64,000 bases of DNA from an uncultured Candidatus Saccharibacteria bacterium (GTDB taxonomy: Bacteria; Patescibacteriota; Minisyncoccia; Phycocordibacterales; UBA2100). The notes beneath the pieces were generated by a model. It saw only the letters and a program-made list of their open reading frames with translations, did no database searches and was not told where the DNA came from. Position numbers and translations under genes: made by a program. Below, one piece after another: positions 1 to 64,000 of the stretch. The stretch is taken from positions 60,965-124,964 of the forward strand of contig CAYYEX010000002.1 of assembly GCA_964471165.1 (NCBI GenBank), given 5' to 3'. Positions within the stretch are counted from its first letter, which is position 1. The number at the start of each line of letters is the position of its first letter.

Positions 1-25
1 ACAGGGCATAGGGTGTCGACATCGT

Positions 26-1018
26 ATGAATACGGCATCCCGCATCCAGCGTGGCATCGTCGGAACCATCATTGCAGTGGCTGTACTTACGGCGCCTGCA
101 TTTGCTGCAGCGGGAAGCGCATCCGTTCTCACTAAGCAGGTAGTACCAGTAGGGGGTAACTCGTGCGCGCCATTGTTCGTGAAGGCAGTTACACCATACA
201 TCTATGATGGTGAACTTCACTCGTTCGACATTGTGCTTTCTGACGCCTCCTACGTGGCAATTCTGGGTGCGGCAGGGGAGGCATCGATTCCATTCAACTA
301 TATGAGCCGCCGCTTTGATGCCGATGGTTCGCTTCGCATTCACGCAGACACAACAGTGGTAATAAATGGAACAGTTCCAGTTACTGTTACGCTGCTTTCG
401 GCACTTCCTGGTGCACCGGTGTGTCTCTCAACTGTTTCATTCACAACTGATACACAAGGGAACATTGAGACGAGTAACCCAATTTCAGTACCAACAAGCC
501 CAATAGACACAGGGGAGCCAGGTATTGACTCTTCGACTGGTTCGGGAAGCGGTGTAACACAGGGCGGGGGATCCCAGACTGGTTCTACAGGCAGCTCGAA
601 GCCAACCCCAGCTGTAGGTACCACTTCGGGCACATCGACCACAATCGGGGCGATAGTGGCGAATATGTGCACCAAGAATGGCGCATACCAACTGTGGTTC
701 ATCCTCCTTGCGGTATTCTTCGTAATCGCAGCATTCGTTGGGCTCTCGGAGCCAGCACTTGCACTGCGCCACGGCGCTCTGCCAGCTGTCTTGATTGGCG
801 TTCCGCTTATCGGACTACTCCTCTTCTGGTACTACGCCACAGGTTGCCGCTTGAGCTACTTTATCCCGGTGATTCTGCTCGTAGCAGCTGCTATCGGCCT
901 CTATAGCGCCTATCGGACAGGCCCGGTTATGCGCCCGATGATAGAGCTGCCCGCCGAAAAGAAGAACACGGTAACCACGGTTACCAAGACCGAGGAGAAA
1001 AAGACAGACATTCAATAG
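26..1018 (+). CDS. hypothetical secreted/membrane-anchored protein with Ser/Thr/Gly-rich linker and C-terminal hydrophobic helices
   Basis: 330-aa ORF; N-terminal hydrophobic signal-like segment (IAVAVLTAPAFAAAGSAS); low-complexity STG-rich stretch; three hydrophobic helices near C-terminus. Confidence 0.5.
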   Translation: MNTASRIQRGIVGTIIAVAVLTAPAFAAAGSASVLTKQVVPVGGNSCAPLFVKAVTPYIYDGELHSFDIVLSDASYVAILGAAGEASIPFNYMSRRFDADGSLRIHADTTVVINGTVPVTVTLLSALPGAPVCLSTVSFTTDTQGNIETSNPISVPTSPIDTGEPGIDSSTGSGSGVTQGGGSQTGSTGSSKPTPAVGTTSGTSTTIGAIVANMCTKNGAYQLWFILLAVFFVIAAFVGLSEPALALRHGALPAVLIGVPLIGLLLFWYYATGCRLSYFIPVILLVAAAIGLYSAYRTGPVMRPMIELPAEKKNTVTTVTKTEEKKTDIQ

Positions 1019-1110
1019 GTAATTGAAGAGGGGAATATTGCTGGAGCGCTTAACTGCTGTATAATCCAGCCATTGCGGAGCGGCTTCGAAGGATGCCGTT
1101 TCGCTCGTGA

Positions 1111-1145
1111 GTACATAATGCGGATATGGCTTCGGTGGATGATAC
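1111..1145 (+). repeat. pseudo-copy of the 5' part of tRNA-Gly (gtacataatgcggatatgg... repeated at 1176-1194 where it starts the real tRNA)
   Basis: 19-nt identical direct repeat 1111-1129 vs 1176-1194, followed by a diverged D-arm-like sequence; seen by eye. Confidence 0.6.
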
Positions 1146-1184
1146 TTTGCCACCAGTCATGAGAGAGTAGGGGAAGTACATAAT

Positions 1185-1255
1185 GCGGATATGGTTTAGT
1201 GGTAGAACACGTCCTTGCCAAGGACGGGATCGGGGTTCGATTCCCCGTATCCGCA
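1185..1255 (+). tRNA. tRNA-Gly (anticodon GCC), CCA not encoded
   Basis: cloverleaf folded by hand: acceptor GCGGATA/TATCCGC, D-arm, anticodon stem CGTCC/GGACG with loop TTGCCAA, T-arm GGGGTTCGATTCCCC, discriminator A. Confidence 0.85.
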
Positions 1256-1258
1256 CAT

Positions 1259-1298
1259 GAAATACAAAAGGGGCGCGACAAGCGCCCCTTTTGTATTT
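1259..1298 (+). terminator. long perfect hairpin (aaatacaaaaggggcgcg-acaa-cgcgccccttttgtattt) with T-run: intrinsic terminator after tRNA-Gly
   Basis: 18-bp perfect inverted repeat with GC-rich core followed by TTTTG. Confidence 0.75.
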
Positions 1299-1301
1299 CA
1301 G

Positions 1302-1428
1302 GCGAGAGGAGGGGAATCGAAGGCGAGCACTGGGGCCCCGTCAGAAGACGGGGATGTGCGAGCAGGGCCGAGCGGAGAAATGTTCTGACGAGAACATTTC
1401 GAGCGCTTGGCCGCTTCCCCATATCCGC
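1302..1428 (+). ncRNA. tRNA-linked structured element, copy 1 (unnamed family)
   Basis: 5' end GGGGAATCGAA = reverse complement of the tRNA-Gly T-arm; 3' end TTCCCCATATCCGC repeats the tRNA-Gly 3' end (13/14 identical); conserved hairpin CCCCGTC-AGAA-GACGGGG; GACG-loop hairpin AAATGTTCT-GACG-AGAACATTT. Copies 2-4 share the architecture. Confidence 0.6.
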
Positions 1429-1541
1429 TTGACAGAGAACGTGCGACGGCAAAGCGAGAGGCGAGGGAGATTCCTCGTATTGGGCAGTAATCTGTCAGTC
1501 TCCACAAACAAAACAATCTTTGCGCGTGCTAAAATGCCGCA

Positions 1542-2294
1542 ATGCTTAAGGAATTGCAGGATATCGGTTTGTCGGAGAAGGAAGCACGAGTCTACTTGTC
1601 TGCACTCGAGCTCGGCCGCACAACAGCCGAAAAGCTCGCAAAACACGCCAAGGTCAATCGATCCACCACCTACGTGCAGATTGAGACACTCATGAAAAAG
1701 GGCCTCATGAGCACCTACGAGGAGGACAAGAAGACATACTTTGCTCCTGAGTCACCAGAACTCCTACGACGCTTCCTCACAAAACAAAAAGACGATCTCT
1801 CTGCACGCGAACGCGACCTGGCAGTCGTGCTACCCACACTCCTGCAGCAGTTTGATGGTGCAGGGGAGCGCCCCGTGGTGCGTTTTTTTCCAGGAAAAGA
1901 GGGAATCACTTCGGTTCGCGAGGAGATGCTCAACGTAAAAGATAAGCATATTTTTATCACGCTTACATACGAGCATCTTTCGAAGATTTATACGGAAAAG
2001 GAACTCGACGACTACTCTGACCGCAGAAAAGCCCTCGGCGTTCACTCTAAGGGAATCTACCTTCACAAGGAGTACTTCAGCAAGGCGGGGCTCGATAGCT
2101 TAACCGAGCGACGATTGTTGCCTCCTGACACGCTCCCACTCACCATAGATTTGTATATATACGACGACAAAACTGCAATTCTTTCTCTGCAGGGCACGTT
2201 GTTTGCGATGGTTGTACAAAGCGTACAAATCTCCTCGAGTATGCGCCTCATCTTCGACTTCTTGTGGGATAGGGCACAGGGACCAACTAAATAA
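1542..2294 (+). CDS. TrmB-family helix-turn-helix transcriptional regulator
   Basis: N-terminus LKELQDIGLSEKEARVYLSALELGRTTAEKLAKHAKVNRSTTYVQIETLMKKGL matches the TrmB HTH signature; 250 aa. Confidence 0.7.
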   Translation: MLKELQDIGLSEKEARVYLSALELGRTTAEKLAKHAKVNRSTTYVQIETLMKKGLMSTYEEDKKTYFAPESPELLRRFLTKQKDDLSARERDLAVVLPTLLQQFDGAGERPVVRFFPGKEGITSVREEMLNVKDKHIFITLTYEHLSKIYTEKELDDYSDRRKALGVHSKGIYLHKEYFSKAGLDSLTERRLLPPDTLPLTIDLYIYDDKTAILSLQGTLFAMVVQSVQISSSMRLIFDFLWDRAQGPTK

Positions 2295-2639
2295 AAAAGA
2301 GACCGGGGAAACTGCAAGCGTTAGCTCACAATTCCTCCGGCTCCATTGTCGTCCAATCGTCCAAGCAATTCTGCTTAGGCGGATGCGTTGACGCTCAGGT
2401 CAACGCGAAGTGGGCCTTGCAATCACCCACCGTCGCCGAAGCGCCTGTGCGTCTGGCCGACCTTCTTCACGGTCATTTTCGGGCGAAGCGGCATGTGAAT
2501 GCCGGTCTTGACGTCGGGCATGGTTCTCTCCATTGCCATGAAACCCCGGGGAAAGGGCAAGGGTAGACCCCTGAGCCACGCTCCACCAAAAAGTGCAGTG
2601 ATTCGTTGCCTACACAGGAGTATATTCCGTCAAAAGTTT

Positions 2640-2830
2640 CTGTCAATCATTGTATGTGTATAAGCTCATATTGCGATATACGATTGACATTCATTTATGT
2701 CAAATATGGCTCTATTTAGAGCCATATTTGGGTTTTCCACAGCATGTTTGTCAGCGTTCGTTGACAGAATATGCCGAGGGTATATATTGATTATGTTTAT
2801 GGAAGATAACATTACAAAGCGAAGAGAGAA
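2640..2830. promoter_or_regulatory. AT-rich regulatory region with several perfect palindromes (TTGACAT-n6-ATGTCAA; ATATGGCTCTA-tt-TAGAGCCATAT; TGTCAGCG-ttcg-TTGACAG)
   Basis: local GC drop; three operator-like inverted repeats within about 120 nt; possibly a small acidic ORF (2793-2933) downstream. Confidence 0.4.
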
Positions 2831-3224
2831 CATCATCGAGACGATGCGAACGCTGGTGCTCGCAGGGCAGATGCGCGGCGAGGAGCGGGACGAAAACGAT
2901 GATACGGATCTCCGTGGAGGGGACAGCGATTAAGAGAAAATCTGATTCTTATGAGCTATCTCAACCACAGTCCGCCAACGCTCGCAGAGAGATGTACCAG
3001 ATTTAACATAGAACCATGACAAAAAATCACAACAACGGACCACCAGCTTGAAAAAGAATCCTTATTAACCAAAACACATTTTCATGACTAACGCACAGGA
3101 CCACGCTCCGCCAGAGGAAAACGAGACGAGTCTAGAAGAGGAACAATTACTAGGGGATGGGGGCTAGCTAAAAATATTAAATGTATGGAACCCGTTATTG
3201 AACCGCCGTAGTGGTCGACAAGGC

Positions 3225-3296
3225 ACCGGGATAGCTTAGTGGGCAGAGCATCAAGTTCGGAACTTGAATGTGGAGGTTCGAATCCTTCTCCCGGAA
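3225..3296 (+). tRNA. tRNA-Pro (anticodon CGG), CCA not encoded; position 1:72 appears mismatched (A:A) so the exact 5' end is uncertain
   Basis: D-arm GCTT-AGTGGGCA-GAGC, anticodon stem TCAAG/CTTGA with loop TTCGGAA, T-arm GGAGGTTCGAATCCTTC, acceptor 3' TCCCGGA. Confidence 0.7.
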
Positions 3297-3347
3297 CTAC
3301 AAACAGTTGGGCCCTAACGCATTCGCGCTGGGGTCTTACTGTTTGTT

Positions 3348-3473
3348 TCTGGGAAAGGATTCGAAAGCGAACACTGGGGCCCCGTCAGCAGACGGGGATG
3401 TGTGAGCAGGGCCGAGAGAAGTTTTGATTCGACGGAATCAAAACGAGCTCTTGGCAGAATCCTTCTCCCGGAA
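3348..3473 (+). ncRNA. tRNA-linked structured element, copy 2
   Basis: 5' end CTGGGAAAGGATTCGAA approximates the reverse complement of the tRNA-Pro 3' end; 3' end GAATCCTTCTCCCGGAAC (3457-3474) is an 18/18 direct repeat of tRNA-Pro 3280-3297; hairpins CCCCGTC-AGCA-GACGGGG and TTTTGATTC-GACG-GAATCAAAA. Confidence 0.65.
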
Positions 3474-3483
3474 CAAACAAAGA

Positions 3484-3512
3484 ACGCCCAGGCACTGCCG
3501 TGGGCGTTTTTG
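3484..3512 (+). terminator. intrinsic terminator (CGCCCA..TGGGCG + TTTTTG) closing the tRNA-Pro/element unit
   Basis: GC-rich hairpin followed by a T-run. Confidence 0.6.
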
Positions 3513-3536
3513 CAGAAATCGCAGAGAACAGATTCT

Positions 3537-4121
3537 TCAGATTCGGCGATACCGAACGACACCGAGCTCCTTCCCGAACCGGGGTCCGATGGAACGCCAC
3601 AGTACGTCGATATTGGTTTCGATGCGCTGTTTGCGCTTTCCGACTGGGTCGACCAACGAAACAATGCGCTCCTCGGTGCGAAAGGTCTCCACGAGACTGT
3701 CGTGAATATGCTGATTCACGGGGTCTTCAGGATGAACCTCTTCGGAGTGATACTCGATTTGCAGGTCAAAGTCGAACCGAAGTGCCCCTTCCACCAGTTT
3801 TTGGAAATCGCTGATTTGTCTGAAACGAATGGCTTCGCCCTGGATACGGATGCGCCTACGCCGAAAGAAATTGTTGATTTCGGGCACAATGTCCATCGTC
3901 GAGACACCCAAGCTCTTAACGGCCGTCATAACGGCCATTTCAGATCTGAACGCTACAGCATTTTCAGCCGCAACACCGACTCCAATCGCTTTGGCGATGT
4001 CTTCTTGATCGATTAGGCCGTAGCCGTTGCGCTCGACAACCATCTGCACGCACGCTGCCGTACAGGCATTGGGCATCTGGACCAGACGTACGTATTTCCG
4101 ACCCACTGACAATGTAGTCAT
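3537..4121 (-). CDS. hypothetical protein with C39-like (papain-fold) cysteine-peptidase signature
   Basis: N-terminal LVQMPNACTAACVQMV fits the Q-x4-C-x-A-A...M pattern of C39 bacteriocin-processing peptidase domains; His-containing region downstream; 194 aa; inference from motif only. Confidence 0.4.
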   Translation of the reverse strand: MTTLSVGRKYVRLVQMPNACTAACVQMVVERNGYGLIDQEDIAKAIGVGVAAENAVAFRSEMAVMTAVKSLGVSTMDIVPEINNFFRRRRIRIQGEAIRFRQISDFQKLVEGALRFDFDLQIEYHSEEVHPEDPVNQHIHDSLVETFRTEERIVSLVDPVGKRKQRIETNIDVLWRSIGPRFGKELGVVRYRRI

Positions 4122-4286
4122 GTTCGTTCATACCCCCCGCCATGGATACTTTCTGTATAGTGCCGATTGTCCGGAAAATAGCAATAGAACACAAAAAAAG
4201 TTTGTCAATACTTTCTGACAGTTTGGCAGCCCAATTAGGCACGCGTTATAAAAAAACGAAGATGTAATGTAGTATTCCAAAGTTCT

Positions 4287-4358
4287 GCTCTCATAGTGAA
4301 ATGGATATCACGACAGTCTTCGGAACTGTTATTGGGGGTTCGAATCCCTCTGGGAGCA
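4287..4358 (+). tRNA. tRNA-Arg (anticodon TCG), CCA not encoded
   Basis: acceptor GCTCTCA/TGGGAGC (one G-T pair), D-arm GTGA-AATGGATA-TCAC, anticodon stem ACAGT/ACTGT with loop CTTCGGA, T-arm GGGGGTTCGAATCCCTC. Confidence 0.8.
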
Positions 4359-4404
4359 AAAAATTAACGAGGACAACGCGAAGCGTGGGACGACTATAAT
4401 TTTG

Positions 4405-4527
4405 TCGCTCCCAGAGGGATTCGAAGGCGAATCCTGGGGCCCTGTCACCAGACGGGGATGGATGAGTGTGGTCAGGCGGAGTTTTGGTTCGACGGAACCA
4501 AAACGAGCGCTTGACCGAATCCCGAGC
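4405..4527 (+). ncRNA. tRNA-linked structured element, copy 3 (immediately upstream of cca)
   Basis: 5' end GCTCCCAGAGGGATTCGAA (4407-4425) is the exact reverse complement (19/19) of the tRNA-Arg 3' end 4339-4357; hairpins CCCTGTC-ACCA-GACGGGG and TTTTGGTTC-GACG-GAACCAAAA; 3' end CGAATCCCGAG. Confidence 0.65.
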
Positions 4528-4589
4528 AATCTATGCTCATGGCCGAATCCGAAACACAGGAATCCCCAAATCGAAACAAAACAGTTACA

Positions 4590-6068
4590 ATGACCCACAT
4601 GAAAAAAGCGGACCTGGAGATTCCATCGGAAATCCGTGCGCTCCATAAAACTGTGAAAGACGCCGGGTATGAGGCATTCTTGGTAGGCGGATGCGTGCGT
4701 GACCTAATCATTGGTCGCGAACCAAAAGACTGGGACATCACCACAAATGCGACCCCCGAGCAGATTCAAGCACTGTTCGAGGAAACATTTTATGAAAACA
4801 GCTACGGGACGGTGGGTGTGGTTACCCAATCCGAAAACCCCAAGCTCAAGGTGGTAGAAATCACGCCATACCGCATCGAGGGCAAGTACAGCAATGCCCG
4901 TCATCCCGACGAAATTCGCTTTAGCGACAATCTACACGACGACCTTGAGCGTCGTGACTTTACGATAAACGCGATTGCCTACGACCCAGCGACAGGGGAG
5001 CTGGTGGACGAACACGGAGGCCGTGACGATATAGGGCGCAAAGTTCTTGTAACGGTGGGGGACGCGCACGCGCGATTTGAGGAAGATGCACTACGCATGC
5101 TGCGCGCCATCCGTATTGCCGCTGAGCTCGAATTTGCAATCGACGGCACAACCATGGTGGGCATTTCCGGAAACGCCGCCCAGCTTGAAAAGATTTCCAA
5201 GGAGCGTATCCGTGATGAATTCAGTCGCATTCTGCTCTCATCGACACCGCTCACAGCTATTTATATGGCTCAAAAGCTTGGCATTTTGAAGTATGTGATG
5301 CCGGAACTTGAAGCGGGTATTGGCTGTGACCAAAACCAGGCGCACTCGTTTGATGTGTTTGAACACCTTTTGCGGAGCTTGCAGCACGCGGCCGATGAGA
5401 ACTGGCCTCTCGATGTACGCCTTGCAGCCCTTTTGCACGATGTGGGCAAGCCGGCAACGCGTGAATGGTCAGAAGACAAGAAAGACTGGACGTTCCACGG
5501 ACACGACGTGGTTTCTGCCCGTATGGCCAAGAAAATCCTGACTGATTTGAAATATCCCAAAGATCTCATTGAGAAAGTCGTGCTGCTTATCCGATGGCAC
5601 ATGTTTTTCTCCGACCCGGACCTCATTACGCTCTCTGCGGTACGCCGACTCATTGCCCGAGTAGGACAGGAAAACATAGCCGACCTCCTGAACTTGCGCG
5701 TTTGCGACCGAATCGGCACCGGACGACCAAAGGCACACCCGTTCCGACTGCGTAAGTACATGTCGATGATAGACGAAGCGCTGCGTGACCCGGTTTCAGT
5801 GAGCATGCTTGCAGTAGATGGCAGCAGATTGATGGAAATCGGCGAGCCGGCTGGCCCGCGCATTGGTTGGATTCTTCATGCGCTTTTGGAAGAGGTTTTA
5901 GACGAACCAACTAAGAATACAGCCGTATATTTGGAGTCTCGAGCACAGGAAATGATGGCGATTGGGGATGAGGAATTGAAAACCCTAGGCGAGCAGGGGA
6001 AGGACCGCCGCGCAGCGGAAGATGAGGCCGCTATTGCTCTTCTACGCAAGAAGCACCACGTGTCGTAG
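4590..6068 (+). CDS. cca: CCA-adding enzyme (tRNA nucleotidyltransferase) with C-terminal HD domain
   Basis: GGCVRDLIIGREPKDWDITT nucleotidyltransferase motif; RFEEDALRMLRAIR; HD motif LLHDVGK; start taken at MTHMKK (the ORF track begins 19 codons earlier at 4533). Confidence 0.85.
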   Translation: MTHMKKADLEIPSEIRALHKTVKDAGYEAFLVGGCVRDLIIGREPKDWDITTNATPEQIQALFEETFYENSYGTVGVVTQSENPKLKVVEITPYRIEGKYSNARHPDEIRFSDNLHDDLERRDFTINAIAYDPATGELVDEHGGRDDIGRKVLVTVGDAHARFEEDALRMLRAIRIAAELEFAIDGTTMVGISGNAAQLEKISKERIRDEFSRILLSSTPLTAIYMAQKLGILKYVMPELEAGIGCDQNQAHSFDVFEHLLRSLQHAADENWPLDVRLAALLHDVGKPATREWSEDKKDWTFHGHDVVSARMAKKILTDLKYPKDLIEKVVLLIRWHMFFSDPDLITLSAVRRLIARVGQENIADLLNLRVCDRIGTGRPKAHPFRLRKYMSMIDEALRDPVSVSMLAVDGSRLMEIGEPAGPRIGWILHALLEEVLDEPTKNTAVYLESRAQEMMAIGDEELKTLGEQGKDRRAAEDEAAIALLRKKHHVS

Positions 6069-6473
6069 TTCCCCGACCTCTTTCGCTTTTCGCCGTCGCG
6101 AAAAGACATATGAAAAGCCCCGTCCTCGCGGATAGGGGCTTTCAAAGTAAAAAGGCCGACAGACGTAGCAACCCAATTTCTCTCTAATTTGGATTGCCGC
6201 CGTCTGGCGGCCTTCTCTTTGGTCTCGTTCATTCTTTAAAGAACTACGAAATCGTTTTTGGACAAAGTACTTTGCTTTCAATGAGTGCGGAGGCACCCTT
6301 TATATTTTGGCGTTATACATTTGTACCTATATATTTCGTTTATTTTAGAATCAACGAAAACCTGACAAAGAACCGCAGTCCGTAGAATAGCGTCGATAAC
6401 GGACAACGTAAAGGACACCCCTGTGGATAACTATATGAGTGTCCGATATAAAGGACAGCAGCACCGTAGAGGG

Positions 6474-7271
6474 CTAGATATCAAGCTCTAGTGTCACCGG
6501 GCAATGGTCGGAGCCCATAACGTCGGCATGGATTTTTACACGGGAGACAAGCGGAACGAGTGATTCGCTCACAAAGAAATAGTCTATGCGCCATCCCACG
6601 TTTCGCTCACGTGCGTTCGAAAAATGACTCCACCACGTGTAGTGTCCTTTACCCTGAGTTTGAATGCGAAACGCATCAACAAACCCCGCAGCAATCATGG
6701 CGTCGATGCCAGAGCGCTCCTCGAGGGTAAAACCTTTTTTGCCTTCATTGGGTTTTGGGTTGGCGAGGTCGTCCAGAGTATGGGCCACATTCAAGTCTCC
6801 GCAGAATATAACGGGCTTCGTTTTCTCGAGATGTTTCATGTACTCGAGAAACGCCGGGTCCCAGTTTTTGTGACGTAGGGGAATGCGGCTCAGGTCGTCC
6901 TTTGAGTTTGGAGTGTATACCGTCACAAAGTGGAAATCGTCATATTCGGCAGCCACAATACGGCCCTCGTTGTTCGGGTCGCCATATTTATCTACAAAAT
7001 CGTATTTTGCACAGATATCCGCAGGGAAGTCATATGAAACTTCGATTGGGGAGGGTTTGGTAAAGATAGCAGTGCCCGAATAGCCCTTCTTAGTCTTGGA
7101 CGAGTTCCAAAACTCCTCGTAATCCGGAAGGTCTACCAGAGATTGGTGCTGTTCAGCCTTCGTTTCCTGGAAACCAACGATGTCGGGGTTTTCTTTATCG
7201 AAAAATGGTGTGAGTAAACCCCTCTTATGAACGTTGCGTATCCCGTTTATATTCCAGGTGGCCAGTTTCAT
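6474..7271 (-). CDS. xth: exodeoxyribonuclease III / AP endonuclease (EEP family)
   Basis: MKLATWNINGIR N-terminus; GDLNVAHT and SDHCPV motifs typical of the ExoIII family. Confidence 0.8.
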   Translation of the reverse strand: MKLATWNINGIRNVHKRGLLTPFFDKENPDIVGFQETKAEQHQSLVDLPDYEEFWNSSKTKKGYSGTAIFTKPSPIEVSYDFPADICAKYDFVDKYGDPNNEGRIVAAEYDDFHFVTVYTPNSKDDLSRIPLRHKNWDPAFLEYMKHLEKTKPVIFCGDLNVAHTLDDLANPKPNEGKKGFTLEERSGIDAMIAAGFVDAFRIQTQGKGHYTWWSHFSNARERNVGWRIDYFFVSESLVPLVSRVKIHADVMGSDHCPVTLELDI

Positions 7272-7697
7272 ATCGAAAAGGGTATCACAACACGATATGA
7301 AACAACGGCCATCCCCTTCTTCATCTTCATCTCACGGGTCAAAAGGTATAACTGTCACATGTAGGGGACTGAAACGTCTTCACATCAGCGTGAAGAGGCG
7401 CAAACGCCCATTCACGCACACAACTATGAACCGATTCAATCAACACACACATGACTTCTTTGGCCCCCCTGAAAAGGGTTCGCGAGAGTGGTCTGCATTT
7501 TCCGTTACACATGTGAAAAGCACGGGAATGTTTCGAGTTCGACAACCGGTGGAATCAAAACGTTACACACTCTCTGCTGTTGAACGCCACGCTCGCCCGC
7601 TCCAGTTGTTCGTTGCACGGCGAATACACCAATAAATGCACTCAATCAGGTGGAGAAGGCGACACGTCCTTGTGCCGCCTTTTTTAATTGCGCGTGT

Positions 7698-8606
7698 TTA
7701 TCGCCGTCGTTTGCCGTGAAATGCTTTGTGCACGTCGCGAAGATGGGAGTCGGTAACATGCGTGTATACCTGAGTGGTTGCAATATTCGCGTGTCCAAGC
7801 AGCGCTTGAACGGAACGCAGGTCTGCGCCGTTGGAAAGCAAATCAGTAGCAAACGAGTGGCGAATAACGTGCGGTGTAACCTTGCGCGTGATGCCGGCTT
7901 TCATTGCGTAATTTTTTACGAGCCGCTCAACAGAGCGGGGAGTGAGCCGTGAGAGATCCTTTGTCTTACGCGCTTTACTGTAGCCGACAAAAAGCGCTTC
8001 GCCAAAATCTCCACGCTTTTTCAAATATGCCGCGACTGCTTTTTTTGCTTCATCTGAAAGAAATACCACGCGCACCTTTTCGCCCTTACCGCGCACAGAA
8101 AACTCGTCACGCGTTAAATCGAGGTCTTGATTCAAGTTGCACAGTTCGGATACACGCAGCCCTGTTGAAAAGAGGAGCTCGAGAATCGCACGGTCACGCA
8201 ACGCCGAAAGCGAATCGCCCGTCGGCCCTTTCATCAAGCGCTCAAGCTCGGCCGAGGTAATTAAGTCGAGGTCGCGACCGCCCACTTTGGCAAGCTCAAT
8301 GCGCTCTGGATTCAGACTCACCACGTCGCGCTTGCGAAGAAATTTTAAGAACGCGCGTAATGCGATGAGGTGATAATTCTGCGTATTCTTTTTCATCGTG
8401 CCACTGGTGCCAGCAGAGCGATTGAGTGCAATGCGGAATTCACGCACCATCTGCTCGGTAACAGCGCCTGGATTCTTCACTTTTGCGAAATCAAAGAATC
8501 GTTTCAGGTATCGGTCGTAATTCTCAACCGTTTTTACCCCGCGACCTTTTTCGATTTCGAGATATTCGAGGAACTGTGTTTTCAGGAGTCCGAGGTCCGT
8601 TGCCAT
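7698..8606 (-). CDS. tyrosine site-specific recombinase, XerC/XerD type
   Basis: C-terminal HVIRHSFATDLLSNGADLRSVQALLGHANIATTQVYTHV catalytic motif (R..HxxR..Y); 302 aa. Confidence 0.8.
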   Translation of the reverse strand: MATDLGLLKTQFLEYLEIEKGRGVKTVENYDRYLKRFFDFAKVKNPGAVTEQMVREFRIALNRSAGTSGTMKKNTQNYHLIALRAFLKFLRKRDVVSLNPERIELAKVGGRDLDLITSAELERLMKGPTGDSLSALRDRAILELLFSTGLRVSELCNLNQDLDLTRDEFSVRGKGEKVRVVFLSDEAKKAVAAYLKKRGDFGEALFVGYSKARKTKDLSRLTPRSVERLVKNYAMKAGITRKVTPHVIRHSFATDLLSNGADLRSVQALLGHANIATTQVYTHVTDSHLRDVHKAFHGKRRR

Positions 8607-8643
8607 AAAAACATTATGACATGTCGCACAATATAGAGGGTGA

Positions 8644-9840
8644 CTACCGCTCGTCCTCGAGATACTTTTTCTTTTTCAGCTTGTCGGGTAGATACGATTC
8701 TTGGTCGTACATTTTGTATCCTTTGTGATAACCGACGTCTTTCATCAGCTTCGTTGGGGCATTGCGTACCTTCATCGGGATGGGGAGTGTGCCGTGCAGC
8801 TTTACATCCGCAAGCGCTGCAAAGACCGCGTCGTATGAACGACGATCTTTTTTGCACTGCGAGAGATAGGCAACACCGTGCGCGAGGTTAATCGTGGCTT
8901 CGGGGTAGCCGATCTTGTTCACTGCTTCAAATACTGCATTTGCCACCACCAGCGCAGTGGGCTGTGCGAGCCCGATATCTTCGCTCGCAAAAATAACCAT
9001 TCTTCGTGCAATAAACTTCGGGTCTTCTCCTGCATCCACCATACGGGCCAAATAATAGAGCGCGGCGTCTGGTTGGGACGCGCGCATTGATTTTATGAAT
9101 GCAGAGATAGTGTTGTAGTGTTCTTCGCCTTTTTTGTCGTAGCGCAGGTGAGTGGATTGAATTGCCTCTTTGAGTGAATCAATGGTGATGTCTCCATATA
9201 GCTTCTCTGCCGTCTCAAGCGCAGTGAGCGCCTGGCGCGCGTCACCCGCGGCCATTTGCACGAGCCAGTCGCGCGCATTTTTTGGTATGTGTATTTTGGT
9301 TCGTGCAAGTATCTTCTCCATTTCTTTTTCCGAGTGTTCGTTGAGTACGAATACTCGCGCCCGCGAAAGCAGTGGGGAAATAATTTCAAAACTCGGGTTT
9401 TCAGTGGTTGCCCCGATAAGCGTAATGTCGCCTCGCTCAACAAAAGGGAGTAGAAAATCTTGCTGCGCTTTGTTGAAGCGGTGAATCTCGTCTACAAACA
9501 AAACCACCGGTTTCTTTTTGAGTAGCGTGCCCTTTGTCGGCAACACACGCTTAATGTCGTCTTTGCCGGCCTCGACGGCGGAGAGCTCGTGAAATTCCGC
9601 ATCGAGCGCGGTCGCATATATGCGTGCGAGCGTGGTTTTGCCGCTGCCTGGTGGCCCCCAGAGAATGAACGAAAATAATTCTTTCTTTTCTATCGCCACG
9701 CGCAGCGGCTTTCCCTTACCGGTCAGATGCTCCTGCCCGACGAACTCGGAAAGCGCTTTTGGACGCACTTGTGAGGCGAGCGGTTCCACGCCATGAGATA
9801 TGTGGCTTTGGTTCTCTGCGGATTCCGGTTTCATAAACAT
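8644..9840 (-). CDS. rarA: replication-associated recombination protein A (AAA+ ATPase)
   Basis: [23 protein letters not shown] followed by Walker [14 protein letters not shown]; 398 aa; MgsA/RarA-like C-terminus. Confidence 0.8.
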
Positions 9841-9991
9841 CTAAAATTTGTCGGACATGTCGGAGACTTTATCTCACGGGGTCCGAGGCTTCAGTATACG
9901 CTTGTCGTATTTATTGTAGACATGGCTGTTTTCCCGTTTTCCCCGCAAAATTTCCTTGCACGATGTGGCTCACGCGGTATCCTAAGGCGAT

Positions 9992-10495
9992 ATGAACACA
10001 CGCAACATGGTTATCTGGGTCATCGTCCTCATCGTGGTACTCCTCGGCGGCTACGCGACCTACAAATTTATGAGTGGAGATTCGTCGGGTGCAGCATCTG
10101 CACAACAGAATGCTACCTCGACCGCCGCTACTGGCGACCAGGTTCAGGCACAGGAAGTTAAGGTAGGTACGGGCGCTGAAGCGACCCCGGGCTCACAAGT
10201 ATCGGTGCTATACGTCGGTAAATTGACCGATGGCACCGTTTTTGACAGCTCACAGGCACACGGTAATCAGCCGCTTACCTTCGTACTTGGCTCCCAGGAC
10301 ATGATTCCAGGCTTCCAAATCGGGGTAAATGGCATGAAAATCGGTGGTCAGCGCGTTATGGCAGTCCCTCCGGCCCTCGCCTACGGGGACAAGCCAGTTA
10401 CCAACCCTCAAACTGGCGCAACCATCATCCCAGCGAACTCAACTATCGTATTTGAAGTCGAGCTCGTCGACGTGAAGCCAGCCCCAACTCAGTAA
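9992..10495 (+). CDS. FKBP-type peptidyl-prolyl cis-trans isomerase with N-terminal membrane anchor
   Basis: VSVLYVGKLTDGTVFDSS...LTFVLGSQDMIPGFQIGVNGMKIGGQRVMAVPPALAYG FKBP signature. Confidence 0.8.
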   Translation: MNTRNMVIWVIVLIVVLLGGYATYKFMSGDSSGAASAQQNATSTAATGDQVQAQEVKVGTGAEATPGSQVSVLYVGKLTDGTVFDSSQAHGNQPLTFVLGSQDMIPGFQIGVNGMKIGGQRVMAVPPALAYGDKPVTNPQTGATIIPANSTIVFEVELVDVKPAPTQ

Positions 10496-10593
10496 AATTC
10501 TCCCTTTTAGGGCCCAAAATATGCATTTCAGCCCCCTCGGCCCAGAGCCGCGGGGGCCTTGCATTAAGCCATTTAATATGCTATTCTCCCGGA

Positions 10594-10860
10594 ATGCTAA
10601 CGAAGCGAAAGAAGGCAAATGAAATCACGAAGGCGAAGCGCCACGACACCGATACGGGGTCTCCAGAGGTGCAAATCGCTATTTTGACACGCCGCATCGA
10701 GGAGCTTTCTGCTCATTTGAGCAAAAACAACAAGGACAAGCACTCTCGACGCGGACTTTTGGGTCTCGTTGCTGATCGCCGAAAGCATTTGAAATACTTG
10801 GAAGAGAACAACAAGCGCGCTTACGGCACGCTCGTGAAGAAACTCGGCCTCAAGAAATAA
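10594..10860 (+). CDS. rpsO: 30S ribosomal protein S15
   Basis: 88 aa; GSPEVQIAILTRRIEELSAHL...HSRRGLLGLVADRRKHLKYL is the S15 consensus; lies upstream of pnp as in many bacteria. Confidence 0.9.
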   Translation: MLTKRKKANEITKAKRHDTDTGSPEVQIAILTRRIEELSAHLSKNNKDKHSRRGLLGLVADRRKHLKYLEENNKRAYGTLVKKLGLKK

Positions 10861-11029
10861 CCCTCGCTTGGGTTATTGGTCGTTTGCGCCACTTTTATAC
10901 AAAACAGGCGCAACTTAGCCGACGCTCCCCTGAGGAGTACACTTCTCTGTAGATTTTCTACTGTGTTTCCAACGAACGGTTCATTTTAGAACCTTTTTAA
11001 AATTTGTTTCCTCAATTAGATATATTTGT

Positions 11030-11647
11030 ATGGCTATCATTAAACATCCAGAACAGCGTGTCGGCGTTTTCATCGACACACAGAACCTCTATCACAGCGC
11101 GAAAAACATTTATCATGCGCGTGTGAACTTTGGCAACGTCCTCAAGGACTCAGTTGCCGGCCGCCGCCTGATTCGAGCTCGCGCCTACGTTGTAACGACG
11201 GAGAGCGGCGAAGAGAAAGGCTTTTTCGAAGCCCTCGGTAAAATCGGCATCGAAACCACCACGAAAGACCTCCAAGTTTTCTTTGGTGGAGCAAAAAAGG
11301 CCGACTGGGACGTGGGTATGGCGGTCGACGCCATTACCATGTCTCCAAAACTCGACACGGTCATCCTCTTCACAGGAGACGGAGACTTCGTGCCATTGGT
11401 TAAGTACCTCCAGGTACACGGGGGCTGCCAAGTGGAGGTTGCATCATTCGGCCGCTCTACATCGAGCATGCTTAAGGCTGCGGCAGACCACTTCCTCGAC
11501 CTCGACGAAGACCCGCGTCGCTATCTCATCAACTACCGCGGTGGCGCAAAGCGCCAAATCGACCGAATGAACGCGCCAGACGATTCGTCAGACGCAGACG
11601 TGCAGAAGGTCATCGGTGATAACGAAAAAATCTCTAACCAAGACTAG
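11030..11647 (+). CDS. NYN/LabA-like (PIN-fold) domain protein
   Basis: VGVFIDTQNLYHSAKNIY ... ILFTGDGDFVPLVKYLQ pattern of LabA/NYN nucleases. Confidence 0.65.
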   Translation: MAIIKHPEQRVGVFIDTQNLYHSAKNIYHARVNFGNVLKDSVAGRRLIRARAYVVTTESGEEKGFFEALGKIGIETTTKDLQVFFGGAKKADWDVGMAVDAITMSPKLDTVILFTGDGDFVPLVKYLQVHGGCQVEVASFGRSTSSMLKAAADHFLDLDEDPRRYLINYRGGAKRQIDRMNAPDDSSDADVQKVIGDNEKISNQD

Positions 11648-11710
11648 TTACAACCTTCTCGCCGTAACGCTCAGCCCCGACACAGTCGGGGCTTTTGCTA
11701 CAATCCGTCG

Positions 11711-13417
11711 ATGCTTCAGGACGTTGCACTCAAGATAATGAAGACAGGGGCAAATGTCTTTCTCACGGGGGAACCGGGCAGCGGTAAAACACATACGGTA
11801 AATGCATATGTGAAATGGCTCCGAGAACACGGCATTGAGCCGGCCATCACCGCATCAACTGGCATTGCCGCAACGCACGTGGGCGGCATGACGATTCACG
11901 CGTGGACCGGAATCGGCGTAAAGCGTGACCTCACTGAATATGATTTGGACGAGATTATGTCGCGCGAGCGTTTAGTAAAACGAGCAGCAGCCTCGCAGGT
12001 ACTTATCATCGACGAAATCTCGATGGTTGATGCGCGCACACTCTCAATGGCAGAGCGCGCGATTCGTGCGCTCAAACGCACCGATAAACCGTGGGGTGGC
12101 ATGCAGGTAGTACTCGTGGGCGATTTTTATCAACTACCCCCAGTCTCTACAAAAGAAAACGTCGTTGGTGAAGTAATTCAGTTCGACGCTACGGCTCCAA
12201 AGTCAAAACCGCAAACATCTTTTTCCTACACATCTGCGGCGTGGCACGCAGCAAATCCAATTGTTTGCTACTTGTCCGAGCAACATCGACAGGACGATGC
12301 CCCATTCCTTGATTTACTCAATGCAATACGAAAAGGCAGGGTAGGGGATGAACATCACGAACTCCTCAACTCGCGTGCCTCCGCGCTCGAAGATTTGCCA
12401 GAGAGCGCCGCGCGACTCTACTCGCACAACGCAAACGTGGACAGAGAAAACACACAGCGTCTCGCGTCGACCGATGGTGACGAGCGCAGTTATCACATGG
12501 TCTCAAAAGGCTCTGCCCATATTGTTGAAGCGCTCAAGCGCGGCTGTCTTTCGCCAGAAACGCTCGTGCTGAAAGTGGGAGCACGGGTCATGTTTACAAA
12601 AAACGCACTCGATGGCTCGTATGCAAATGGCACACTTGGTGAAGTTATTGAACTCAATGACGTCGGGCCGGTAGTTCGCACAAATAGCGGGCGCACCATC
12701 CTCGCGCAACCTGCTGAATGGTCTGTGACAGACGGTGGTAAAGTGCTGGCCCGTGTTGCGCAGGTACCGTTGCGCCTTGCGTGGGCTGTTACCGTGCACA
12801 AGAGCCAAGGCATGACGCTCGACAGCGCTGCGGTCGATTTGTCCGCCGCATTTGAATATGGCCAAGGCTACGTAGCCCTCTCCCGTGTACGCGAACTCTC
12901 CGGACTCTACTTACTTGGCTACAACGAACGCGCACTCCAGGTGCACCCTGAAGTCACCGCGCAAGACACGAACTTTAAATTGAACTCTGCCTCTGCGCGC
13001 AAGCGTTTTGAAGCAATGTCGTTAGCTGAACACGCTGAATATTCAGACGCATTTGTAACCGCACTTGGGGGCGACCCAAGAGGCGCCGTTGTGCCAACCG
13101 AGAGGGTTGAGCGCGTAGACACCTGCACCGCGACTTTTGAACTGGTTCAGAGAAAACTATCGCTCGAAGAGATTGCAATCGAACGAAAGTTAAAGTCCGG
13201 CACGATTGTGAGTCACCTTGAGCAGCTGCAACAACAAAAGAAACTGACCGCGGACATGCTCGGTGAGCTTATCCCTGCGAAGAAACTTAAGGAGCTCAAG
13301 CCGATTATTTCTGTTATGAAAAAGAAAAAGCTCACTGCGCTCACTCCGATTTTTCAAGCATTGAAAGGCGAACACTCGTTCGAAGACATCCGTCTTGCAC
13401 GACTCTTTGTTGATTAG
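11711..13417 (+). CDS. Pif1/RecD-family superfamily-1 DNA helicase with C-terminal helix-turn-helix extension
   Basis: Walker A FLTGEPGSGKTHTV; LIIDEISMVD; VLVGDFYQLPPV; SH3-like middle; C-terminal HTH-like tail; 568 aa. Confidence 0.75.
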   Translation: MLQDVALKIMKTGANVFLTGEPGSGKTHTVNAYVKWLREHGIEPAITASTGIAATHVGGMTIHAWTGIGVKRDLTEYDLDEIMSRERLVKRAAASQVLIIDEISMVDARTLSMAERAIRALKRTDKPWGGMQVVLVGDFYQLPPVSTKENVVGEVIQFDATAPKSKPQTSFSYTSAAWHAANPIVCYLSEQHRQDDAPFLDLLNAIRKGRVGDEHHELLNSRASALEDLPESAARLYSHNANVDRENTQRLASTDGDERSYHMVSKGSAHIVEALKRGCLSPETLVLKVGARVMFTKNALDGSYANGTLGEVIELNDVGPVVRTNSGRTILAQPAEWSVTDGGKVLARVAQVPLRLAWAVTVHKSQGMTLDSAAVDLSAAFEYGQGYVALSRVRELSGLYLLGYNERALQVHPEVTAQDTNFKLNSASARKRFEAMSLAEHAEYSDAFVTALGGDPRGAVVPTERVERVDTCTATFELVQRKLSLEEIAIERKLKSGTIVSHLEQLQQQKKLTADMLGELIPAKKLKELKPIISVMKKKKLTALTPIFQALKGEHSFEDIRLARLFVD

Positions 13418-14418
13418 ATATGGGCACTACGCGCTTTTCTCGATGAGAGATACGACAAACCAACAAATACAAACCCAACAAGGCCGGTGACCGTTTCCGG
13501 CACGTCCACAAAGATGCCTGCAATCATCGCGAGCGCGAGCCCGAAGATTGCCCAGTGCGCTCCATGTTCCAGATATACGAGTGTTGAGAGCGTTTTCGCA
13601 CGCACGAGTGCGATTGTGAAAGTTCGCACGAAGAGCGCACCAATACCTAAGCCAGCAATGATGACAGGCAGTGAGTTGGTAACCGCAAACGCACCCACAA
13701 CGCCATCAAGCGAGAACGCAGAGTCGAGCACGTTGAGATAGATGAAAAGCGCGACTCCACCACTTGCGACATGGCGCGTTGCGTCGCTGAACGAGTGCGT
13801 GACGCCTTCCATGATGACGAAAATAATTACACCGACGATGCCCGCAATAAGCAGTGTTGCCGCCTCCTCATGCGGCACGAACAACGCACAGACAAGCAGA
13901 ACTCCGAGCGTAAGGGCAAGCTCGATAGCTTCGATGCGCCCCCAACTCGAGAGTCTTTGTTCTACCGCCTCAATCCAATGCATGGTCTTTGCGCGATTAA
14001 AGAAGTATTTGAGCGAAACGAGCATAAGGAATGCGCTGCCGAACGCGGAGATAGCAACATGTGCGTCAATGATGTGAGCGCCGTATGCGGCAGGGTCTAA
14101 GAAGGCGAGTTTTGCGACCGCAAACGGCGAGAGCGATACCGCCACCGCCACAATGATAATCGGCAAAACAAATCGGGTCCCGAATACGGCAAATATGATG
14201 CCCCACGTAAGAAAGCGTTTCTGCCACAGAGGGCTCATTTGGGCGAGAATCTTTGCATTAATGACGGCGTTATCGAAGGAGAGGGTGGTTTCGAGCACTG
14301 CAAGCAGAATCACAAGAAATAATGCTTCATAACCGCCCCAGAAGAACGCTGCCACACATGCCGCAAGCGTGACGAATATCGGAATGACAAACAACCTCAT
14401 GAGGCCGAATCGTAGCAC
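13414..14418 (-). CDS. TerC/DUF475-like polytopic membrane protein
   Basis: nine or so hydrophobic helices; LSFDNAVINA motif reminiscent of the TerC family. Confidence 0.45.
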   Translation of the reverse strand: MLRFGLMRLFVIPIFVTLAACVAAFFWGGYEALFLVILLAVLETTLSFDNAVINAKILAQMSPLWQKRFLTWGIIFAVFGTRFVLPIIIVAVAVSLSPFAVAKLAFLDPAAYGAHIIDAHVAISAFGSAFLMLVSLKYFFNRAKTMHWIEAVEQRLSSWGRIEAIELALTLGVLLVCALFVPHEEAATLLIAGIVGVIIFVIMEGVTHSFSDATRHVASGGVALFIYLNVLDSAFSLDGVVGAFAVTNSLPVIIAGLGIGALFVRTFTIALVRAKTLSTLVYLEHGAHWAIFGLALAMIAGIFVDVPETVTGLVGFVFVGLSYLSSRKARSAHI

Positions 14419-14555
14419 ACTGCGCTCATCATTTGGAGCAACCTCGAGGGACTGGTAGAGTGCCTCTATTAATAGGGCCCTTGGATAGGTAGCTCTTAAG
14501 CCGGGTTTTCACCGGGTTTGAGACCTAAAATCCGAGGGTCAATAATTGATCCAAA

Positions 14556-16727
14556 ATGGAAAAGAAGATTTATTCTCTCGAAATCGGGGGTAAGACCTTA
14601 ACAGCAGAATTCAACGACTGGGCAGACCAAGCCTCCGGCTCGGTACTCATGAAGTACGGCTTGAGCACCGTGCTCGCAACGGTCGTTATGGGCAGCAAGG
14701 AGAGCAATCTCGACTATTTCCCACTCTCGGTAGAATACGAGGAAAAATTTTACGCCGCAGGCGCCATCTTGGGCTCCCGCTTTATGCGCCGTGAAGGTCG
14801 TCCGTCTGAAGAGGCGGTCCTCTCTGGCCGCATCGTAGACCGCACAATCCGTCCATTGTTTCCGAAGGGCCTCAAGCGTGACGTGCAGGTCATTGTTGCC
14901 GTGCTCTCAATCGAAGACTACGACACCGACGTCCTCGCGGTGAACGCAGCATCGCTCGCGCTCGCTACTTCAAATATTCCGTGGAATGGACCAGTCTCCG
15001 CTGTTCGCCTCGAACGAGCAGATGACGGTTCGTTTATCACCAACCCGACCTACAAAGAGCGCGAAGCGGAGGGTGCGCGCATGGACTTGCTCGCATGTGG
15101 TAAAGACGGACTCATAAACATGATTGAAGTCGGCGCATCCGAAGTCTCCGAAGAAGTTCTCGAAACCGCATTTCAGAAAGCGAGCGAGGAAATTGAAAAA
15201 ATCCAGGCATGGCAGAAATCAATCGTTGCTGAGCGTGGCGTTGCAAAGTTCGACTACAAAAAGTCCGAAGACCTCAGTGCCGCGGAATCTTTGTGGGGTA
15301 CATACATGGTGCCGAAAGTGCTCGCATACAAGGGCATTCTCGACAAAGAGGCTCTCGGTACACTCAAGGACGAGTGGACAAAGCATGCAGTTGAAACACT
15401 TCCCGACATTGCACCGGGTAAGTTTGGAGAAATCTATGAACACAAAATGGACGAATACGTGCACGAGCTTGCGATAAACGAAGGCAAGCGAGTCGACGGC
15501 CGCGCGATGGATGAAATCCGTCCACTCTTTGCAGAAGCTGCAACCCTCGCACCAGTCGTGCATGGCTCAGGCCTCTTCTACCGGGGCGCAACACACGTGC
15601 TCGCGGCGCTCACACTCGGTGGACCGGGAGACTCACAGCTCATCGATACTATCGAATACCAGGAGGCAAAGAAGAGCTTCATGCTCCACTACAACTTCCC
15701 ACCGTATTCCGTCGGTGAGACCGGTCGCATGGGTGGCACAAACCGCCGCATGATTGGTCACGGCGCACTCGCTGAGAAAGCATTGCGCGCAGTACTCCCG
15801 ACAAAAGAAGTATTCCCATACACGATTCGTATCGTTGCCGAGAGCCTTGCATCGAATGGCTCTACGTCGATGGCATCAACGTGTGCCGGCACTGTTGCAC
15901 TTATGGATGCGGGGGTTCCGATTACACGCCCCGTGGCAGGTATCGCTATGGGCATGATGTCTGATGCGGTCAAAGGCGAGTATCGTGTACTCACCGATAT
16001 TCAAGGACCCGAAGACCACCACGGTGACATGGACTTCAAAGTTGCCGGTACAACAGTTGGCGTAACCGCAGTACAGATGGACGTGAAGGTTGAGGGAGTT
16101 CCGCTCAAGGTACTTTCTCAAGCATTCGCACAGGCAAAGAAGGCCCGCATGCAGATTCTCGACGTTATTACTGCCGCAATTCCAACACCGCGCGCAGATA
16201 TTTCTCCTCGTGCCCCAAAGATTCTGACCACGCACGTTAAGGTCGACCAAATCGGTCTCGTCATCGGGCCGGGCGGCAAGACAATCAACGGTATCAAAGA
16301 CCGAACGAAGTGCGACGACATTACTATCGAAGAGGATGGAACAATCTTCATTACTGGTCGTGATGGTTCTGCAGAACTCGCGATGAAAGAAATCAACGAT
16401 CTCACTCGCGAGTTCATGGTAGGTGACAAGTTTGAAGGACCGGTTGTCCGTCTCATGGACTTCGGCGCATTCGTGAAGATTTCGCCAAACCAAGATGGAC
16501 TCGTCCACGTCTCCGAAGTTGCACCATTCCGCATCGGAAATATTTCCGAAGCACTACAGGTCGGCGACGTTGTTCCCGTGGTACTGAAGGAAATCGACGA
16601 GAAAGGACGCTATAATCTCTCAATCAAAGCCGCCGATTCGGAATGGGCCGCACGCAAGGGCCTCAAGCCGTCGGAAGGTGATGGAGGAAATCATGGCCGA
16701 AGAGAAAACAGGGAACGACGCATCTAG
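14556..16727 (+). CDS. pnp: polyribonucleotide nucleotidyltransferase (PNPase)
   Basis: 723 aa; two RNase PH domains, KH (LVIGPGGKTINGIKD) and S1 C-terminus; follows rpsO. Confidence 0.9.
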   Translation: MEKKIYSLEIGGKTLTAEFNDWADQASGSVLMKYGLSTVLATVVMGSKESNLDYFPLSVEYEEKFYAAGAILGSRFMRREGRPSEEAVLSGRIVDRTIRPLFPKGLKRDVQVIVAVLSIEDYDTDVLAVNAASLALATSNIPWNGPVSAVRLERADDGSFITNPTYKEREAEGARMDLLACGKDGLINMIEVGASEVSEEVLETAFQKASEEIEKIQAWQKSIVAERGVAKFDYKKSEDLSAAESLWGTYMVPKVLAYKGILDKEALGTLKDEWTKHAVETLPDIAPGKFGEIYEHKMDEYVHELAINEGKRVDGRAMDEIRPLFAEAATLAPVVHGSGLFYRGATHVLAALTLGGPGDSQLIDTIEYQEAKKSFMLHYNFPPYSVGETGRMGGTNRRMIGHGALAEKALRAVLPTKEVFPYTIRIVAESLASNGSTSMASTCAGTVALMDAGVPITRPVAGIAMGMMSDAVKGEYRVLTDIQGPEDHHGDMDFKVAGTTVGVTAVQMDVKVEGVPLKVLSQAFAQAKKARMQILDVITAAIPTPRADISPRAPKILTTHVKVDQIGLVIGPGGKTINGIKDRTKCDDITIEEDGTIFITGRDGSAELAMKEINDLTREFMVGDKFEGPVVRLMDFGAFVKISPNQDGLVHVSEVAPFRIGNISEALQVGDVVPVVLKEIDEKGRYNLSIKAADSEWAARKGLKPSEGDGGNHGRRENRERRI

Positions 16728-18387
16728 TCAAAAGCCGAACAAGGTGAGTCAAACAGGCGTGCCGGGGAAACCCGGCACGCCTGTTCCGTCTCCGGCACAC
16801 CCGCCGGTGTCACATCTCATGCCACACGATGGCGCCGTCTCCGCCGAGCCTGTTATTCATGAATCAGTTATCGCCCCGACTGCAATACCTGTTCCAGATA
16901 TTATGGTGCCTCAAAAAAAGGCCGAGCGAGCATCAATCCCCGAGGTGCAAAAAAAAGCTCCTGCAAAACCAGCGCCCCCCGTACTCCCTCCCATGCCCTC
17001 ACCGAGCAAGCCGCCTGTCTCTCATCTCATGCCGCACGCCGAAATTGTGCCGACACAACCGTTGATTACCCCACCCAAGCCGCCGGTTACCAGCGTCATG
17101 CCCCCAACTCCATCGACAACGATTGAACTCACCACTCCTCCACCCCCCGTGTTTACAGGAGTGGCAATGCAGGAACCCGAGCCGCCGGCTCCGGTTGTAA
17201 TGCCAACGGGCAGAAGCGCTCCGGTACAGGATGCACTTGAGGCAGAAGTTGGCCTCACGAAACCCGCGCCAAAAACCCGTCCGCCGGAGCCGCAGCACTC
17301 CGATATGGATAAAATTCTCAAGGGTATTAAACTGCCGGAGAAACGCGCATACGCCCCGGCAGGCGAATACAGAGCACCCGCGCCAACGATTGAACCGGAT
17401 GCACAAAAGCTCGACGAAATTCTTGCTGCGCAAATTACCGAAAACACTCCCGCCTCAGTTCCCGCAACTGCGCCAGTACAAAATACGGTGCCGGATCAAA
17501 AGGTATTTCACGAGGACCTCCACGTCGCTTCAGTTCATACCCTCAAGCAAGACTTGCAGCATGTTGTTCAAGAACAAAGGATGTCGGTCGTAAAGGCGGT
17601 CGCACTCGAGCAGGAAAAAAGGTCGCGTTTCGACCATACCGAGGAAATTCCGCGTCCGCCAAGTAAGGCCCCGGCAGTGTTGTTCACTATTGCTGTTTTT
17701 ATACTTCTTGGTCTCGGCGCTCTTGGTGGCGTGTATTACATTGCAACAATCCAATCTGCTCCGGGGCCAGTGAGTGAGAACACATCGCTCGTATTCGCGG
17801 AACAAACTGTCGCATTTGCGCTCACCCAAGATTCTCCTCAATCGCTGCGCTCCCAGCTCGCAACCAATCGCAACACCAGCGGTACACTTGGCTCGTTGTT
17901 GCACATTGTGCCCGTGGTACCACATTTCGATGAAAGCGGGAAAGAGGGTGGACGTCCTGCAACACTCGCAGAGTTTTTTAAAGCCATCGGGACAGAGCCG
18001 CCGGAAAATCTCATGCGCGCACTCGGTGACGACTTTTTCCTCGGCATTCACACCGTCGACAAAAACGCGCCAATTCTCGTTATTAAAGTCACATCATACG
18101 ACCGCGCTTTCGACGGCATGCTCTCGTGGGAGAAATCTATGAATGCCGATTTAACACCACTTTTTGCTGTGGTGCCGCGTCTCATTATGGGAACCGATGG
18201 TTTACAAACTGAGCGCCCATTCACCGACCTTGTTATGCGCAACTACGATGTGCGCGCACTCAAAGACGACGACGGTGTCATACAGCTGTACTACTCGTTC
18301 CCAACTCGAGATCTGCTCATTATTGCTGAGAGTCCATACACCTTCACTGAAATCCTGAGCCGTTTGCAGGCCGGACGCCGACTCTAG
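16693..18387 (+). CDS. hypothetical proline-rich membrane-anchored protein with a duplicated KPPVSHLMPH motif
   Basis: long Pro/Ala-rich N-terminal half; one TM helix (VLFTIAVFILLGLGALGGVYYI); overlaps the 3' end of pnp; start uncertain (16678/16681/16693). Confidence 0.5.
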   Translation: MAEEKTGNDASSQKPNKVSQTGVPGKPGTPVPSPAHPPVSHLMPHDGAVSAEPVIHESVIAPTAIPVPDIMVPQKKAERASIPEVQKKAPAKPAPPVLPPMPSPSKPPVSHLMPHAEIVPTQPLITPPKPPVTSVMPPTPSTTIELTTPPPPVFTGVAMQEPEPPAPVVMPTGRSAPVQDALEAEVGLTKPAPKTRPPEPQHSDMDKILKGIKLPEKRAYAPAGEYRAPAPTIEPDAQKLDEILAAQITENTPASVPATAPVQNTVPDQKVFHEDLHVASVHTLKQDLQHVVQEQRMSVVKAVALEQEKRSRFDHTEEIPRPPSKAPAVLFTIAVFILLGLGALGGVYYIATIQSAPGPVSENTSLVFAEQTVAFALTQDSPQSLRSQLATNRNTSGTLGSLLHIVPVVPHFDESGKEGGRPATLAEFFKAIGTEPPENLMRALGDDFFLGIHTVDKNAPILVIKVTSYDRAFDGMLSWEKSMNADLTPLFAVVPRLIMGTDGLQTERPFTDLVMRNYDVRALKDDDGVIQLYYSFPTRDLLIIAESPYTFTEILSRLQAGRRL

Positions 18388-18483
18388 TTTTTCTCATATC
18401 ATTCTTTCCATACCCTACGAGATAGGCATTTGCGAACACATGGCCCGCTCGAACTTTTTTATCTCACGGGGTATACTCTCGGC

Positions 18484-18858
18484 ATGAACAAAATCCCACA
18501 ATCGGAATTAGAGGAACTGCGAGAAATTCTCGAGGTAGATAAAGAGAATCTCGAAGAGGAGCTTGCTGCACACGGCCGCGTCCAGACTGATACAGGTGAC
18601 TGGCAAGGAGCCTCCTCTGGATACGAAGGCACGGAGAGTGACCCGAACGATGTAGCCGACCAGATTGAGGAACTTGCGACAAACGTGCCACTGGTAGAGG
18701 AGCTTGAGGACCGTCACCGCGATGTCGCTGATGCGCTCGAAAAAATGGATGAGGGAGTCTACGGCATCTGCGAAGTGTGTAACGAACCAATCCCACTTGA
18801 ACGACTCGTTGCAATACCGTCTGCCCGCACCTGCATCGAACACGCTGAGGAAATATAA
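18484..18858 (+). CDS. DksA/TraR-family C4 zinc-finger protein
   Basis: C-terminal CEVCNEPIPLERLVAIPSARTCIEHAE (CxxC-x17-C..H) and acidic coiled-coil N-terminus; start at MNKIP preceded by the TATCTCACGGGGTATACT motif. Confidence 0.7.
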   Translation: MNKIPQSELEELREILEVDKENLEEELAAHGRVQTDTGDWQGASSGYEGTESDPNDVADQIEELATNVPLVEELEDRHRDVADALEKMDEGVYGICEVCNEPIPLERLVAIPSARTCIEHAEEI

Positions 18859-18879
18859 CCGTTCAGTTGTTCATACGTT

Positions 18880-18912
18880 TTTGTATACCCCGCCGCGAGC
18901 GGGGTATACTTT
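18880..18912 (+). terminator. palindrome GTATACCCCGC-cgcga-GCGGGGTATAC followed by TTTTTT
   Basis: 11-bp perfect inverted repeat plus T-run between dksA-like and comM-like genes. Confidence 0.6.
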
Positions 18913-18916
18913 TTTG

Positions 18917-20464
18917 GTGACACGGAGTGACGTCGAGTCCGGGTTTGCACGCGTATTCGGCGCACAGCCGGCGCTCCCTCGTGCGCATCTCGTTTCCGTT
19001 GAGTGCGATATCATTCGCGGTCTCCATGCGTTTACAGTTGTTGGACTGCCCGATAAAGCAGTCGAGGAAGCAAAGGATCGCATCGCCGCGGCGATTAAAA
19101 ATTCCCCCGGTGAATTCGAATCCCCGAAACGGAGCAACAAGAAAATTGTATTTTCACTCGCTCCTGCTGAATTAAAAAAAGAGGGGGCCGTCTTTGATTT
19201 ACCGCTCGCACTTTCATACCTGCTCGCATCTGGGCAGCTTGCGTTTGACCCCACGGGAAAACTATTCGCGGGCGAGCTCGCGCTCGATGGGACGATGCGC
19301 CCTGTACGCGGGGCACTCTCGATTGCGCTGTGCGCACGTGACGAGGGTTTCACCGAACTGTTTATTCCCGAAGAAAATTGTGCTGAGGCATCGCTGGTAT
19401 CCGGCATTACTATCTTTCCGGTTAAAACTTTTTACGATGCCGTTGCGCATGTCTCGGAGCACGCACACACAATTACTCCGTATGTCGCTTCCCGCACGCA
19501 ACGTGTACACGAAGAAAGCGGTGTTTCACTGAGTGACATTCGCGGACAAGAGAGCGCAAAACGCGGACTCGAAATCGCAGCAGCGGGTCGTCACAACATT
19601 GCACTCTATGGTCCGCCGGGCACGGGTAAAACAATGCTCGCACGCACAGCCGTTGCACTCCTTCCGGATCTCTCAGAGAGTGAAATGATTGAAGTTACCG
19701 CCATTCATTCGTTTGCGGGAGCAACAAAAGGTGCTGTTACACGCCCACCATTCCGCTCACCCCATCACACCTCGTCGTATGCATCTCTCATTGGCGGTGG
19801 TGCCATCCCCCGTCCCGGAGAAGTTACCCTCGCTCACCGCGGTCTTTTGTTCCTCGATGAATTTCCAGAGTTTCACCGCGATGTTGTGAATGCGTTGCGT
19901 GAACCGTTGGAAGACGCACAGGTGAGTGTTGCACGAGCTCGCGGCAGCTCCACGTTTCCCGCCAACTTTATGCTGGTTGCCGCACTCAACCCCTGTCCAT
20001 GTGGAAGATATGGCAGCCGCGATTGCACATGCATGCCACACGCAATTGAAAAGTATCGTAGAAAGATTTCTGGACCAGTCGCAGACCGCATCGACATGTG
20101 GGTCCAGGTAGGCGACATGCCGCCCGAAAATTTGGCAATCAAAAAGAAACAGGCAGACGACCAAACAGCAAAAGCACGCGAGCGAATCTTGTACGCACGG
20201 AAATGCCAACACGAGCGATTTAAAAACTCAAAAGGAGTAAGTACCAACTCCGACATGCGCCCAAAGGAAATCGAGTCCCTCGCTGGTCTCTCTTTGAAAG
20301 CAGAAGAAACGCTCATGCAGGCTGCACGCACCATGAAGCTCTCCGCGCGCGGTTACCACCGCACCATCAAACTCGCTCGAACTATTGCAGATCTCTCGGG
20401 ATCGGAAACCATCGAACCTGCTCATATGTTGGAAGCCCTCCAATACCGACAGCGCGACCTTTAA
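18917..20464 (+). CDS. comM: YifB/ComM-family Mg-chelatase-like AAA+ ATPase
   Basis: N-terminal Lon-like fold region (FARVFGAQPALPRAHLVSVECDI); Walker A ALYGPPGTGKTMLA; RGYHRTIKLARTIADL C-terminus; start placed at in-frame GTG 18917 because the longer ORF from 18704 overlaps the dksA-like gene. Confidence 0.75.
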   Translation: MTRSDVESGFARVFGAQPALPRAHLVSVECDIIRGLHAFTVVGLPDKAVEEAKDRIAAAIKNSPGEFESPKRSNKKIVFSLAPAELKKEGAVFDLPLALSYLLASGQLAFDPTGKLFAGELALDGTMRPVRGALSIALCARDEGFTELFIPEENCAEASLVSGITIFPVKTFYDAVAHVSEHAHTITPYVASRTQRVHEESGVSLSDIRGQESAKRGLEIAAAGRHNIALYGPPGTGKTMLARTAVALLPDLSESEMIEVTAIHSFAGATKGAVTRPPFRSPHHTSSYASLIGGGAIPRPGEVTLAHRGLLFLDEFPEFHRDVVNALREPLEDAQVSVARARGSSTFPANFMLVAALNPCPCGRYGSRDCTCMPHAIEKYRRKISGPVADRIDMWVQVGDMPPENLAIKKKQADDQTAKARERILYARKCQHERFKNSKGVSTNSDMRPKEIESLAGLSLKAEETLMQAARTMKLSARGYHRTIKLARTIADLSGSETIEPAHMLEALQYRQRDL

Positions 20465-20485
20465 GGTCGCGCTGAAGTCTTTAAT

Positions 20486-21373
20486 TTATTTCAGTGTGTT
20501 AATAGGAATTTTTAGGTATCGGATTCCATTGTTTTCAGGCTCGGGCAACATGCCGGCACGCATATTTACCTGAAGCGACGGAATGATGAGTTTTGGCATA
20601 CCAAGTCTCTTGTCGCGCTCATTGCGAGCGCGCACAAAGTCTGCGCGGTCAACACCCATGCGCGCATGAACGTTGAGGCGTTTCTGTTCGCCGACGGTTG
20701 TCTCCCATGTGTATTCGGTGCGACCTTCTGGGAGGTAGTCGTGACACATAAACATTCTCGTTTCATCAGGAAGGAGAAACAACTTTTGTACGGACTCGTA
20801 AAGCGCATCCGCACTTCCGCCAGGGAAGTCGCAACGCGCCGAACCGAAGTCCGGCATAAAGAGTGTGTCGCCTACAAAAACGGCGTCACCGATTATGTAA
20901 CTCACATCGGCAGGCGTATGCCCGGGTGTATGGATGACGTGCACCGGTAGAGTGCCAATCGTAAACGTGTCGCCGTCTTTCCAAAGCCTGTCGAACTGAC
21001 TCCCATCGCGCGCAAATTCGGTCCCGGCGTTAAATATTTTTCCGAACGTGTTTTGTACGACGAGTATGTTCTCTCCGATTCCTGTCTCACCGCCCACTAT
21101 TTCTTGCAGATATGGTGCGGCAGAAAGATGATCCGCGTGTATATGTGTTTCTAAAATCCATTCGATGACTAGTTTATGCTCACGCACGTAAGCTGCAATG
21201 GCGTCTGCGCTTTTGTACGAGATAACGCCCGCCGCCGCATCGTAATCCAATACACTGTCTATAATTGCTGCGCGTCTTGTACTCGGGTCCGTCACCACGT
21301 GTGTAACCGTGTTTGTGTCCACATCAAAGAATGATGCAACGTCGGGATGTGCTACTGAAGCTTGTGTTTCCAT
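20486..21373 (-). CDS. MBL-fold metallo-hydrolase (persulfide-dioxygenase/glyoxalase-II-like)
   Basis: HIHADH zinc-binding motif; 295 aa; co-oriented with rhodanese and CsoR-like genes. Confidence 0.7.
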   Translation of the reverse strand: METQASVAHPDVASFFDVDTNTVTHVVTDPSTRRAAIIDSVLDYDAAAGVISYKSADAIAAYVREHKLVIEWILETHIHADHLSAAPYLQEIVGGETGIGENILVVQNTFGKIFNAGTEFARDGSQFDRLWKDGDTFTIGTLPVHVIHTPGHTPADVSYIIGDAVFVGDTLFMPDFGSARCDFPGGSADALYESVQKLFLLPDETRMFMCHDYLPEGRTEYTWETTVGEQKRLNVHARMGVDRADFVRARNERDKRLGMPKLIIPSLQVNMRAGMLPEPENNGIRYLKIPINTLK

Positions 21374-21383
21374 ATCGGATTAA

Positions 21384-21704
21384 TTATGCAACGGGCAATC
21401 CGTGTGCGCGCCATGCAGAGGTTCCTCCGGTAACGTTGACTGCCGAAATGCCGGCTTTGATGAGCGCTGATGTTGCGGTCGCACTACGACCTCCTGACTG
21501 ACAGATCACATAGACCTCAGAATAGCCTTTGAGTTTGTCGATATAGTGAGCAATTTGCGGCAGCGGATAGTTTACCGCCCCACGCGCGTGACCCGAGGAA
21601 TATTCGTCGGGGTTACGAACATCGATAAGTATCGTGCTTTCCCCCTGCATTTTCTGTTCTACTTCTGTAACTGCCACTGAAGGTACTGAGGTGAAGAATC
21701 CCAT
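21384..21704 (-). CDS. single-domain rhodanese-like sulfurtransferase
   Basis: 106 aa; active-site loop CQSGGRS. Confidence 0.8.
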   Translation of the reverse strand: MGFFTSVPSVAVTEVEQKMQGESTILIDVRNPDEYSSGHARGAVNYPLPQIAHYIDKLKGYSEVYVICQSGGRSATATSALIKAGISAVNVTGGTSAWRAHGLPVA

Positions 21705-21731
21705 AGATAGGTGTGTTTATACGTATAACGG

Positions 21732-21986
21732 TTACGCTTTGATAAGTGAGTGAACGTCCGCTAGAAGTGCTTTGTCTTTCACGGGCGCATCTCCATAAAT
21801 CTTCGAACTGAGAAATTCACTGATGCATGTCGCCCGGACACTATCGAGTGAACGACTTGCCGCAAGAAGCGTGCGCGCAGCTTTTCCGCAGTCTTCTGCC
21901 TCGAGTGCCACGCGAACTGCGGCAAGTTGCCCTTCGACACGTGCTACATGTGCCATTAATGCGGATACGTGTTTTCTTTGCATTTG
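21732..21986 (-). CDS. CsoR/RcnR-family metal/persulfide-sensing repressor (CstR-like)
   Basis: VARVEGQLAAVRVALEAEDCGKAARTLLAASRSLDSVRATCISEFL fits the CsoR four-helix fold with two Cys and no His in the x-Y-z site; start set at MQRKH because the palindrome ATACCCCCCGGGGTAT lies inside the longer ORF. Confidence 0.65.
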   Translation of the reverse strand, partial: QMQRKHVSALMAHVARVEGQLAAVRVALEAEDCGKAARTLLAASRSLDSVRATCISEFLSSKIYGDAPVKDKALLADVHSLIKA

Positions 21987-21989
21987 CCA

Positions 21990-22007
21990 TGTATACCATA
22001 TACCCCC
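21990..22007. promoter_or_regulatory. candidate CsoR/CstR operator ATACCCC-cc-GGGGTAT
   Basis: perfect 7-bp GC-rich inverted repeat immediately upstream of the repressor gene; resembles known CsoR-family operators. Confidence 0.5.
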
Positions 22008-22121
22008 CGGGGTATGCAAATCGAGTGTGCTCAACCGTTACAGCCACTGCAATGCACGGAGCGAGATTTGTGCGGCTTTGTCTTCTTTGTGTCTTCATAA
22101 GTTGAGGAGTACAGTGCCTTC

Positions 22122-22688
22122 ATGCATACACGCAACATGATTCTGACCCTGCTTATTGCAGTTGTCGCACTCGTCTTTATAGGAGTCATGTGGATGCAAA
22201 ACTCAGTCGGTATTGATTTGGCAACCGTGACCCCCACGAGCACTCCTGAACAAATAACAACAATCCCCGAAACTGCTGCGGCAACATCATCCATCTTACT
22301 TGCCGTGCTCGACACCGCACAGGTTTCAAACGGCATTTCGCGCGGTTGCGATAAAGTCGTTATGGTGAGCACGCAGATTCCAAGCACAACCGCGCCACTC
22401 ACGGCAGCGATGAACTCATTGTTTAACCTATCAACAACAACAATCGATGGATGGTTCAATTACATTGCGCGCACAAGCGCAACACTGCACTTTGACCACG
22501 CAACCGTAATCAACGGAACTGCAAACATTTATCTGACGGGAGCACTCTCGGGCATGGCGGGCATCTGCGACGACCCACGTACGGAGATTCAAATTCAGGA
22601 AACGGCAAAACAATTTGCTACTGTGAGCCAGGTGCAGCTCTATCTCAACAACAATGCAGTGAACACGCTCGCGCCGAGCATGCAGTAA
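22122..22688 (+). CDS. hypothetical exported protein (N-terminal TM/signal)
   Basis: 188 aa; hydrophobic N-terminus; no recognisable motif. Confidence 0.45.
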   Translation: MHTRNMILTLLIAVVALVFIGVMWMQNSVGIDLATVTPTSTPEQITTIPETAAATSSILLAVLDTAQVSNGISRGCDKVVMVSTQIPSTTAPLTAAMNSLFNLSTTTIDGWFNYIARTSATLHFDHATVINGTANIYLTGALSGMAGICDDPRTEIQIQETAKQFATVSQVQLYLNNNAVNTLAPSMQ

Positions 22689-22716
22689 ATTACATCAACT
22701 CAACATCACAAAACAT

Positions 22717-23202
22717 ATGAACAAACAGATTCTCACCGTCGTCGTTGTTATTGCGCTGGTAATCGCGGGATATCTCTATCTACAGAGCAACAAAGCGGAA
22801 TCCGCAACGCGGACCTTTAACTTGTCAGAGTACGGTATATCGCTCACGATTCCCACTTCACTCAAGAAGATGACATATGTTCCGCGAGACGAAAGCGAAA
22901 AAGGACCGGGTACCGTGCTGCACATGTTTACCGAAAACAACTGCGAGTTAGGTGCTCTCTATCAAATTCGTAAAGACGCAGTGGAAAAATCCAACACCAC
23001 ATGGACCGCAGAAACACTCGAACAGTTTACGAGCCCGCAGGGAGTTAATCCCGCGCAAGTCAAAGAGTTTACGGATTTCTATTTGGTGTTTGAACCGACA
23101 CCGACACCATGCGCAACTGATGAAAAGGAGATTGCAAAGGAATCGAAACTCCGCACCGACTTGTGGAACGCACTGGTAAGCGCGCGCTTCATCTCATACT
23201 AA
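22717..23202 (+). CDS. hypothetical membrane-anchored protein
   Basis: 161 aa; N-terminal TM helix. Confidence 0.45.
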   Translation: MNKQILTVVVVIALVIAGYLYLQSNKAESATRTFNLSEYGISLTIPTSLKKMTYVPRDESEKGPGTVLHMFTENNCELGALYQIRKDAVEKSNTTWTAETLEQFTSPQGVNPAQVKEFTDFYLVFEPTPTPCATDEKEIAKESKLRTDLWNALVSARFISY

Positions 23203-23224
23203 AAACCCGCTCTCTCGAGCGGGT

Positions 23225-24313
23225 TTAAAATGGATTTCGAGTTCCGTTACGAATCTCGAAGTGTAGATGATGCCCTGTCGGACCTGATACACGACCTGAG
23301 TTTCCGACCGTACCGATGAGTTGACCCTTCACTACGTGTTGACCAACACTCGCAACAACTGTCGTCTGGTGTGCGTATAGTGTCTGAGAACCATTGTCGT
23401 GTTGGATAACTACATAGCTTCCGTATCCGCCATTGTAGCCTCCTTGTTTTGCAACAATCACATCTCCTTCAGCTGCAGCGTAAATCGATGTCCCCATCGG
23501 GGCAGCCAAGTCAACGCCGTTATATCCGTGAATACCCTGCGTCCTTACGTAGCTCTTGAGCGGAGAGGAGTAGTAGCCAGCTGAAATGGTGGTCGTAACT
23601 TTCTTGCCGCCGACCGATATTTTCTTCGCCGGAGTCGGCGCTGGAGCGGTAATTTCACCGTTCGGAATGATGAGCTCGGTCCCAACCGCGAGGGTGCCGT
23701 CTTCTATGCTGTTGTAGTTGACGATTTCGGTCACGTCTCCGTCGAACTTCTTGGCAACCGATGCAAGGGTGTCACCCTTTCGGATTGTGTATTTCACTCC
23801 GGTAACCGGAAGAATGGTCAGAACTTGCCCCGCCTTTAGCTTGCTTCCCTTTGTCAGGTCGTTTGCCCAAAGGATCGTGCTTGGCGTTACTTCGAACAAT
23901 TCAGCAATCCCCGAAACCGTGTCTCCCTCGCGGACCACGTAGGTGCTGATAGTTGAGTTCTTCGGTCGTGAGTATGAACCTGACGGACCGTCGTCAGAGA
24001 CGAGTGCAGAATCATCGATAATAGTTATGTCTCCTCCGCCCGTGTCCTGACCCGGGTTTAAAGTTGCTTTTGGAAGCGGCATGGTCTGGCTGTTTCCAGC
24101 ACCGGAGACACTTTCCGCCTCCGCAACGTTGCCATGTATTGAATTACTGACAGCAGAAATGATGTCAGCGAAGATTCCTGCCCGTGCAGTAGAGGGGAGC
24201 AGTGCACCGATGATTATCATCATAGAAATCAACGATGCCGCCGCCTGCGCGGATTTGAATTTGCGGTATGTCCGCTTCGGCTTTTTAGCCAAAGAATCCT
24301 TATTTTGAGCCAA
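23225..24313 (-). CDS. LysM-domain M23 family metallo-endopeptidase (peptidoglycan hydrolase)
   Basis: two LysM repeats (YVVREGDTVSGIAELF.., YTIRKGDTLASVAKKF..) and C-terminal HHLHFEIR M23 motif. Confidence 0.8.
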   Translation of the reverse strand: MAQNKDSLAKKPKRTYRKFKSAQAAASLISMMIIIGALLPSTARAGIFADIISAVSNSIHGNVAEAESVSGAGNSQTMPLPKATLNPGQDTGGGDITIIDDSALVSDDGPSGSYSRPKNSTISTYVVREGDTVSGIAELFEVTPSTILWANDLTKGSKLKAGQVLTILPVTGVKYTIRKGDTLASVAKKFDGDVTEIVNYNSIEDGTLAVGTELIIPNGEITAPAPTPAKKISVGGKKVTTTISAGYYSSPLKSYVRTQGIHGYNGVDLAAPMGTSIYAAAEGDVIVAKQGGYNGGYGSYVVIQHDNGSQTLYAHQTTVVASVGQHVVKGQLIGTVGNSGRVSGPTGHHLHFEIRNGTRNPF

Positions 24314-24561
24314 AATACGTCAATTTTTGCCGACCGATTCACTTATGTGTGCCTGTCCGAACTCGCGGTACGTCCGCAATTTTCCGGGGAGGCGAAGTGG
24401 CGTAGGTCGATTTGTGCGATGGCGCGGGCAGACAGGCTGGAAAGTGGCTTAAAACCTCAGATTTGGAGGATTCGTCCACTTCGGAAATTGCTGGTTACCA
24501 TCGACTTGTTAACGGTAGCCAATGCAGCATTCATAGTCAATTCATAAAAGGGAATCGCAGT

Positions 24562-24668
24562 GGATAGCTTTTTTGTCAACCAAGCCCTAGAAACAGTATC
24601 CGTCAACACCCATTTGATTGCCGTGGTGGATAGCCTCTTTGTCAATCGAGGGCTCTGGGTAAGGCTAT
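24562..24668. repeat. two tandem ~50-nt direct repeats containing GTGGATAGC / GCTATCC(G) (DnaA-box-like) half-sites upstream of the uvrD-like gene
   Basis: cagtGGATAGCttttttGTCAAccaagccct...gTATCCGTCaa vs ggtGGATAGCctctttGTCAAtcgagggct...gCTATCCGTCga. Confidence 0.5.
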
Positions 24669-24718
24669 CCGTCGAAAATCCGAAAAACCCTGATTTATAG
24701 CCATGCTATAGTGCACCC

Positions 24719-26614
24719 GTGCAATACTTTGACGAGCTCAACGACCGCCAAAAAGACGCCGCCGGACACCTTGCGGGTCCAATTTTAATCATCGCAGGGG
24801 CGGGGGCGGGAAAGACGAAAACAATCACCCACCGAATCGCACATTTAATTGAGACTGGGGTTCCCGCCCGACAGATTCTTGCCGTAACCTTCACCAACAA
24901 GGCCGCCGGAGAGATGCGCGAGCGAATCCGCGGACTTTTGCCCCCAGACAGGGGCATGCCAACTGTTTCTACATTCCATTCGCTCGGGGTGCGTCTTTTG
25001 CGCGAATTCCACGAGGAAGCAGATTTGCCACGTGGGTTCACTATTTGGGACCGCGACGACAGCACACGGGCCGTTAAAGTGGCACTCGAAAAGATGTCGG
25101 TTGAACAGTGGCCCCCGCGCAGTATTCTTTCGGCAATCTCGCGGGAAAAGGGCGATGGCGTGTCGCAGCGCGACTACGCTGCGAGTCCGAAAAGTTTCCG
25201 CGAGCGCACTGTTGCCCAAGTGTGGGAACACTACGAAAAGGCGCTGCGCGACGAGGGAGCACTCGATTTTGACGACCTCTTGTTCCGAACATTGCGACTC
25301 CTGCGCGAGTCCGAGCGAGTGCGCGGGCTTCTTACTAATCGATGGTCGCATATCACCATCGATGAATACCAGGACACTAACAAAGCGCAGTACGAAATCG
25401 CTCGCTTCCTTGCGGGGGAGAAGAAGAATATTTGTGTCGTCGGAGACATCGACCAAAATATTTACAGTTGGCGTGGAGCGGATATTGCGCACCTCATGGA
25501 GTTTGAGCTTACCTATCCAGGGGCAAAAGTTGTGACACTTGAACAAAACTACCGCTCCACCCGCACTATCCTCTCTGCCGCAAACGCGGTCATTGAGAAG
25601 AACAAGAACCGAAAGCCGAAAGTTTTGTACACCGATAACGCAACAGGGGAACCCATATCGCTCTACGGTGCGAAAAATGAAGTGGATGAAGCGTGGTTCG
25701 TTGCACAGTCAGCGGCGCAACTCATAGAAGCTGGAACAAAGCCGAGCGAAATTGCAGTTTTGTATCGCGAGAACTTTATGTCTCGGACTCTTGAAGAAGC
25801 AATGATTCGACACGGTGTACCGTACCGTGTGCTCGGCACACGGTTCTTCGAACGAAAAGAGGTAAAAGACATGCTTTCATATCTTCGTGCGGCGATGAAT
25901 CCGCAGAGTCGTATTGATCTTATGCGCATCGTTGGTGTTCCTCCTCGCGGCATCGGAAAAGTGACGCTTGAAAAAATGTTTGAGGGTAAGGACAGCGAGC
26001 TTTCCGGCGCAACTGCCGCAAAGGTTGCTGCATTCCGCGCACTGCTGGCAAAAATCACGCACGCAATCAACACACTGCCCGCATCCGAAACTGTTCGCTT
26101 TGCACTTGAAATCTCGGGCATGGAATCGATGTTCGGAAAGTCTGAAGAGGGGAGGGAGCGACTGGCAAACGTGCAAGAGCTCGTAAACTTTGCGACGAAG
26201 TTCGACTTTGAATTGCCCATCGAAGGCATGGAAAAAATGCTCGAGGAAGCTGCCCTGCAGAGCGACCAGGATGAATTAGAAGAAAAACAGGAGCAGGTTT
26301 CGCTCATGACGGTGCATGCATCAAAGGGACTAGAATTTGATGCTGTTTTTATAACCGGACTCGAACAAGGGCTCTTTCCCGCTATCCGTCAGAACGACGT
26401 CGGGCGCGATGAAGAAGAGGAGCGTCGACTGTTTTACGTGGCTCTCACGAGAGCACGAAACCGCCTCTTTCTCTCGTATGCGAGTGAGCGGATGAAATAC
26501 GGCTCACGCGAATACGCAATTGCCTCCGAGTTCATCGACGACATCGACGCTCGCCTCCTTGCTCCCGTCACACGAAAACGCTCGCTTCTCGACGATGAAG
26601 ATGTTATTCGTTAA
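24719..26614 (+). CDS. UvrD/PcrA/Rep-family superfamily-1 DNA helicase (short, 631 aa)
   Basis: ILIIAGAGAGKTKTITHRIAHLI Walker A; TFTNKAAGEMRER; VDEYQDTN; C-terminal VALTRARNRLFLSY. Confidence 0.8.
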   Translation: MQYFDELNDRQKDAAGHLAGPILIIAGAGAGKTKTITHRIAHLIETGVPARQILAVTFTNKAAGEMRERIRGLLPPDRGMPTVSTFHSLGVRLLREFHEEADLPRGFTIWDRDDSTRAVKVALEKMSVEQWPPRSILSAISREKGDGVSQRDYAASPKSFRERTVAQVWEHYEKALRDEGALDFDDLLFRTLRLLRESERVRGLLTNRWSHITIDEYQDTNKAQYEIARFLAGEKKNICVVGDIDQNIYSWRGADIAHLMEFELTYPGAKVVTLEQNYRSTRTILSAANAVIEKNKNRKPKVLYTDNATGEPISLYGAKNEVDEAWFVAQSAAQLIEAGTKPSEIAVLYRENFMSRTLEEAMIRHGVPYRVLGTRFFERKEVKDMLSYLRAAMNPQSRIDLMRIVGVPPRGIGKVTLEKMFEGKDSELSGATAAKVAAFRALLAKITHAINTLPASETVRFALEISGMESMFGKSEEGRERLANVQELVNFATKFDFELPIEGMEKMLEEAALQSDQDELEEKQEQVSLMTVHASKGLEFDAVFITGLEQGLFPAIRQNDVGRDEEEERRLFYVALTRARNRLFLSYASERMKYGSREYAIASEFIDDIDARLLAPVTRKRSLLDDEDVIR

Positions 26615-26617
26615 GGC

Positions 26618-27499
26618 ATGAGCCGCACCGGAGCCAAATTAGGCCAGCACTTCCTCATTCATTCGTGGGCAGCACGAGCGCTCGCGCACGCTGTGCCGTT
26701 GCGTGAAGGGGAGCGATATCTTGAGATTGGTCCTGGAAAGGGAATCCTCACCCGTGAACTACTTACTCTGGGGCCCGTTGTGGCGGTTGAGAAGGACCCT
26801 GAACTCGTGGTGCGCCTACGCGAGACATTTGCCGAGGAAATTGGCACCGGCAAGTTCAGACTCCTCGAAGGGGACGTCCGCGACGTCGTAGTCGAGCCTG
26901 AGAAAACGACGCCGGATGCGAGCCGCGGAGAAAGCGACACACGAGTCGTATCTAGACATACGGCGAGTGTGACGCTGAGGCTCGCGAGCGGAGCAGACGG
27001 TGTTGTTTTGTCTGGCGAATATGTGGTCGCTGCAAATATTCCGTATTACATCACCGGAGAAATTATTCGACAGTTTTTGACAGCTGCACGTCAGCCACGC
27101 GCACTCGCGCTCCTTGTGCAGAAAGAAGTTGCACAACGAGTGACGAGTAAGAAGGAAAGCATTCTTTCACTCTCTGTGAAAGCGTACGGCAAGGCACACA
27201 TCGCTGAAAAAGTCTCAAAGAAACATTTCTCCCCTCCGCCAAAAGTGGATTCGGCCATTCTCGTAATCGAAGACGTTACAAAAGATTTCTTCAACACGAT
27301 TTCGGAGAATGACTTCTTTCGTGTTGTGCATGCAGGGTTTGCATCAAAGCGAAAGTTTGTGTCAAACAATCTCGCCGTTGTATTTGGAAAAGAAAAAACC
27401 CTCGCTGCACTTGCACTCTCCGGCATTCCGGAAAAAGCACGCGCGGAAAATATTGGGGTAGAGCAGTGGAAGGCAATCACGAGGGCGCTTGTTGGGTGA
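26618..27499 (+). CDS. rsmA: 16S rRNA (adenine1518/1519-N6)-dimethyltransferase
   Basis: LGQHFL...YLEIGPGKGILTREL SAM-binding motif; NIPY motif (ANIPYYIT). Confidence 0.8.
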   Translation: MSRTGAKLGQHFLIHSWAARALAHAVPLREGERYLEIGPGKGILTRELLTLGPVVAVEKDPELVVRLRETFAEEIGTGKFRLLEGDVRDVVVEPEKTTPDASRGESDTRVVSRHTASVTLRLASGADGVVLSGEYVVAANIPYYITGEIIRQFLTAARQPRALALLVQKEVAQRVTSKKESILSLSVKAYGKAHIAEKVSKKHFSPPPKVDSAILVIEDVTKDFFNTISENDFFRVVHAGFASKRKFVSNNLAVVFGKEKTLAALALSGIPEKARAENIGVEQWKAITRALVG

Positions 27500-27622
27500 G
27501 TGGGTGACTTTTTTATTGGCTCGGTCACAGATATTTTTATTGCCGTCGCAATAAAAATTCTCTGACCACGCCTCGCGGTCCCGCAAGCTTGCGGGACATC
27601 GCTCCGGCCGAGTAGTCTAAAG

Positions 27623-27649
27623 AAAAAGGATGCGCAGGCATCCTTTTTC
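27623..27649. terminator. bidirectional intrinsic terminator AAAAAGGATGC-gcag-GCATCCTTTTT
   Basis: perfect hairpin flanked by A-run and T-run between convergent genes. Confidence 0.75.
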
Positions 27650-27989
27650 ATTGACTACTCCCCATCATCGTAATGGAGATTCCAGCGTAGACGATAATCG
27701 GTACGATAGAGACGAGGCAGTAGTATGGAGCACCATACAGGCCCAGTAGGTATTGTCCGGTATGCGCCGGTGGACCGAATGGATACGTTACGGTTGACGG
27801 CGTCCAGATGTAAATACCACCCACCGGCGGGCCGACCGTGGTCCAAATCGCCTGGTTGTAGCAGAAAATAATCTGCGTAATAGGGCCGCCGAACGGATTC
27901 GTTTGCGCAACGGCAGCGGTCGGTGCCAAAAGAAGGAGTACACCCGCGAGCATTCCTGCGATTGTGCGCATACGTACAGTATACGACAT
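27648..27989 (-). CDS. small exported protein, VirB2/TrbC-pilin-like candidate
   Basis: signal peptide MSYTVRMRTIAGMLAGVLLLLAPTAAVAQ then about 85 aa with two hydrophobic segments and two Cys; start uncertain (27989 or 27971). Confidence 0.4.
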   Translation of the reverse strand: MSYTVRMRTIAGMLAGVLLLLAPTAAVAQTNPFGGPITQIIFCYNQAIWTTVGPPVGGIYIWTPSTVTYPFGPPAHTGQYLLGLYGAPYYCLVSIVPIIVYAGISITMMGSSQ

Positions 27990-28020
27990 TGATGGACACG
28001 GGTGCGTTATACTTTGAATA

Positions 28021-28890
28021 ATGAAGCACCCGGTGTTCCTGACGCTTTCCGTCGCGGTCATCTTTGTACTCGTTGGCTTGTATTTTATTGAACGTCAGCG
28101 TGCCGTCACCCCGAATGGAGCAAGTGCATCGTGGGAAACTGTCGGGGGATACATCGAGCCCACCGACTCGATTTCTGAGCAACCAACACAAGCACAACCG
28201 CTAGTTGAGACCGATAATAACCCGGAGACTCTCGTGATTCCTGTCGCAACAACATCGGCGACAAAGAAGCCCGCAAACGCGCCTGCAAAAGATGATGGTG
28301 TGTTTGACTACAACGCAATGCTCGCACAACTGCAGCATGAAACTACGTCGAACGCTTCTGCACAGGCAGATAAAACATTTGAAAAATTGATGGGTGCCTT
28401 TTCGTTCGCCCCTGCTATCGCAGCCCCGGCACAAAAAGTGAAGACGCCCGAGCAACAGGCTCTCTATATATACGGCAACGAAATCGGCTCGCGAATTAAG
28501 GGTTTCGCCGCCGTGAACCCAAATATGGCTCAAACACTCACTAATCAGATTAACCACCGCACCGAACCCTCCGCTGGAGTCCCCGTACGTAACCTTGGCA
28601 CCCGCTATATTGCGCTCGGAGAGAGTATTCTTGCAATCCAAAATGTTCCGCCCTCGGTCGAATCTGCCCACCATACGCTCGGAGAATCCTATCTTCATCT
28701 TGGTGAGGCGCTCAGCCGCATACCTGATGCAACCGAAGACCAGGCATTTATTGCTGCTATTACCACATACAACAACAAGGCCGACTCATACACGCGAGCG
28801 TTCGTCGGCATGGTTACACTGTTTTCAGCACTCAATGTCACATTCGAAGAAACTGACCCTGGTTCCGTTTTTAGCTTCCGTCATAACTGA
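28021..28890 (+). CDS. hypothetical membrane-anchored protein (paralog of the next gene)
   Basis: N-terminal TM; C-terminal motif ...ITTYNNKADSYTRAF... matched by ...LLRTYNEKEQGIYDSF... in 28926-29783. Confidence 0.5.
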   Translation: MKHPVFLTLSVAVIFVLVGLYFIERQRAVTPNGASASWETVGGYIEPTDSISEQPTQAQPLVETDNNPETLVIPVATTSATKKPANAPAKDDGVFDYNAMLAQLQHETTSNASAQADKTFEKLMGAFSFAPAIAAPAQKVKTPEQQALYIYGNEIGSRIKGFAAVNPNMAQTLTNQINHRTEPSAGVPVRNLGTRYIALGESILAIQNVPPSVESAHHTLGESYLHLGEALSRIPDATEDQAFIAAITTYNNKADSYTRAFVGMVTLFSALNVTFEETDPGSVFSFRHN

Positions 28891-28925
28891 CAGATATCCC
28901 ATTTTTTCCCGAGATTGAGCCACGA

Positions 28926-29783
28926 TTGCACAAATCGCCGAGGTATACTTTTAGTGTGCAGAAATTACGCGCGATACTCGGCGGCTCTTCTCCTATTGCG
29001 ATGACCGCTCTCGTTTCCGTTCTCGTGCTTGGCGGTGTTACGACGGCGCGCGTTGTAGCAACCATACGCCCCCCAGTTTCACCCCCTGTTGTTGCGGCCG
29101 CAGTGGTAGATACCACGAATGCCGATGAGAGTGCAGATTGGCAGCAGCAAATGCTGCTCCTTGGCCAGACGACCGAGACCGACGCGAGTGCAGCGACATC
29201 GACCGACCATCTCGCGCTCATCGGACCGATGGTAATGGGCGAGATTTTTGGCACCTATGACTCAATCCGTGCAAGTGGTAACTACACACAAACAGATTTG
29301 CGCGCAGCAGCAGAAAAAATTGGCTCGTATATGAAAGCAGCAGTGGCCTACGAAGCGTTCGAGATTACAGACTTTGCAACAGATGCTGATGCCTCAAGTG
29401 AGCGTGTGCGCACATACCGCGCAGAATTGCAATCGGCGCTCGAGCCACTCGCCTCTATTCCTGGAGCTGAATATGAAATCTATGGACGCTATGTGGAAAC
29501 AAGCGATTCTAAATACCTTGAGCAACTGAGAGATGCTGCAAACAAGTACCGCTCAAGTGCGGCGAGTGCCTCCTTGCTCACCGTCCCCCGCGATGCGGTC
29601 AATTATCACAGAGACTTGCTAAACTCGCTGCGCGCATTCGCCTCCGTTCTCGACGGTCTCGCCGGTCACGCCGACGACCCGTATGCATCAATTGCACTGC
29701 TGCGCACATACAACGAAAAAGAGCAGGGTATTTACGACTCGTTCAACCGCATGCGTTCCTACTACGCGAAAAAAGAGCTATGA
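28926..29783 (+). CDS. hypothetical membrane-anchored protein (paralog of the previous gene)
   Basis: N-terminal TM; shared C-terminal motif with 28021-28890. Confidence 0.5.
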   Translation: MHKSPRYTFSVQKLRAILGGSSPIAMTALVSVLVLGGVTTARVVATIRPPVSPPVVAAAVVDTTNADESADWQQQMLLLGQTTETDASAATSTDHLALIGPMVMGEIFGTYDSIRASGNYTQTDLRAAAEKIGSYMKAAVAYEAFEITDFATDADASSERVRTYRAELQSALEPLASIPGAEYEIYGRYVETSDSKYLEQLRDAANKYRSSAASASLLTVPRDAVNYHRDLLNSLRAFASVLDGLAGHADDPYASIALLRTYNEKEQGIYDSFNRMRSYYAKKEL

Positions 29784-31342
29784 AAAAGAAATTTCTCATA
29801 GCAATCACTATTCTGTGCACCGGGCTCTCACCGATAGTAGCTTTTTCAGCGGCTGACGACGTTTTTACGTGCAGCAAAAATGGACAGGCGACGGGAAGTG
29901 CTGGCTCTCAAGTTCCACTTGGTGGTCCGTACGTCCCCGTTGCCGACTATGCAGTAGAGCTCAACACCGGGTTACTGGTTTACAAAGAATGCGTACTGCG
30001 TGTGCTAGCGACCACTAAACGAAAAGCAGCTCTCGCAAGTGTCGACAACCAAACACTGACCCGATTCAACGCATATCCATCACGCGAGCTTGGAAAGGAA
30101 GAGGTGCAATTGAGCGATAAGACCGTCCTGCGGTATCTCAAAAATGACAGCCTTTCGAACTTTAGTCCTACCGTGCAAGGGAAAGTAAAACAAGCAATTG
30201 CTCGTGGCTACAGTGCCTCGCGCGATCCTCGGACGGCATTTATTTGTGAATACACGGGTGACCTCAACGCTGTGTATAGTGGTGTTCCGATTGGAAATTA
30301 CTGGGACGGATTTAATGCAGTCGCCGATGACCCTGCATGCAGCGTCCTCTCCGCATCAGACTTAGGCTACGGCGCGGTCATTGGGCAGGGTCAATACGAA
30401 GTCTATAAAAACATGCAGCGTTACAACGCCGGGCAAGGTGTATACGACGTCTGGCACGAAGATGAGAACGGTTTCCATATTACAGATACACCTGGGCAAG
30501 TTGTACTTCAACAGGGGATTCAGTCGGTGCAGTCCTCGTATAAACAGGCACAAGAAGCCGACGACATTGGAGAGATGGTCGACGGACTCTACCTTGGTGT
30601 TACCAACCAGGTACTCACACCAGGAACTTCCGGAACATCGGGTGGCCTTTCCGCTATTACACAGGCACTCGGTGGAGCACTCTCATACATGGCACAGGTT
30701 GCGCAAGGTGCGGGCACAGCCTACACAGAAGCAAATGCAAACGTCACGGTCGGTATTCTGCAGGGTGCGCTTGCACTTGAGCAGCAGTACAACGCGGTTA
30801 TGTCTTCGACCGCATCTATGTTCACACAAACAAATGCGTCGCTTCGTACAAAAGAAGCACAATGCTTCACGTCGATTGCTGGGGCAATCTGTCAGTCGGG
30901 AACTATTTCTGGCTCTACATGCACGGGAGTATCAGGCGGCACGCTTACCATCGCCACCTCCACTGCATTCTCGCAAAAGGTAATCGATGCGAACGTGCGC
31001 ACTCTCGCCACTGCAACGGTTACAAACCTCAACGCCTCGAATCAAATCATTACCCGTCTAAACGCAATGATTACGGCGCTGCGCGCGAACCCTACAGAAG
31101 CAGCACAAACTGCGGCGCTCGCGCAACTAGCTGCGCTCAACCCACATAATGCACAACAAAAGAACGATGCACAGACGAACCAGCAAGCACTCACGCAAAG
31201 TATGACCACGCTTCTCTCAACGACATTCGATGGTTGGGCTGCAGCCGAGCCTGTTGGGTGGTGCAACATCGAAGTTCAATCGAACAAAGATGCCTGGACC
31301 TCGTGCTGGAGCGGAAACGCTGCCGCATGTCCAACGCCTTAA
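29780..31342 (+). CDS. large secreted Cys-containing hypothetical protein
   Basis: signal peptide MKKKFLIAITILCTGLSPIVAFSA; 520 aa; about 14 Cys; Gln/Thr/Ala-rich C-terminal half. Confidence 0.5.
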   Translation: MKKKFLIAITILCTGLSPIVAFSAADDVFTCSKNGQATGSAGSQVPLGGPYVPVADYAVELNTGLLVYKECVLRVLATTKRKAALASVDNQTLTRFNAYPSRELGKEEVQLSDKTVLRYLKNDSLSNFSPTVQGKVKQAIARGYSASRDPRTAFICEYTGDLNAVYSGVPIGNYWDGFNAVADDPACSVLSASDLGYGAVIGQGQYEVYKNMQRYNAGQGVYDVWHEDENGFHITDTPGQVVLQQGIQSVQSSYKQAQEADDIGEMVDGLYLGVTNQVLTPGTSGTSGGLSAITQALGGALSYMAQVAQGAGTAYTEANANVTVGILQGALALEQQYNAVMSSTASMFTQTNASLRTKEAQCFTSIAGAICQSGTISGSTCTGVSGGTLTIATSTAFSQKVIDANVRTLATATVTNLNASNQIITRLNAMITALRANPTEAAQTAALAQLAALNPHNAQQKNDAQTNQQALTQSMTTLLSTTFDGWAAAEPVGWCNIEVQSNKDAWTSCWSGNAAACPTP

Positions 31343-31346
31343 CAAT

Positions 31347-33929
31347 ATGACTATTTCTCTCTCACGAATCCAAAGTTTCTGCATCGCACTCCTCCTGGGA
31401 CTCGTGCTTATGCTCGGCAGTGCCTCGATTGCAAGTGCCCAAGCAAAGCACATGTCGGGGCAGGACTACCTCAACAAAGTGAATGAGCAGCTCGTCGCTG
31501 CGGGCAGACCGACTATGCAGGGTAGCAGTGCGACAGCGCTGGTGGGAATTATCAATAGCATGGGTGACACCGAGTTTGGGTATCTACAGAGAGCTAACGA
31601 CACTCGTACCGCAAATGGCGCAACATGGCTCACGACTGGTGGAGATATTACAAGGGTCACCGCAGACGCCACTCTCGACCCGGAAACAGGGGTGGTGGAC
31701 CCCACAAAACTCGAAAAAGTCGCAGCCGAAAACGCCATCCAAAAGCCTGCGGGCTGCTCGATATTAAAGTGGAACTTTGAGGACTGTATCGCCGGCCCTA
31801 TCGCACGCTTCGCAAGTCGCATGATGCTCTCGCTCGGTGGAAACATTCTGCGCCTTTCGGGGTCTATCTTCGACTTCGGCGTGAATCACGTCATTATCGA
31901 TTTCAAGGCAACGCTGAGCGGCCCATTGATGACCATCATCGATGGGGGGTGGACATTCTTCCGCGATATCGCAAATATTTTTATAATCGGCATCTTCACG
32001 TTCATTGCAATCAGCCTCATTCTCGGACTCAAAGAGTACGGGCAAAAGAAGCTTGTTGCTCGCGTGCTCATTATTGCGGTGTTAATGAACTTCAGTCTTT
32101 TGTTTACGAAAATCATCATTGATTCATCGAATTTTATTGCCTACGCCATCTATAGTCAGACAGCAGGAGCAGGTGCCCCCACATTCAGTATTGCGGATAA
32201 AGTGCTCTCTCCGCTCCACGTAACAGGTGTGTGGGATACCTCTGCGCTCGCTCAGCAAGTGTACGGTCAGGAAAACAGCGGGGGAGCGCTTAAGGCCTTC
32301 GGGTTCGGACTCTTTGGATTCATTATATTAGTCCTCTTGGCCGCTGTTATTTTCTACGGCGCGTTTCTCATCATTGCGCGGGCCATCATGTTCGTGGTGC
32401 TCATGCTCACCGCTCCGATTGCATACGCCACCTATCTTGCACCGAACTTCGAAGCGAGTGAGTTCGGGTGGAGCAACTGGTGGAAGTCACTCATCAACAA
32501 CGCCGCCTTCGCGCCACTACTCATGATATTTCTTTCGATTGCGATTCTTATCATGCAAACTGCCTCCACTTCGGTCAATCCGGCCGACACACTGGGCGCT
32601 CTCGGCACCGACCCGACTAAACAGGTGCTCGCCGACGGCTGGAAGGTGCTCTTCGTCTACATTCTTGGCACAGGTCTCCTGTTCATCTCGTTCCGTCTCT
32701 CAAGCTCGCTCGCAGGTTCAATTAGCGGCATAAAAGTAGGTCAAATGATTGCTGGAGTACCACTCGCTCTTGGTACCCGCGGTGCGGCGCGCCTCGCTCA
32801 GCTTTCGGCGGGCCGTGCGTCCCAAGCGCTTGCGAACAACGCGGACGATCGTATGAAAAAGGCGCGCTTGCATGCAATTGCAACGCAGGACCAAAAAGAT
32901 TGGGACAAGGTGGAGCGCATCCGCAAGCAAAAAGCTGCATTCGACAAGGGTGCACAGAGCAGCTTCAACCCGCTTAATACCGCACTTGGAAAAGCGCTCG
33001 CAGGAAGTGCCGGTCTCAAGGGCGTCCTCGCGGGAGAGAAGAAAGGCAGCTTTGCTGGTTCGATGGAAGACCGTGCTAAGGCAGCGGAGGCAAAGGCAAA
33101 GGCAATGCAGCTCACCGAAGCGGACAAGAAAGAAATGCGCAAACAGGCTTCAGAGGAAATCCAGGCGGCAAACAATACGAAACTCGATGAGGCAGCAAAG
33201 AACCTCGAGACCGCAAAACTCGAACTTGAAAAGGCAAAGACCGAGCAGGCCGCTTCGCAAAACCCTGAACTCGTCCGTGAGGTTGAGGAGGCAGTTACAA
33301 AGAACGCAATTGCACGTGCCCCAGATATGGATAAGGCACAAACCGAAGTCCATGTCATTGAACAAAGAAAGAGCGAAATCGTTGGCGGTCACGACAGTGC
33401 AATTAACGAAATGGTGAAAAAGACGGAGGAACTCTCGGGTCAAGCACGCGAGAATCATGTACGCCAACTCGAGGCCCGCCGCGCTGAGCGACAAACCGCA
33501 ATCAAACAACAAGACGCCCATATCGCTGACGCTCGAGAGCGAATCACCACACTCAAAAAAGAAATCGAGGCTCCACGTACGGAACTGCTTAAGCGTCAGG
33601 AAAAAGCGGCCCGTGAACTTGCAGAGCGTAATGCAGGAGTTCAATCAGCAGAAGGAACCCTTGCAACTGCCAAGACAAAGGCGGAGGCCGTTCCGAACGC
33701 AGCCGAGGTACAAAAGCTTGGAAACGCTAAGATAAAAACGGCGGAAGAGGCAGTTGCAGGGGGAGTACAGGGCCTTTCGAGGAAGGAGGCCGGTATCCTC
33801 GGTGGGCATGCAGGAGAACACGTGATTCAACATCACATGGACGCAACGTTCAAAAAGAAGACCGGGGCGGAGAGTATCGCAGAGGCGGTGAAGGGCATCC
33901 AGGCAGCGGCAAAGAAAGAGGAGTCGTAG
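31347..33929 (+). CDS. VirB6/TrbL-like polytopic membrane protein with long C-terminal K/E/A-rich coiled-coil tail
   Basis: signal peptide; about 250-aa extracytoplasmic region; at least 6 TM helices (FIIGIFTFIAISLILGL, LIIAVLMNFSLLF, FGLFGFIILVLLAAVIFYGAFLIIARAIMFVVLMLTAPIAY ...); about 400-aa charged C-terminus; start placed at ATG 31347 rather than the overlapping 31230. Confidence 0.4.
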   Translation: MTISLSRIQSFCIALLLGLVLMLGSASIASAQAKHMSGQDYLNKVNEQLVAAGRPTMQGSSATALVGIINSMGDTEFGYLQRANDTRTANGATWLTTGGDITRVTADATLDPETGVVDPTKLEKVAAENAIQKPAGCSILKWNFEDCIAGPIARFASRMMLSLGGNILRLSGSIFDFGVNHVIIDFKATLSGPLMTIIDGGWTFFRDIANIFIIGIFTFIAISLILGLKEYGQKKLVARVLIIAVLMNFSLLFTKIIIDSSNFIAYAIYSQTAGAGAPTFSIADKVLSPLHVTGVWDTSALAQQVYGQENSGGALKAFGFGLFGFIILVLLAAVIFYGAFLIIARAIMFVVLMLTAPIAYATYLAPNFEASEFGWSNWWKSLINNAAFAPLLMIFLSIAILIMQTASTSVNPADTLGALGTDPTKQVLADGWKVLFVYILGTGLLFISFRLSSSLAGSISGIKVGQMIAGVPLALGTRGAARLAQLSAGRASQALANNADDRMKKARLHAIATQDQKDWDKVERIRKQKAAFDKGAQSSFNPLNTALGKALAGSAGLKGVLAGEKKGSFAGSMEDRAKAAEAKAKAMQLTEADKKEMRKQASEEIQAANNTKLDEAAKNLETAKLELEKAKTEQAASQNPELVREVEEAVTKNAIARAPDMDKAQTEVHVIEQRKSEIVGGHDSAINEMVKKTEELSGQARENHVRQLEARRAERQTAIKQQDAHIADARERITTLKKEIEAPRTELLKRQEKAARELAERNAGVQSAEGTLATAKTKAEAVPNAAEVQKLGNAKIKTAEEAVAGGVQGLSRKEAGILGGHAGEHVIQHHMDATFKKKTGAESIAEAVKGIQAAAKKEES

Positions 33930-33941
33930 CACAATCACTCT

Positions 33942-34532
33942 ATGGAACCAGACACAAACAACATCGACTTGAATAAGGCGCTCGCAGAACGTTTTGGAAC
34001 GCTACCGAAAGTCGTTCAAGACGCGATTACATCGGCCGACGTGCAAAAACACATGCGCGACCTGGCAGAAAGTAACAAACTCCATGTCGATCAGTACCAG
34101 TTACTCGAAAACAACGTCATGCTCACGCTGCTCGGTTTCCAGCAGGTTGCAGAGCTCACGTCTCACCTCCAAAAAGACCTCGGTGTAACAGAGGAGGTGG
34201 CAATTCAGCTCGCCTCCTCTGTTTCCGAAATCGTGTTTAGTCCGATTCGGGGGGAAATGGAGCGCGCACTAAGCCATCCGAGCGCTGTGCAAGAAGCAAT
34301 TTCGGATGTTGAGGCTGTGCGTGCGCAGGAAATTGACGCTGCTGCCACACCCGCTGCTCCCGAGTCCACACCAACAACTCCTGCTGCAGCAACTCCCGTC
34401 CTACCTGCAACTCCACCCGCACCTGCCCCAGAAGAAAAGTCAGTTCGTGCACAAATTGCGCCGACGTACGCCACAACCGCAAGCCACGAACGCAAAACAA
34501 TTACCGGGGACCCCTATCGCGAGCAACTGTAA
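33942..34532 (+). CDS. hypothetical protein with Pro/Ala/Thr-rich C-terminus
   Basis: 196-aa ORF in the cluster operon; no motif recognised. Confidence 0.4.
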   Translation: MEPDTNNIDLNKALAERFGTLPKVVQDAITSADVQKHMRDLAESNKLHVDQYQLLENNVMLTLLGFQQVAELTSHLQKDLGVTEEVAIQLASSVSEIVFSPIRGEMERALSHPSAVQEAISDVEAVRAQEIDAAATPAAPESTPTTPAAATPVLPATPPAPAPEEKSVRAQIAPTYATTASHERKTITGDPYREQL

Positions 34533-34658
34533 AGCACTCGAACATCGGATTGCCAAGAAAATCGACGAGCTCTTAGAGAATCCCGCCACAATTCTATAAA
34601 CATATTGGAGTCGTTTGACACGTCGGTCTGTATATCTCACGGGGTATACTGATACTGC

Positions 34659-35165
34659 ATGCAGTTCCAAGTACCTCAATTCATTGAGGTCGAAGATAAG
34701 ATCTTCGGACCGTTCACATTCAAACAGTTCGTCTATATTGCTGGCGGACTTGGTCTCTCATACCTTGTATGGCGATTATTGCCTCATTTAATCGCGGCAC
34801 CGCTCCTTATCGGGGTAATGGGGTTTGCGGTTGCGCTCGCGTTTATGCAATACAATGGCCGCCCCTTCATGATTGCGCTTGAAACATCTTTTTTCTATCT
34901 CGTTCATACAAAACTCTATCTTTGGAACAACAAGACAAAAAAGCGCATGAACGATTCGCGACAAAACCCCACACTACCCCAGGAAAACCTGTATGTTCCG
35001 AAACTCTCGGATAGTCGCCTACACGAACTTGCCTGGAGCCTCGACATTAAGGAGCGAATTGCTGCAGGGGTTGGCAACGAACGAGACCGTTCCGTTGTAG
35101 ACAGGCAGGAAGCGACGCTTGGTATCCGCACGCCACGCGAGGCACTGAAATCGCTCACACAATAA
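34659..35165 (+). CDS. small membrane protein, VirB3/PrgI-like candidate
   Basis: 168 aa; TM hairpin FVYIAGGLGLSYLVWRLLPHLIAAPLLIGVMGFAVALAF; positioned directly upstream of the VirB4 gene as VirB3 homologues are. Confidence 0.35.
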   Translation: MQFQVPQFIEVEDKIFGPFTFKQFVYIAGGLGLSYLVWRLLPHLIAAPLLIGVMGFAVALAFMQYNGRPFMIALETSFFYLVHTKLYLWNNKTKKRMNDSRQNPTLPQENLYVPKLSDSRLHELAWSLDIKERIAAGVGNERDRSVVDRQEATLGIRTPREALKSLTQ

Positions 35166-35169
35166 TTAT

Positions 35170-35829
35170 ATGCCGCAAGCAGGATCAAATACCCGCAACG
35201 ACAATAAATCGACACAGGAGTTTGTGCCGATTAAAGAAGTGCGCGACGGTATTGTGGTAATGAAAGACAATGGCTTGCGTGCGATACTGCTCGCCTCATC
35301 GATTAACTTTGCGCTGAAATCCGAAGATGAGCAGACAGCGTTCATCGTGCAGTTCCAGAACTTTCTGAACTCGCTCGACTTTTCCTGCCAGATATTCGTA
35401 CAGTCGCGTCAGCTCGATATTCGCCCGTATGTCGCAACACTCGAAGAAGCTTACAAAGGTCAACTCGACGACCTCATGCGTATCCAAATACGCGAATATA
35501 TTGAGTTCATTCGGAGCTTCACCGAGGCGGCAAATATTATGACGAAGAATTTCTTTGTCGTGGTCCCGTACACACCAGCGGTGATTCAAACAGGGAAGGG
35601 GTCTTCGTTCAATCCGTTCAGTAAAAAAAAGGCCAACGCCGCAGAGGAGAACCGAACATTCGAAGAACAGGCAACGCAGCTTGAACAACGAATCTCGATA
35701 GTGCAACAAGGCCTTGTGCGCACGGGTGTACGCACCGTGCAACTCGGCACTGAAGAGGCAATTGAGTTGCTCTATAAGATGTTCAATCCAGGTGAAGACT
35801 CAAAACCGATGTCACTTTCACAACAGTAA
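35170..35829 (+). CDS. virB4: VirB4/TraE-type ATPase, N-terminal domain (separated from the ATPase domain by one in-frame TAA)
   Basis: FVPIKEVRDGIVVMKDNGLRAILLASSINFALKSEDEQTAFIVQFQNFLNSL matches the conserved N-terminal domain of conjugative VirB4 ATPases; same reading frame as 35833-37839. Confidence 0.6.
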   Translation: MPQAGSNTRNDNKSTQEFVPIKEVRDGIVVMKDNGLRAILLASSINFALKSEDEQTAFIVQFQNFLNSLDFSCQIFVQSRQLDIRPYVATLEEAYKGQLDDLMRIQIREYIEFIRSFTEAANIMTKNFFVVVPYTPAVIQTGKGSSFNPFSKKKANAAEENRTFEEQATQLEQRISIVQQGLVRTGVRTVQLGTEEAIELLYKMFNPGEDSKPMSLSQQ

Positions 35830-35832
35830 TCT

Positions 35833-37839
35833 ATGGGACTTTTCGAATCAATTTTCAATAAGAAGCCAGAGCAGGGGCCCAATGTGCTCCCGGTTCTTCC
35901 AGACGAAATCTACCAAACTGGCGTACTGGACCTGCAAGACGTAATTGCGCCGCACGCACTCAAAATAAGTTCTCACGAACTTGATTTGGGAGAGAAAATT
36001 GCGCGAACGTTCTTCGTTATTTCGTACCCACGATTCCTCACAACTGGGTGGTTTGCACCAATCATTAACATGGACAAGGTTATCGACATTTCTATCTTCA
36101 TCCATCCGATGGATACGAACGAAATGCTCCGTAAGTTTCAGAAGAAGGTTGCCGAGGTCCAGAGCCAGATTTCTACTCGAGAAGAGAAGGGAATGGTGCG
36201 CGACCCGATGCTCGACACCGCGTATTCCGACCTTGAACAGCTGCGTGATTCGCTCCAGCAAGCGCAAGAAAAAATATTCGATGTGGGTCTGTATATGACA
36301 ATCTATGGTGCCACCCGTGAAGAGGTCGACAAAACCGAGTCCGAGGTTCGCTCGATTCTTGAAAGTCGTCTTGTGTACATTCGCCCAGCACTCTTTCAAC
36401 AGGAGCAGGGATTCCGCTCAGTGCTTCCAATTTCTACCGATGAGCTCGATGTGCACACAAAGCTAAACTCCGCGCCACTTTCATCAATCTTTCCGTTCAT
36501 TTCGTTCGACCTCACCTCTGACAGGGGAATTCTCTACGGAATCAATCGACACAACTCCTCACTCATTCTCTTCGACCGTTTTTCTCTCGAAAACTACAAT
36601 TCGGTAACGTTTGCTAAATCTGGTGCGGGTAAGTCCTACACGACGAAGCTTGAGATTCTTCGCTCACTCATGTTCGATACCGAAGTAATTGTCATCGACC
36701 CTGAACGAGAATATGAATACCTTGCAGAGACTGTCGGTGGTCGCTACTTCAATATTTCGCTCTCGTCCGAACACCATATCAATCCGTTCGACCTTCCCAT
36801 CCCGAGAGAAGACGAGGCACCGTCTGATGTGCTTCGTAACAACATCATCACGCTCGTCGGACTGTTTCGCATCATGCTCGGTGGCCTCACACCAGAAGAA
36901 GATGCGGTAATTGACCGAGCTATTACGGAAACGTACGCCCTCAAAGACATTACTGCTGACGCGAATTTTGCTGCGGTTGAGCCACCGCTTCTCTCAGACT
37001 TCGAACTCGTGCTTTCCGGCATGGAAGGCTCCGAATCTCTCGTGCAGCGACTGTCTAAGTACACAAAGGGAACATGGTCGGGCTTTATGAATCGTCCGAC
37101 CAACGTGGATATGAACAAGAAGCTTGTTGTTTTCTCAGTTCGCGACATGGAAGACGACTTGAAGCCAGTCGCGATGTACATTATTACGCACCACATTTGG
37201 AACACAGTGCGTAAAGAACTTCGCAAGCGACTCCTCATCATCGACGAGGCGTGGTGGATGATGCGCTCTGAAGACACGGCATCGTTCCTGTTCTCAATCG
37301 CAAAACGTGGTCGTAAATACTTCCTCGGTATCTCCACCATCACACAAGACGTGTCCGACTTTCTCAACTCACCGTACGGTGTGCCGATGATTACGAACTC
37401 ATCTATTCAAATGTTGCTTCGACAATCGCCGACGTCGGTTGACCTTGTGCAGCAAACATTCAAACTCTCCGACGAAGAAAAATATCTCTTGCTTGAGTCC
37501 GATGTGGGAGAAGGTATCTTCTTTGCCGGCCTCAAGCACGTGGCAATCAAGGTGATTGCCTCCTACACAGAGGATCAAATCATCACATCAGACCCGTCTC
37601 AGATTCTCGCAATAAAGAAAGCTAAACAAGATCTCCAGGTAGCAAGCGATGCTCGTACCGCCGCGGTTGAACAACAGCGTGCTGCCATCGCTGCACCAAC
37701 CCCCGTTTCTGCGGCGGTCTCCGCAGCCCTCGAAGCAGAAACCCCCGTTGCGGCTGTTGCTGAGATACCCGCTCCTGTTGCAGTCGCTCCAGCAACGCCT
37801 CCTGTAGCTGAACCCCCGCTCGCTCCTGGAGTTGTATGA
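35833..37839 (+). CDS. virB4: VirB4/TraE-type ATPase, C-terminal ATPase domain
   Basis: Walker A AKSGAGKSYTTK; VIVIDPEREY; Walker B LLIIDEAWWM; 668 aa. Confidence 0.8.
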   Translation: MGLFESIFNKKPEQGPNVLPVLPDEIYQTGVLDLQDVIAPHALKISSHELDLGEKIARTFFVISYPRFLTTGWFAPIINMDKVIDISIFIHPMDTNEMLRKFQKKVAEVQSQISTREEKGMVRDPMLDTAYSDLEQLRDSLQQAQEKIFDVGLYMTIYGATREEVDKTESEVRSILESRLVYIRPALFQQEQGFRSVLPISTDELDVHTKLNSAPLSSIFPFISFDLTSDRGILYGINRHNSSLILFDRFSLENYNSVTFAKSGAGKSYTTKLEILRSLMFDTEVIVIDPEREYEYLAETVGGRYFNISLSSEHHINPFDLPIPREDEAPSDVLRNNIITLVGLFRIMLGGLTPEEDAVIDRAITETYALKDITADANFAAVEPPLLSDFELVLSGMEGSESLVQRLSKYTKGTWSGFMNRPTNVDMNKKLVVFSVRDMEDDLKPVAMYIITHHIWNTVRKELRKRLLIIDEAWWMMRSEDTASFLFSIAKRGRKYFLGISTITQDVSDFLNSPYGVPMITNSSIQMLLRQSPTSVDLVQQTFKLSDEEKYLLLESDVGEGIFFAGLKHVAIKVIASYTEDQIITSDPSQILAIKKAKQDLQVASDARTAAVEQQRAAIAAPTPVSAAVSAALEAETPVAAVAEIPAPVAVAPATPPVAEPPLAPGVV

Positions 37840-38837
37840 AATATCTCGCTGCGTTTCTCGTGCTTGTTGTCGCCACACCTGTACTCGCGCTCGATATTGG
37901 TCCCTCTCTCTATATAGCCGTTGCCCCGCAGTATCCAGCCCCCGCTCAGCCCGTTACGCTCACCATACAAAATCCGCTCGTCGACCTTTCGGAGCGAGAA
38001 ATTACGTGGAGAAATAATGGTGTTGTTGTGCTCACGGGGGAGGGTGAGACCATCTATCGAACTACTGCACCGAACGCAGGAGAGCGCATCGACATGACTG
38101 TTAGTGTTGCCGGCCTTGAAGAAATGGCCTCAATTTCAATTGCACCTTCTTCGGTGGATCTCTTGTGGGAATCCAATTCGTTTGCCCCCGGGCTATATCG
38201 TGGGCGACACCTCCCCAGTCGAGGCTCCGTGCTCACACTCCACGCCCTCCCGCATCTCACACAAAAAGGCGTCGAACTCCCCGCGTCACAACTTGTTTTT
38301 ACATGGAAGCAGGAGGGGCAGGTTGTTATGTCCGGAAAGGGAAAAAGTTCATTCTCTATTCCCGTCGCTGAGTTTGTCGATACAAGTACTATTTCGGTCA
38401 GCGTGACAACTTCGGATAAAACTATTGGCGCGGAGCGCTCTGTTGTGATTAACGCCGCAGAGCCAGTTGTGCGTCTGTACTTTGACCACCCGCTCTTTGG
38501 TGTCATGTATCATAATGCACTCACCGCCCGCTCAATCGTATCTGAGACCGAAGTATCATTCGCAGCAATTCCGTATTTTGCCCAGGCCACAGGAGCCAAC
38601 GATAAACTTTTTTCGTACATTTGGCGCGTGAATAGAACTACTATCGAACCAAATAGCGAACAACCCAATACAATTACCATAAATGCTGGCCCGGCAGGAG
38701 GTCCGGCTCAGATTGAGGTGTCACTCACACACACAAAAAACTTTCAACTTGATGCACGCGGCACATGGAATGTAACGTTCGGTTCAATCGCCGGTGGTAG
38801 TAGCGGCGTAGTGGGGGATCCATTCACAGGACAATAA
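37836..38837 (+). CDS. hypothetical secreted protein
   Basis: signal peptide MKYLAAFLVLVVATPVLA; 333 aa. Confidence 0.45.
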   Translation: MKYLAAFLVLVVATPVLALDIGPSLYIAVAPQYPAPAQPVTLTIQNPLVDLSEREITWRNNGVVVLTGEGETIYRTTAPNAGERIDMTVSVAGLEEMASISIAPSSVDLLWESNSFAPGLYRGRHLPSRGSVLTLHALPHLTQKGVELPASQLVFTWKQEGQVVMSGKGKSSFSIPVAEFVDTSTISVSVTTSDKTIGAERSVVINAAEPVVRLYFDHPLFGVMYHNALTARSIVSETEVSFAAIPYFAQATGANDKLFSYIWRVNRTTIEPNSEQPNTITINAGPAGGPAQIEVSLTHTKNFQLDARGTWNVTFGSIAGGSSGVVGDPFTGQ

Positions 38838-38839
38838 TC

Positions 38840-40069
38840 ATGAATAAAATTATCCAATTCGTTACAGCCGCACTTCTTGTAGCTATTGTTGGTGGCTTTG
38901 GCGGTTGGTATTTTTTTATTAAAAACAAAACGGCCGAAACAGACAATCTTATTGCGGGGCGTGGTGAGGATGCCGCATCTTTTACTGGTGAAGTCGGCAG
39001 CACCTATCAAAACATAATCACGGACTCCTCGGAGACTACCCCGGCCTCTACAGGACAGCGTGCGCCGCGTTTGTGGCATGTAACGAAATCCCCCATTGCA
39101 GGATTTGGATTCGGTCCGGGAGGACTGACCGTGTACATCGCTGAGCGAGCAACTGGAAATATTTTGCGTGCCGCCCCTGATACAAGTTCAATCCAACGCC
39201 TCACCAACACACTCGTACCGAAGGTCCGCGAAGCACTCTTTAGTCGCTCGGGGGATGTTATCTTACGCTCGACGAATGATGCAGGCTCAGTTACCACTTT
39301 TGCTGCCACTATCGCTACCACTACTGTTATCACATCCACCTCCACACCAAACACACTCGAGGGTACATATCTTCCGCAGAATATTGTGGCGATTGACGCA
39401 CCAAACAATCAACCAACATCGAAAGGCATCTTCTTTATGACCCGCCTGCCTGAAGGAGGATCTGTTGGGGTATCATCGCTTTGGAAGGGTACCTCGATTA
39501 AAAAAATGGTTTCCTTGCCGCTGTACCAATGGCGAGCGCAGGCACTCTCGGACGGTCGGGTAGTACTCACACAAAATGCAGCAGACGATGTTGTCGGGTA
39601 CTCATTTATAGTGAGTCCTGCAGGTGTTATGAAGCCGCTTGTTGGCAATCTCCCCGGCCTCACACTTACCTATCACGATACGGGAGATGCGTTTCTTTAC
39701 GGAGTTGCCGGCGCAGGCACGCTGTCTTTGTATGTAAAAGCAGGAACGTCAAACGCCGTTAAACTGCCGATTGCAACCACTGCAGACAAATGTGTTTGGG
39801 CCCCCGGCGTGGGACTCATTGCATATTGCGCGGTACCAACTTCAGCACCCGCATCCCCGTACCTGACGAACTGGTACGGAGGGGCAACACATACAATCGA
39901 TGTCTGGTGGAAAATTGAGGCAGCTGAGGGTACCGCAGAACGTTTCTTTGTCCCCGACACGCGAACACAGTACGACGTAGAAGATCCCGCAACTGATGAG
40001 ACCGGTTCTTACCTCGCCTGGAGAAACGCTGCGGATAAGTCTCTGTGGCTGCTTAGAATCAGTGAATAA
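38840..40069 (+). CDS. hypothetical membrane-anchored periplasmic protein
   Basis: N-terminal TM IIQFVTAALLVAIVGGFGGWYFF; 409 aa. Confidence 0.45.
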   Translation: MNKIIQFVTAALLVAIVGGFGGWYFFIKNKTAETDNLIAGRGEDAASFTGEVGSTYQNIITDSSETTPASTGQRAPRLWHVTKSPIAGFGFGPGGLTVYIAERATGNILRAAPDTSSIQRLTNTLVPKVREALFSRSGDVILRSTNDAGSVTTFAATIATTTVITSTSTPNTLEGTYLPQNIVAIDAPNNQPTSKGIFFMTRLPEGGSVGVSSLWKGTSIKKMVSLPLYQWRAQALSDGRVVLTQNAADDVVGYSFIVSPAGVMKPLVGNLPGLTLTYHDTGDAFLYGVAGAGTLSLYVKAGTSNAVKLPIATTADKCVWAPGVGLIAYCAVPTSAPASPYLTNWYGGATHTIDVWWKIEAAEGTAERFFVPDTRTQYDVEDPATDETGSYLAWRNAADKSLWLLRISE

Positions 40070-40076
40070 TGTATCT

Positions 40077-40637
40077 ATGACAAAACGAAAACACCTTATT
40101 GTCTCCAGCTGCGCCTTTGCACTCTCTTTTGCTCTCCCTGCACTCGTTCTTGCCGCCGAAGGATTCGTTCCACTGACAAAAGATGCCGACTTTCAAAAGA
40201 TTTTCGGCGTGGGTAGCAATGCCGGCTCGAATCCTCAGGACCTGAGCACGTTCATCAGCGGCGCATTTAAGGTTACTCTTTCTATCGGAGCAATTCTCGC
40301 AGTGCTTCGAATTGCGTATGCAGGGTATCAGTACATGTCTTCTGACGCGTGGGGAGAAAAATCACACGCAAAAGAAATACTTGGCGATGTAACAATCGGT
40401 ATTTTATTGCTTCTGAGTGTTTGGCTCATCCTTAACCAAATCAACCCAAACATTCTGCAGCTCAAAATAAGTGGTGTGAATAGCTCCGGAGGATCATCGG
40501 GCGCTTCAAGTGCGACAACAAATACAGGCACGACTCAAGCTCGAACTCAAAATCCAACAAACGTAGTACGAAATACAGAAACGGGGGACTGCACCTACTA
40601 CGATGCAATGGGGGTAGCGTATTCAGCGAGCTGCTAG
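40077..40637 (+). CDS. VirB2/TrbC-like pilin candidate
   Basis: signal peptide; two hydrophobic helices (FISGAFKVTLSIGAILAVLRIAYAGY and VTIGILLLLSVWLILNQI) in TrbC-like arrangement; Ser/Gly/Thr-rich C-tail; start at ATG 40077. Confidence 0.5.
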   Translation: MTKRKHLIVSSCAFALSFALPALVLAAEGFVPLTKDADFQKIFGVGSNAGSNPQDLSTFISGAFKVTLSIGAILAVLRIAYAGYQYMSSDAWGEKSHAKEILGDVTIGILLLLSVWLILNQINPNILQLKISGVNSSGGSSGASSATTNTGTTQARTQNPTNVVRNTETGDCTYYDAMGVAYSASC

Positions 40638-41101
40638 GCCTCGGCAGCTGCGTACTTGATGACAACGCGTCGGTTCCGCCCCTCACCCAAGGACTCTGTT
40701 TTTACATTCGGTTCGTCTTGTAGGGTAGTGTGAACAATAAGACGTTCGTATGCACTCATTGGCGAAAGCTCCACATCGTATTGAAAACTGCGAGCTCGTT
40801 CTGCCATCATCAGCGCCTTGGTCTGTAAATCTTTAATTTGTTTTACGCGGTAGTCGTTTACGTCGATGAGGAAATGGAGATCCTGTGCGCCTTCCGTTGG
40901 CACGCGTTTCTCGGCAATCTTTTTTACCAACATATCAATCGCATGTATCGTATCGCCGTGACCACCGATAAGGGCGCGCGCCTCCGATGTTTGTATTGAA
41001 AAAATCATCTGCCCGGCAACTTCGGACCGTGTAACGACGGCATCGGTAACCCCCATCGACGCAAGTAGTTCTCCAAGAATGGTTTCAACCATGTCGTGCA
41101 T
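40634..41101 (-). CDS. jag: Jag/KhpB-like R3H/KH-domain RNA-binding protein
   Basis: GVTDAVVTRSEVAGQMIFSIQTSEARALIGGHGDTIHAIDMLVKK (KH-like) and C-terminal R3H-like region; downstream of yidC as usual. Confidence 0.7.
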   Translation of the reverse strand: MHDMVETILGELLASMGVTDAVVTRSEVAGQMIFSIQTSEARALIGGHGDTIHAIDMLVKKIAEKRVPTEGAQDLHFLIDVNDYRVKQIKDLQTKALMMAERARSFQYDVELSPMSAYERLIVHTTLQDEPNVKTESLGEGRNRRVVIKYAAAEA

Positions 41102-41240
41102 GGAGGGCACTATACCCTATGAGATAAACTCGTAGCAACGTTACGACGGTACCGCGACGTGTCGTAATACTTGAATTGGTTCTAAACCAGCATCTGTATC
41201 TCACGGGGCAGCTTAACGCGCTGCTCCAAAATACATACCC

Positions 41241-41975
41241 CTACATCGGAATCTTCCCGTGGAAACGTCGCCCCACATAAAACTCCTGCCCAATCATAAA
41301 GAGGTTACTCGTTACCCAGTAGAGTGGTGCCGCGGCTACAACAAAGTACGACACAACCCCAATAACACCGGGGAGTACATAGCGGGCTTGGACATCGAAG
41401 CTTTTTGCCATCTCTTCGGAGAATGACGCCTCGGTTGGTGTAATCGTACCCTTGGGACCCATGGAAAGCCGCGTGTATATCGCCTGTGTTACTGCAACCA
41501 AGACTGCAAGAACAATGCTGTGGCTTCCCATATCAATAAGCCCGAGGAAGCGCATGTTTACCAAATCTGGTACCGCAACAAACGAATAGAGCATTTCAGG
41601 GTTTACCAGTGGGAAGCCGCCCTGCGCAAATACCCAGTAAAGACCAAGCAAGATGGGGAGTTGGAGCAAGAGGAGAAGGAACCCCGAAAACGGATTTACT
41701 TTGCGCTCACGGTAGAGTGCAAACATTGCCTTACCCTGTTCTTCGGGCTTGTCTTTATACTTCTTCTTTAACTCTTCTATCTCTGGAGCAACGGCTTTCA
41801 TTGCCATCTGCGACTTGATTGCCTTGCGTGAGAGAGGGAACAGGATGAAACGCACAATAATGGTCACAATAATGACCGCGATACCGATATCGTGCGTTGG
41901 CACGATATCCACAAAATAAACGAGGGCGTTATATATCGGAAGATAGATGACTGCATGAAACGCGGCTCCAATCAT
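41241..41975 (-). CDS. yidC: membrane protein insertase YidC (short form)
   Basis: 244 aa; five TM helices; ...GFLLLLLQLPILLGLY... YidC/Oxa1 signature; between rnpA and jag. Confidence 0.8.
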   Translation of the reverse strand: MIGAAFHAVIYLPIYNALVYFVDIVPTHDIGIAVIIVTIIVRFILFPLSRKAIKSQMAMKAVAPEIEELKKKYKDKPEEQGKAMFALYRERKVNPFSGFLLLLLQLPILLGLYWVFAQGGFPLVNPEMLYSFVAVPDLVNMRFLGLIDMGSHSIVLAVLVAVTQAIYTRLSMGPKGTITPTEASFSEEMAKSFDVQARYVLPGVIGVVSYFVVAAAPLYWVTSNLFMIGQEFYVGRRFHGKIPM

Positions 41976-41999
41976 AGACGATGATTGTACTCTTTTGCG

Positions 42000-42326
42000 C
42001 TACTTCACGCTACGCAATCGCTCGATGAGCTCTGCTACATCTGCTCGTATTACCGCGTATGGAGCGTCAACGGCCTGTCTCTTTGCCGTGAGAACAAGTG
42101 ACATTCCGACAGGCAGAGTGACTCCGTGCAGAGCAGTGCGCATACGGCGTTTTATCCCATTTCGCACCACGGCCTTACTTGAGACCTTTTTTGAAACGAC
42201 GCACGCAACCTTGGATGTGGTGCCTTCATGTTTTGTGCGGGATAGCGAAAAAAGGCTTGAAATAAGCCTTTTATCAGGACTCAGCCGTCGAATTTCCGCC
42301 CCCGTAAGCCGGTGTTTCTTTGGCAT
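42000..42326 (-). CDS. rnpA: RNase P protein component
   Basis: 108 aa; basic; RNR-like motif region; sits between rpmH and yidC. Confidence 0.75.
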   Translation of the reverse strand: MPKKHRLTGAEIRRLSPDKRLISSLFSLSRTKHEGTTSKVACVVSKKVSSKAVVRNGIKRRMRTALHGVTLPVGMSLVLTAKRQAVDAPYAVIRADVAELIERLRSVK

Positions 42327-42349
42327 ACGAACACGGAATCAGGTTGAAA

Positions 42350-42490
42350 TTATACGGTCAGCTTCGCGCGGCCCTTGCGGCGGCGGCGAGTGAGAACGGA
42401 TACGCCTTTCTTGCTCTTGGAGCGGATACGGAATCCGTGAGTTGCCAATCGCTTTTTCTTTTTCGGCTGGTATGTTCGCTTGGTCGACAT
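42350..42490 (-). CDS. rpmH: 50S ribosomal protein L34
   Basis: hand translation of the minus strand: [46 protein letters not shown] (46 aa; too short for the ORF track). Confidence 0.9.
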
Positions 42491-42767
42491 GCGGCACAGT
42501 ATGCCTTTGCGTGAGAAAAAATGCAACGCTCTTACCCCTCACAGAGAGCATGTAGTTTTTTCGGCGTTCGCAGCGCGGCGGCGCGAGACAGAGGGAATTT
42601 TCAACAGAAAATTACCCGGCCGCAAAAACTACATGCTCTCGCACACTTTTCACTATCCCCGCGTTATCCACATGGTTGTCAACATCGCTACGAGGGTCGG
42701 TCAAGATTCCCTCCGCGCTTGATGTGCGTATAATGCTCAGCATTGTTCTCACTGAATCGATGCCGTA
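42491..42767. promoter_or_regulatory. rpmH-dnaA intergenic region with a perfect DnaA box TTATCCACA (42664-42672); candidate oriC half or dnaA promoter
   Basis: consensus DnaA box; divergent origin-type gene arrangement. Confidence 0.55.
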
Positions 42768-44126
42768 ATGAAATATATGATGACTAACCGTGAATTATGG
42801 CAAAACGCACTTGTTCAAATTGAACTTGGTACCACAGAAGCATCGTTTCGAACTTGGTTTCGTAACACCGACATCTCTCATCGCGATGGGGGAACTGTCC
42901 AGGTTGCTGTTCCGTCCAAAATAGTAAAGGAGTGGCTCTCTGACAAGCATCACAAGTTGATTCTCAAGGCGCTTCGCAGCCTCGATAGCTCTATTCGCAC
43001 AGTGGAATACGTTGTGCACCGCACCGCACCGCAAACTGACCGCAAACCACAGAAACAAGAGCCGCAGCAAAATGCATCGTTCGACTTACAGTCGCTCTAT
43101 ATAGACAAGCGCGACAACCTCAATCCGCGCTACACCTTCGAAACGTTTGTAGTGGGCCCGTTCAATCAACTCGCTCATGCCGCTGCAAAGGCAGTGCTCG
43201 AGCGCCCGGGTCTCGCGTACAACCCACTCTTTATCTATGGCTCCACTGGTCATGGAAAGACGCATCTTATCCAGGCTATTGGAAACTATTTCAAGAAGTC
43301 GCACGCGAACAAAAAGGTGCTTTATGTAACGAGTGAACGCTTTGCAATTGACTACATCAATGCAGTTCGTGCAGGACACGCAAACAATTTCAAAGACCAG
43401 TACCGGCAGTACGACGTACTTATAATGGACGACGTACAGTTTATTGCGAACACGGAGAAGACCCAGGAAGAGCTCTTCCACCTCTTCAACGCGCTTCGTG
43501 ATAACAATAAACAGATTGTATTCTCGTCCGATAAGCACCCAGCACTCCTCCCCGGCTTTGAAGACCGTCTCAAGGGCCGCTTCTCAGGCGGCATGATTGC
43601 GGAAATCCCTGAACCCGACGTTGAAAGCCGTACGGCCATAATTTCGGCGAAGATTGAGCAACATGGATTTTCTATCCCCGACGACATCATTCAGTACATC
43701 GCTGAAAACGTGAGGGGCAACATTCGTGAACTCGAGGGCGTGCTCAATATGATTGTTTGTAAGTCTCAGTTGAAGGGAAAGGCTATTTCCCACGCAGACG
43801 TACGTGCACTCATTAAGCACAATGTGAAGCCAAATCGCGGGGTTTCTATCGATGAAGTCGTGCGCCGTATTGCGCAATATTACGAAGTACCGGAAAAGAG
43901 TATCTACGAAAAGACTCGTAAGAAGGAGGTCGTAAAGCCACGACAAATAATCATGTATGTACTTCGTGAAGAATTCGCTGTTTCGTACCCATCAATTGGG
44001 GAGAAGCTTGGTGGTCGTGACCACACGACCGTTATTCACTCGTGCGAAAAAATCAAGGAAGAAATGAAAACATCCAGTTCACTCGAACAGGAGCTTGATC
44101 ACATTCGCGCACTCATTCACGCCTAG
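42768..44126 (+). CDS. dnaA: chromosomal replication initiator DnaA
   Basis: 452 aa; Walker A GSTGHGKTHL; box VII; C-terminal domain IV ...GGRDHTTVIHSCEKI... Confidence 0.9.
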   Translation: MKYMMTNRELWQNALVQIELGTTEASFRTWFRNTDISHRDGGTVQVAVPSKIVKEWLSDKHHKLILKALRSLDSSIRTVEYVVHRTAPQTDRKPQKQEPQQNASFDLQSLYIDKRDNLNPRYTFETFVVGPFNQLAHAAAKAVLERPGLAYNPLFIYGSTGHGKTHLIQAIGNYFKKSHANKKVLYVTSERFAIDYINAVRAGHANNFKDQYRQYDVLIMDDVQFIANTEKTQEELFHLFNALRDNNKQIVFSSDKHPALLPGFEDRLKGRFSGGMIAEIPEPDVESRTAIISAKIEQHGFSIPDDIIQYIAENVRGNIRELEGVLNMIVCKSQLKGKAISHADVRALIKHNVKPNRGVSIDEVVRRIAQYYEVPEKSIYEKTRKKEVVKPRQIIMYVLREEFAVSYPSIGEKLGGRDHTTVIHSCEKIKEEMKTSSSLEQELDHIRALIHA

Positions 44127-44363
44127 GGTATGTGGATATCGCGTGTATACCAGGGGGGAGAACACGGGGTACAGCAGTATGGAGTTTCGATGAACAACGT
44201 GGTGATATTCTCATTCGCTCGTGAATCCACTCGTTACACATCGCTCGCACAGCAGTTATCCACCACTCATCAATACAAGAATTATCGCGTGTTTCCTAGC
44301 TCAATTTGAGTTATCCAGTTATCCCCGTAACTAGTAGTAGTAATAGTCTTTAATTAAATAACT
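44127..44363. promoter_or_regulatory. dnaA-dnaN intergenic region with several DnaA-box-like 9-mers (TGTGGATAT, TTATCCACC, TTATCCAGT) and an AT-rich stretch before dnaN: candidate oriC
   Basis: boxes found by eye at about 44131, 44256, 44311; AT-rich 44320-44363. Confidence 0.55.
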
Positions 44364-45461
44364 ATGAAGATAGCCACGACGAAGGAAAAAATACTCAATG
44401 CGATTCTCATCGCTGAACGAGTCGTTGGTAAAAAAGAATCACTCCCAATTCTTTCTTGTATTTTGATTGATGCACAAAAGGAATTAGTAATACGAGCAAC
44501 AAATCTAGAAGCAGGGGTGGAAGTTGTTGTTCCAGCTGATATCCAAGAAAAAGGAACGATTGCAGTACCTGCCACGATTCTTTCTCAGACAATTCGTTCT
44601 ATCAACGGGGAAACAATTACATTCACAAGTGAAGAAGGAAATCTTTTGATTGAATCACGTGGTACGAAAACGCTCATAAAGGCCGTGCCACAAGCTGAAT
44701 TCCCACTCCTACCTACCACCACCACTAAAAAGGGTATTTCAATCAATAGGGAGCGTGTTATGCGCGGATTACAGGCTGTTAGCTATGCAGCATCCCCCTC
44801 AATGATTCGTCCGGACCTTGGAAGTATCTACATTGTGATAAAAGACGGCTCAATGGTGAGTGTTGCAACGGATTCATTTCGGCTCGCTGAGAAGACGATT
44901 ACAGGCACAGGGGCAAAAGATGATAATGAGCTCTTGATTCCTCTCAAGCACGCGCTAGAACTCACACATATTCTCGAACGCGTAGACGATGAGATGGTTG
45001 TAATAGCTATCGAAGATGCCCAACTCGTACTCTCTGGTGGTGGGGTACGGTTTGTCTCGAGAGTGGTAGACGCTACGTTTCCGAACTATAAAGAGATTGT
45101 CCCAAAGGCAACAGCAACCGAGGCAACTATATTAAAAGCCGACCTTGCTGAGATGCTTCGTAAAGCACGAGTGTTCTCCGGGAACGACCAGCATGTTGGA
45201 CTTCATATATACCCAAAGAAAAAGATATTTACTGTAACAGCTCGTTCGAGTGATGTGGGGGAGATGTCGGACTCATTCGATGCGGCTCTTACTGGGGACG
45301 ACCTCGATATCAATTTTCATATCGGATACCTTTCGGAATGTTTACCGAGTGTAGAGAGTGACAGTGTCACGTTATCCTTTGCGGGGCCCGGGAAGCCACT
45401 GGTTATTCGCGGTTCGTCTGACTCCTCGTTTATGTACCTCGTGATGCCTCTCAATCGCTAA
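44364..45461 (+). CDS. dnaN: DNA polymerase III beta sliding clamp
   Basis: 365 aa; three-domain clamp pattern; follows dnaA. Confidence 0.85.
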   Translation: MKIATTKEKILNAILIAERVVGKKESLPILSCILIDAQKELVIRATNLEAGVEVVVPADIQEKGTIAVPATILSQTIRSINGETITFTSEEGNLLIESRGTKTLIKAVPQAEFPLLPTTTTKKGISINRERVMRGLQAVSYAASPSMIRPDLGSIYIVIKDGSMVSVATDSFRLAEKTITGTGAKDDNELLIPLKHALELTHILERVDDEMVVIAIEDAQLVLSGGGVRFVSRVVDATFPNYKEIVPKATATEATILKADLAEMLRKARVFSGNDQHVGLHIYPKKKIFTVTARSSDVGEMSDSFDAALTGDDLDINFHIGYLSECLPSVESDSVTLSFAGPGKPLVIRGSSDSSFMYLVMPLNR

Positions 45462-45470
45462 GAGTCACCC

Positions 45471-46079
45471 TTACAGTACCGGTTTGATTTGTTCCAATAG
45501 TCGAGCAAACGCCTGCTCATCGTTAAAGTCGATGCCCGAGCGGTCAATGTGCACTGTGGGTACTGGAAACGTTGTGGTGTCTATAAATTTCTCGAATGAG
45601 CGTTTTACAGCCAAGAGGTGATTTTGAAAATAGTCTGTATCGAATGCTTCCGGACCGCTTTGTTTCAAAAGATTTTCACTCGTCGCGTCATCTTCACTTA
45701 ATATAATCAGTGCGTCGGGCCAAGGAAGTGTTCTCATATCTAAACCAAAGAGCTGTTTAAGGAGGGTGCGCTCGAATTCGTCAATGGGATATATATCGAT
45801 GTACGGCCCGCAGTTAACCCAGGCGGCGTCGAGAAAAGTATATGCACTCTGTGCAGTGAACGCTCGTGAGTTTTGTTGCATATCAACCGCCCTTCCCCGG
45901 AAATAGAGGTGTCGCTCCAAATAGTTTACCGGCGTACCGGGGACGTAGCGGATTTTTTCTGGTATCGGTACATCAGATTCGTAGAGAGCAGGGCATGAGA
46001 AATGCCGGGAGAGTTTCTTTGTAAGAAAAGTTTTGCCGCTGCGTGAAGGAGCAACAAATGCGATTACCTTTCCGTTCAT
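45471..46079 (-). CDS. P-loop kinase, deoxynucleoside-kinase-like
   Basis: N-terminal Walker A IAFVAPSRSGKTFL; 202 aa; family assignment tentative. Confidence 0.4.
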   Translation of the reverse strand: MNGKVIAFVAPSRSGKTFLTKKLSRHFSCPALYESDVPIPEKIRYVPGTPVNYLERHLYFRGRAVDMQQNSRAFTAQSAYTFLDAAWVNCGPYIDIYPIDEFERTLLKQLFGLDMRTLPWPDALIILSEDDATSENLLKQSGPEAFDTDYFQNHLLAVKRSFEKFIDTTTFPVPTVHIDRSGIDFNDEQAFARLLEQIKPVL

Positions 46080-46082
46080 GCG

Positions 46083-48506
46083 CTACTGGACCGTAAACGG
46101 TATTTGGGACGTCTCGGTTCCTTGTGTTGTCTGAGCGACCGCCTGTAAGCTTGCTGGCCCAGGACTCATGGGCACGTGTGTGACTGCGTATGGTGGCTGC
46201 GTTGCGGTGCCTATTGGAATACCGTTGAGCATATACGTGATTTGAATAACATTTGCAGGACTTGGGTGCGACGATGTGATTGTCATTGGCATACTGACGC
46301 GTACGTATGTCCCCGGGGTAGGAGAGGTGATTGAGAATGCCGAAACGGGGGTTACAGGAGTTTCAACGACACCTCCAGCACCTGGTGGGGTGGGCTGACC
46401 CGCAGCCCACAGCTGCACAGGATAGTCCCAGTATTGGTACTGTGAGTCGCCAGCACTTCCTCCACCACCTGCACGTGGATTGTCCTTATCGATCCAGTAG
46501 AGGATGTCGTGGATACCTTGCGAAGGGTTTGTGTTCCACTCACCGCGCAGAACTGGCGGCAGCGACCCACGCTCGGGATCCGGAGCAGGCTCAATAAATG
46601 GTTCTGACGGATACTTTGTGAGCGCGTAGGCCATGAACTCATGCCACATCGGTGCAATGATAAATGCCGCGATTTTTCTTTGCATCGGACTGTTGTTGTT
46701 GTTTCCCGCCCATGCGCCAACAGCTACACCCGGGGTGTATCCGATAATCCACACGTCGCGGTAATCATTTGTAGTTCCGGTTTTATCTGCAACCTTGAAC
46801 TCTGAGAAATTGAGTGGAGAATCCGCACCGAACTCTGGTGTGCGTGCAACGTTGTCGGAGAGCACATCGTTCATCTGGCGAGCAATCTCGGGATCGAGTA
46901 CTCGCTCATTGGCTTCTTTGTATTCCTCGAGCACCGCCCCATCACGGTCTTCAACACGAAGGATACCTGTTTCAGGTGCTCGCACACCATCATTTGCAAA
47001 TACGCCGTAGGCACCAGTGAGTTCAAGGAGTGTCACTTCGCCGCCGCCGAGCACGAGTGTGAGTCCATAACGGGAGGCATCGGTGAGTGTGGTGATACCA
47101 AGCTTCTGTGCCATTTGTAGCGAATCGTTTACACCTGCAAGGTACAGGGTTTTAACAGCGGGAATGTTTTTCGATTGTGCGAGCGCATTTCGGAGTGACA
47201 TTGGACCGGCAAAATTCAAATCGTAGTTTTCGGGGCTATAACATGGTGGCTCGCTAGAAAAGTCGTTGGGTTGGCATGAGGTAGAGAACTGTGTTTTCAA
47301 ATCGAACACCATAGTCTCCGGCGTATAGCCTTTTTGGAATGCGGTCGCATAAACAATCGGTTTGAACGATGAGCCAGGCTGACGGTGGGCAAGTGTCACG
47401 TTTACTTTGCCATCGATTGTATCGTCGAAATATCCCTTTGAGCCGACCATTGCAAGAATCTGACCAGTCGCGGGCTCTACTGCAACCATGCCCTGGTTCG
47501 AGGCATCGAAGTTTTTCAGCATTCCCGGAGCAAACTTTGCGACCGATTCCTCGGCTTTCTTCTGCAACTCGTAGTCGAGTGTGGTTATAACCTTGAGGCC
47601 CTCTTGCTGCACAGCGTCTACACCATACTTACTTTCCAAATATTCTTGAATGTAAAAGACGAAGTGTGGTGCTTTAATGCCAGCCTCAGCAACGCCACGA
47701 AACTGCACCTGGTCAGCGCGTGCTGCATCGTATTCCTTTTGGGTAATCATTTTATGGTCAAGCATTTCCTGCAGGACGCGATTTTTTCGGCTGTCGAGCG
47801 CTTCGCGGTGGTTGCCATGCGGAGAGAAATACGTGGGAGCCTGTGGAAGTGCCGCTAGATACGCTGCCTGCGCGAGGGTGACGTCGAGCGCACCGACACC
47901 GAAGAAGTATTGACTCGCTTCTTCAACGCCATAAATGGTGCCGCCGTACGGATTCTCGTTGAGGTACACGGTGAGGATTTCCTCCTTTGAAAACACACGC
48001 TCGAGGCGGATTGCAAGAATTATTTCCTGAATTTTTCTAGTCACCGTTTTCTTGCGGGTGAGCAATGCATTCTTTACTACCTGTTGGGTGATGGTGGAAC
48101 CGCCTTGGCTGAAGCTACCCGTTGTAATGTCGGCAAGAGCCGCACGAGCAAAGGCCATCGGACGGAAACCGAAGTGTTCGTAAAAGCTTGCGTCTTCGAT
48201 GGCGACAGTGGCTTTCTGGATGAATGGTGAAATCTGTTCAAGTGGGACAGATGTGCGGCGCATTGAACCATGCACATCGTAGAGCACGATGTTGCCGGTG
48301 CGGTCGTAAATCTTTGTGCTCTCAGCGACCTGCCGGTTTTCGAAATTATTAATAGAGGGAATCGGCATGAACGTGGCCCACGCAATCACCGCGCCGAGTC
48401 CGAAAAAAGTGAGTGCCGCAAGACCTGTTAAAGAGAGCCGCGCCCATTCGGGTAAGCGGTTGAAGAGGTGGCCTGTGCGCCTTTTTGCCTCACGTATTCG
48501 ACTCAT
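46083..48506 (-). CDS. class A penicillin-binding protein (glycosyltransferase + transpeptidase) with Pro-rich C-terminal extension
   Basis: GT51 motifs EDASFYEHFG, GGSTITQQVVKN; transpeptidase SSFKP; 807 aa. Confidence 0.8.
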   Translation of the reverse strand: MSRIREAKRRTGHLFNRLPEWARLSLTGLAALTFFGLGAVIAWATFMPIPSINNFENRQVAESTKIYDRTGNIVLYDVHGSMRRTSVPLEQISPFIQKATVAIEDASFYEHFGFRPMAFARAALADITTGSFSQGGSTITQQVVKNALLTRKKTVTRKIQEIILAIRLERVFSKEEILTVYLNENPYGGTIYGVEEASQYFFGVGALDVTLAQAAYLAALPQAPTYFSPHGNHREALDSRKNRVLQEMLDHKMITQKEYDAARADQVQFRGVAEAGIKAPHFVFYIQEYLESKYGVDAVQQEGLKVITTLDYELQKKAEESVAKFAPGMLKNFDASNQGMVAVEPATGQILAMVGSKGYFDDTIDGKVNVTLAHRQPGSSFKPIVYATAFQKGYTPETMVFDLKTQFSTSCQPNDFSSEPPCYSPENYDLNFAGPMSLRNALAQSKNIPAVKTLYLAGVNDSLQMAQKLGITTLTDASRYGLTLVLGGGEVTLLELTGAYGVFANDGVRAPETGILRVEDRDGAVLEEYKEANERVLDPEIARQMNDVLSDNVARTPEFGADSPLNFSEFKVADKTGTTNDYRDVWIIGYTPGVAVGAWAGNNNNSPMQRKIAAFIIAPMWHEFMAYALTKYPSEPFIEPAPDPERGSLPPVLRGEWNTNPSQGIHDILYWIDKDNPRAGGGGSAGDSQYQYWDYPVQLWAAGQPTPPGAGGVVETPVTPVSAFSITSPTPGTYVRVSMPMTITSSHPSPANVIQITYMLNGIPIGTATQPPYAVTHVPMSPGPASLQAVAQTTQGTETSQIPFTVQ

Positions 48507-48511
48507 TCTGA

Positions 48512-49021
48512 CTATTGTACAATTTTTCGTGTTTGTTCGCGATGTGCGAGGCTGCGCGCGTGTGCTAGGTGTGTAACACCGACGGCAATAGCGTCGTATT
48601 CATCGTCGTGCGAAATCTTTTTCTCAATCTTTACGAGCATGTGGAGCATGGTTGCAATCTGCTTTTTGTCGGCGCGGCCGGAGCTCGCCACCGCGCTTTT
48701 GATTTCGGCAGGGGAATATTCGTAAACGGTAAGCGAGGCGGAGGTTGCGGCATGTAAAAGCGCGCCACGCACTTCTGCAACACGCATGGCGGTAGTGCGA
48801 TTGGCCTTGAAATAAAGTTTCTCCATCACGACGCAATCAGGCTTGTGTGCAGTGATGAGTTCTTCGCACACGGAGACAACGGTATGCAGGCGTGCAACAA
48901 AATCAGATTTTGACTCTGTTTCCACACACGTCGAATACAAGAGTACATCTTTGATGCCGACTCTCTCGACTACTGCCATGCCGCATCGACCATATCCCGG
49001 GTCGATGGCAAGGACTTTCAT
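48512..49021 (-). CDS. ruvC: crossover junction endodeoxyribonuclease RuvC
   Basis: MKVLAIDPGYGRCGMAVVE N-terminus with catalytic Asp; 169 aa. Confidence 0.8.
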   Translation of the reverse strand: MKVLAIDPGYGRCGMAVVERVGIKDVLLYSTCVETESKSDFVARLHTVVSVCEELITAHKPDCVVMEKLYFKANRTTAMRVAEVRGALLHAATSASLTVYEYSPAEIKSAVASSGRADKKQIATMLHMLVKIEKKISHDDEYDAIAVGVTHLAHARSLAHREQTRKIVQ

Positions 49022-49222
49022 ATTGCCTGCTCCGGTTTGATTTCAAGGGCGCTACTTCCTTCGAAGCACGACATGCACAAGTTTTGTGACGCCTGATTAT
49101 CACCGGGAGGGGTAAAGAGAATGCCGCCCATGGATAAATCCGTGTGGCAGCGATTGCAGGTACCTTCCATATGAGGGCCAGTATACACCCGTATATGGCA
49201 AAGGGCCGCCCGCAGGCGACCC

Positions 49223-49948
49223 TTATGAATGGTGCAAAGCCGCCCTGATATGACGGATTACAAGCGTCAGCTCGAATACGAGGATACCGCGGCGACTGAA
49301 GACGGGCATCAAGTAATGTTCGGTTTCGCCGAGGGTGTGCTTGATTTTCCGTTTGCTTTTCGGCCAGAGGGTAAGCAAGTTATCCAACCGGTCTACGGCT
49401 TTCAGGAGAATCACCCGATAGTCCACATGCTCGTTGGCGAGCCACGAGAAATATTCGAGATTGACCGCGTGTTTTGAAGGGTACCTTTTGCCTCGGGCAC
49501 GCTTGGTGAGTGCAAGCACAAGCTCGGCGACTTCTGCATTGAACACCGCCGCAACACGGTCGTGGCTCCAGAGTGTGCGCTTTGTCTCAATCAGGTCATG
49601 AAGAATCATCGCAACAATCATGTTGATGTTGCGAATTCCCATGTACAGAACGAGGATGAGAGCACACCGCCGGAGATGTTCGAAATATGGCTCACCGCTC
49701 ATGCGATAGATGCCGTTGAACTCACGTTCGGCGACGTCGTATGCCTTGCGGATGAGCTCGAGCTCATCTTCTGTGTATATGTGCCAACTCGTGATGGTCT
49801 CGAAAAACTTCTCACGAGTGCGGGCATACACAAGAAAGTCGAACTTTGGACGCAGAATCATCGGAAGATTCATCTTCTCGAATATCTCGCGCGGAGTCGG
49901 TTCAGATGAGGCGAACGCTACGCTCGCCAATAAGCGCTGGCGAGCCAT
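49223..49948 (-). CDS. HD-domain protein, RelA/SpoT-type (p)ppGpp hydrolase-like
   Basis: FEHLRRCALIL...MILHDLIET (H...HD motif); start uncertain (longer ORF to 50101 has a non-native-looking N-terminus). Confidence 0.55.
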   Translation of the reverse strand: MARQRLLASVAFASSEPTPREIFEKMNLPMILRPKFDFLVYARTREKFFETITSWHIYTEDELELIRKAYDVAEREFNGIYRMSGEPYFEHLRRCALILVLYMGIRNINMIVAMILHDLIETKRTLWSHDRVAAVFNAEVAELVLALTKRARGKRYPSKHAVNLEYFSWLANEHVDYRVILLKAVDRLDNLLTLWPKSKRKIKHTLGETEHYLMPVFSRRGILVFELTLVIRHIRAALHHS

Positions 49949-50018
49949 AACGGGCCTCCTTGTATGTGGAATCTGGCGCGACAATACCAAGCTTGCCTCT
50001 GGGCCGCAATGGAGTAGG

Positions 50019-50498
50019 ATGCCCGCCATGACATTTAACCCGCGAGACCCACACTTCGTAAAAGCCCTCGTTTCGAACGTGGAAGAGGGTCTTGTGCTCA
50101 CTGCGGGCCTTCTTGCCGGGATTGCTATCGCGGGGATTTCTCAGACAACCATCGTGCTCGTGGGTATGATTTTTGTATTTACCGGGGGCATTGCCGCAGC
50201 GTCACGCTACAAACTCAGCCATCAGAATCATCCTGAATACGGGGCATCGTCAACCACGGCATGCATCATGATTGGCCTGCTCTATATTGTGGCGGCTCTC
50301 GTGCCAATTCTGCCCTACATGGTGCTGCCGGTAAGCAGCGGGTTTACGAGTTCTATCGTTTGCTCGTTTGCGGTTGCGTTCATAATCGGCATTTGGAGCG
50401 GCCACACCGGCTCTGCTGTGTGGAAGAGTGCCTGGCACCTGGCGTACGTAGCGGCAGCTGGCGCCATCATTGGTGCAATCGTGCACGCTGTCCTCTAA
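50019..50498 (+). CDS. small polytopic membrane protein
   Basis: ATG 50019 preceded by GGAG; 159 aa; four hydrophobic helices; the longer ORF from 49710 overlaps the HD gene on the other strand. Confidence 0.45.
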   Translation: MPAMTFNPRDPHFVKALVSNVEEGLVLTAGLLAGIAIAGISQTTIVLVGMIFVFTGGIAAASRYKLSHQNHPEYGASSTTACIMIGLLYIVAALVPILPYMVLPVSSGFTSSIVCSFAVAFIIGIWSGHTGSAVWKSAWHLAYVAAAGAIIGAIVHAVL

Positions 50499-50500
50499 GC

Positions 50501-51034
50501 CTATTCCGCGTTTGTGTACACATCCTCGACGTCGTCGTTTGCGTCAATCTCCTCGAGTATTTTCATGAGCGCCGCATTGTCGCCCTCGTTCAGAGGGACG
50601 GTTGTTTTTGCTGTGAACCCGCCTTCGACATCTTTTTCAAATGCCCACATCGCAGAACCTTGTGAGGCGAGGGCAAGACCGTTTTTTGTGAGGAGGTGTT
50701 TGATTTCCTGTGCAGTGCGGTTGCGGGAGTCGGTAACGGTGTTGATGAGGATGGCAGCACCGCCTGGCCCGTAGCTCTCGTACATGATGCTCTCCATCGA
50801 GCTCGCGTCGTTTGAAATTCCTTTGGCAACCGCGCGCTCAATGTTTTCTTTCGGCATGTTCTCTTTCTTGGCCTTTTCAATCATGGTGCGAAGCGTGGGC
50901 GAGGTAACGTCGCCGGCAGCCAGGCGACTCTCAACAATAATGCGCTTAGCGAGTTTGCCCCACACGTTGGACTTCGCCTTATCGGCCGCCCCCTTACGGT
51001 GTTTGATTTGTGACCATTTGTTGTGTCCGGACAT
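50501..51034 (-). CDS. yebC: YebC/PmpR-family DNA-binding regulator (short version)
   Basis: MSGHNKWSQIKHRKGAADKAKSNVWGKLAKRIIV is the highly conserved YebC N-terminus. Confidence 0.75.
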   Translation of the reverse strand: MSGHNKWSQIKHRKGAADKAKSNVWGKLAKRIIVESRLAAGDVTSPTLRTMIEKAKKENMPKENIERAVAKGISNDASSMESIMYESYGPGGAAILINTVTDSRNRTAQEIKHLLTKNGLALASQGSAMWAFEKDVEGGFTAKTTVPLNEGDNAALMKILEEIDANDDVEDVYTNAE

Positions 51035-51118
51035 TGAGTGATTTTATGCATTTGGGAGCGAATGGCAAACTTCATGTAAGAGCTATACTGTATTCATAGC
51101 AGTTAACGCTTTACGTTC

Positions 51119-51583
51119 ATGAAATCAATGATGGATGCGTGCGGACGGATGTTGTATAAGCCGTCGCTCGGACTACTTTTAATACGCGTTGGAACCGGTC
51201 TTGTGTTCTTGATGCACGGGTGGGGCAAATTCCAGAATATGGACGGCGCCAACGGATTTTTCTCAAGTATGGGATTCCCGATGGGGACCGCCACGTTTGT
51301 GGGAGGACTCGAGGTGATTGGCGGCATCGCACTTATTCTCGGCATCTTGCCGCGCGTATTTGCGATTCTCTTTGCAATCACGATGGCTGTTGCTATCTAT
51401 GCTACAGGCTTCTTTGCCAATGGCTACAAGCAGCACGAGCTCGAAATTGTCCTCTTGCTCCTCTCGCTTGGTGTCGCATTTGCCGGCTCAGGCCGCTGGT
51501 CGCTCTGGGCTGTCGAGTGCCGTAACTGCGGGGGAATGACATGCAAAGACGACCATCCACAGAGCGTTCCGGCACATCTCTAA
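51119..51583 (+). CDS. DoxX-family membrane protein
   Basis: LGLLLIRVGTGLVFLMHGWGKF DoxX signature; 154 aa. Confidence 0.65.
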   Translation: MKSMMDACGRMLYKPSLGLLLIRVGTGLVFLMHGWGKFQNMDGANGFFSSMGFPMGTATFVGGLEVIGGIALILGILPRVFAILFAITMAVAIYATGFFANGYKQHELEIVLLLLSLGVAFAGSGRWSLWAVECRNCGGMTCKDDHPQSVPAHL

Positions 51584-51671
51584 AGTGGCTCTGTAAAGCC
51601 GTGGAATGGCGGGTTTTGGGATATCCCCTGAGTTATCCACCCCACTATCCACATAGATACGCACGACTAAT

Positions 51672-51700
51672 CCCCCGAAACGGGGGATTTCGTGTTATTT
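51672..51700 (+). terminator. intrinsic terminator CCCCCG-aaa-CGGGGG + T-run after the DoxX gene
   Basis: hairpin plus ATTTCGTGTTATTT. Confidence 0.6.
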
Positions 51701-51732
51701 GCATGATTCATGAGCGCAGTATTATTTGATTT

Positions 51733-52001
51733 CTGATACGCCTTACCGTGTGTCAGCGAGAAACAGTCGATTGGTCGCAAGACCAAGAAAACCGAATCTC
51801 AGTTCCCAGGATTGGAGGAAAATGAAAGTTTTCCGGCGGCGTGGGAACAGTCGGTCAGAACAAAGGTCGTCCGGCGGAAGTCTCGTGAAAGCGAAACATC
51901 CAGCTCGAGTAGGGTGAGATCGTATCAAACCTTGCACAACCGAACGATTCGTCCGCAATGACCGAAGACGAAAAAAGGCCCCGAGTAATCGGAGCCTTTT
52001 T
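51733..52001 (+). ncRNA. candidate sRNA unit 1 (promoter-like TTGCAT-n15-TATTAT upstream; terminator GGCCCCGA-gtaa-TCGGAGCC-TTTTT at its end)
   Basis: no convincing ORF; begins with ccTTACCGTGTGTCAG, and the same 13-mer recurs just after its terminator; paralogous to unit 2. Confidence 0.4.
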
Positions 52002-52215
52002 CGTTACCGTGTGTCCTGCCAATTGTATCGGCTCACACGGCCACATATTTTCTTATCCCCACCCGATTCAAATATTTTTTGCAGCCCGTTTCTCGAGGGT
52101 AAACGCAAAATGCGGACGTTACTCACAGAGTTATACACATAGATATACAGTACTTTTCCACCAAATTTCGCTTTTTCGCAAAATTTGCGAAAAAACAAAG
52201 GGGGTATAGTAATCG

Positions 52216-52520
52216 AACTGATGCGCTTTACCGTGTGTCAGTCGATCTCAAGGGAGCGACGGCAACGTCGAAAACCCCGGAAATCAGTTCCTAGGATCTG
52301 TCTCAGCGTAAGCCGAAGTACAGTGCAGGAATGGGCGGCGAGAGCACAGGAGTGATTGCTACGAGACGGGGAGATTATATCAAGCCGAGAAGTGGAGATT
52401 GCTGATTCGAAATCGCCGTGAACACAAAGACCTCCCGCAAGGGAGGTCTTTGTGTTTGTCTCTGGCACGAATTCGAAAATCTGGAAAGGAAAAAGGCCTC
52501 GAATTTCTCGAGGCCTTTTT
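52216..52520 (+). ncRNA. candidate sRNA unit 2 (promoter-like TTGCGA..TATAGT upstream; internal 15-bp hairpin with GCAA loop; terminator GGCCTCGA-atttc-TCGAGGCC-TTTTT)
   Basis: starts ctTTACCGTGTGTCAG; shares gaaaacc..atc.cagttcc.aggat with unit 1; followed again by cgTTACCGTGcGTCc. Confidence 0.4.
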
Positions 52521-52599
52521 CGTTACCGTGCGTCCCGCTCATTCTATAGCCTTTATCAGGCGCGGAATTTGTAACGATGTGTGCATATCTGAGCAATGT

Positions 52600-52983
52600 T
52601 CAGCTTTTCACCATCAGTTTTTCTGGTTCGATGCCGTACGCTTTGCAAAACTTCAGGGCGCAGGCATGGAGTGGCGTGCCAGATTTTGTCTGAATTGCCC
52701 GCGAAACACGCTTTGCACAGAATGTCGCGTCCGATTTCTCCCGGCGGAAGAACTTGCCGATTTTCTCGCGGTCCCACGAAGGGTAGAGCGCACATGCTGC
52801 TGCCATCGCAACGACACGTGCGTGGGATTCGTTTGCGCCGCTCTCCAGGGAGCGCATGGCCTCGACCGTTGAGTTCAGGTGATGCGCTACTGCAGAGGCA
52901 AGGTCATGCATAAGCGACTCGGTGTACACGGTCGGAACCGGACCCTTTTTTGAGGTCAATTTATCCGATGGCGGTGCGTTCAT
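52600..52983 (-). CDS. stand-alone DnaA domain-IV-like (DnaA C-terminal DNA-binding domain) protein
   Basis: HARVVAMAAACALYPSWDREKIGKFFRREKSDATFCAKRVSRAIQT aligns by eye with DnaA domain IV of this genome's own DnaA ([42 protein letters not shown]); no AAA+ domain; start taken at MNAPP. Confidence 0.5.
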   Translation of the reverse strand: MNAPPSDKLTSKKGPVPTVYTESLMHDLASAVAHHLNSTVEAMRSLESGANESHARVVAMAAACALYPSWDREKIGKFFRREKSDATFCAKRVSRAIQTKSGTPLHACALKFCKAYGIEPEKLMVKS

Positions 52984-53049
52984 TTGAACTCCGGTTTTGA
53001 AAAGTGGGTGAATCTGCGCGCATCCTAAGCTTCCTGCGCAGGGAAGCAA

Positions 53050-54066
53050 CTACAACGAGAGTGGTTCCTGAGATGCGGGTGGTTTGAACCCCATGTGGAG
53101 ATACGCCTTCTTTGTTGCGGTGCGTCCGCGAGGCGTTCTATCTATCAAGCCTGTCTGCATCAAGTAGGGCTCGTTTACTTCTTCGATTGTGGCCTCTTCT
53201 TCGGAAAGTGCTGCTGCAATCGTTTTGAGTCCCACGGGCGCGCCATTGAACTTTTCTATCAAGAGCGTCAGGATGTCGCGGTCTGTCTGGTTTAATCCAG
53301 CCTCATCGATTTCAAGCATCGCGAGCGCGCGTTTTACCGTTTTTACGTCGAGCGCTTGCTCGCTTACTGCAGCGTAGTCGCGGGCGCGTTTCAATAGGTA
53401 GTTTGCGGTTCGCGGAGTTGAGCGTGAGCGTTTTGAGATTTCCATCAAAGAATCGGCGTCCGCTTCAATACCAAGAATCTTTCCAGAGCGTCGCAAAATC
53501 TCAGCGATTTCCTCGTCAGTGTAGTACTGCAGGCGGAATGTGCCACCGGAAAATCGTGAGCGCAAAGGTGCTGAGAGCATTGAAATACGCGTTGTTGCAG
53601 CAATCAGGGTAAAGGGCGGCAGCTCAAGTTGCACGGTGCGTGCAGCGGGGCCCTTGCCAATCACAATATCGAGCACGCCGGACTCCATTGCCGGGTACAT
53701 AACTTCTTCAATGGTGCGGTTCAGGCGATGAATTTCGTCGATAAAAAGCACGTCGCCGGGGGACAGGTTGGTGAGAATTGAAGCCAAATCACCCACGCGC
53801 TCAATCGCAGGGCCCGATGTGGCGCGCAAATTAGCCCCGACCTCTTTGGCGATGAGGTGGGCGAGGGTAGTCTTACCCAAACCAGGGGGACCATACAAAA
53901 GCACGTGTTCCGGTTGGTGGTTTCTGCCCTTTGCGGCAGTGAGAAGGATACGGAGATTCTCCTTTATAGCTGATTGGCCCACATATTCAGCCCACGAATC
54001 TGGGCGGAGGGCTTGGTCGAGGGTCCGGGAGCCCTTCTGGGTCGCGGAATCGTCGGGGGTCACCAT
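53050..54066 (-). CDS. ruvB: Holliday junction branch-migration helicase RuvB
   Basis: Walker A LLYGPPGLGKTTLA; FIDEIHRL; sensor and winged-helix C-terminus; 338 aa. Confidence 0.9.
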   Translation of the reverse strand: MVTPDDSATQKGSRTLDQALRPDSWAEYVGQSAIKENLRILLTAAKGRNHQPEHVLLYGPPGLGKTTLAHLIAKEVGANLRATSGPAIERVGDLASILTNLSPGDVLFIDEIHRLNRTIEEVMYPAMESGVLDIVIGKGPAARTVQLELPPFTLIAATTRISMLSAPLRSRFSGGTFRLQYYTDEEIAEILRRSGKILGIEADADSLMEISKRSRSTPRTANYLLKRARDYAAVSEQALDVKTVKRALAMLEIDEAGLNQTDRDILTLLIEKFNGAPVGLKTIAAALSEEEATIEEVNEPYLMQTGLIDRTPRGRTATKKAYLHMGFKPPASQEPLSL

Positions 54067-54576
54067 ACTTGACAGTTAGTTATACTATGATATATTACCT
54101 ACAGAAGCGCTGGAAGGCGCTTTTTGTCTACCGTTTCTCAGAGACGCATAACTTCGGGCAATCGCGGTTTCTTCGAGGACGTGAAAGTTTAGGCTCTCAC
54201 TATCCTTAGATCTCAACTGCAACTTTTCCTACAAAAGGATTGCCCGAAATTGTGCATCTCCATCTCAGATATTCTTGAGAGGCGGCTATCCGAACCATAA
54301 CACCCGAAAAAAAATTGAGAAGCGCGTTCTAGCAATAGACCGCGCTTCTTTACATGGTGGCAACTAATGTAGTGCAGCCTACTTGCCCCAGGCACGCTGG
54401 TTTTTGTGGTGTAACCCCGCCGTTACACCGGGGTTCAGGCCGCCGAAGCATCGGCGTGCCCATCAAAACAAAACGCGCCGGCAAATAGCGGCGCGAGGTT
54501 GTCATTCGAATGCAGTAGCTAAACCGCAGCTGCATTTTTTGGGCAGAGGATACGACGCCTGCTCCCGAGTCGAGCT

Positions 54577-54864
54577 TCATTTCTCGGGCTGATTGACTGC
54601 CGTTATTTCATTGATATCGAGCACATCGCGTTGGATGTGAACGCCAGTCGGCAGCACAGTCTTTTTCCGTTCGTTCACGTCGCCCACGCGCGCAATCTTC
54701 GCGCGCTCGGCATCGGTGAAGTGAGGATCGGCGATAATCATATCGACGTCGCCCGTCGGTGCAGTAACCGCGGTCCACGTACGGCCGCGTGCAGTAACGG
54801 TATCTCCCCGCTGGATTGTCATCGGCATCTCCTCGTGAAAAAGCCCCAAGACACACTGCCACAC
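54577..54864 (-). CDS. small hypothetical protein downstream of pilB
   Basis: 95-aa ORF co-oriented with pilB; start uncertain. Confidence 0.3.
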   Translation of the reverse strand: MWQCVLGLFHEEMPMTIQRGDTVTARGRTWTAVTAPTGDVDMIIADPHFTDAERAKIARVGDVNERKKTVLPTGVHIQRDVLDINEITAVNQPEK

Positions 54865-54882
54865 TCGTCTCCAAGCAGCAAA

Positions 54883-56574
54883 TTATTCTATCGTGGAAAG
54901 CATTACTTCGTCGTTGAGGTCTACAACGCGTGATAATTCGTCGAGCGTGGTGACTCCCTGTAACACCTTCACAACACCATCCTGCGCCATACGACGAATC
55001 TTTTGTGGTTTGGCAGCGGCCCAGATTTCGCGTTCCGACGATGTGTGCCGGATGCACTCTTCTACGTTTTTATCCATGAGGATTACTTCCACTACTGCAA
55101 TTCGTCCTTTGTAGCCGATGCCGCCGCACTTCGGGCATCCCTTCGCAATCCACATCGTGTCTTTGTTTGCTGGCAACTCGTCTCCATGTGGAATGTTGTG
55201 GAGCAATTTATCCATGGTTACACGATCGGCTCCCTGAATCGGCACCGCTTCGCGACAACTCGTACAAAGTCGTCGCACAAGTCGCTGTGCCATTGCAGTC
55301 GTGATAGCTGCTCCTAAAATGTCTGGCGATACGCCCATGTCGATAAGGCGGGGGAATGTGCCACCGGCATCGTTGGTGTGCAGTGTAGAGAACACCAGGT
55401 GGCCTGTGAGCGATGCATTCACTGCGGTCGAGGCCACTTCGCCGTCGCGGATTTCTCCGACCATGATTACATCGGGGTCCTGACGGAGTGTAGAACGCAG
55501 TCCCTGTGCAAATGTGTAATCTTTTGATACCTGTGTCTGCACAACTCCCGGAAGGTGATATTCAATCGGGTCTTCAATAGTTACGATTTTTATTTCGGAA
55601 CTCATAACGCCGCGCAAGAAGGCATAGAGCGTGGTCGTTTTCCCAGAACCCGTTGGGCCTGTATTCAAAATCATCCCGTTGGGCTTGGCGATTTCGTGTT
55701 TGAAAATATCCATCAGGTATTTATCAAAACCAAGCACTTCCATCGGCAGCGCAATTGTCGACGGGTCGAGAATACGCATAACGATAGTTTCTGCGTATGC
55801 GCCCGGGAGCACCGAAGTACGAATTTCGATTTCTTTTCCACCGACCACAATCGAGAATCGGCCGTCTTGAGCCATGTTTTTTATGTTGAGTTTGAGCCCC
55901 GAGAGTAGTTTCAGACGTGCAGAAATAAGTGCGTACGTTGGCGCGTCGAACATGAGCACCTGCAAGAGCACGCCGTCCATGCGGTACCGCATACCCACGC
56001 CCGCGTCTTCTGGTTCGAGATGCACATCGGATGCACCAAGCGAGAGAGCCCCCGCCATGAGGATTTCAAGCACCCGAGAGATACGGTGGGCGTCTTTCGA
56101 GCCAGTGTTCGAAGCGATTTCTGCTTTCACGTCTTCAATAGTGTGCAGCTTCTGCAACATTTCCTGGATTGTTTCGTTGGATAGTGTGAGCACGCCTGCT
56201 TCGGTTTGCGTGGCCATCGAGATGTCGTGGTAGCGGTCCCACGCATGTTTGAGCGATGCCTCGGAAACGATGAACCGCTTTGCTTGGTAGCCAAGGCGCT
56301 CAATCGCTTCGATTTGTTTCAGTGCATCGGGGCGGTCCGGAGAGCGCATCGCAACCATGATTTGTTTGTTCATTTTGCGGAATGCTGCGATTTCGGTTGC
56401 GCGGGCGTCTTTTTCCGTAACGAGGCCGAGCGCATCGGTGTCAATTGACTTCGACGTGAGGTCCACGTATTCAACCCCATATTTGTGGGAGAGCATTTCG
56501 GCGAGCTCTTCCTCTTCTTTCAAGCGCAACTCGTGCAAACGTTCCTCCTGCTTTTTTTCGTTGAACTCCGTCAT
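54883..56574 (-). CDS. pilB: GspE/PilB-family type IV pilus / type II secretion assembly ATPase
   Basis: Walker A LNTGPTGSGKTTTLYA; Asp box; His box; tetracysteine CTSCRE...CPKCGGIG; 563 aa. Confidence 0.85.
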   Translation of the reverse strand: MTEFNEKKQEERLHELRLKEEEELAEMLSHKYGVEYVDLTSKSIDTDALGLVTEKDARATEIAAFRKMNKQIMVAMRSPDRPDALKQIEAIERLGYQAKRFIVSEASLKHAWDRYHDISMATQTEAGVLTLSNETIQEMLQKLHTIEDVKAEIASNTGSKDAHRISRVLEILMAGALSLGASDVHLEPEDAGVGMRYRMDGVLLQVLMFDAPTYALISARLKLLSGLKLNIKNMAQDGRFSIVVGGKEIEIRTSVLPGAYAETIVMRILDPSTIALPMEVLGFDKYLMDIFKHEIAKPNGMILNTGPTGSGKTTTLYAFLRGVMSSEIKIVTIEDPIEYHLPGVVQTQVSKDYTFAQGLRSTLRQDPDVIMVGEIRDGEVASTAVNASLTGHLVFSTLHTNDAGGTFPRLIDMGVSPDILGAAITTAMAQRLVRRLCTSCREAVPIQGADRVTMDKLLHNIPHGDELPANKDTMWIAKGCPKCGGIGYKGRIAVVEVILMDKNVEECIRHTSSEREIWAAAKPQKIRRMAQDGVVKVLQGVTTLDELSRVVDLNDEVMLSTIE

Positions 56575-56657
56575 GTATCAATATTGTATCTCAAAACAAG
56601 AGTGTCTCGCTGCCGCGACCCGCTTTGAAGCATGGCGTAAAAGAGTAGAATGCGCAT

Positions 56658-57107
56658 ATGAATATCCTCGAAGTTGCGATGCCTAAAAAAGCAGAAGAGT
56701 TCGTGGCAACGCTGCGACCGCGAAAAACCGCAATGGTCGTTACTCTCTCGGGAGAGCTTGGTGCTGGGAAAACCACCTTTGCCAAAGGTATTGCAAAGGC
56801 CCTCGGGGTGGACGAAACGGTATCAAGTCCTACATTCGTCATCGAGAAAATATATAGTCTGAAAAATCAACTCTTTGACCGACTCATTCACATCGACGCA
56901 TACCGGCTCAAGGATGCGCATGAGCTTGAGGTGCTTGGTTGGAAACAGCTGATAGCAGATTCTGGGAATATTATTGTGCTCGAGTGGCCCGAAGGCGTGC
57001 CCGGGGCCATACCGACAGACGCCATTGGTATTCGATTCGACATTGAGGGGGACGGGCGTATCATCACCATCACCTATGGCAAAGAAAGTTCAGAAAAAAG
57101 CAGCTAA
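56658..57107 (+). CDS. tsaE: tRNA threonylcarbamoyladenosine biosynthesis protein TsaE
   Basis: MVVTLSGELGAGKTTFAKGIAKALGV P-loop; 149 aa. Confidence 0.75.
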   Translation: MNILEVAMPKKAEEFVATLRPRKTAMVVTLSGELGAGKTTFAKGIAKALGVDETVSSPTFVIEKIYSLKNQLFDRLIHIDAYRLKDAHELEVLGWKQLIADSGNIIVLEWPEGVPGAIPTDAIGIRFDIEGDGRIITITYGKESSEKSS

Positions 57108-59571
57108 GCCCGAAGACAAGAATAAGAAAACCACTGCAACGCCCGCAGGTAAGGTAGTCGGGCGCATGGGTAAGGAGGTACCGAAAGACACCGGTAAACC
57201 GACACGCATTGTGCTCCTTGACTCGCACGCAATTTTGCACCGCGCGTATCACGCGATACCCGATTTTTCCAAAGCAAACGGTGAACCGACAGGTGCTCTG
57301 TACGGGCTCGTTCTGATGCTCCTTAAAATCAACGATACGCTCAAGCCCGACTACATAATCGCCACGCGCGATTTGCCTGGGAAAACTGTTCGCCATGAAT
57401 CATTCGAAGCCTACAAAGCAACGCGGGCAGAGGTTGATGAAGCGCTCATCAAGCAACTCATCCAGGCTCCAGAGATTTTTAAAGCATTCGGCATCCCGGT
57501 ATACGAAAAACCCGGCTATGAGGCCGACGACATGCTGGGAACGATTGCGCACGAAACTTCCAAAAGAAAAGACCTTGAAACTATTATTGCTACAGGTGAT
57601 AGCGATACATTGCAGCTCGTTGGTCCGCGTACGCGCGTGTTTATGCTTCGCACAGGGATTTCCGACACAGTACTGTATGACGAAGAAGAGGTGGTGAAAA
57701 AGTACGGATTTGGCCCAGAACACGTGGTTGATTACAAAGGGATTGTTGGCGACACATCCGATAATATTCCCGGTATTCGTGGAGTCGGTGCGGGTAGCGC
57801 AAGTAAGCTGATTATAAAATATGGAAATCTTTCCGAGATTTACAAGGCGCTTGCAAAAAAGGGTATAGAGGAAGTTGCAAAAGAGACCGGTGTTCGCAGA
57901 CAATACATGGACCTTGTGGCGAATCACGAGAAGGAGGCGCTCTTTTCAAAAGAGCTCGCTACTATTCACTGCAATTTACCCATTGGTTTCGAGCTGCCCA
58001 AGGAGCACTATCGAATGAGTGACCACGCCGCCGGCATTGGCGCCGTACTCGAGGAGTTCGAGTTCCACTCCATTCGTCAAAGACTGAAAGGAGCTCTTGG
58101 CTTGAGCGAACCAACCGTGCAGAGAGCCGGCGAGAGTGAGGTAACGGTAGACGCTGCGCGGATAAAGGAAATTGGCATCGCGCTCTGGCTTCTGAAGAGC
58201 GATGTTGTTTCTCCGAGCGTGCAGGATATTCTTTCGTTTGCAAAGACTCAGGACTTCGACGAGGCATGCGCAGTTATCCTGAAGCAACTACACGACACGG
58301 GCCGCTTGGAGGAGGTGTTTAAAAACATCGAGCAGCCGCTCATTGCAGTGGTAAATCGGATGAACGAGGCGGGTGTAATGCTCGATGTAAAATATTTGAC
58401 TTCACTCGAGCGTGAATACGCAGGAGAGCTTTCAAAAATCGGACTCAGAATATTCGGCTATGCAGGACACGAGTTTAATATCAATTCTCCCAAGCAACTC
58501 GGCGACGTGCTTTACGATGAGCTCAAGATTACCCCCGAGCGTCAAAAGAAAACTGCCACCGGGGCACGCACGACGCGCGAAGAAGAGCTACTCAAAATGG
58601 CCGGCCAGCATCCGATTATCATGGATGTGCTCTCGTACCGCGAACTGCAGAAGCTGCTCGGAACTTATATCGAGAAAATGCCCAAGCTTGTAGGGGAAGA
58701 CGGGCGACTGCGCACCGAGTTTGTGCAAAACGGTTCCGCGACGGGGCGCATGTCGTGCCAGGACCCGAATCTACAAAATATTCCGATAAAAACAGAATCA
58801 GGCCGTCGCATTCGCACTGGCTTCATTGCCGCTCCTGGAACGAAGCTTGTCGCAATCGATTATTCGCAGATTGAATTGCGCATTGCCGCCGGCCTCTCGA
58901 ACGATAAAATCCTTACCGAAGTGTTTCGACGCGGGGAAGATGTGCACGCGGCCACCGCCGCGCAAGTGTTTGGTGTGTCGACGGAAAAGGTTGATAAAGA
59001 AATGCGTCGTCGTGCCAAAGTAATAAACTTTGGGATTCTCTACGGTATGGGAGTAAATGCGTTGCGTCAGAACTTGGGTGAGGGAGTAACACGGGACGAG
59101 GCCGCCACGTTCCTTTCTGAATATTTCAAAAAATTTGCAGGGGTGGCGCGCTATATCGAAAAAACTAAAGCAGACGCACAGCGTCAAGGCTTCACCGAAA
59201 CACTCTATGGCCGCAGGCGCTATTTCCCTGGATTCGCTTCGCCACTACCGAACATCAAGGCACAAGCAGAGCGCATGGCTATCAACGCACCGATTCAAGG
59301 AACGCAGGCCGATATTATTAAGCGTGCAATGGTGGTAGCCGATGAAATGATAGAGAAAAAAGGGTGGCGAGAACGTGCAAAACTTATTCTCCAAGTGCAC
59401 GACGAGCTCGTATACGAAATTGCCGAGAATGATATAGAAGAAATCGGCGAGGCCCTGCGCGGAGTTATGGAGAGTGTCGTTGACCCAGCGCAACTTTCGG
59501 GAGTGCCGATTATTGCGGAGATGTCGGTCGGAACAAATTGGGGAAACGTGGAGCGCGTTAAACATTCGTAA
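57076..59571 (+). CDS. polA: DNA polymerase I
   Basis: 5'-3' exonuclease N-terminus (IVLLDSHAILHRAYHA); polymerase motifs A (DYSQIELR), B (RRRAKVINFGILYGM), C (VHDELVYE); start set at MAKKVQ (57076), which overlaps the tsaE 3' end by 32 nt. Confidence 0.85.
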   Translation: MAKKVQKKAAKPEDKNKKTTATPAGKVVGRMGKEVPKDTGKPTRIVLLDSHAILHRAYHAIPDFSKANGEPTGALYGLVLMLLKINDTLKPDYIIATRDLPGKTVRHESFEAYKATRAEVDEALIKQLIQAPEIFKAFGIPVYEKPGYEADDMLGTIAHETSKRKDLETIIATGDSDTLQLVGPRTRVFMLRTGISDTVLYDEEEVVKKYGFGPEHVVDYKGIVGDTSDNIPGIRGVGAGSASKLIIKYGNLSEIYKALAKKGIEEVAKETGVRRQYMDLVANHEKEALFSKELATIHCNLPIGFELPKEHYRMSDHAAGIGAVLEEFEFHSIRQRLKGALGLSEPTVQRAGESEVTVDAARIKEIGIALWLLKSDVVSPSVQDILSFAKTQDFDEACAVILKQLHDTGRLEEVFKNIEQPLIAVVNRMNEAGVMLDVKYLTSLEREYAGELSKIGLRIFGYAGHEFNINSPKQLGDVLYDELKITPERQKKTATGARTTREEELLKMAGQHPIIMDVLSYRELQKLLGTYIEKMPKLVGEDGRLRTEFVQNGSATGRMSCQDPNLQNIPIKTESGRRIRTGFIAAPGTKLVAIDYSQIELRIAAGLSNDKILTEVFRRGEDVHAATAAQVFGVSTEKVDKEMRRRAKVINFGILYGMGVNALRQNLGEGVTRDEAATFLSEYFKKFAGVARYIEKTKADAQRQGFTETLYGRRRYFPGFASPLPNIKAQAERMAINAPIQGTQADIIKRAMVVADEMIEKKGWRERAKLILQVHDELVYEIAENDIEEIGEALRGVMESVVDPAQLSGVPIIAEMSVGTNWGNVERVKHS

Positions 59572-59573
59572 TC

Positions 59574-60203
59574 ATGTTGTATCTCTACTCAGGAACAGAT
59601 ACCGAGCGCTCACGCACACGGCTCAATATTGTTGTCGAAGAAACTACAACAGGCGCAGACGTTTTTCGAATCACCGACGCGCACAGTCTTGCCGACCTCG
59701 AGGCCGCGCTCATGGGTGGGGGAATGTTTGGTGGAAAACGCATAGTCGTGCTCGATAGCACGCTCACGCACGAGGAAATGAACGTGATTGTGATGGCACG
59801 GCTGCCGCAGCTCAAGGCTTCGACCGACACGTTCTATATATACGAAGGCGCACTCGATGCGGCTACTCGCAAACAAATCGAAAAATACGCAGAAAAAAGC
59901 GAAAAGTTCGACGCTGCAAAGTCTGCGGTCAAAGAATCCATTTTTAACTTGGTGCGGCCATTGCAGGAGAGTAAGAAAAAAGATCTCTGGGTTGCGTATC
60001 AGCGCGAAATTCACGCGGGTAAAGCGCCCGAGGCGATACACGGCATTCTTTTTTATGCTGCAAAAGATGCACTGCTTCGAAAACCGAGTGATGCACGAGC
60101 AAAAAAGCTCGTTGCAGAGCTCGCGGAGCTTCCACACACCGCGCGGCGCGCGGGTTTTGAACTCGAATATGCACTTGAACGTTTTGTGCTTGCGAGCGTG
60201 TGA
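59574..60203 (+). CDS. hypothetical protein, DNA polymerase III delta (HolA)-like N-terminal region
   Basis: MLYLYSGTD...LNIVVEE resembles the HolA N-terminus; only 209 aa. Confidence 0.35.
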   Translation: MLYLYSGTDTERSRTRLNIVVEETTTGADVFRITDAHSLADLEAALMGGGMFGGKRIVVLDSTLTHEEMNVIVMARLPQLKASTDTFYIYEGALDAATRKQIEKYAEKSEKFDAAKSAVKESIFNLVRPLQESKKKDLWVAYQREIHAGKAPEAIHGILFYAAKDALLRKPSDARAKKLVAELAELPHTARRAGFELEYALERFVLASV

Positions 60204-60247
60204 TACGATTTCTGTATCGTATGGAAGCTACCAAAGGAGGCTCTTGG

Positions 60248-61906
60248 ATGACTGCTGTGCTGTTCATTACATTGTTTCTCATTGTTGTTCCGCTCGTGAC
60301 TCTTGGACAAGAAGGTAATGCAATGTGTGTACCATCAATTCCCCCATGTGGTTGTGGCAAGATTCTCAAAGATAACAAGTGTGTTGGGGGTACTAATAAG
60401 CTCGGTTGTTCGTGTCAGGAGACGGAGAATGGTTTTACCGCTTCGGGCATTTGTGTTGTTGGTAGCATTTGTAAAACGACTGGCACGAGCGATGGCAAAG
60501 GCCCAGATCAAGGAATGGCAAAGCTCGGCGAAATCCTCGGCAAGTTGATGGAGGCCCTCAAGGGCAAGGATGGTGGAGGTGGTTCGCCCACATCTCCAAC
60601 CGACCAAAACTGCACAACAATGTCGCCGACGAGCGATAAGCAGCTCGCGATGACGAACCCAATGTGTTACTACCTCGACCCGAATGCCACGGACCCGAAT
60701 GCAACCGACCCCTCCGGCGGACTCGTCGCCTCACCAACAGAGGGGCCGGCACCGCTCACTGTGTATTTTGCATTCACCAACGGTACTGTGGGATGCAAAA
60801 CACCGACCCTCGTACTTGATTTTGGCGACGGTAAAACCGAGCAGCAGCAAATCCACTCAGAAACCACGTGCAGTGGCCTGTCTGAAACGACGCAGCACAT
60901 ATACACCACAGCGGGTGCATATTCTGCACGCCTCAAGAATGCATCAACCGACGAAGTCCGTGGTGGCGTAAATCTTACGGTTTCAGAAGGGGATGCAACT
61001 CCAACTCCCGATGATACTGCAACGACAGCCGGCACAAACACGGGCGGCACAAACACAAATATTCAAACGAACGGAAACGCCACGAACCTCGGCGCCACAC
61101 AGTTCACTACTCCGCTCACGAATTTGGGCACTACTGGCACTGTAAAAACGGGAACCACCGGCGGCTCAAATTCAGTAACAGGGAGTTATTCCACAGGAGG
61201 GAGCGTATCAACTGGCGGGTCCAACTTTGGAAACCCGGGAGCAACACTCAATTTCAATACGCCGCAGTCCATTGTGCAGAGCATCATTCAGAAAAATCTG
61301 CCACCCGGTGCATACGGCGACGTAAAGATTCTCGAAAACGGGACCACAATCATTGCCGGTGTCCGCGACAACAACTCTGAAGTGGTTGGATTTTACGGAA
61401 CCAATAGCAAATCTGGTGGGGTCGGAGCAGTTTCCCGATTGTGCACGAACCGACCATGGGCAAGCAATTTCTTGTCATACATTATTCCGCCGTCGTTCTT
61501 TGATTCTCTGTGTACATGGCGCGGGTACACGCCGGGAACGCCACAAAAGGCACCAGTATCGACCAATCCAACTACTGTGGGCACTAAACCTGCCACAGTG
61601 AAAACGACGGTCGGCGGTAAGGCAGCAACGACCACTAAACCGGTAGTCGCTCCGGAAACAGCAAAGGTGGATATTTGGGCTTCGCCACTCGTTGTGCCGC
61701 TTGGTGCACGAACCTCAATCTTTTGGAGTTCACAGGGGGTGAGCGAGTGCGTTGAAACGTCACCAGACGGCAGCTTTACGCATGCCTCGCTCAAGGGAGG
61801 TGCTTCTACAGTGCCGCTCACTGCAGACACAACATTTACGATTTCGTGCATTACGCCAAACGGTGTACATCTCACCAAGGATGTAGTGGTGAAGATGGCT
61901 CTCTAG
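60248..61906 (+). CDS. secreted Cys-rich protein with PKD-like domain and Thr/Gly-rich repeats
   Basis: ATG 60248 preceded by AAAGGAGG; signal peptide MTAVLFITLFLIVVPLVTLG; LTVYFAFTNG...LVLDFGDGKTEQ PKD-like motif; TGT-rich low complexity. Confidence 0.55.
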   Translation: MTAVLFITLFLIVVPLVTLGQEGNAMCVPSIPPCGCGKILKDNKCVGGTNKLGCSCQETENGFTASGICVVGSICKTTGTSDGKGPDQGMAKLGEILGKLMEALKGKDGGGGSPTSPTDQNCTTMSPTSDKQLAMTNPMCYYLDPNATDPNATDPSGGLVASPTEGPAPLTVYFAFTNGTVGCKTPTLVLDFGDGKTEQQQIHSETTCSGLSETTQHIYTTAGAYSARLKNASTDEVRGGVNLTVSEGDATPTPDDTATTAGTNTGGTNTNIQTNGNATNLGATQFTTPLTNLGTTGTVKTGTTGGSNSVTGSYSTGGSVSTGGSNFGNPGATLNFNTPQSIVQSIIQKNLPPGAYGDVKILENGTTIIAGVRDNNSEVVGFYGTNSKSGGVGAVSRLCTNRPWASNFLSYIIPPSFFDSLCTWRGYTPGTPQKAPVSTNPTTVGTKPATVKTTVGGKAATTTKPVVAPETAKVDIWASPLVVPLGARTSIFWSSQGVSECVETSPDGSFTHASLKGGASTVPLTADTTFTISCITPNGVHLTKDVVVKMAL

Positions 61907-62670
61907 ATAACGAAGAAGAAAAAAGCGATTGCGATTACGATTCGGTACACACCGAAGGCAATGAACGTATGGTTGCGCACGTAGTGCAGCAAATAGCGCA
62001 AACTCACGAGAGCGACAAGGAACGAAACAACAAACCCAACAAAGAGTGGTACAAAATCAGACAGGTGGAACGAGGAATAGCTCTTTAACAAATCGAGTCC
62101 TGTGGCGGCCGCAATAGTGGGTACGGCGAGCAGAAATGAAAATTCAACGATAGCTGCGCGCGGCATCCTGAACGACAACCCGCCCACAATTGTGGCTGCT
62201 GAGCGCGATATGCCCGGTATCACTGCGACCGACTGCACGAGTCCGATTAGGGCGGCTCGAGAATACGGCATGGTGCGAATATCACCGCGCGATTCATCGG
62301 GAGTAATGTGGAGCATTTCGAAAAGTATCAGTGCAATACCGCCCACGAAGAGTGCAATAACCACAACGAGTGGGTTCCCAAGCAAAAAAGCTTTCACAAA
62401 TGGGTAAACCGTGAATCCCACAATTCCCGTGGGGATGAATCCGACAATGAGTCGTTTGATGATTTCAATATCAAAGAAAGAGCGTAGGTAGAGCGCAAGC
62501 ACCGCACACATTGCGCCGAGCTGAATGATAATCTCAAAACTTTTGGTGAACTCGGTTACGGGGATGCCGAGAAGCGAGTTCGTGAGGATGAGATGCCCGG
62601 TAGAAGAGATGGGTAGAAATTCGGTAATTCCCTCAACAATGCCGAGGATGAGTGCGTCAAAGAGAGGCAT
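61903..62670 (-). CDS. uppP: undecaprenyl-diphosphatase
   Basis: IVEGITEFLPISSTGHLIL BacA/UppP motif; 255 aa; eight TM helices. Confidence 0.85.
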   Translation of the reverse strand: MPLFDALILGIVEGITEFLPISSTGHLILTNSLLGIPVTEFTKSFEIIIQLGAMCAVLALYLRSFFDIEIIKRLIVGFIPTGIVGFTVYPFVKAFLLGNPLVVVIALFVGGIALILFEMLHITPDESRGDIRTMPYSRAALIGLVQSVAVIPGISRSAATIVGGLSFRMPRAAIVEFSFLLAVPTIAAATGLDLLKSYSSFHLSDFVPLFVGFVVSFLVALVSLRYLLHYVRNHTFIAFGVYRIVIAIAFFFFVI

Positions 62671-62672
62671 AG

Positions 62673-63131
62673 CTATCTATATACGCGAATTGAAAGCAGT
62701 TGTCGCGCGCAGTACACAGCACATACGCCGAGGATGAATCCGCCCAGCACATCGACTCCGTGGTGCACGCCGGCGGCCACGCGCGCTATTCCGACGCAGA
62801 GTGCAACCACAAACAGAGCGACGCCAAGTGTGCGTCGCTTGGTAAATACCAGTGCGGCGAGTGTTGTGGCAACGAGTGTATGCATAGACGGAAATCCGTT
62901 TTCAATCCCGTGGGGGATGAGTGGGTCAAAAGCACCGACAATAAAGGGGCGAGGATTGTCATACAAATGTGTGCCGATTTTGGCAAAAATGTAGGCAAGC
63001 AAGAGTGAAAAAATTGAAAGTGAGACAAAGTGTATACGTTCTTTCTCTGGAAGCATCCAGATAACCTGTAGCAGGGCAAGCGGCACGAGAATGATGAGGT
63101 ACTGAGCGGCAAAAACAATCAATGCGTCCAT
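62673..63131 (-). CDS. PAP2-family phosphatase (membrane)
   Basis: PSMHT...HHGVDVLGG PAP2 motifs; 152 aa. Confidence 0.65.
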   Translation of the reverse strand: MDALIVFAAQYLIILVPLALLQVIWMLPEKERIHFVSLSIFSLLLAYIFAKIGTHLYDNPRPFIVGAFDPLIPHGIENGFPSMHTLVATTLAALVFTKRRTLGVALFVVALCVGIARVAAGVHHGVDVLGGFILGVCAVYCARQLLSIRVYR

Positions 63132-63192
63132 GGAAAAACTTTAGCATGGGCACTCGCTCACTCCTCAAGGGAATGCTATATTTTCGACACTT

Positions 63193-63265
63193 GCGCTCAT
63201 AGCTCAGTTGGTAGAGCAGCTCCCTTTTAAGGAGACGGTCCCAGGTTCGAATCCTGGTGGGCGCA
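63193..63265 (+). tRNA. tRNA-Lys (anticodon TTT), CCA not encoded
   Basis: acceptor GCGCTCA/TGGGCGC, D-arm GCTC-AGTTGGTA-GAGC, anticodon loop CTTTTAA, T-arm CCAGGTTCGAATCCTGG; one G:A mismatch at 27:43. Confidence 0.8.
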
Positions 63266-63278
63266 CACGAATCACAAA

Positions 63279-63300
63279 CGGCACGAAAGTGCCGTTTTGT
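63279..63300 (+). terminator. intrinsic terminator ACGGCAC-gaaa-GTGCCGT + TTTGTGTTT
   Basis: hairpin plus T-rich tail directly after tRNA-Lys. Confidence 0.6.
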
Positions 63301-63342
63301 GTTTACGAGTGAGCCCACAGCAATGTGCCTGCGCACATTGCG

Positions 63343-63449
63343 TCAGGATTCGAACGCCGCAGCGGGGTCCCGTGCAGCAGCACGGGTCGCGAGGCGGTGC
63401 CCAGACAAATCTGAGCGGCGGCGAGGATTTAGTCGAGGGAGAATCCTGG
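63343..63449 (+). ncRNA. tRNA-linked structured element, copy 4 (more diverged)
   Basis: 5' CAGGATTCGAAC = reverse complement (12/13) of the tRNA-Lys T-arm; hairpin CCCGTGC-AGCA-GCACGGG equivalent to the CCCCGTC-AGCA-GACGGGG of copies 1-3; 3' end GAATCCTGG repeats the tRNA-Lys T-arm 3' half. Confidence 0.5.
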
Positions 63450-63452
63450 TTC

Positions 63453-63845
63453 TTACAACCGCCACGAGCCACCAACTTTGCGGGGGGTCTTCGCGGCTGC
63501 AGCTTTTGAGCGATGGTTCCATTTATCCATCACCACCGTGTACACCGCAAAAAACGTCCACGCAGGGAGCACGTCGAGTATCGGCATGAACTCTATAACC
63601 GCCCCAAACGTGTACGACGGTGCGCGGCGCTTGAGTATTCCGCCGCCGTGGTGATGGAGCATGATTGCCATACCTATCATCGCCACAAAATTGAGTACGG
63701 GGGCAAGTAAAATCCCAATGACCAAAATTGCCAGAAGCATCTGGATAAAATCAATCATGACGCCCAATGTAATAAGCCCGAAGGCTAATCCTGCCCCGAT
63801 AGGTTTCGAATCGTCCATACGGCTAGAGCGGAAGGTCGAACGCAA
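63453..63845 (-). CDS. hypothetical polytopic membrane protein
   Basis: 130 aa; three hydrophobic helices; HHHGGG patch. Confidence 0.4.
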   Translation of the reverse strand: MRSTFRSSRMDDSKPIGAGLAFGLITLGVMIDFIQMLLAILVIGILLAPVLNFVAMIGMAIMLHHHGGGILKRRAPSYTFGAVIEFMPILDVLPAWTFFAVYTVVMDKWNHRSKAAAAKTPRKVGGSWRL

Positions 63846-64000
63846 AGGCGCCCGGCCCAGTCACTACAAGTGTGAGTGTCATCACGAGCATCATGGCGAC
63901 CGTTGAACGAGGCCACACGCGCAGGCGGGGAACGAGGAGCGAAATAACGAGTAGTATCACTCCTGCGATTGCTGAGGCTTGTGTCCACGCCCCCACAAAC

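Follow-up and report, generated by a model that had tools for sequence, protein, structure and literature searches.

An in-frame TAA between a trsD-like gene and virB4 in a Patescibacteria type IV secretion locus is very probably an ordinary gene end

We asked whether a single in-frame TAA codon interrupts the gene for the VirB4 ATPase of a type IV secretion system (T4SS) in an uncultured Candidatus Saccharibacteria bacterium, or whether it simply closes one gene ahead of the next. The window, the whole stretch of 64,000 nucleotides that was analyzed, carries two open reading frames, ORF1 and ORF2, which lie in the same frame and jointly encode 219 + 668 = 887 amino acids (Table 1). A preliminary description of this locus had read them as one VirB4 gene split by the stop codon. 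Its coordinates, the shared frame, and the total of ~887 aa were all reproduced from the sequence, and the two ORFs do together cover a full-length VirB4, but the split gene itself did not hold up. Instead, the TAA is very probably the ordinary end of a trsD-like gene, which forms a two-gene pair with virB4 in a chromosomal Patescibacteria T4SS of the monoderm MPF-FATA (pGO1/pSK41-like) kind. Since such a pair is a normal two-gene arrangement, no gene would be broken at the junction and no recoding would take place there.

Table 1. Positions in the window of the ORF1-ORF2 junction and of the neighboring T4SS genes
Feature	Coordinates	Strand	Description
trsD-like gene (ORF1)	35170..35829	+	219 codons plus TAA; encodes a separate protein of 219 aa whose homology is to the first ~180 residues of the VirB4 N-terminal domain
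TAA, genuine stop codon of ORF1	35827..35829	+	79 of 79 orthologues have a stop here
Spacer TCT (3 nt) between ORF1 stop and ORF2 start	35830..35832	+	Read from the sequence
virB4 (TrsE/TraE-type) ATPase gene (ORF2)	35833..37839	+	ATG at 35833, 668 codons plus TGA; natively begins ~180 residues into canonical VirB4
Walker A motif AKSGAGKS, ORF2 residues 261 to 268	36613..36636	+	Pattern search of the translation; intact
Walker B motif LLIIDE, ORF2 residues 467 to 472	37231..37248	+	Pattern search of the translation; intact
Ala/Pro-rich low-complexity C-terminal tail of the ATPase	37585..37836	+	Outside VirB4 homology
prgI, PrgI/VirB3-like small membrane protein, 168 aa	34659..35165	+	Pfam PF12666 PrgI, E = 1.9e-10, 41.5 bits (cutoff, 27)
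Upstream T4SS genes: 899-aa membrane protein and 196-aa protein of unknown function	31230..34532	+	Syntenic in 65 of 68 and 70 of 71 loci
Downstream T4SS genes: 333-aa protein, 409-aa protein, and T4SS pilin-like protein	37836..40637	+	Syntenic in 70 of 72 and 68 of 69 loci

The product of ORF2 scored 367.1 bits against NF045971 (VirB4-like, CD1110 family; cutoff, 325 bits) and matched both Pfam P-loop_TraG (E = 4.5e-24) and the VirB4 of PDB entry 4AG5 (E = 4.9e-41). The canonical VirB4 architecture of ~800 aa is not contained in ORF2 by itself: its alignment to NF045971 covers model positions 181 to 733 of 752, while positions 2 to 117 are matched by ORF1. Alignments to the family models stop at ORF2 residues 571 to 584, and the orthologues of ORF2 range in length from 604 to 725 aa.

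Four independent VirB4 family models matched ORF1 (E = 1.1e-10 to 2e-5), in each case collinearly, along the model's N-terminal end. In these profile searches ORF1 aligned to positions 96 to 233 of 894 in NCBIfam NF045975 (E = 1.1e-10), to the aforementioned segment of NF045971 (E = 1.2e-5), and to positions 4 to 179 of 792 in TIGR00929 (E = 2e-5). The NCBIfam TrsD/TraD model NF041427 was also matched collinearly, at 27.9 bits (E = 1.8e-6) and below its cutoff of 200 bits; by this score ORF1 is a remote relative rather than a member of NCBI's narrow Firmicutes TrsD subfamily. Its stand-alone size fits the TrsD/TraD family (~200 to 230 aa). Among at least 8,000 homologues of ORF1, the best 120 are all 192 to 240 aa long and terminate at one shared, conserved motif, FNPGE..KPM.L, which in the orthologues sits just before the stop codon. 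Furthermore, 2,411 representatives of 50%-identity clusters matched ORF1, the best 150 of which measure 146 to 443 aa, and a fused VirB4 was found neither among the 120 closest homologues nor among these best 150 of 2,411 representatives. Precomputed annotation lists PF26593 ("TraC-like") for a protein identical to ORF1 and for all 120 relatives, and the COG term "VirB4 component" for the ORF1 protein. An AlphaFold2 model of ORF1, made from an alignment of 18 low-diversity sequences, had a pLDDT of 58.6, and the top 13 matches of a fold search with this model were all to R388 TrwK/VirB4, the best of them weak (E = 7e-3; TM-score, 0.41). Given the mediocre pLDDT and the low TM-scores, we count the fold search as supportive only.

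We compared the junction at 79 orthologous loci from species-representative genomes of different Patescibacteria species, anchoring the start of ORF2 on its conserved methionine. At every one of them a stop codon closes the ORF1 homologue, and a VirB4 ATPase gene comes next. Orthologues consistently encoded as two separate genes had been named beforehand as the observation that would speak against a split gene, and among the options of the preliminary description a genuinely two-piece VirB4 proved to be the correct one. The stop codon is TAA at 49 loci, TAG at 23, and TGA at 7. Spacers range from 1 to 496 nt; they are no longer than 11 nt at 46 of the 79 loci, with lengths of 1, 2, 4, and 5 nt common, and measure at least 48 nt in about a third of the orthologues. 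The two genes share a frame in 22 of 79 pairs overall and in 10 of the 46 with short spacers, where chance would give ~1/3. On these counts the shared frame in this genome is a matter of chance, and its junction is one of many equivalent ones. The position of the ORF1 stop and the start methionine of ORF2 are kept down to ~62% identity, and the pattern M-[AGS]-[LIF]-x-D at the start of ORF2 is kept across the 79 loci. For ORF1, dN was 0.06 to 0.20 and, because dS was saturated in most pairs, a dN/dS of ~0.05 was obtained from the sole computable pair; for ORF2, dN/dS was 0.02 to 0.03. These values indicate strong purifying selection on both genes.

The genes around the junction are also conserved. 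prgI opens a tightly packed prgI-trsD-virB4 unit, and in 74 of 76 evaluable loci it precedes the ORF1 homologue. The 899-aa membrane protein (31230 to 33929) gave a weak CD3337/EF1877, VirB6-like match (NCBIfam NF046089, E = 6.4e-5), and the pilin-like gene (39996 to 40637) matched Pfam PF18895 T4SS_pilin (E = 1.1e-5), while the ORFs at 28021 to 31342 had no Pfam match. Throughout the cluster, gene order is kept in at least 95% of evaluable loci; jag, yidC, dnaA, and dnaN stand beside it at 40634 to 45461. Shine-Dalgarno motifs were found in 6 of 53 genes, against a background of 13%. Spacers at the neighboring operon junctions are 4, 3, -4, and 2 nt, and the end of virB4 overlaps the next gene in the sequence ATGA (37836 to 37839). 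A weak or absent ribosome-binding site before 35833 had been pointed out earlier. None is present there, but this absence is uninformative, since Shine-Dalgarno motifs are at background level genome-wide, so that the genome does not use them, and operon spacers run from -4 to +4 nt.

The preliminary description had also offered a nonsense mutation, a sequencing error, and stop-codon readthrough as explanations, each of which can be set against these data. A recent nonsense mutation, by which a once-fused virB4 was inactivated and the T4SS left as a pseudogene remnant, would account for two ORFs that lie in frame only 3 nt apart and jointly span the full-length VirB4 model. However, a fused relative is absent from the 79 orthologous loci, the 120 closest homologues, and the 150 best cluster representatives; the stop is ancient, may be any of the three stop codons, and is retained together with the start methionine of ORF2 despite considerable divergence; and both pieces have dN/dS far below 1 (~0.02 to 0.05), with the Walker motifs intact. 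A pseudogene is therefore rejected, on an orthologue comparison without any fused gene and on selection that is not relaxed, and we assign this explanation virtually no probability. A false stop codon created by a sequencing or assembly error is a general possibility in metagenome assemblies, and nothing beyond that speaks for it here. Over 3,960 nt that include the junction, the window matched both its own ENA contig, ERZ27247837, and a Logan assembly built separately from run ERR3094302 with 0 mismatches, and the stop stands at the same place in all orthologues, so an error deserves next to no credence.

Programmed readthrough of the stop codon, or reassignment of TAA, would give a fused VirB4 of 889 aa alongside or in place of the two pieces, and the in-frame arrangement in this genome, with the sense codon TCT between stop and ATG, would allow for it. 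Among the orthologues, however, in-frame pairs occur at or below the frequency expected by chance, there is no fixed spacer length or frame, and the stop may be TAA, TAG, or TGA. Few contexts terminate bacterial translation as efficiently as UAA followed by U, which likewise counts against readthrough. Reassignment is rejected, since TAA serves as an ordinary stop for more ORFs of the window (24 of 53) than either other stop codon, and since TAG and TGA take its place in some orthologues. Trace, fortuitous readthrough at this TAA is possible; judging from the orthologous junctions, a conserved readthrough function cannot be. The chance that readthrough or reassignment explains the locus is thus very slim. 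It is also quite improbable that ORF1 is an unrelated accessory protein beside virB4, its resemblance to the VirB4 N terminus being spurious and the ATPase working without an N-terminal piece. This would agree with an hmmscan search of Pfam-A, in which ORF1, pSK41 TrsD, and two relatives had no match even at E values up to 10, although the PF26593 model was most likely absent from the Pfam set used. It would also agree with a search of PDB sequences, in which the ORF1 alignment drew only a chance match (E = 0.76), and with the weak hhalign result (E = 0.028; probability, 1.8%; 56 collinear columns) for the same alignment, too shallow (Neff, 1.45) to settle the matter, against the single pSK41 TrsD sequence. 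Against it stand the four VirB4 models, whose collinear N-terminal matches to ORF1 are complementary in coverage to those of ORF2, the 13 top fold matches, all of them VirB4 chains, and the precomputed PF26593 and COG annotations. Furthermore, the same remote homology between TrsD and the VirB4 N terminus is reported in the literature (Quiñonero-Coronel et al. 2025, PMC12102498).

The reading as a trsD-virB4 pair can be compared with known systems. The staphylococcal plasmid pSK41 (pGO1/pSK41, the pGO1 subclass of MPF-FATA) carries its TrsD-TrsE (TraD-TraE) genes in the same order, with a small membrane protein, a ~220-aa TrsD, and a ~670-aa VirB4-like ATPase; the two latter products have 227 and 672 aa in pSK41 and 219 and 668 aa in the window. 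ORF2 residues 10 to 574 are collinear with residues 9 to 617 of pSK41 TrsE (E = 1e-35, 25% identity), and since the two ATPases align end to end, they share the same fission point. In the window, at all 79 orthologous loci, and in pSK41, the ORF1 counterpart lies directly upstream of a VirB4-like ATPase without the N-terminal ~180 residues. Altogether, sequence comparison has shown the fission point, the ORF1 stop, and the ORF2 start to be common to many species and to pSK41. Kinship of ORF1 with the staphylococcal TrsD is remote, given the hhalign E value of 0.028 and a score against NF041427 far below the cutoff. The spacer is 14 nt in pSK41 and 3 nt in the window. The operon of pSK41, a conjugative plasmid, also encodes a relaxase and a coupling protein, whereas the window cluster is chromosomal and stands beside dnaA.

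The trsD-virB4 pair is found in the T4SS of hundreds of ultrasmall Patescibacteria, and the arrangement is already known. PMC12102498, which assigns such proteins to TrsD by CONJscan profiles, ranks TrsD first in abundance among the T4SS components of Patescibacteria, counting 2,272 homologues, 1,664 of which adjoin VirB4. It also gives TrsD as essential in Ca. Southlakia epibionticum, whose T4SS was shown to be essential by Wang et al. 2023 (as cited in PMC12102498). The Patescibacteria (CPR) T4SS of that study and the window have the same set of VirB4, TrsD, PrgI/VirB3, a VirB6-like protein, and a VirB2-like pilin, with TrsD adjoining VirB4 in a chromosomal cluster near dnaA; there is no substantive difference, and the window is one more member, from a metagenome genome of Paceibacteria/Kaiserbacteria-like type. 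A cluster free of relaxase genes also belongs to the description of that system (PMC12102498). The anatomy of the junction (spacer, frame, and lack of a Shine-Dalgarno motif) is documented here and is not discussed in PMC12102498, and the junction statistics are all that the window contributes on the pair. Canonical single-chain VirB4 proteins, such as R388 TrwK (PDB 7O41/7O43) and the CD1110 family of Firmicutes ICEs, have the same content of an N-terminal domain and a RecA-like ATPase, and the structural matches are to TrwK. The canonical protein is one polypeptide of ~750 to 830 aa, whereas in the window a gene of its own encodes the first ~180 residues. The VirB3-VirB4 fusions of some conjugative systems likewise show flexible covalent connectivity of VirB3, the VirB4 N-terminal domain, and the ATPase, but as fusions they represent the opposite direction to the fission seen here, and none were found in Patescibacteria (PMC12102498).

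We infer that the TrsD-like protein and the ATPase would join non-covalently to give a complete VirB4 N-terminal domain. In the R388 structure, this domain is the region wrapped by VirB3 (residues 15 to 400; PMC9259494) and mediates VirB4 dimerization; by this likeness, the TrsD-like piece would be what docks the ATPase at the PrgI/VirB3 platform in the membrane, the gene for which lies immediately upstream. The position of the 3-nt spacer suggests translational coupling of ORF1 and ORF2. ORF2 would be translated by termination-reinitiation 3 nt past the ORF1 stop, as may be the case for other genes of this Shine-Dalgarno-free operon, and such coupling would yield roughly equimolar amounts of the two products. 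Tight coupling is not essential, since about a third of the orthologues have the longer spacers of 48 nt or more. A speculative and rather unlikely extension is that the fission is functional rather than neutral, the free TrsD-like subunit being a regulated adaptor that sets the timing and stoichiometry of VirB4 docking on PrgI/VirB3; in a weaker variant, trace readthrough of the TAA would supply a little fused VirB4 in the minority of genomes, this one included, whose two genes happen to share a frame. If true, the adaptor would give Patescibacteria a control point of their own over a T4SS that is essential and apparently non-conjugative.

For annotation, in-frame TAA-NNN-ATG junctions in the tightly packed, Shine-Dalgarno-free operons of Patescibacteria should not be read as nonsense mutations. 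We would annotate the locus itself as an intact and probably functional T4SS locus rather than one with a disrupted virB4.

The trsD-like ORF1 and the virB4 ATPase gene ORF2 share one reading frame, and their TAA-TCT-ATG junction falls exactly where the preliminary description, which read it as a VirB4 split by an in-frame stop, had placed it. The exact ORF1 protein turned up twice: on ERZ27247837, the ENA contig (298 kb) of the window itself, and in a Logan assembly built separately from run ERR3094302. Each is identical to the window across 3960 nt, junction included.

By homology, ORF2 is a VirB4-type T4SS ATPase, matching Pfam P-loop_TraG (E = 4.5e-24), NCBIfam NF045971 "VirB4-like, CD1110 family" (367 bits; cut-off 325) and PDB 4AG5 VirB4 (E = 4.9e-41), and both Walker motifs are intact (A, AKSGAGKS at residues 261-268; B, LLIIDE at residues 467-472). 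Its coverage of the VirB4 family models begins only near position 181, and the N-terminal ends left uncovered are matched collinearly by ORF1 (positions 2-117 of 752 in NF045971, 96-233 of 894 in NF045975 at E = 1.1e-10, and 4-179 of 792 in TIGR00929). ORF1 also matches NF041427, the model of a stand-alone "TrsD/TraD family conjugative transfer protein," at E = 1.8e-6, under the model cut-off. Precomputed annotations assign PF26593 "TraC-like" to ORF1 and all its relatives; a Pfam-A scan of these proteins gave zero matches, the copy used seemingly being without the PF26593 model. The AlphaFold model of ORF1 is mediocre (pLDDT 58.6), and in a fold search with it the top 13 PDB matches were R388 TrwK/VirB4 chains (best E = 7e-3, probability 0.98). 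Given the complementary model coverage and these fold matches, the proposed division into an N-terminal piece and an ATPase piece is correct in homology terms. Beyond the VirB4 homology, the ATPase carries an Ala/Pro/Val-rich, low-complexity C-terminal tail of ~85 aa (37585-37836), and such tails account for most of the length variation among orthologues (604-725 aa). The virB4 homologue at one orthologous locus, L027, is 1282 aa, about twice the usual ATPase ORF length, and may be a fusion to a downstream gene or have lost its stop.

Coordinates of the genes and elements discussed (window positions unless another sequence is named)
Feature	Position	Strand	Size and remarks
ORF1	35170-35829	+	219 codons; stop TAA at 35827-35829
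ORF2	35833 (ATG)-37839	+	668 codons; TCT between ORF1 stop and ATG
jag/KhpB (R3H)	40634-41110
yidC	41241-41975
dnaA	42768-44126
dnaN	44364-45461
pSK41 trsD	25886-26569		227 aa
pSK41 DUF87/VirB4-like ATPase	26584-28602		672 aa
L044 hairpin elements	L044:3870-3960 and L044:4605-4695		~90 nt

The stop could reflect a recent nonsense mutation, a sequencing error, readthrough or a genuinely two-piece VirB4. Homology searching from ORF1 gave at least 8000 hits, and the best 120 of them (identity down to 71%) are all 192-240 aa, belong exclusively to Patescibacteria (Paceibacterota, Kaiserbacteria, Parcubacteria) and end a few residues past a conserved FNPGE..KPM.L motif. To reach more distant homologues, 1.84 billion cluster representatives at 50% identity were scanned exhaustively with HMMER, giving 2411 matches; the best 150 (identity down to 35%) are 146-443 aa, none long enough for a fused VirB4. 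Six distant TrsD-like representatives (P0162, P0169, P0177, P0196, P0210 and P0225; 350-443 aa), too short for VirB4 fusions, have an N-terminal TrsD-like region plus a C-terminal extension. Scanning species-representative genomes yielded at least 550 orthologous loci, of which 80 were kept and 79 were evaluable. In 79/79, a stop codon (49 TAA, 23 TAG, 7 TGA) closes the ORF1 homologue and a VirB4 ATPase gene comes next on the same strand; this ATPase has a conserved start, M-[AGS]-[LIF]-x-D-[LF]. Substitution patterns indicate strong purifying selection on both genes (ORF1, dN 0.06-0.20 with saturated dS and dN/dS 0.054 in the only computable pair; ORF2, dN/dS 0.018-0.031).

Together, the homologues, the 79 loci, selection and the independent assembly exclude recent nonsense mutation, assembly error and conserved readthrough, so that of the readings first offered only the two-piece VirB4, encoded by separate genes, stands. 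There is no hint of TAA reassignment, since TAA is the commonest ordinary stop in the window (24/53). The spacer between the two genes spans 1-496 nt across the 79 loci and is ≤11 nt in 46; in-frame pairs number 22 of 79 (28% versus 33% by chance), and 10 of the 46 with short spacers. The in-frame arrangement of ORF1 and ORF2 is coincidental.

A weak or absent RBS before ORF2 had also been raised, and it carries no signal: Shine-Dalgarno-like motifs precede 6/53 long ORFs in the window (background 13%), and almost no orthologue has one before virB4. Apparently this organism does not use Shine-Dalgarno-led initiation. Since packing is tight throughout the operon (4 nt from prgI, the PrgI/VirB3-like gene, to ORF1; a 4-nt ATGA overlap between ORF2 and the next gene; 2 nt at the following junction), the 3-nt ORF1-ORF2 spacer is typical, and it suggests termination-reinitiation coupling. 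In six long-spacer orthologues (L059, L060, L061, L065, L067 and L071) a perfect or near-perfect TATAAT box precedes the virB4 start by just 7-15 nt, and in the window a TATACT (34645-34650) ends 8 nt upstream of the prgI ATG. Boxes so close to the start suggest leaderless or near-leaderless transcripts and, in the species of those six loci, a separate virB4 promoter.

In about a quarter of the orthologous loci (~19/79, including L019, L033, L036, L037, L042, L043, L044, L048, L049 and L069), the trsD-virB4 spacer is 75-105 nt and filled by a repeat that folds as one long imperfect hairpin with an A-rich centre (median z-score -2.9 versus shuffles). Short units repeated in tandem (cgtag, ctag, tacgaa, ctagtggc) make up its arms, whose sequence varies by species while the architecture is constant. 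In L044 a 92% identical copy occupies the prgI-trsD spacer, so that trsD is flanked on both sides. The element, absent from the window, may represent an intergenic repeat of the REP/MITE kind or else a regulatory/processing hairpin.

On the staphylococcal conjugative plasmid pSK41 (NC_005024) the genes likewise run small protein, trsD, VirB4-like ATPase. The pSK41 ATPase aligns end to end with ORF2 (ORF2 residues 10-574 against 9-617, 25% identity, E = 1e-35), and the fission point is therefore common to both. The split is already known: the trsD-virB4 pair is on record, with TrsD outnumbering every other T4SS component in Patescibacteria (2,272 homologues in 2,221 assemblies; 1,664 associated with VirB4) and listed as essential in Ca. 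Southlakia epibionticum (PMC12102498). Patescibacterial T4SS clusters are often near dnaA (PMC12102498), in agreement with the window, where jag, yidC, dnaA and dnaN, the chromosomal replication-origin region (40634-45461), directly follow the cluster. Cluster gene order is kept in at least 95% of evaluable loci. Upstream, a 520-aa ORF (29780-31342) and an 899-aa VirB6-like ORF (31230-33929) would overlap by 113 nt if each began at its first ATG. That start is provisional for the VirB6-like ORF, which public gene calls (L082, L083) begin at two different codons, giving 839 and 879 aa. Many of the closest genomes (L001, L002, L007 and others) are TPA assemblies titled "uncultured Candidatus Saccharibacteria," and equally close relatives are titled Kaiserbacteria, Paceibacterota or Parcubacteria. 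Saccharibacteria appears to be a generic or mistaken label here.

ORF1 and ORF2 are thus two conserved genes whose products jointly contain all VirB4 regions, and the 219-aa protein would act in trans, contributing the initial half of VirB4's N-terminal domain. [quoted passage not shown] Because the R388 domain contacts VirB3, and because ORF1 is encoded between prgI/virB3 and the ATPase, the likeliest role of the TrsD-like protein is to dock the ATPase onto the membrane platform.

Follow-up and report, generated by a model that had tools for sequence, protein, structure and literature searches.

A stand-alone DnaA domain-IV-like protein encoded beside tandem structured RNAs with upstream DnaA-box arrays

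Genes and features of the locus

The window (the whole 64,000-nucleotide stretch of DNA that was analysed, from an uncultured bacterium of the Candidate Phyla Radiation) carries, immediately downstream of ruvB, a short protein gene on the minus strand. Two RNA units on the plus strand converge on this gene, and each of them is preceded by its own promoter and by an array of DnaA-box-like sites. The coordinates are collected in Table 1.

Table 1. Features of the ruvB-proximal locus and of the dnaA region; positions are those of the window.
Feature	Position	Strand	Remarks
dnaA	42768..44126	+	full-length; domains I, III, IV
Likely oriC core	44311..44363	+	between dnaA and dnaN; boxes TTATCCAGT, TTATCCCCG; trios TAG TAG TAG TAA TAG; AT-rich stretch
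DnaA-box array 1	51621..51653	+	ATATCCCCT 51621-51629, TTATCCACC 51633-51641, CTATCCACA 51645-51653; at -112, -100, -88 of unit 1, 12-nt spacing
Promoter of unit 1	51698..51725	+	sigma-70-type, TTTGCA-16-TATTAT
RNA unit 1	51733..52001	+	u1 type, ~269 nt; helices P1-P6, GNRA-capped hairpins; intrinsic terminator 51972-52001
Post-terminator module 1	52002..52061	+	conserved; CGTTACCGTGTGTCC, CAATTGTATCGG, box-like TTATCCCCA (52053-52061)
DnaA-box array 2	52119..52162	+	TTACTCACA, TTATACACA, TTTTCCACC; at -99, -87, -64 of unit 2
Promoter of unit 2	52184..52210	+	TTTGCG-15-TATAGT
RNA unit 2	52218..~52460	+	u2 type, ~243 nt; hairpin 52421-52456 at end
Terminator hairpin	52483..52527		bidirectional; serves both read-through from unit 2 and the protein gene, which is convergent
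Post-terminator module 2	52521..52585	+	CGTTACCGTGCGTCC, CATTCTATAGCC, degenerate box GTGTGCATATCTG
Stand-alone DnaA domain-IV-like protein gene (B-type)	52600..52983	-	127 aa; ORF, Pfam, homologs, structure model, alignment
ruvB	53050..54066	-	immediately upstream of the protein gene; conserved neighbour

The reading frame of the protein gene spans positions 52600-53049; translation probably begins at the ATG at 52983 (127 aa), which has a GGAG ahead of it. From a TTG at 53049, the alternative start, the product would have 149 aa; gene calling on the source contig predicts the identical 127-aa product, and the homolog P0002 likewise starts with MNA. The frame had been reported in a first-pass annotation and proved to be a real gene directly downstream of ruvB, with which it is probably co-transcribed. 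The contig of homolog P0006 has the same order as the window, i.e. ruvB, the protein gene, a gap of more than 1 kb and doxX.

The dnaA promoter carries a three-box array of the same kind (42653-42684). The cumulative GC-skew minimum lies at ~44 kb, although the signal is weak and mixed with an effect of gene strand. The box arrays at 51621-51653 and 52119-52162 were also considered as oriC and rejected, since they lead into promoters and RNA genes and a core of boxes, trios and AT-rich sequence is found downstream of dnaA instead (Table 1).

The structured RNAs and their box arrays

The first-pass annotation had pointed to two sRNA-like units, and both are real. They are paralogous tandem structured RNAs of about 245-270 nt (u1 and u2), each with its own promoter and terminator, and fold with z-scores of -5.6 (unit 1) and -6.4 (unit 2) on the plus strand. 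Related loci were gathered by scanning genomes and metagenomes with the 5' motif of the RNA, which had no match in the viral collection. In all loci the -10 element lies 7 nt ahead of the conserved RNA 5' end. Covariation is strong: across 21 sequences, 33 base pairs are paired in 95.8% of cases, with double changes at 15 of the pairs; none of 500 shuffles equalled this, and slid controls reached 28-42%. The 5' hairpin (P1) is invariant, with 24 nt near-identical in the 21 sequences, and the RNA as a whole comprises several helices, with hairpins capped by GNRA loops and one long-range helix that closes the structure. An invariant 12-mer of the RNA also recurs as DNA behind each terminator.

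Transcription from the minus strand was rejected: folding is weaker there (z -4.7 and -4.1) and P1 is lost. The RNA is placed on the plus strand because the G-U pairs of P1 and the orientation of promoters and terminators fit only this strand. Rfam 15 gave no match over the units at the gathering threshold, and searches at E<=10 (window) and E<=1 (five related loci) returned only terminator-like chance matches. 6S, SRP, RNase P, tmRNA, raiA and CsrB-like RNAs were discarded for want of Rfam support; the structure is also not rod-like, and GGA motifs lie in stems. When the RNAs were duplex-folded against 51 start regions to predict targets, the result was long duplexes without meaning, in which dnaA and dnaN were no outliers.

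Three tandem DnaA-box-like sites had been noticed about 1 kb from the protein gene; they are present, and comparison across related loci shows that they belong to a general arrangement. The window by itself shows a modest excess (20 sites with <=1 mismatch vs 11.1+-3.2 expected). In 22 distinct homologous upstream regions, 62 same-strand boxes (<=2 mismatches) were counted vs 8.3+-2.7 in shuffles, and a box at -88+-1 is invariant (22/22). In about 20 related loci, every RNA unit has 2-4 same-strand 9-mers of this type upstream, in a fixed register with 11-12-nt steps (-112/-100/-88/-76/-64; arrays within -112 to -56). Array 1 is likewise conserved in L004, L008, L009, L010, L012, L013 and L021. 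Judged by this conservation, the arrays are genuine DnaA-box-type elements. Conservation of the boxes is just as high at ~10 RNA loci without any domain-IV-only gene; the boxes are therefore independent of the protein, and full-length DnaA is their predicted default ligand.

Identity and distribution of the domain-IV-like protein

Bac_DnaA_C is the sole Pfam match of the window protein (22-23 bits, E 8e-5 to 1.5e-4), with a score under the gathering cut-off of that model (31.5 bits). All 8 of the 8 family members match Bac_DnaA_C, the best at E 3.4e-6, and a profile of the family searched against PDB finds only DnaA chains at E<=0.02. The AF2 model of the window protein (pLDDT 86, pTM 0.78) was superposed with Foldseek on DnaA domain IV (3pvp, 1j1v) with target-normalised TM scores of 0.79-0.82 and an rmsd of 1.9-2.0 A over 90-94 residues; the top 10 Foldseek matches are all DnaA. 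These data identify the window protein, at the level of sequence and modelled structure, as a diverged stand-alone copy of DnaA domain IV.

The first-pass annotation had made this assignment by eye, from an alignment to the DnaA of the same genome. Profiles, relatives and the structure model uphold it, but the pairwise comparison does not: BLASTP finds no significant similarity to the DnaA of this genome (E=1.1), and hhalign of the family against the C-terminus of that DnaA, with a single sequence as template, gives a probability of 0.4%. Two of the checks proposed at that stage bear on the assignment. The HMM search names Bac_DnaA_C and nothing else, but below the cut-off; the superposition confirms the domain-IV fold at a TM of about 0.8. 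The absence of an AAA+ domain is likewise borne out, as the Pfam scan found neither this nor any other further domain. A full-length DnaA or a dnaA pseudogene fragment was rejected, since an AAA+ domain is missing, the ruvB next to it upstream is intact and the real dnaA lies elsewhere (Table 1).

The fold does not by itself imply recognition of DnaA boxes. His434, Thr435/436 and His439 of DnaA make base-specific contacts in 1J1V. In the window protein (alignment A4), Ser stands at the position of E. coli DnaA Arg399, RREKSDATF replaces GRDHTTVLH, and the equivalents of Asp433-His434-Thr435-Thr436 and His439 are missing; those of Arg407, Arg432 and Arg442 are kept, and the HTH region is strongly basic. 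The annotation had suggested that the protein could compete with DnaA for boxes; on this model it would bind canonical boxes (TTATCCACA) and compete at the arrays, the dnaA promoter and oriC. The domain-IV fold, the abundant conserved boxes around the gene, the three retained arginines and the full reading motif in some relatives (see below) all speak for this idea, but the score of 23 bits and above all the altered contact residues speak against it. Competition for TTATCCACA is doubtful because the box-reading residues have been lost; this part of the earlier proposal is not supported by the alignment, and as an account of the locus we consider it distinctly unlikely. With the known box-reading residues gone, DNA binding by the window protein is inferred from fold and charge.

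An exhaustive phmmer/HMMER search of 1.84 billion proteins recovered 8 representatives of the family, all from Kaiserbacteria-like Paceibacterota; word-indexed searches had given only 2-4 matches. The distribution of this family of domain-IV-only paralogs, a point which the annotation had wished to see surveyed, is thus confined to this clade. Two types can be distinguished. A-type proteins retain the base-reading motif of DnaA (GGRDHTTV or GKRDNTTI), score above the Bac_DnaA_C cut-off (42.7 and 52 bits) and are reached by the family HMM at E 2e-12 to 1e-8; they are absent from the window. B-type proteins, including the window protein, have lost the motif residues. Family members share only 29-40% identity, yet the ORF is intact across relatives, and Ala55, Arg56, Phe79, Arg81, Ser94, Ala96 and Leu123 form a conserved core.

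Wherever the context of a family member could be read (P0007 left out), it was a ruvB/RNA locus in a Paceibacterota-type contig, and the protein gene is convergent to the RNAs in 9/9 loci for which DNA was available (window, L004, L005, L009, L010, L013, L025, L026, L027). About half of the RNA loci (L006, L007, L011, L012, L014, L019-L023) have no domain-IV-only gene nearby, and the protein therefore appears dispensable for the system of RNAs and boxes; these counts cover 8-20 kb per relative, so that paralogs may lie elsewhere in the same genomes. In L007 and L012 a Usg-like gene occupies the position of the protein gene downstream of ruvB, and the co-location could reflect a variable insertion hot-spot at this place.

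Two further explanations bear on this pattern. The gene might be a functionless passenger, a decaying duplicate of domain IV in the variable region downstream of ruvB. Its variable position, with a Usg-like gene or nothing in relatives, and the rarity of the family would agree with this, but the frame has stayed intact with conserved core residues despite the low identity, the fold is predicted with confidence, and ribosome binding site and synteny are retained, which makes decay very improbable. Alternatively, the protein might bind the adjacent structured RNAs, e.g. at the invariant P1 hairpin, and form an RNP. It is basic and strictly linked to the RNA genes, whose 5' hairpin does not vary. 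However, it is missing from half of the RNA loci, no earlier case of DnaA domain IV binding RNA was found, and the 12-mer that recurs as DNA after the terminators is at least as compatible with a DNA site. RNA binding is thus quite improbable.

Relation to known systems and possible role

Hda and HdaA are proteobacterial proteins. Stand-alone domain-IV-like proteins are known from the same group: HdaB, i.e. Caulobacter CCNA_01111 and its alphaproteobacterial homologs, acts by binding HdaA, keeps Leu422 and always co-occurs with HdaA (Frandi & Collier, NAR 2020, PMC7049699). The first-pass annotation did not recognise a described regulator family in the window protein. This stands insofar as no relation to HdaB beyond the shared domain is detectable, but not insofar as stand-alone domain-IV proteins as such have been described (PMC7049699). 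HdaB and the window protein are both short, lack Arg399 and are presumed modulators of DnaA-dependent processes; the window family differs in its occurrence in Paceibacterota, in an Arg or His at the Leu422 position and in its tie to a locus of RNAs and DnaA boxes. The phmmer search of 1.84 billion representatives gave the window family alone, and HdaB is set apart by its description rather than by direct alignment.

A decoy of the HdaB kind would not bind DNA and would titrate a RIDA-type or YabA-type regulator that contacts domain IV, thereby raising DnaA activity. HdaB itself provides the precedent, being a short domain-IV-like protein without Arg399 that binds HdaA (PMC7049699), and the window protein also lacks the base-reading His/Thr residues. 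Yet the equivalent of Leu422, the Hda contact that HdaB keeps, is Arg in the window protein and His, Pro, Ser or Lys in other family members (alignment A4). No Hda-like gene was noticed among the scanned ORFs of the window (12 ORFs run through Pfam), and alphaproteobacterial relatives are absent from the exhaustive HMMER search. Titration would also leave unexplained why the family is so strictly linked to the locus of RNAs and boxes, and the strongly basic HTH fits nucleic-acid binding. We regard a decoy function as unlikely.

Domain-IV-like HTHs with altered or unknown DNA specificity also occur outside DnaA in IS200/IS605-like Y1 (TnpA-REP) proteins, which carry a C-terminal Bac_DnaA_C-like domain (PMC6006769). 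Unlike these, the window protein has neither a Y1/HUH domain nor flanking mobile-element repeats, and its synteny is conserved. DnaA domain IV itself (PF08299, 1J1V, 3PVP) shares with it the fold, the ...AR-I-AM... helix, the F-x-R motif and the basic HTH; the window protein differs by lacking domains I-III and the TTATNCACA-reading residues and by scoring below the Pfam cut-off.

DnaA-box clusters outside oriC, and a role of DnaA as transcription factor, are known from the E. coli dnaA promoter, datA and DARS, and from B. subtilis. The arrays described here resemble them as closely spaced boxes of the same orientation upstream of promoters and away from the origin, but differ in standing in an invariant register before every member of an RNA family. 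We found no described equivalent of such fixed-register arrays upstream of structured RNA genes in the literature. Tandem paralogous sRNA genes with their own regulator boxes are exemplified by PrrF1/PrrF2 (Fur boxes) and OmrA/OmrB (OmpR sites), which like u1/u2 consist of two diverged copies, each with promoter, terminator and upstream regulator array. By comparison, u1/u2 are much longer, multi-helix, GNRA-capped and without an Rfam match; given this length and architecture, they resemble protein-binding or tertiary-structured RNAs more than base-pairing sRNAs.

Taken together, we favour a reading of the locus as a lineage-specific, DnaA-controlled RNA module of Kaiserbacteria-like Paceibacterota with domain-IV-only proteins as accessory modulators, to which we assign a probability of roughly 45% on the basis of comparative and modelling data. 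Full-length DnaA would bind the arrays cooperatively and couple RNA output to its own level or nucleotide state, and the domain-IV-only proteins would modulate this control. A-type paralogs may occupy single boxes; as they could not oligomerise, their predicted effect is to disrupt or cap DnaA filaments. For the B-type window protein, the most likely target is a variant DNA site within this control region, e.g. degenerate boxes or the TTACCGTGTGTC/CATTCTATAG module that is repeated there; alternatively, it might contact DnaA instead of competing for TTATCCACA.

A more far-reaching version, which we offer with little confidence, is a replication-status signalling module. In it, DnaA occupancy would gate transcription of the tertiary-structured RNA pair, A- and B-type paralogs would tune the gate, and the RNAs would exert feedback on replication or the cell cycle, e.g. 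by sequestering DnaA or a partner in the way that 6S RNA does with RNA polymerase. A short antisense RNA transcribed from the conserved post-terminator module may play a part as well.

Nearly all that is understood of DnaA control comes from a handful of model organisms; the genomes of Candidate Phyla Radiation bacteria are tiny. u1/u2 are an uncatalogued family of structured RNAs, and the fixed box array before every copy would place them among the clearest candidates for DnaA-regulated RNAs. The AAA+-less domain-IV proteins represent a clade-specific radiation, in which the pair of A- and B-type proteins documents a loss or change of box-reading specificity. The locus as a whole suggests that, in this uncultivated group of bacteria, replication control and RNA regulation are linked in a lineage-specific way. 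Should the link prove functional, a domain-IV-only regulator would have been invented a second time, independently of HdaB, and for the first time in connection with RNA genes.

The window protein is a DnaA domain-IV homolog

The window derives from a metagenome-assembled genome of Paceibacterota (Parcubacteria, Kaiserbacteria-like) and also carries yidC, dnaA (42768-44126) and dnaN. The same protein and locus are present on a 298-kb ENA contig, and the nearest related loci are found in MAGs labelled Candidatus Paceibacterota or Kaiserbacteria. Translation probably begins at the ATG at 52983, with a GGAG six bases upstream; this start matches the gene call on the ENA contig, a 127-aa product, and the relative P0002 likewise begins with MNA.

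The first-pass annotation had assigned the protein to DnaA domain IV after aligning it by eye to the DnaA of the same genome. A BLASTP comparison of the two gave nothing significant (E=1.1), and that alignment alone is therefore without statistical support. The homology is nevertheless established by four independent lines of evidence. Bac_DnaA_C was the sole Pfam family matched by the window protein (E=8e-5; 23 bits, below the Pfam cut-off of 31.5 bits), and it was matched by 8/8 family members (best E 3.4e-6). A family profile retrieved only DnaA chains from the PDB at E<=0.02 (Thermotoga, Aquifex, Bacillus, Mycobacterium and E. coli). The AlphaFold model (pLDDT 86, pTM 0.78) superposes on DNA-bound DnaA domain IV (3pvp, 1j1v) with a target-normalised TM of 0.79-0.82 and an rmsd of ~2 A across 90-94 columns, and its ten best PDB structural matches were all DnaA. 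Finally, sister proteins encoded at this locus in further genomes were picked up by the family HMM (E 2e-12 to 1e-8); they bear a DnaA-like recognition motif or GKRDNTTI and score above the Pfam cut-off (42.7 and 52 bits). The window protein has no AAA+ domain, as annotated in the first pass, and also no remnant of one.

The family has very few members: exhaustive HMMER searching of 1.84 billion representatives yielded 8 proteins, and word-indexed searches returned 2-4. In A-type members (~242 aa), a domain IV with DnaA's recognition motif is joined to a small N-terminal HTH similar to DeoR or sigma region 4. In B-type members, RxxSD(V/A)xF replaces GRDHTTVLH; these have two domains (P0003, P0004, P0008) or domain IV only (P0001, the window protein; P0002, P0005, P0006). 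Both types are encoded in tandem at loci L005 and L025. In the 1J1V complex, the DnaA box is read by Arg399, His434, Thr435/436 and His439. In alignment A4, counterparts of E. coli Arg407, Arg432 and Arg442 are retained by the window protein, together with a basic HTH; those of His434, Thr435/436 and His439 are absent, and Arg399, conserved in other B-types, is replaced by Ser. Because these box-reading residues are missing, recognition of canonical DnaA boxes by the window protein is doubtful.

Coordinates of features in the window and of A-type paralogs at related loci (L numbers)
Feature	Position	Strand	Remarks
yebC	50501-51034	-	first in local gene order
doxX	51119-51583	+	after yebC
Box ATATCCCCT	51621-51629		array 1, before first RNA unit
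Box TTATCCACC	51633-51641		array 1, before first RNA unit
Box CTATCCACA	51645-51653		array 1, before first RNA unit
Boxes TTACTCACA, TTATACACA, TTTTCCACC	52119-52162		array 2, before second RNA unit
Post-terminator modules	52002-52061 and 52521-52585
Non-coding gap	~1 kb		between doxX and domain-IV ORF
Domain-IV ORF	52600-53049	-	after non-coding gap
ruvB	53050-54066	-	after domain-IV ORF
Type IV pilus ATPase gene			beyond ruvB
A-type paralog	L010 1593-2351		small HTH + domain IV with DnaA-type motif; above Pfam cut-off
A-type paralog	L013 4833-5591		small HTH + domain IV with DnaA-type motif; above Pfam cut-off
A-type paralog	L027 234-962		small HTH + domain IV with DnaA-type motif; above Pfam cut-off
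A-type paralog	L005 1-561		small HTH + motif-keeping domain IV; above Pfam cut-off; tandem with B-type
A-type paralog	L025 2-427		small HTH + motif-keeping domain IV; above Pfam cut-off; tandem with B-type

Structured RNAs in the non-coding gap

The gap holds two diverged tandem units, u1 and u2, each with a separate promoter and terminator (74% mean column identity, alignment A1; fold z of -5.6 and -6.4 against shuffles). Searches with a 24-nt 5' motif gave 8 loci in GTDB species genomes, 11 in metagenomes and none in viral contigs. When 21 distinct units were aligned, pairing reached 95.8% over 33 pairs from six helices, with compensatory double changes at 15 pairs and covariation above 500/500 shuffles; slid controls reached only 28-42% pairing. 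Fold and covariation show that the units, previously noted as sRNA-like, are genuine structured RNAs. By its G-U pairs in P1 and the promoter/terminator polarity, the RNA is assigned to the + strand. One architecture is common to u1, u2 and the single-copy types: a 5' hairpin of 9 bp whose loop is invariant, two arms capped by GNRA, a multi-branch domain that is closed by a long-range helix and contains an invariant GAGAUCRUAUCAA loop, and lastly the terminator. Apart from terminator-like chance matches, no Rfam 15 family matched at any threshold, and we found no description of the RNA family in the literature. A short variant (L020 695-890, ~195 nt) lacks the entire P5-P6 domain with its GAGAUCRUAUCAA loop and retains P1-P4, the promoter and boxes at -88 and -76.

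Each terminator is followed by a conserved block, TTTTTCG-TTACCGTG(T/C)GTCC, then CATT(G/C)TATAG and a DnaA-box-like site; its 12-mer (TTACCGTGTGTC) is identical to a portion of the RNA 5' hairpin. The module recurs in L004, L005, L007, L009, L010, L012, L013, L021, L022, L025 and L026. Read on the minus strand, it looks like a box and -10 element driving an antisense RNA of ~50 nt into a bidirectional terminator. The block may serve as a binding site or antisense partner, or may be the scar of a duplication.

DnaA boxes and the origin

All three DnaA-box-like sites named in the first pass were found (51621-51653). Near-consensus boxes are in modest excess in the window alone (20 vs 11.1±3.2). 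Across 22 distinct upstream regions of related loci, there were 62 same-strand 9-mers with <=2 mismatches from TTATCCACA, vs 8.3±2.7 in dinucleotide shuffles. Boxes occupy fixed positions (-112, -100, -88, -76, -64), the one at -88±1 being present in 22/22 regions. This comparison across loci is decisive. Arrays are found 35-45 nt upstream of a -35 element, and in all cases 7-8 nt separate the end of the -10 hexamer from the conserved RNA 5' end. The dnaA promoter of the same genome has the same array design (CTATCCCCG, TTATCCACA, TTGTCAACA; 42653-42684, spacing 11-12 nt), where dnaA autoregulation probably takes place.

An origin at the RNA-locus arrays was rejected, since the core of boxes, trios and AT-rich DNA sits between dnaA and dnaN. 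There, 44311-44363 comprises head-to-tail boxes TTATCCAGT and TTATCCCCG, five DnaA-trios (TAG TAG TAG TAA TAG) and AT-rich DNA that extends as far as the dnaN ATG, by its sequence a textbook basal origin core. Extra boxes lie nearby at 44131-44139 (-) and 44256-44264. At the left window end, near-consensus or perfect intergenic boxes occur at 2655-2663 (-), 2733-2741 (+) and 6422-6430 (-), and a long non-coding stretch (~2300-3220) adjoins tRNA genes. The distance from dnaA to the RNA gene is ~8 kb in the window and only ~5 kb in a single-unit lineage (L011 7266-8000 -, L024 5540-7075 -). The RNA locus may generally be origin-proximal.

Linkage of the proteins to the RNAs and possible function

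Wherever the DNA was readable, a family protein is encoded convergently to the RNA unit(s) (window, L004, L005, L009, L010, L013, L025, L026, L027), and the P0006 contig has matching synteny. At about 10 distinct RNA loci, the slot is taken by ruvB or a Usg-like gene (PF06233) and no domain-IV-only gene is present. A Usg-like protein (PF06233, E=3e-39) is encoded between ruvB and the RNAs in L007 (728-1204, -) and L012 (3236-3793, +), and in L027 (1-117) such a gene adjoins the A-type gene. The slot downstream of ruvB is thus variable in content.

The first pass did not recognise a described regulator family. Stand-alone domain IV does have a known precedent in HdaB, which has no Arg399, retains Leu422 and acts by titrating HdaA (PMC7049699); beyond the domain, the exhaustive HMMER scan detected no sequence relationship between HdaB and the window protein. 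Arg399 is absent from both, but the window protein differs at Leu422 as well as in taxonomy and genomic context, and is thus a variant distinct from HdaB.

The analysis shows the fold, the protein family, the RNAs, the boxes and their linkage. We infer that DnaA binds the box arrays and gates RNA transcription, and that the short domain-IV paralogs modulate this gating. A-type proteins would compete for boxes while being unable to oligomerise. The same competition with DnaA, proposed earlier for the window protein, is possible but not favoured given its missing box-reading residues; this B-type protein might rather act at an altered site or by protein contact. As about 10 RNA loci do without a domain-IV-only gene, the RNA/box system is the older and wider one, with the proteins as accessories tied to it.

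What the first reader, a model, noticed from the sequence alone, without database searches (positions are those of the whole stretch)
51733..52520. Two tandem, paralogous promoter-to-terminator units (~270-300 nt each) without ORFs, each flanked by the direct repeat (c)gTTACCGTGTGTC
- Each unit has a sigma70-like -35/-10 upstream (TTGCAT..TATTAT; TTGCGA..TATAGT).
- Each starts near TTACCGTGTGTCAG, shares an internal block (gaaaacc..atc.cagttcc.aggat), and ends in a strong intrinsic terminator (GGCC..GGCC-TTTTT).
- The 13-mer recurs immediately after each terminator. Each unit is therefore bracketed by direct repeats, like a duplicated insertion or a duplicated target.
- Unit 2 additionally has a 15-bp perfect hairpin with a GCAA loop.
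- No small ORF is convincing, and I cannot match either unit to RNase P, tmRNA, SRP or 6S RNA by eye.
Basis: seen in the sequence. Interest (0 to 1): 0.55.

Follow-up and report, generated by a model that had tools for sequence, protein, structure and literature searches.

The report
Paired structured RNAs with antisense partners
Two neighbouring genes in an uncultured CPR (Patescibacteria) bacterium encode ~250-nt folded non-coding RNAs of an undescribed family. Each sits behind a row of DnaA-binding sites and probably faces a tiny antisense RNA; the layout matches a known toxin-antitoxin locus, but there is no toxin.

Summary
TTACCGTGTGTC occurs four times on the + strand (the last with one mismatch) and nowhere else in 64 kb.

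- **The RNAs.** The two units (T1 51733-52003, T2 52218-~52463) are paralogous non-coding RNAs. Orthologues lie at syntenic sites in 13 other Paceibacterota/Saccharibacteria-labelled contigs. Covariation is strong (91% paired, 32 of 60 pairs compensatory). No ORF is conserved and no Rfam family matches.
- **The repeat is not an insertion scar.** The 5' copy is the loop and 3' arm of a covarying 5' hairpin. The 3' copy belongs to a conserved module that makes sense on the minus strand: DnaA box, 25-27 nt, TAnnnT, 6-11 nt, complement of the repeat, symmetric terminator.
- **Inference.** I infer a ~50-nt convergent antisense RNA that pairs with the long RNA's terminator and 5' hairpin. This is the layout of the par/Fst type I toxin-antitoxin locus, minus the toxin ORF.
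- **DnaA boxes.** Arrays of 3-5 DnaA-box-like 9-mers at a 12-nt period precede each promoter. The dnaA promoter has the same kind of array. A DnaA-domain-IV paralogue is often encoded next door.

No transcript has been observed, and what the long RNAs do is unknown.

The parts
51621..51676 (+). DnaA-box-like array 1. Five head-to-tail 9-mers start at 51621, 51633, 51645, 51657 and 51668: ATATCCCCT, TTATCCACC, CTATCCACA, ATACGCACG, TAATCCCCC. The period is 12/12/12/11 nt.
   Evidence: Sequence. Box search. The same kind of array lies upstream of every orthologous unit and upstream of dnaA.
51669..51689 (+). Hairpin AATCCCCCGAAACGGGGGATT between array 1 and the -35 element. Its 5' arm overlaps the fifth box. 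It may also terminate doxX.
   Evidence: Terminator-like hit. Conserved in T1 orthologues, including L006, where the upstream gene is different.
51698..51725 (+). Promoter of the T1 RNA: TTTGCA, 16-nt spacer, TATTAT.
   Evidence: Promoter scan. The -35 TTGCA/TTGAC and -10 TAnnnT are conserved in orthologues at the same distance from CTGAT.
51733..52003 (+). T1 structured non-coding RNA, about 270 nt. Elements: 5' hairpin P1; P2 with a GCAA loop; P3; closing helix P4 (UCGGUCA/UGACCGA); internal helices; a conserved loop GAGAUCGUAUCAA (51916-51928); a candidate pseudoknot 51809-51813 with 51946-51950; and the terminator.
   Evidence: Fold z = -5.96. Alignment A2: 77 pairs, 32 with compensatory changes. 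Pseudoknot: 92.5% paired against 20-56% when slid.
51743..51754 (+). 5' copy of the repeat in T1. It forms the loop and 3' arm of hairpin P1 (51733-51756).
   Evidence: P1 is 99% paired in A3. A U-A to C-G double change occurs in L010.
51971..52001 (.). Symmetric (bidirectional) intrinsic terminator 1: A6, GGCCCCGA, GTAA, TCGGAGCC, T5.
   Evidence: inverted repeat I5. The A-tract/T-tract symmetry is conserved in all orthologues; on the minus strand the close group has T6.
52004..52015 (+). 3' copy of the repeat after the T1 terminator. On the minus strand it reads GACACACGGUAA.
51966..52016 (-). Predicted antisense RNA 1, about 50 nt. It has a 12-14-nt single-stranded 5' seed complementary to the repeat in P1, followed by the terminator hairpin. 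Inferred; no transcript has been observed.
   Evidence: Minus-strand anatomy is conserved in 15 modules. Predicted fold, and seed:P1 duplex of -20.8 against -10.8 kcal/mol for the P1 hairpin.
52022..52027 (-). -10-like hexamer TACAAT (ATTGTA on the + strand), 6 nt upstream of the repeat complement.
   Evidence: TAnnnT (TAGAAT, TACAAT, TATGAT, TAGACT) at 6-11 nt in 14 of the 15 modules; L013 has AAGAAT.
52053..52061 (+). DnaA box TTATCCCCA, 25 nt from the minus-strand -10-like hexamer. It would be centred near -42 of the inferred antisense promoter.
   Evidence: The 25-27-nt spacing is conserved. It is also kept in the RNA-less site of L020.
52119..52162 (+). DnaA-box-like array 2. Four 9-mers start at 52119, 52131, 52143 and 52154: TTACTCACA, TTATACACA, ATATACAGT, TTTTCCACC.
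   Evidence: Orthologous arrays are shown.
52184..52210 (+). Promoter of the T2 RNA: TTTGCG/TTGCGA, then TATAGT.
   Evidence: Sequence. Conserved in T2 orthologues as TTTGCR ... TATAGT/TATACT.
52218..52463 (+). T2 structured non-coding RNA, about 245 nt, with the same architecture as T1. Repeat 5' copy at 52228-52239; conserved loop GAGAUUAUAUCAA at 52371-52383; candidate pseudoknot 52294-52298 with 52404-52408. It ends at the 16-bp hairpin 52421-52456 plus a U-rich tail.
   Evidence: Fold z = -6.66. Alignment A3: 60 pairs, 91.1% paired, 32 compensatory, 0 of 500 shuffles reach the observed values, slid controls 33-44%.
52490..52520 (.). Symmetric terminator 2: A5, GGCCTCGA, ATTTC, TCGAGGCC, T5. 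It is separate from T2's own terminator and could also terminate the convergent ruvB operon.
   Evidence: (inverted repeat I2).
52523..52534 (+). Fourth copy of the repeat, TTACCGTGCGTC. As antisense, the T-to-C change would give a G.U pair with the 5' copies.
52486..52535 (-). Predicted antisense RNA 2, about 50 nt. Its -10-like TAGAAT lies at 52541-52546 (minus strand), with a degenerate box ATATCTGAG at about 52585-52593. Inferred.
52600..53049 (-). Convergent gene for a small protein resembling DnaA domain IV, the domain of DnaA that binds the DnaA box.
   Evidence: Pfam Bac_DnaA_C E = 1.5e-4 (below the family cut-off). The 242-aa protein of L003 scores E = 5.7e-11. Related proteins lie next to the RNA in L008, L010, L012 and L014.

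Best explanation
**What is shown by sequence comparison.**
- The locus holds two paralogous genes, T1 and T2, for ~245-270-nt non-coding RNAs of a family absent from Rfam.
- The family has a conserved multi-helix fold.
- Each gene has its own sigma-70-type promoter and intrinsic terminator.
- A head-to-tail array of 3-5 DnaA-box-like 9-mers at a 12-nt period precedes each promoter.
- The 12-13-nt direct repeat is part of the system, not an insertion scar.
- Its 5' copy is the loop and 3' arm of the RNA's first hairpin, P1.
- Its 3' copy sits directly after a symmetric terminator. From there it keeps fixed distances to a TAnnnT hexamer and a DnaA box.

**What is inferred.**
- The downstream module is a minus-strand promoter with a -10 element and no -35 element. 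A DnaA box is centred near -42, the position typical of an activator that substitutes for a -35 element.
- This promoter would make a ~50-nt convergent RNA.
- Because the DNA repeats are direct and transcription is convergent, the small RNA's 5' end would be complementary to P1 of T1 and of T2. Its hairpin would be complementary to the long RNA's terminator.
- Pairing would open the wobble-rich P1 and form duplexes at both ends of the long RNA. That would change its conformation or mark it for degradation.
- DnaA, or the neighbouring domain-IV paralogue, would bind the boxes and set the sense/antisense ratio. This would link RNA level to replication-initiation status.

**What is unknown.** The cellular target of the long RNAs.
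For: **Structured RNA.**
- A3: 60 pairs, 91.1% of cells paired, 32 pairs compensatory. 0 of 500 shuffles reach the observed values. Slid controls give 33-44%.
- A2: 77 pairs, 32 compensatory.
- Fold z-scores are about -6.

**Non-coding.** Open frames differ between homologues, and the candidate peptides are hydrophilic.

**New family.** No Rfam match in the window or in five homologue loci.

**Conservation.** 20 units in 14 contigs, all within the same dnaN-PBP-ruvC-yebC-doxX-ruvB neighbourhood.

**P1 hairpin.**
- 99% paired, with a U-A to C-G double change in L010.
- L014 changed G to A in both the 5' and the 3' copy.
- Its 5' copy pairs over 10 nt with its own 3' copy, but only 7 nt with those of the other genomes.

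**T/C position in the repeat.** The states seen are (5'T,3'T), (5'T,3'C) and (5'C,3'C). The state (5'C,3'T) is never seen. This fits G.U tolerance in an RNA duplex.

**Minus-strand module, 15 examples.**
- DnaA box, then 25-27 nt.
- TAnnnT hexamer in 14 of 15 (L013 has AAGAAT), then 6-11 nt.
- Repeat complement, then a symmetric terminator.

**Module autonomy.**
- In W-T2 and L001-T2 the module has its own terminator, separate from that of the RNA.
- It keeps its spacing in L020, where the RNA body is absent.

**Energetics.** The seed:P1 duplex is -20.8 kcal/mol, against -10.8 for the P1 hairpin.

**DnaA boxes.**
- The same 11/12-nt array precedes the dnaA promoter.
- 4 of the window's 20 near-consensus boxes lie in this 500 bp.
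- DnaA-domain-IV-like genes lie adjacent in several genomes.

**Known precedent.** The par locus of pAD1 has the same layout (PMC7472228).
Against: - No transcript data exist for either strand. The antisense RNA is inferred from sequence only.
- The inferred antisense promoter has no recognisable -35 element, and in L013 its hexamer is AAGAAT.
- In the more distant homologues the minus-strand U-tract is weak (L012: UUCUCG).
- Co-variation between the 5' and 3' copies rests on one clear event (L014) plus wobble tolerance. The sequences are phylogenetically related.
- T2 in four genomes has no module of its own.
- DnaA binding to these 9-mers is untested. Several differ from TTATCCACA at 2-4 positions.
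- Nothing indicates what the long RNA acts on.
Confidence: 0.5

Rival explanations
1. The repeat is a protein operator. A DNA-binding protein, for example the neighbouring DnaA-domain-IV paralogue or another regulator, binds ACCGTGYGT at +10..+22 and again just after the terminator. It represses or loops out the RNA gene. No antisense RNA is made.
For: - The core ACCGTGYGT is invariant at both sites in all genomes.
- The concerted G-to-A change in L014 is equally explained by one protein reading both sites.
- A DNA-binding paralogue is often encoded next door.
- The inferred antisense promoter lacks a -35 element.
Against: - The site is not palindromic.
- It does not resemble the DnaA box (4 of 9 positions).
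- A protein-binding model explains neither the conserved TAnnnT hexamer at promoter-like distance, nor the symmetric A-tract/T-tract terminator, nor the one-directional T/C asymmetry.
Confidence: 0.2
2. The locus is primarily a DnaA-titration or DnaA-regulatory box cluster near the origin, like datA or the Bacillus DnaA-box clusters. The RNAs are secondary, and the repeats are incidental conserved sequence.
For: - About 11 DnaA-box-like 9-mers lie within 1 kb, 7.5 kb from the origin.
- They are arranged at a 12-nt period, as at the dnaA promoter.
- The arrays and the downstream box persist in L020, where there is no RNA body.
Against: Strong structural covariation throughout the RNAs shows selection on the RNA itself. 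The arrays always keep a fixed position relative to a conserved promoter.
Confidence: 0.12
3. It is a true par/Fst-type type I toxin-antitoxin locus. The long RNA would be an mRNA for a small toxic peptide, with translation blocked by the antisense RNA at the repeat.
For: - The architecture matches par: ~230-nt RNA, ~40-nt convergent RNA, shared bidirectional terminator, direct repeats, 5' stem-loop (PMC7472228).
- An AUG at +4 and a GUG inside the repeat open short frames in T2 and in several single units.
Against: - T1 has AUA/ACA in place of the AUG, L012 has AUU, and L017 stops after two codons.
- Frame lengths range from 14 to 80 aa.
- The peptides are hydrophilic and basic, not membrane-like, and there is no Shine-Dalgarno sequence.
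- Compensatory changes and indels whose lengths are not multiples of three run through the whole RNA.
- The locus is chromosomal and syntenic.
Confidence: 0.06
4. The repeats are the scar of a mobile or duplicated element (target-site duplication).
For: - Direct repeats bracket each unit.
- L020 has a site with a single hybrid repeat and no RNA body, which could be read as an empty target.
Against: - The promoter and the 5' arm of P1 lie outside the bracketed segment, yet covary with sequence inside it.
- There are no terminal inverted repeats, no transposase, and the locus is syntenic in all genomes.
- The repeats are conserved at 52-67% flanking-protein identity.
- L020 keeps the orphan promoter and P1 arm, which fits deletion between the repeats better than an uninserted state.
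Confidence: 0.04
5. The 3' copy acts in read-through transcripts. When the terminator is bypassed, the second copy competes with the first for the 5' arm (CUGAURCG). This forms a long-range closing helix that changes the RNA's fold or processing.
For: The 3' copy can pair with 6-7 nt of the 5' arm. The concerted L014 change keeps that pairing.
Against: - The 3' copy lacks the CAG that completes P1, so the long-range helix would be weaker than the local hairpin.
- The terminator is strong.
- This model does not explain the TAnnnT hexamer or the DnaA box downstream.
Confidence: 0.08

Closest known systems
par (fst RNA I / RNA II) type I toxin-antitoxin locus of Enterococcus faecalis pAD1, and the wider Fst/Ldr family
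   Same: - A long (~230-nt) structured RNA and a ~40-nt RNA from convergent promoters.
- One shared bidirectional intrinsic terminator, which makes the 3' ends complementary.
- DNA direct repeats transcribed in opposite directions, which give a second complementary region at the 5' end of the long RNA.
- An intramolecular 5' stem-loop that partly hides that region (PMC7472228).
   Different: - No Fst-like ORF, hydrophobic peptide or Shine-Dalgarno sequence.
- One repeat instead of two (DRa and DRb).
- The long RNA has a covarying multi-helix fold with a candidate pseudoknot.
- Both inferred promoters are associated with DnaA boxes.
- The locus is chromosomal, syntenic and in Patescibacteria, not Firmicutes.
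- The antisense RNA has not been observed.
RNA-RNA pairs in which a non-coding RNA is countered by an antisense RNA: type VIII toxin-antitoxin (SdsR/RyeA) and sRNA/anti-sRNA pairs
   Same: A non-coding RNA would be controlled by a complementary RNA encoded at the same locus. This comparison rests on my own knowledge, not on a tool result.
   Different: Those pairs overlap extensively. They do not use a direct repeat together with a shared terminator. No toxicity or target is known here.
DnaA-box clusters and DnaA-regulated promoters (dnaA autoregulation, datA/DARS, Bacillus DnaA-box clusters)
   Same: Closely spaced head-to-tail DnaA boxes lie upstream of a promoter near the origin. The dnaA promoter in this window has the same kind of array.
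   Different: Here the arrays drive, or flank, structured RNA genes and an inferred antisense promoter. Binding is untested, and many of the boxes are degenerate.
Large structured bacterial RNAs of unknown function found by comparative genomics (raiA, ROOL, OLE, GOLLD classes)
   Same: Size in the hundreds of nucleotides, several GNRA tetraloops, a candidate pseudoknot, strong covariation and no known function.
   Different: No sequence or structure match to any of them in Rfam 15. This family is restricted, so far, to one Patescibacteria lineage and is smaller.

Membership tests
par/Fst type I toxin-antitoxin | Convergent promoters for a long RNA and a short RNA | tested here: inconclusive
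   The long-RNA promoter is conserved. On the minus strand only a conserved TAnnnT hexamer and a DnaA box are seen, with no -35 element. No transcript data.
par/Fst type I toxin-antitoxin | Shared bidirectional intrinsic terminator | tested here: met
   A symmetric A-tract / GC stem / T-tract is present in all units that have a 3' module.
par/Fst type I toxin-antitoxin | DNA direct repeats at the 5' ends of both genes, giving RNA complementarity | tested here: met
   One 9-12-nt repeat is present. par has two.
par/Fst type I toxin-antitoxin | 5' stem-loop sequestering the interaction or translation-initiation region | tested here: met
   The P1 hairpin is 99% paired and contains the repeat. 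It does not hide a Shine-Dalgarno sequence.
par/Fst type I toxin-antitoxin | ORF for a small hydrophobic Fst-like toxin with a ribosome-binding site | tested here: not met
   No conserved frame, start codon or hydrophobic peptide in 19 homologues.
Any Rfam 15 family (including RNase P, tmRNA, SRP, 6S, HEARO/omega RNA, raiA, ROOL) | Score at or above the family's gathering threshold | tested here: not met
   Only four tRNAs in the window. In the region the best hit is 29 bits against a 55-bit threshold, and it is driven by the terminator. Nothing at the RNA positions in five homologue loci. ARAGORN finds no tmRNA.
Transposable element or MITE with target-site duplication | Terminal inverted repeats, a transposase, copies at unrelated sites, and non-conserved flanking duplications | tested here: not met
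   - The ends read show no inverted-repeat similarity, and flanking genes are housekeeping genes.
- All copies lie in one syntenic neighbourhood.
- The repeat core is conserved across genomes.
Chromosomal origin of replication (oriC) | DnaA boxes next to DnaA-trios and an AT-rich unwinding element, at the GC-skew switch | tested here: not met
   The skew minimum is at 43-45 kb. The boxes, TAGTAGTAGTAATAG and an AT-rich stretch lie at 44311-44365, between dnaA and dnaN. The finding is 7.5 kb away and has no trios.
DnaA-regulated promoter | DnaA binds the boxes and changes transcription | not testable with these tools
   Only sequence similarity to TTATCCACA, and the same array type at the dnaA promoter.

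The most novel reading that the evidence does not exclude
This is an RNA-only, DnaA-wired switch near the origin of Patescibacteria. A ~250-nt pseudoknotted RNA, possibly a ribonucleoprotein scaffold or a catalytic RNA, would be held in check by a 50-nt convergent antisense RNA. The antisense RNA would act through the same direct-repeat and shared-terminator logic as par toxin-antitoxin loci. Both promoters would be read out by DnaA or a stand-alone DnaA-domain-IV paralogue. RNA activity would therefore follow the replication cycle. That would make it a non-coding counterpart of a type I toxin-antitoxin system, adapted for cell-cycle control.
Probability: 0.25. Interest if true: 0.75.

Novelty: new variant of a known kind. 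Interest (0 to 1): 0.6.

Why it matters
- **New RNA family.** Patescibacteria have tiny genomes and almost no described regulatory RNAs. A conserved, strongly covarying ~250-nt RNA family that is often duplicated and sits a few kb from the origin is a concrete new RNA to study.
- **Known design in a new setting.** If the inferred antisense partner exists, the par design (convergent RNAs, shared terminator, direct repeats) is not tied to toxin mRNAs. It can also control a non-coding RNA.
- **A testable link to replication.** The DnaA-box arrays and the neighbouring DnaA-domain-IV paralogue offer a way to connect replication initiation with RNA regulation in organisms that cannot yet be cultured alone.

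Tried and rejected
- **Rfam.** Gathering threshold on the whole window; E-value mode on the region; E-value mode on five homologue loci. Only tRNAs and terminator-driven noise.
- **tmRNA.** ARAGORN found none.
- **Origin of replication.** Rejected: the GC-skew switch and a complete box/trio/AT-rich module lie between dnaA and dnaN.
- **Small ORFs.**
  - The AUG at +4 frame, the GUG-in-repeat frame and the ATG in the P4 3' strand (MTEDEK...) were examined. The last runs through the terminator.
  - None is conserved in frame, length or start.
- **Mobile element or target-site duplication.** Rejected; see the rival explanations.
- **CRISPR-like array, retron, IS200/IS605 omega RNA.** No repeat-spacer periodicity. 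No reverse transcriptase, TnpB or IscB nearby. The locus is syntenic.
- **Trans targets in the window.** No complement of the repeat or of the conserved loop GAGAUCRUAUCAA beyond chance.
- **Metagenome pattern scan.** One locus only.
- **Viral contig scan.** No hits.
- **Literature searches.** Searches for a described Patescibacteria RNA of this kind found nothing relevant.
- **Pseudoknot.** Suggestive only. Shuffles reach the observed values in 24 of 500 and 80 of 500 trials.
- **DoxX-homologue loci.** Five contigs (L011, L015, L016, L018, L019/L020) have no RNA body by nhmmer.
Full report
**1. The observation**

The 12-mer TTACCGTGTGTC is exact at 51743, 52004 and 52228. It has one mismatch (TTACCGTGCGTC) at 52523. 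All four are on the + strand. The core TACCGTGYGT occurs four times in 64 kb against 0.22 expected, and no shuffle reaches four.

Both units have promoter-like hexamers:
- Unit 1: TTTGCA, 16-nt spacer, TATTAT at 51698-51725.
- Unit 2: TTTGCG/TTGCGA and TATAGT at 52184-52210.

They share a 24-nt start, CTGATRCGCYTTACCGTGTGTCAG, and internal blocks. The GGCC...GGCC-T5 hairpins are present at 51977-52001 and 52495-52520. Both are preceded by A5-6, so they are symmetric. That is probably why the terminator scan, which appears to extend stems maximally, did not list them (my inference).

The "15-bp" hairpin is 16 bp, perfect, with a GCAA loop. Both units fold far better than shuffled sequence, with z = -5.96 and -6.66.

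**2. Genomic setting**

The window is a chromosome segment with this gene order:
- dnaA, 42768-44126
- dnaN
- a class A penicillin-binding protein
- ruvC
- an HD-domain protein
- yebC
- doxX, 51119-51583
- the two units
- a 149-aa gene on the minus strand
- ruvB
- a type II/IV secretion ATPase
- tsaE
- polA

Close relatives are labelled Candidatus Paceibacterota or Saccharibacteria. These are Patescibacteria, the Candidate Phyla Radiation (CPR).

The GC-skew minimum is at 43-45 kb. The dnaA-dnaN spacer holds TTATCCAGTTATCCCCG, then TAGTAGTAGTAATAG, then an AT-rich stretch. This is the box/trio/unwinding arrangement known from bacterial origins (my own knowledge). The finding therefore lies 7.5 kb from the origin and is not the origin.

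**3. Homologues**

- A pattern scan of species-representative genomes found the unit in five metagenome-assembled genomes, plus one chance hit in a Robinsoniella coding region.
- The metagenome scan added one locus.
- Following DoxX homologues to their contigs added more.
- nhmmer with profiles of the units located the RNA in 14 contigs.

| Arrangement | Contigs |
|---|---|
| T1 and T2 in tandem | W, L001, L003, L004, L006, L007 |
| T1 only | L002, L008 |
| One T2-like unit | L009, L010, L012, L014, L017 |
| One T1-like unit | L013 |

All lie in the same dnaN...ruvB neighbourhood. The position varies: after doxX, before doxX, or after a usg-like gene. Five contigs with the same or a different neighbourhood have no RNA body (L011, L015, L016, L018, L019/L020).

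**4. The units are structured non-coding RNAs**

RNAalifold gives the same architecture on two separate alignments: T1 plus L013 (A2, 8 sequences) and T2 plus the single units (A3, 11 sequences). The elements are:
- a 5' hairpin, P1;
- a three-part hairpin, P2, capped by a GNRA loop;
- a long hairpin, P3, starting at GUUCC;
- a closing helix, P4 (UCGGUCA/UGACCGA), around an inner domain;
- in that domain, a hairpin that presents the nearly invariant loop RGAGAUCRUAUCAA;
- the terminator.

In A2, 32 of 77 pairs have compensatory changes. In A3, 91.1% of cells are paired and 32 of 60 pairs are compensatory. No shuffle in 500 reaches the observed values, and sliding the partners gives 33-44% paired.

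A 5-nt pairing is also suggested: GGAUC, 7 nt after GUUCC, with GAUCC just before the 3' strand of P4. It is 92.5% and 85.5% paired, against 4-67% when slid. Double changes occur in L004-T1 (GAGUC/GACUC), L006-T2, L012 and L014. The shuffle support is only moderate, so I call it a candidate pseudoknot.

No reading frame is conserved. Open frames differ in phase and length between homologues. The AUG at +4 is missing in T1, L012 and L017. The candidate peptides are hydrophilic.

Rfam 15 has no matching family, either in the window or in five homologue loci.

**5. The repeat**

The 5' copy is inside the RNA. The 5' arm CUGAURCG pairs with CGUGUGUCAG, and CUUUAC is left as the loop. This hairpin is 99% paired. 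It contains three G.U pairs. L010 shows a U-A to C-G double change.

The 3' copy starts two bases after the terminator's T-run, so it is not part of the terminated RNA. It is kept in single-copy orthologues whose DoxX is only 52-67% identical. That excludes a recent insertion scar.

The sequence after the 3' copy is also conserved in layout. Read on the minus strand, each of the 15 examples has, in order:
- a DnaA box (TGGGGATAA or TGTGGATAT);
- 25-27 nt;
- a TAnnnT hexamer (TAGAAT, TACAAT, TATGAT or TAGACT; AAGAAT in L013);
- 6-11 nt;
- the complement of the repeat (ACRCACGGUA);
- a hairpin flanked symmetrically by an A-tract and a T-tract.

On the minus strand the close group has a T6 run, against T5 on the + strand.

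The sequences between these elements vary. This is how a promoter evolves. There is no -35 hexamer. The box would be centred near -42, the position typical of an activator that replaces a -35 element (my own knowledge).

**6. Inference: a convergent antisense RNA**

I infer ~50-nt minus-strand RNAs at 52016 to 51966 and 52535 to 52486.
- They fold as a free 12-14-nt 5' tail plus the terminator hairpin.
- The DNA repeats are direct and transcription is convergent, so the tail is complementary to the repeat in P1 of both T1 and T2.
- The duplex is worth -20.8 kcal/mol, against -10.8 for the P1 hairpin.
- The hairpin is complementary to the long RNA's terminator.

Three observations fit this model:
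- In W-T2 and L001-T2 the module has its own terminator, 30-40 nt beyond the RNA's own terminator.
- L014 changed G to A in both copies. Its 5' copy pairs over 10 nt with its own 3' copy, but only 7 nt with those of other genomes.
- At the T/C position, every observed combination allows a Watson-Crick or G.U pair. The one combination that would give a C-A mismatch is absent.

These are few events in related sequences. No transcript has been observed. I put this part at about 0.45-0.5.

**7. Comparison with par**

This is the layout of the par locus of pAD1. That locus has a ~230-nt RNA I and a ~40-nt RNA II from convergent promoters. They share a bidirectional terminator. Direct repeats DRa and DRb are transcribed in opposite directions, and a 5' stem-loop is present (PMC7472228).

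The defining toxin ORF is absent here. The locus therefore works like par on paper but is not a member of that family.

**8. DnaA boxes**

Each long-RNA promoter is preceded by head-to-tail 9-mers resembling TTATCCACA, at a 12-nt period:
- Array 1: five boxes at 51621-51676.
- Array 2: four boxes at 52119-52162.

Every orthologue has such an array. The dnaA promoter in this window has the same kind of array at 42653-42684. Four of the window's 20 near-consensus boxes fall within this 500 bp.

The convergent 149-aa gene has a weak match to DnaA domain IV. The 242-aa protein in L003 has a clear match (E = 5.7e-11). Related fast-evolving proteins lie next to the RNA in L008, L010, L012 and L014.

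Regulation by DnaA or by this paralogue is a reasonable inference, but it is untested.

**9. A site without the RNA**

In L019/L020 the sequence upstream of doxX reads as follows:
- box array;
- promoter;
- CTGATGCGCTTTACCGTGCG;
- GCGCGCTG;
- ATTGTA;
- 25 nt;
- TTATCCACA.

The left side is the context of a 5' copy. The right side is the context of a 3' copy. The RNA body and terminator are missing.

Deletion by recombination between the two repeats explains this best, because an orphan promoter and P1 arm remain. It shows that the repeats also make the gene easy to lose.

**10. Verdict**

The reading as non-coding RNA genes holds. The reading of the repeats as an insertion or target scar does not.

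The RNA family appears undescribed. The antisense and DnaA parts are inferred from conserved anatomy. The function of the long RNAs is unknown.

Noticed in passing
window 44311-44365: The dnaA-dnaN spacer holds two overlapping DnaA boxes (TTATCCAGTTATCCCCG). They are followed by TAGTAGTAGTAATAG (DnaA-trio-like repeats) and an AT-rich stretch. This sits at the GC-skew minimum and is the probable unwinding site of the origin.
   Followed up: partly
window 42653-42684: Three head-to-tail DnaA-box-like 9-mers (CTATCCCCG, TTATCCACA, TTGTCAACA) at an 11/12-nt period lie upstream of the dnaA promoter (TATAAT near 42729). This is the same array type as in front of the two RNA genes.
   Followed up: partly
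window 52600-53049 (-); L003 1623-2351; L010 5811-6560; L014 5500-6174; L008 4943-5203; L012 6365-7147: A fast-evolving family of small stand-alone proteins resembles DnaA domain IV. It recurs next to the RNA module, usually convergent with it. Most members score below Pfam's cut-off.
   Followed up: partly
L020 about 5795-5960 (also L019): A site with box array, promoter, one hybrid copy of the repeat, the ATTGTA hexamer and the DnaA box, but no RNA body or terminator. It looks like deletion between the two direct repeats.
   Followed up: partly
window 51669-51689; L006 (oriented) about 1545-1570: The hairpin between the box array and the -35 element has an identical stem, but its loop reads GAAAC in the window and L003 and GTTTC in L006. 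It looks as if the palindrome's centre had been flipped.
   Followed up: no
window 1185-4359 and 63193-63266: Three tRNA genes lie within 3.2 kb (Gly-GCC, Pro-CGG, Arg-TCG), and there is a tRNA-Lys-TTT near the other end of the window.
   Followed up: no
window 51958-52209 (+): An 83-codon ATG frame starts in the 3' strand of helix P4 (MTEDEKRPRV...). It runs through the terminator, the repeat and the spacer. The ATG is conserved only because it is part of the helix. Gene callers placed spurious short genes over the RNA in several loci (for example L009 3803-3976).
   Followed up: yes
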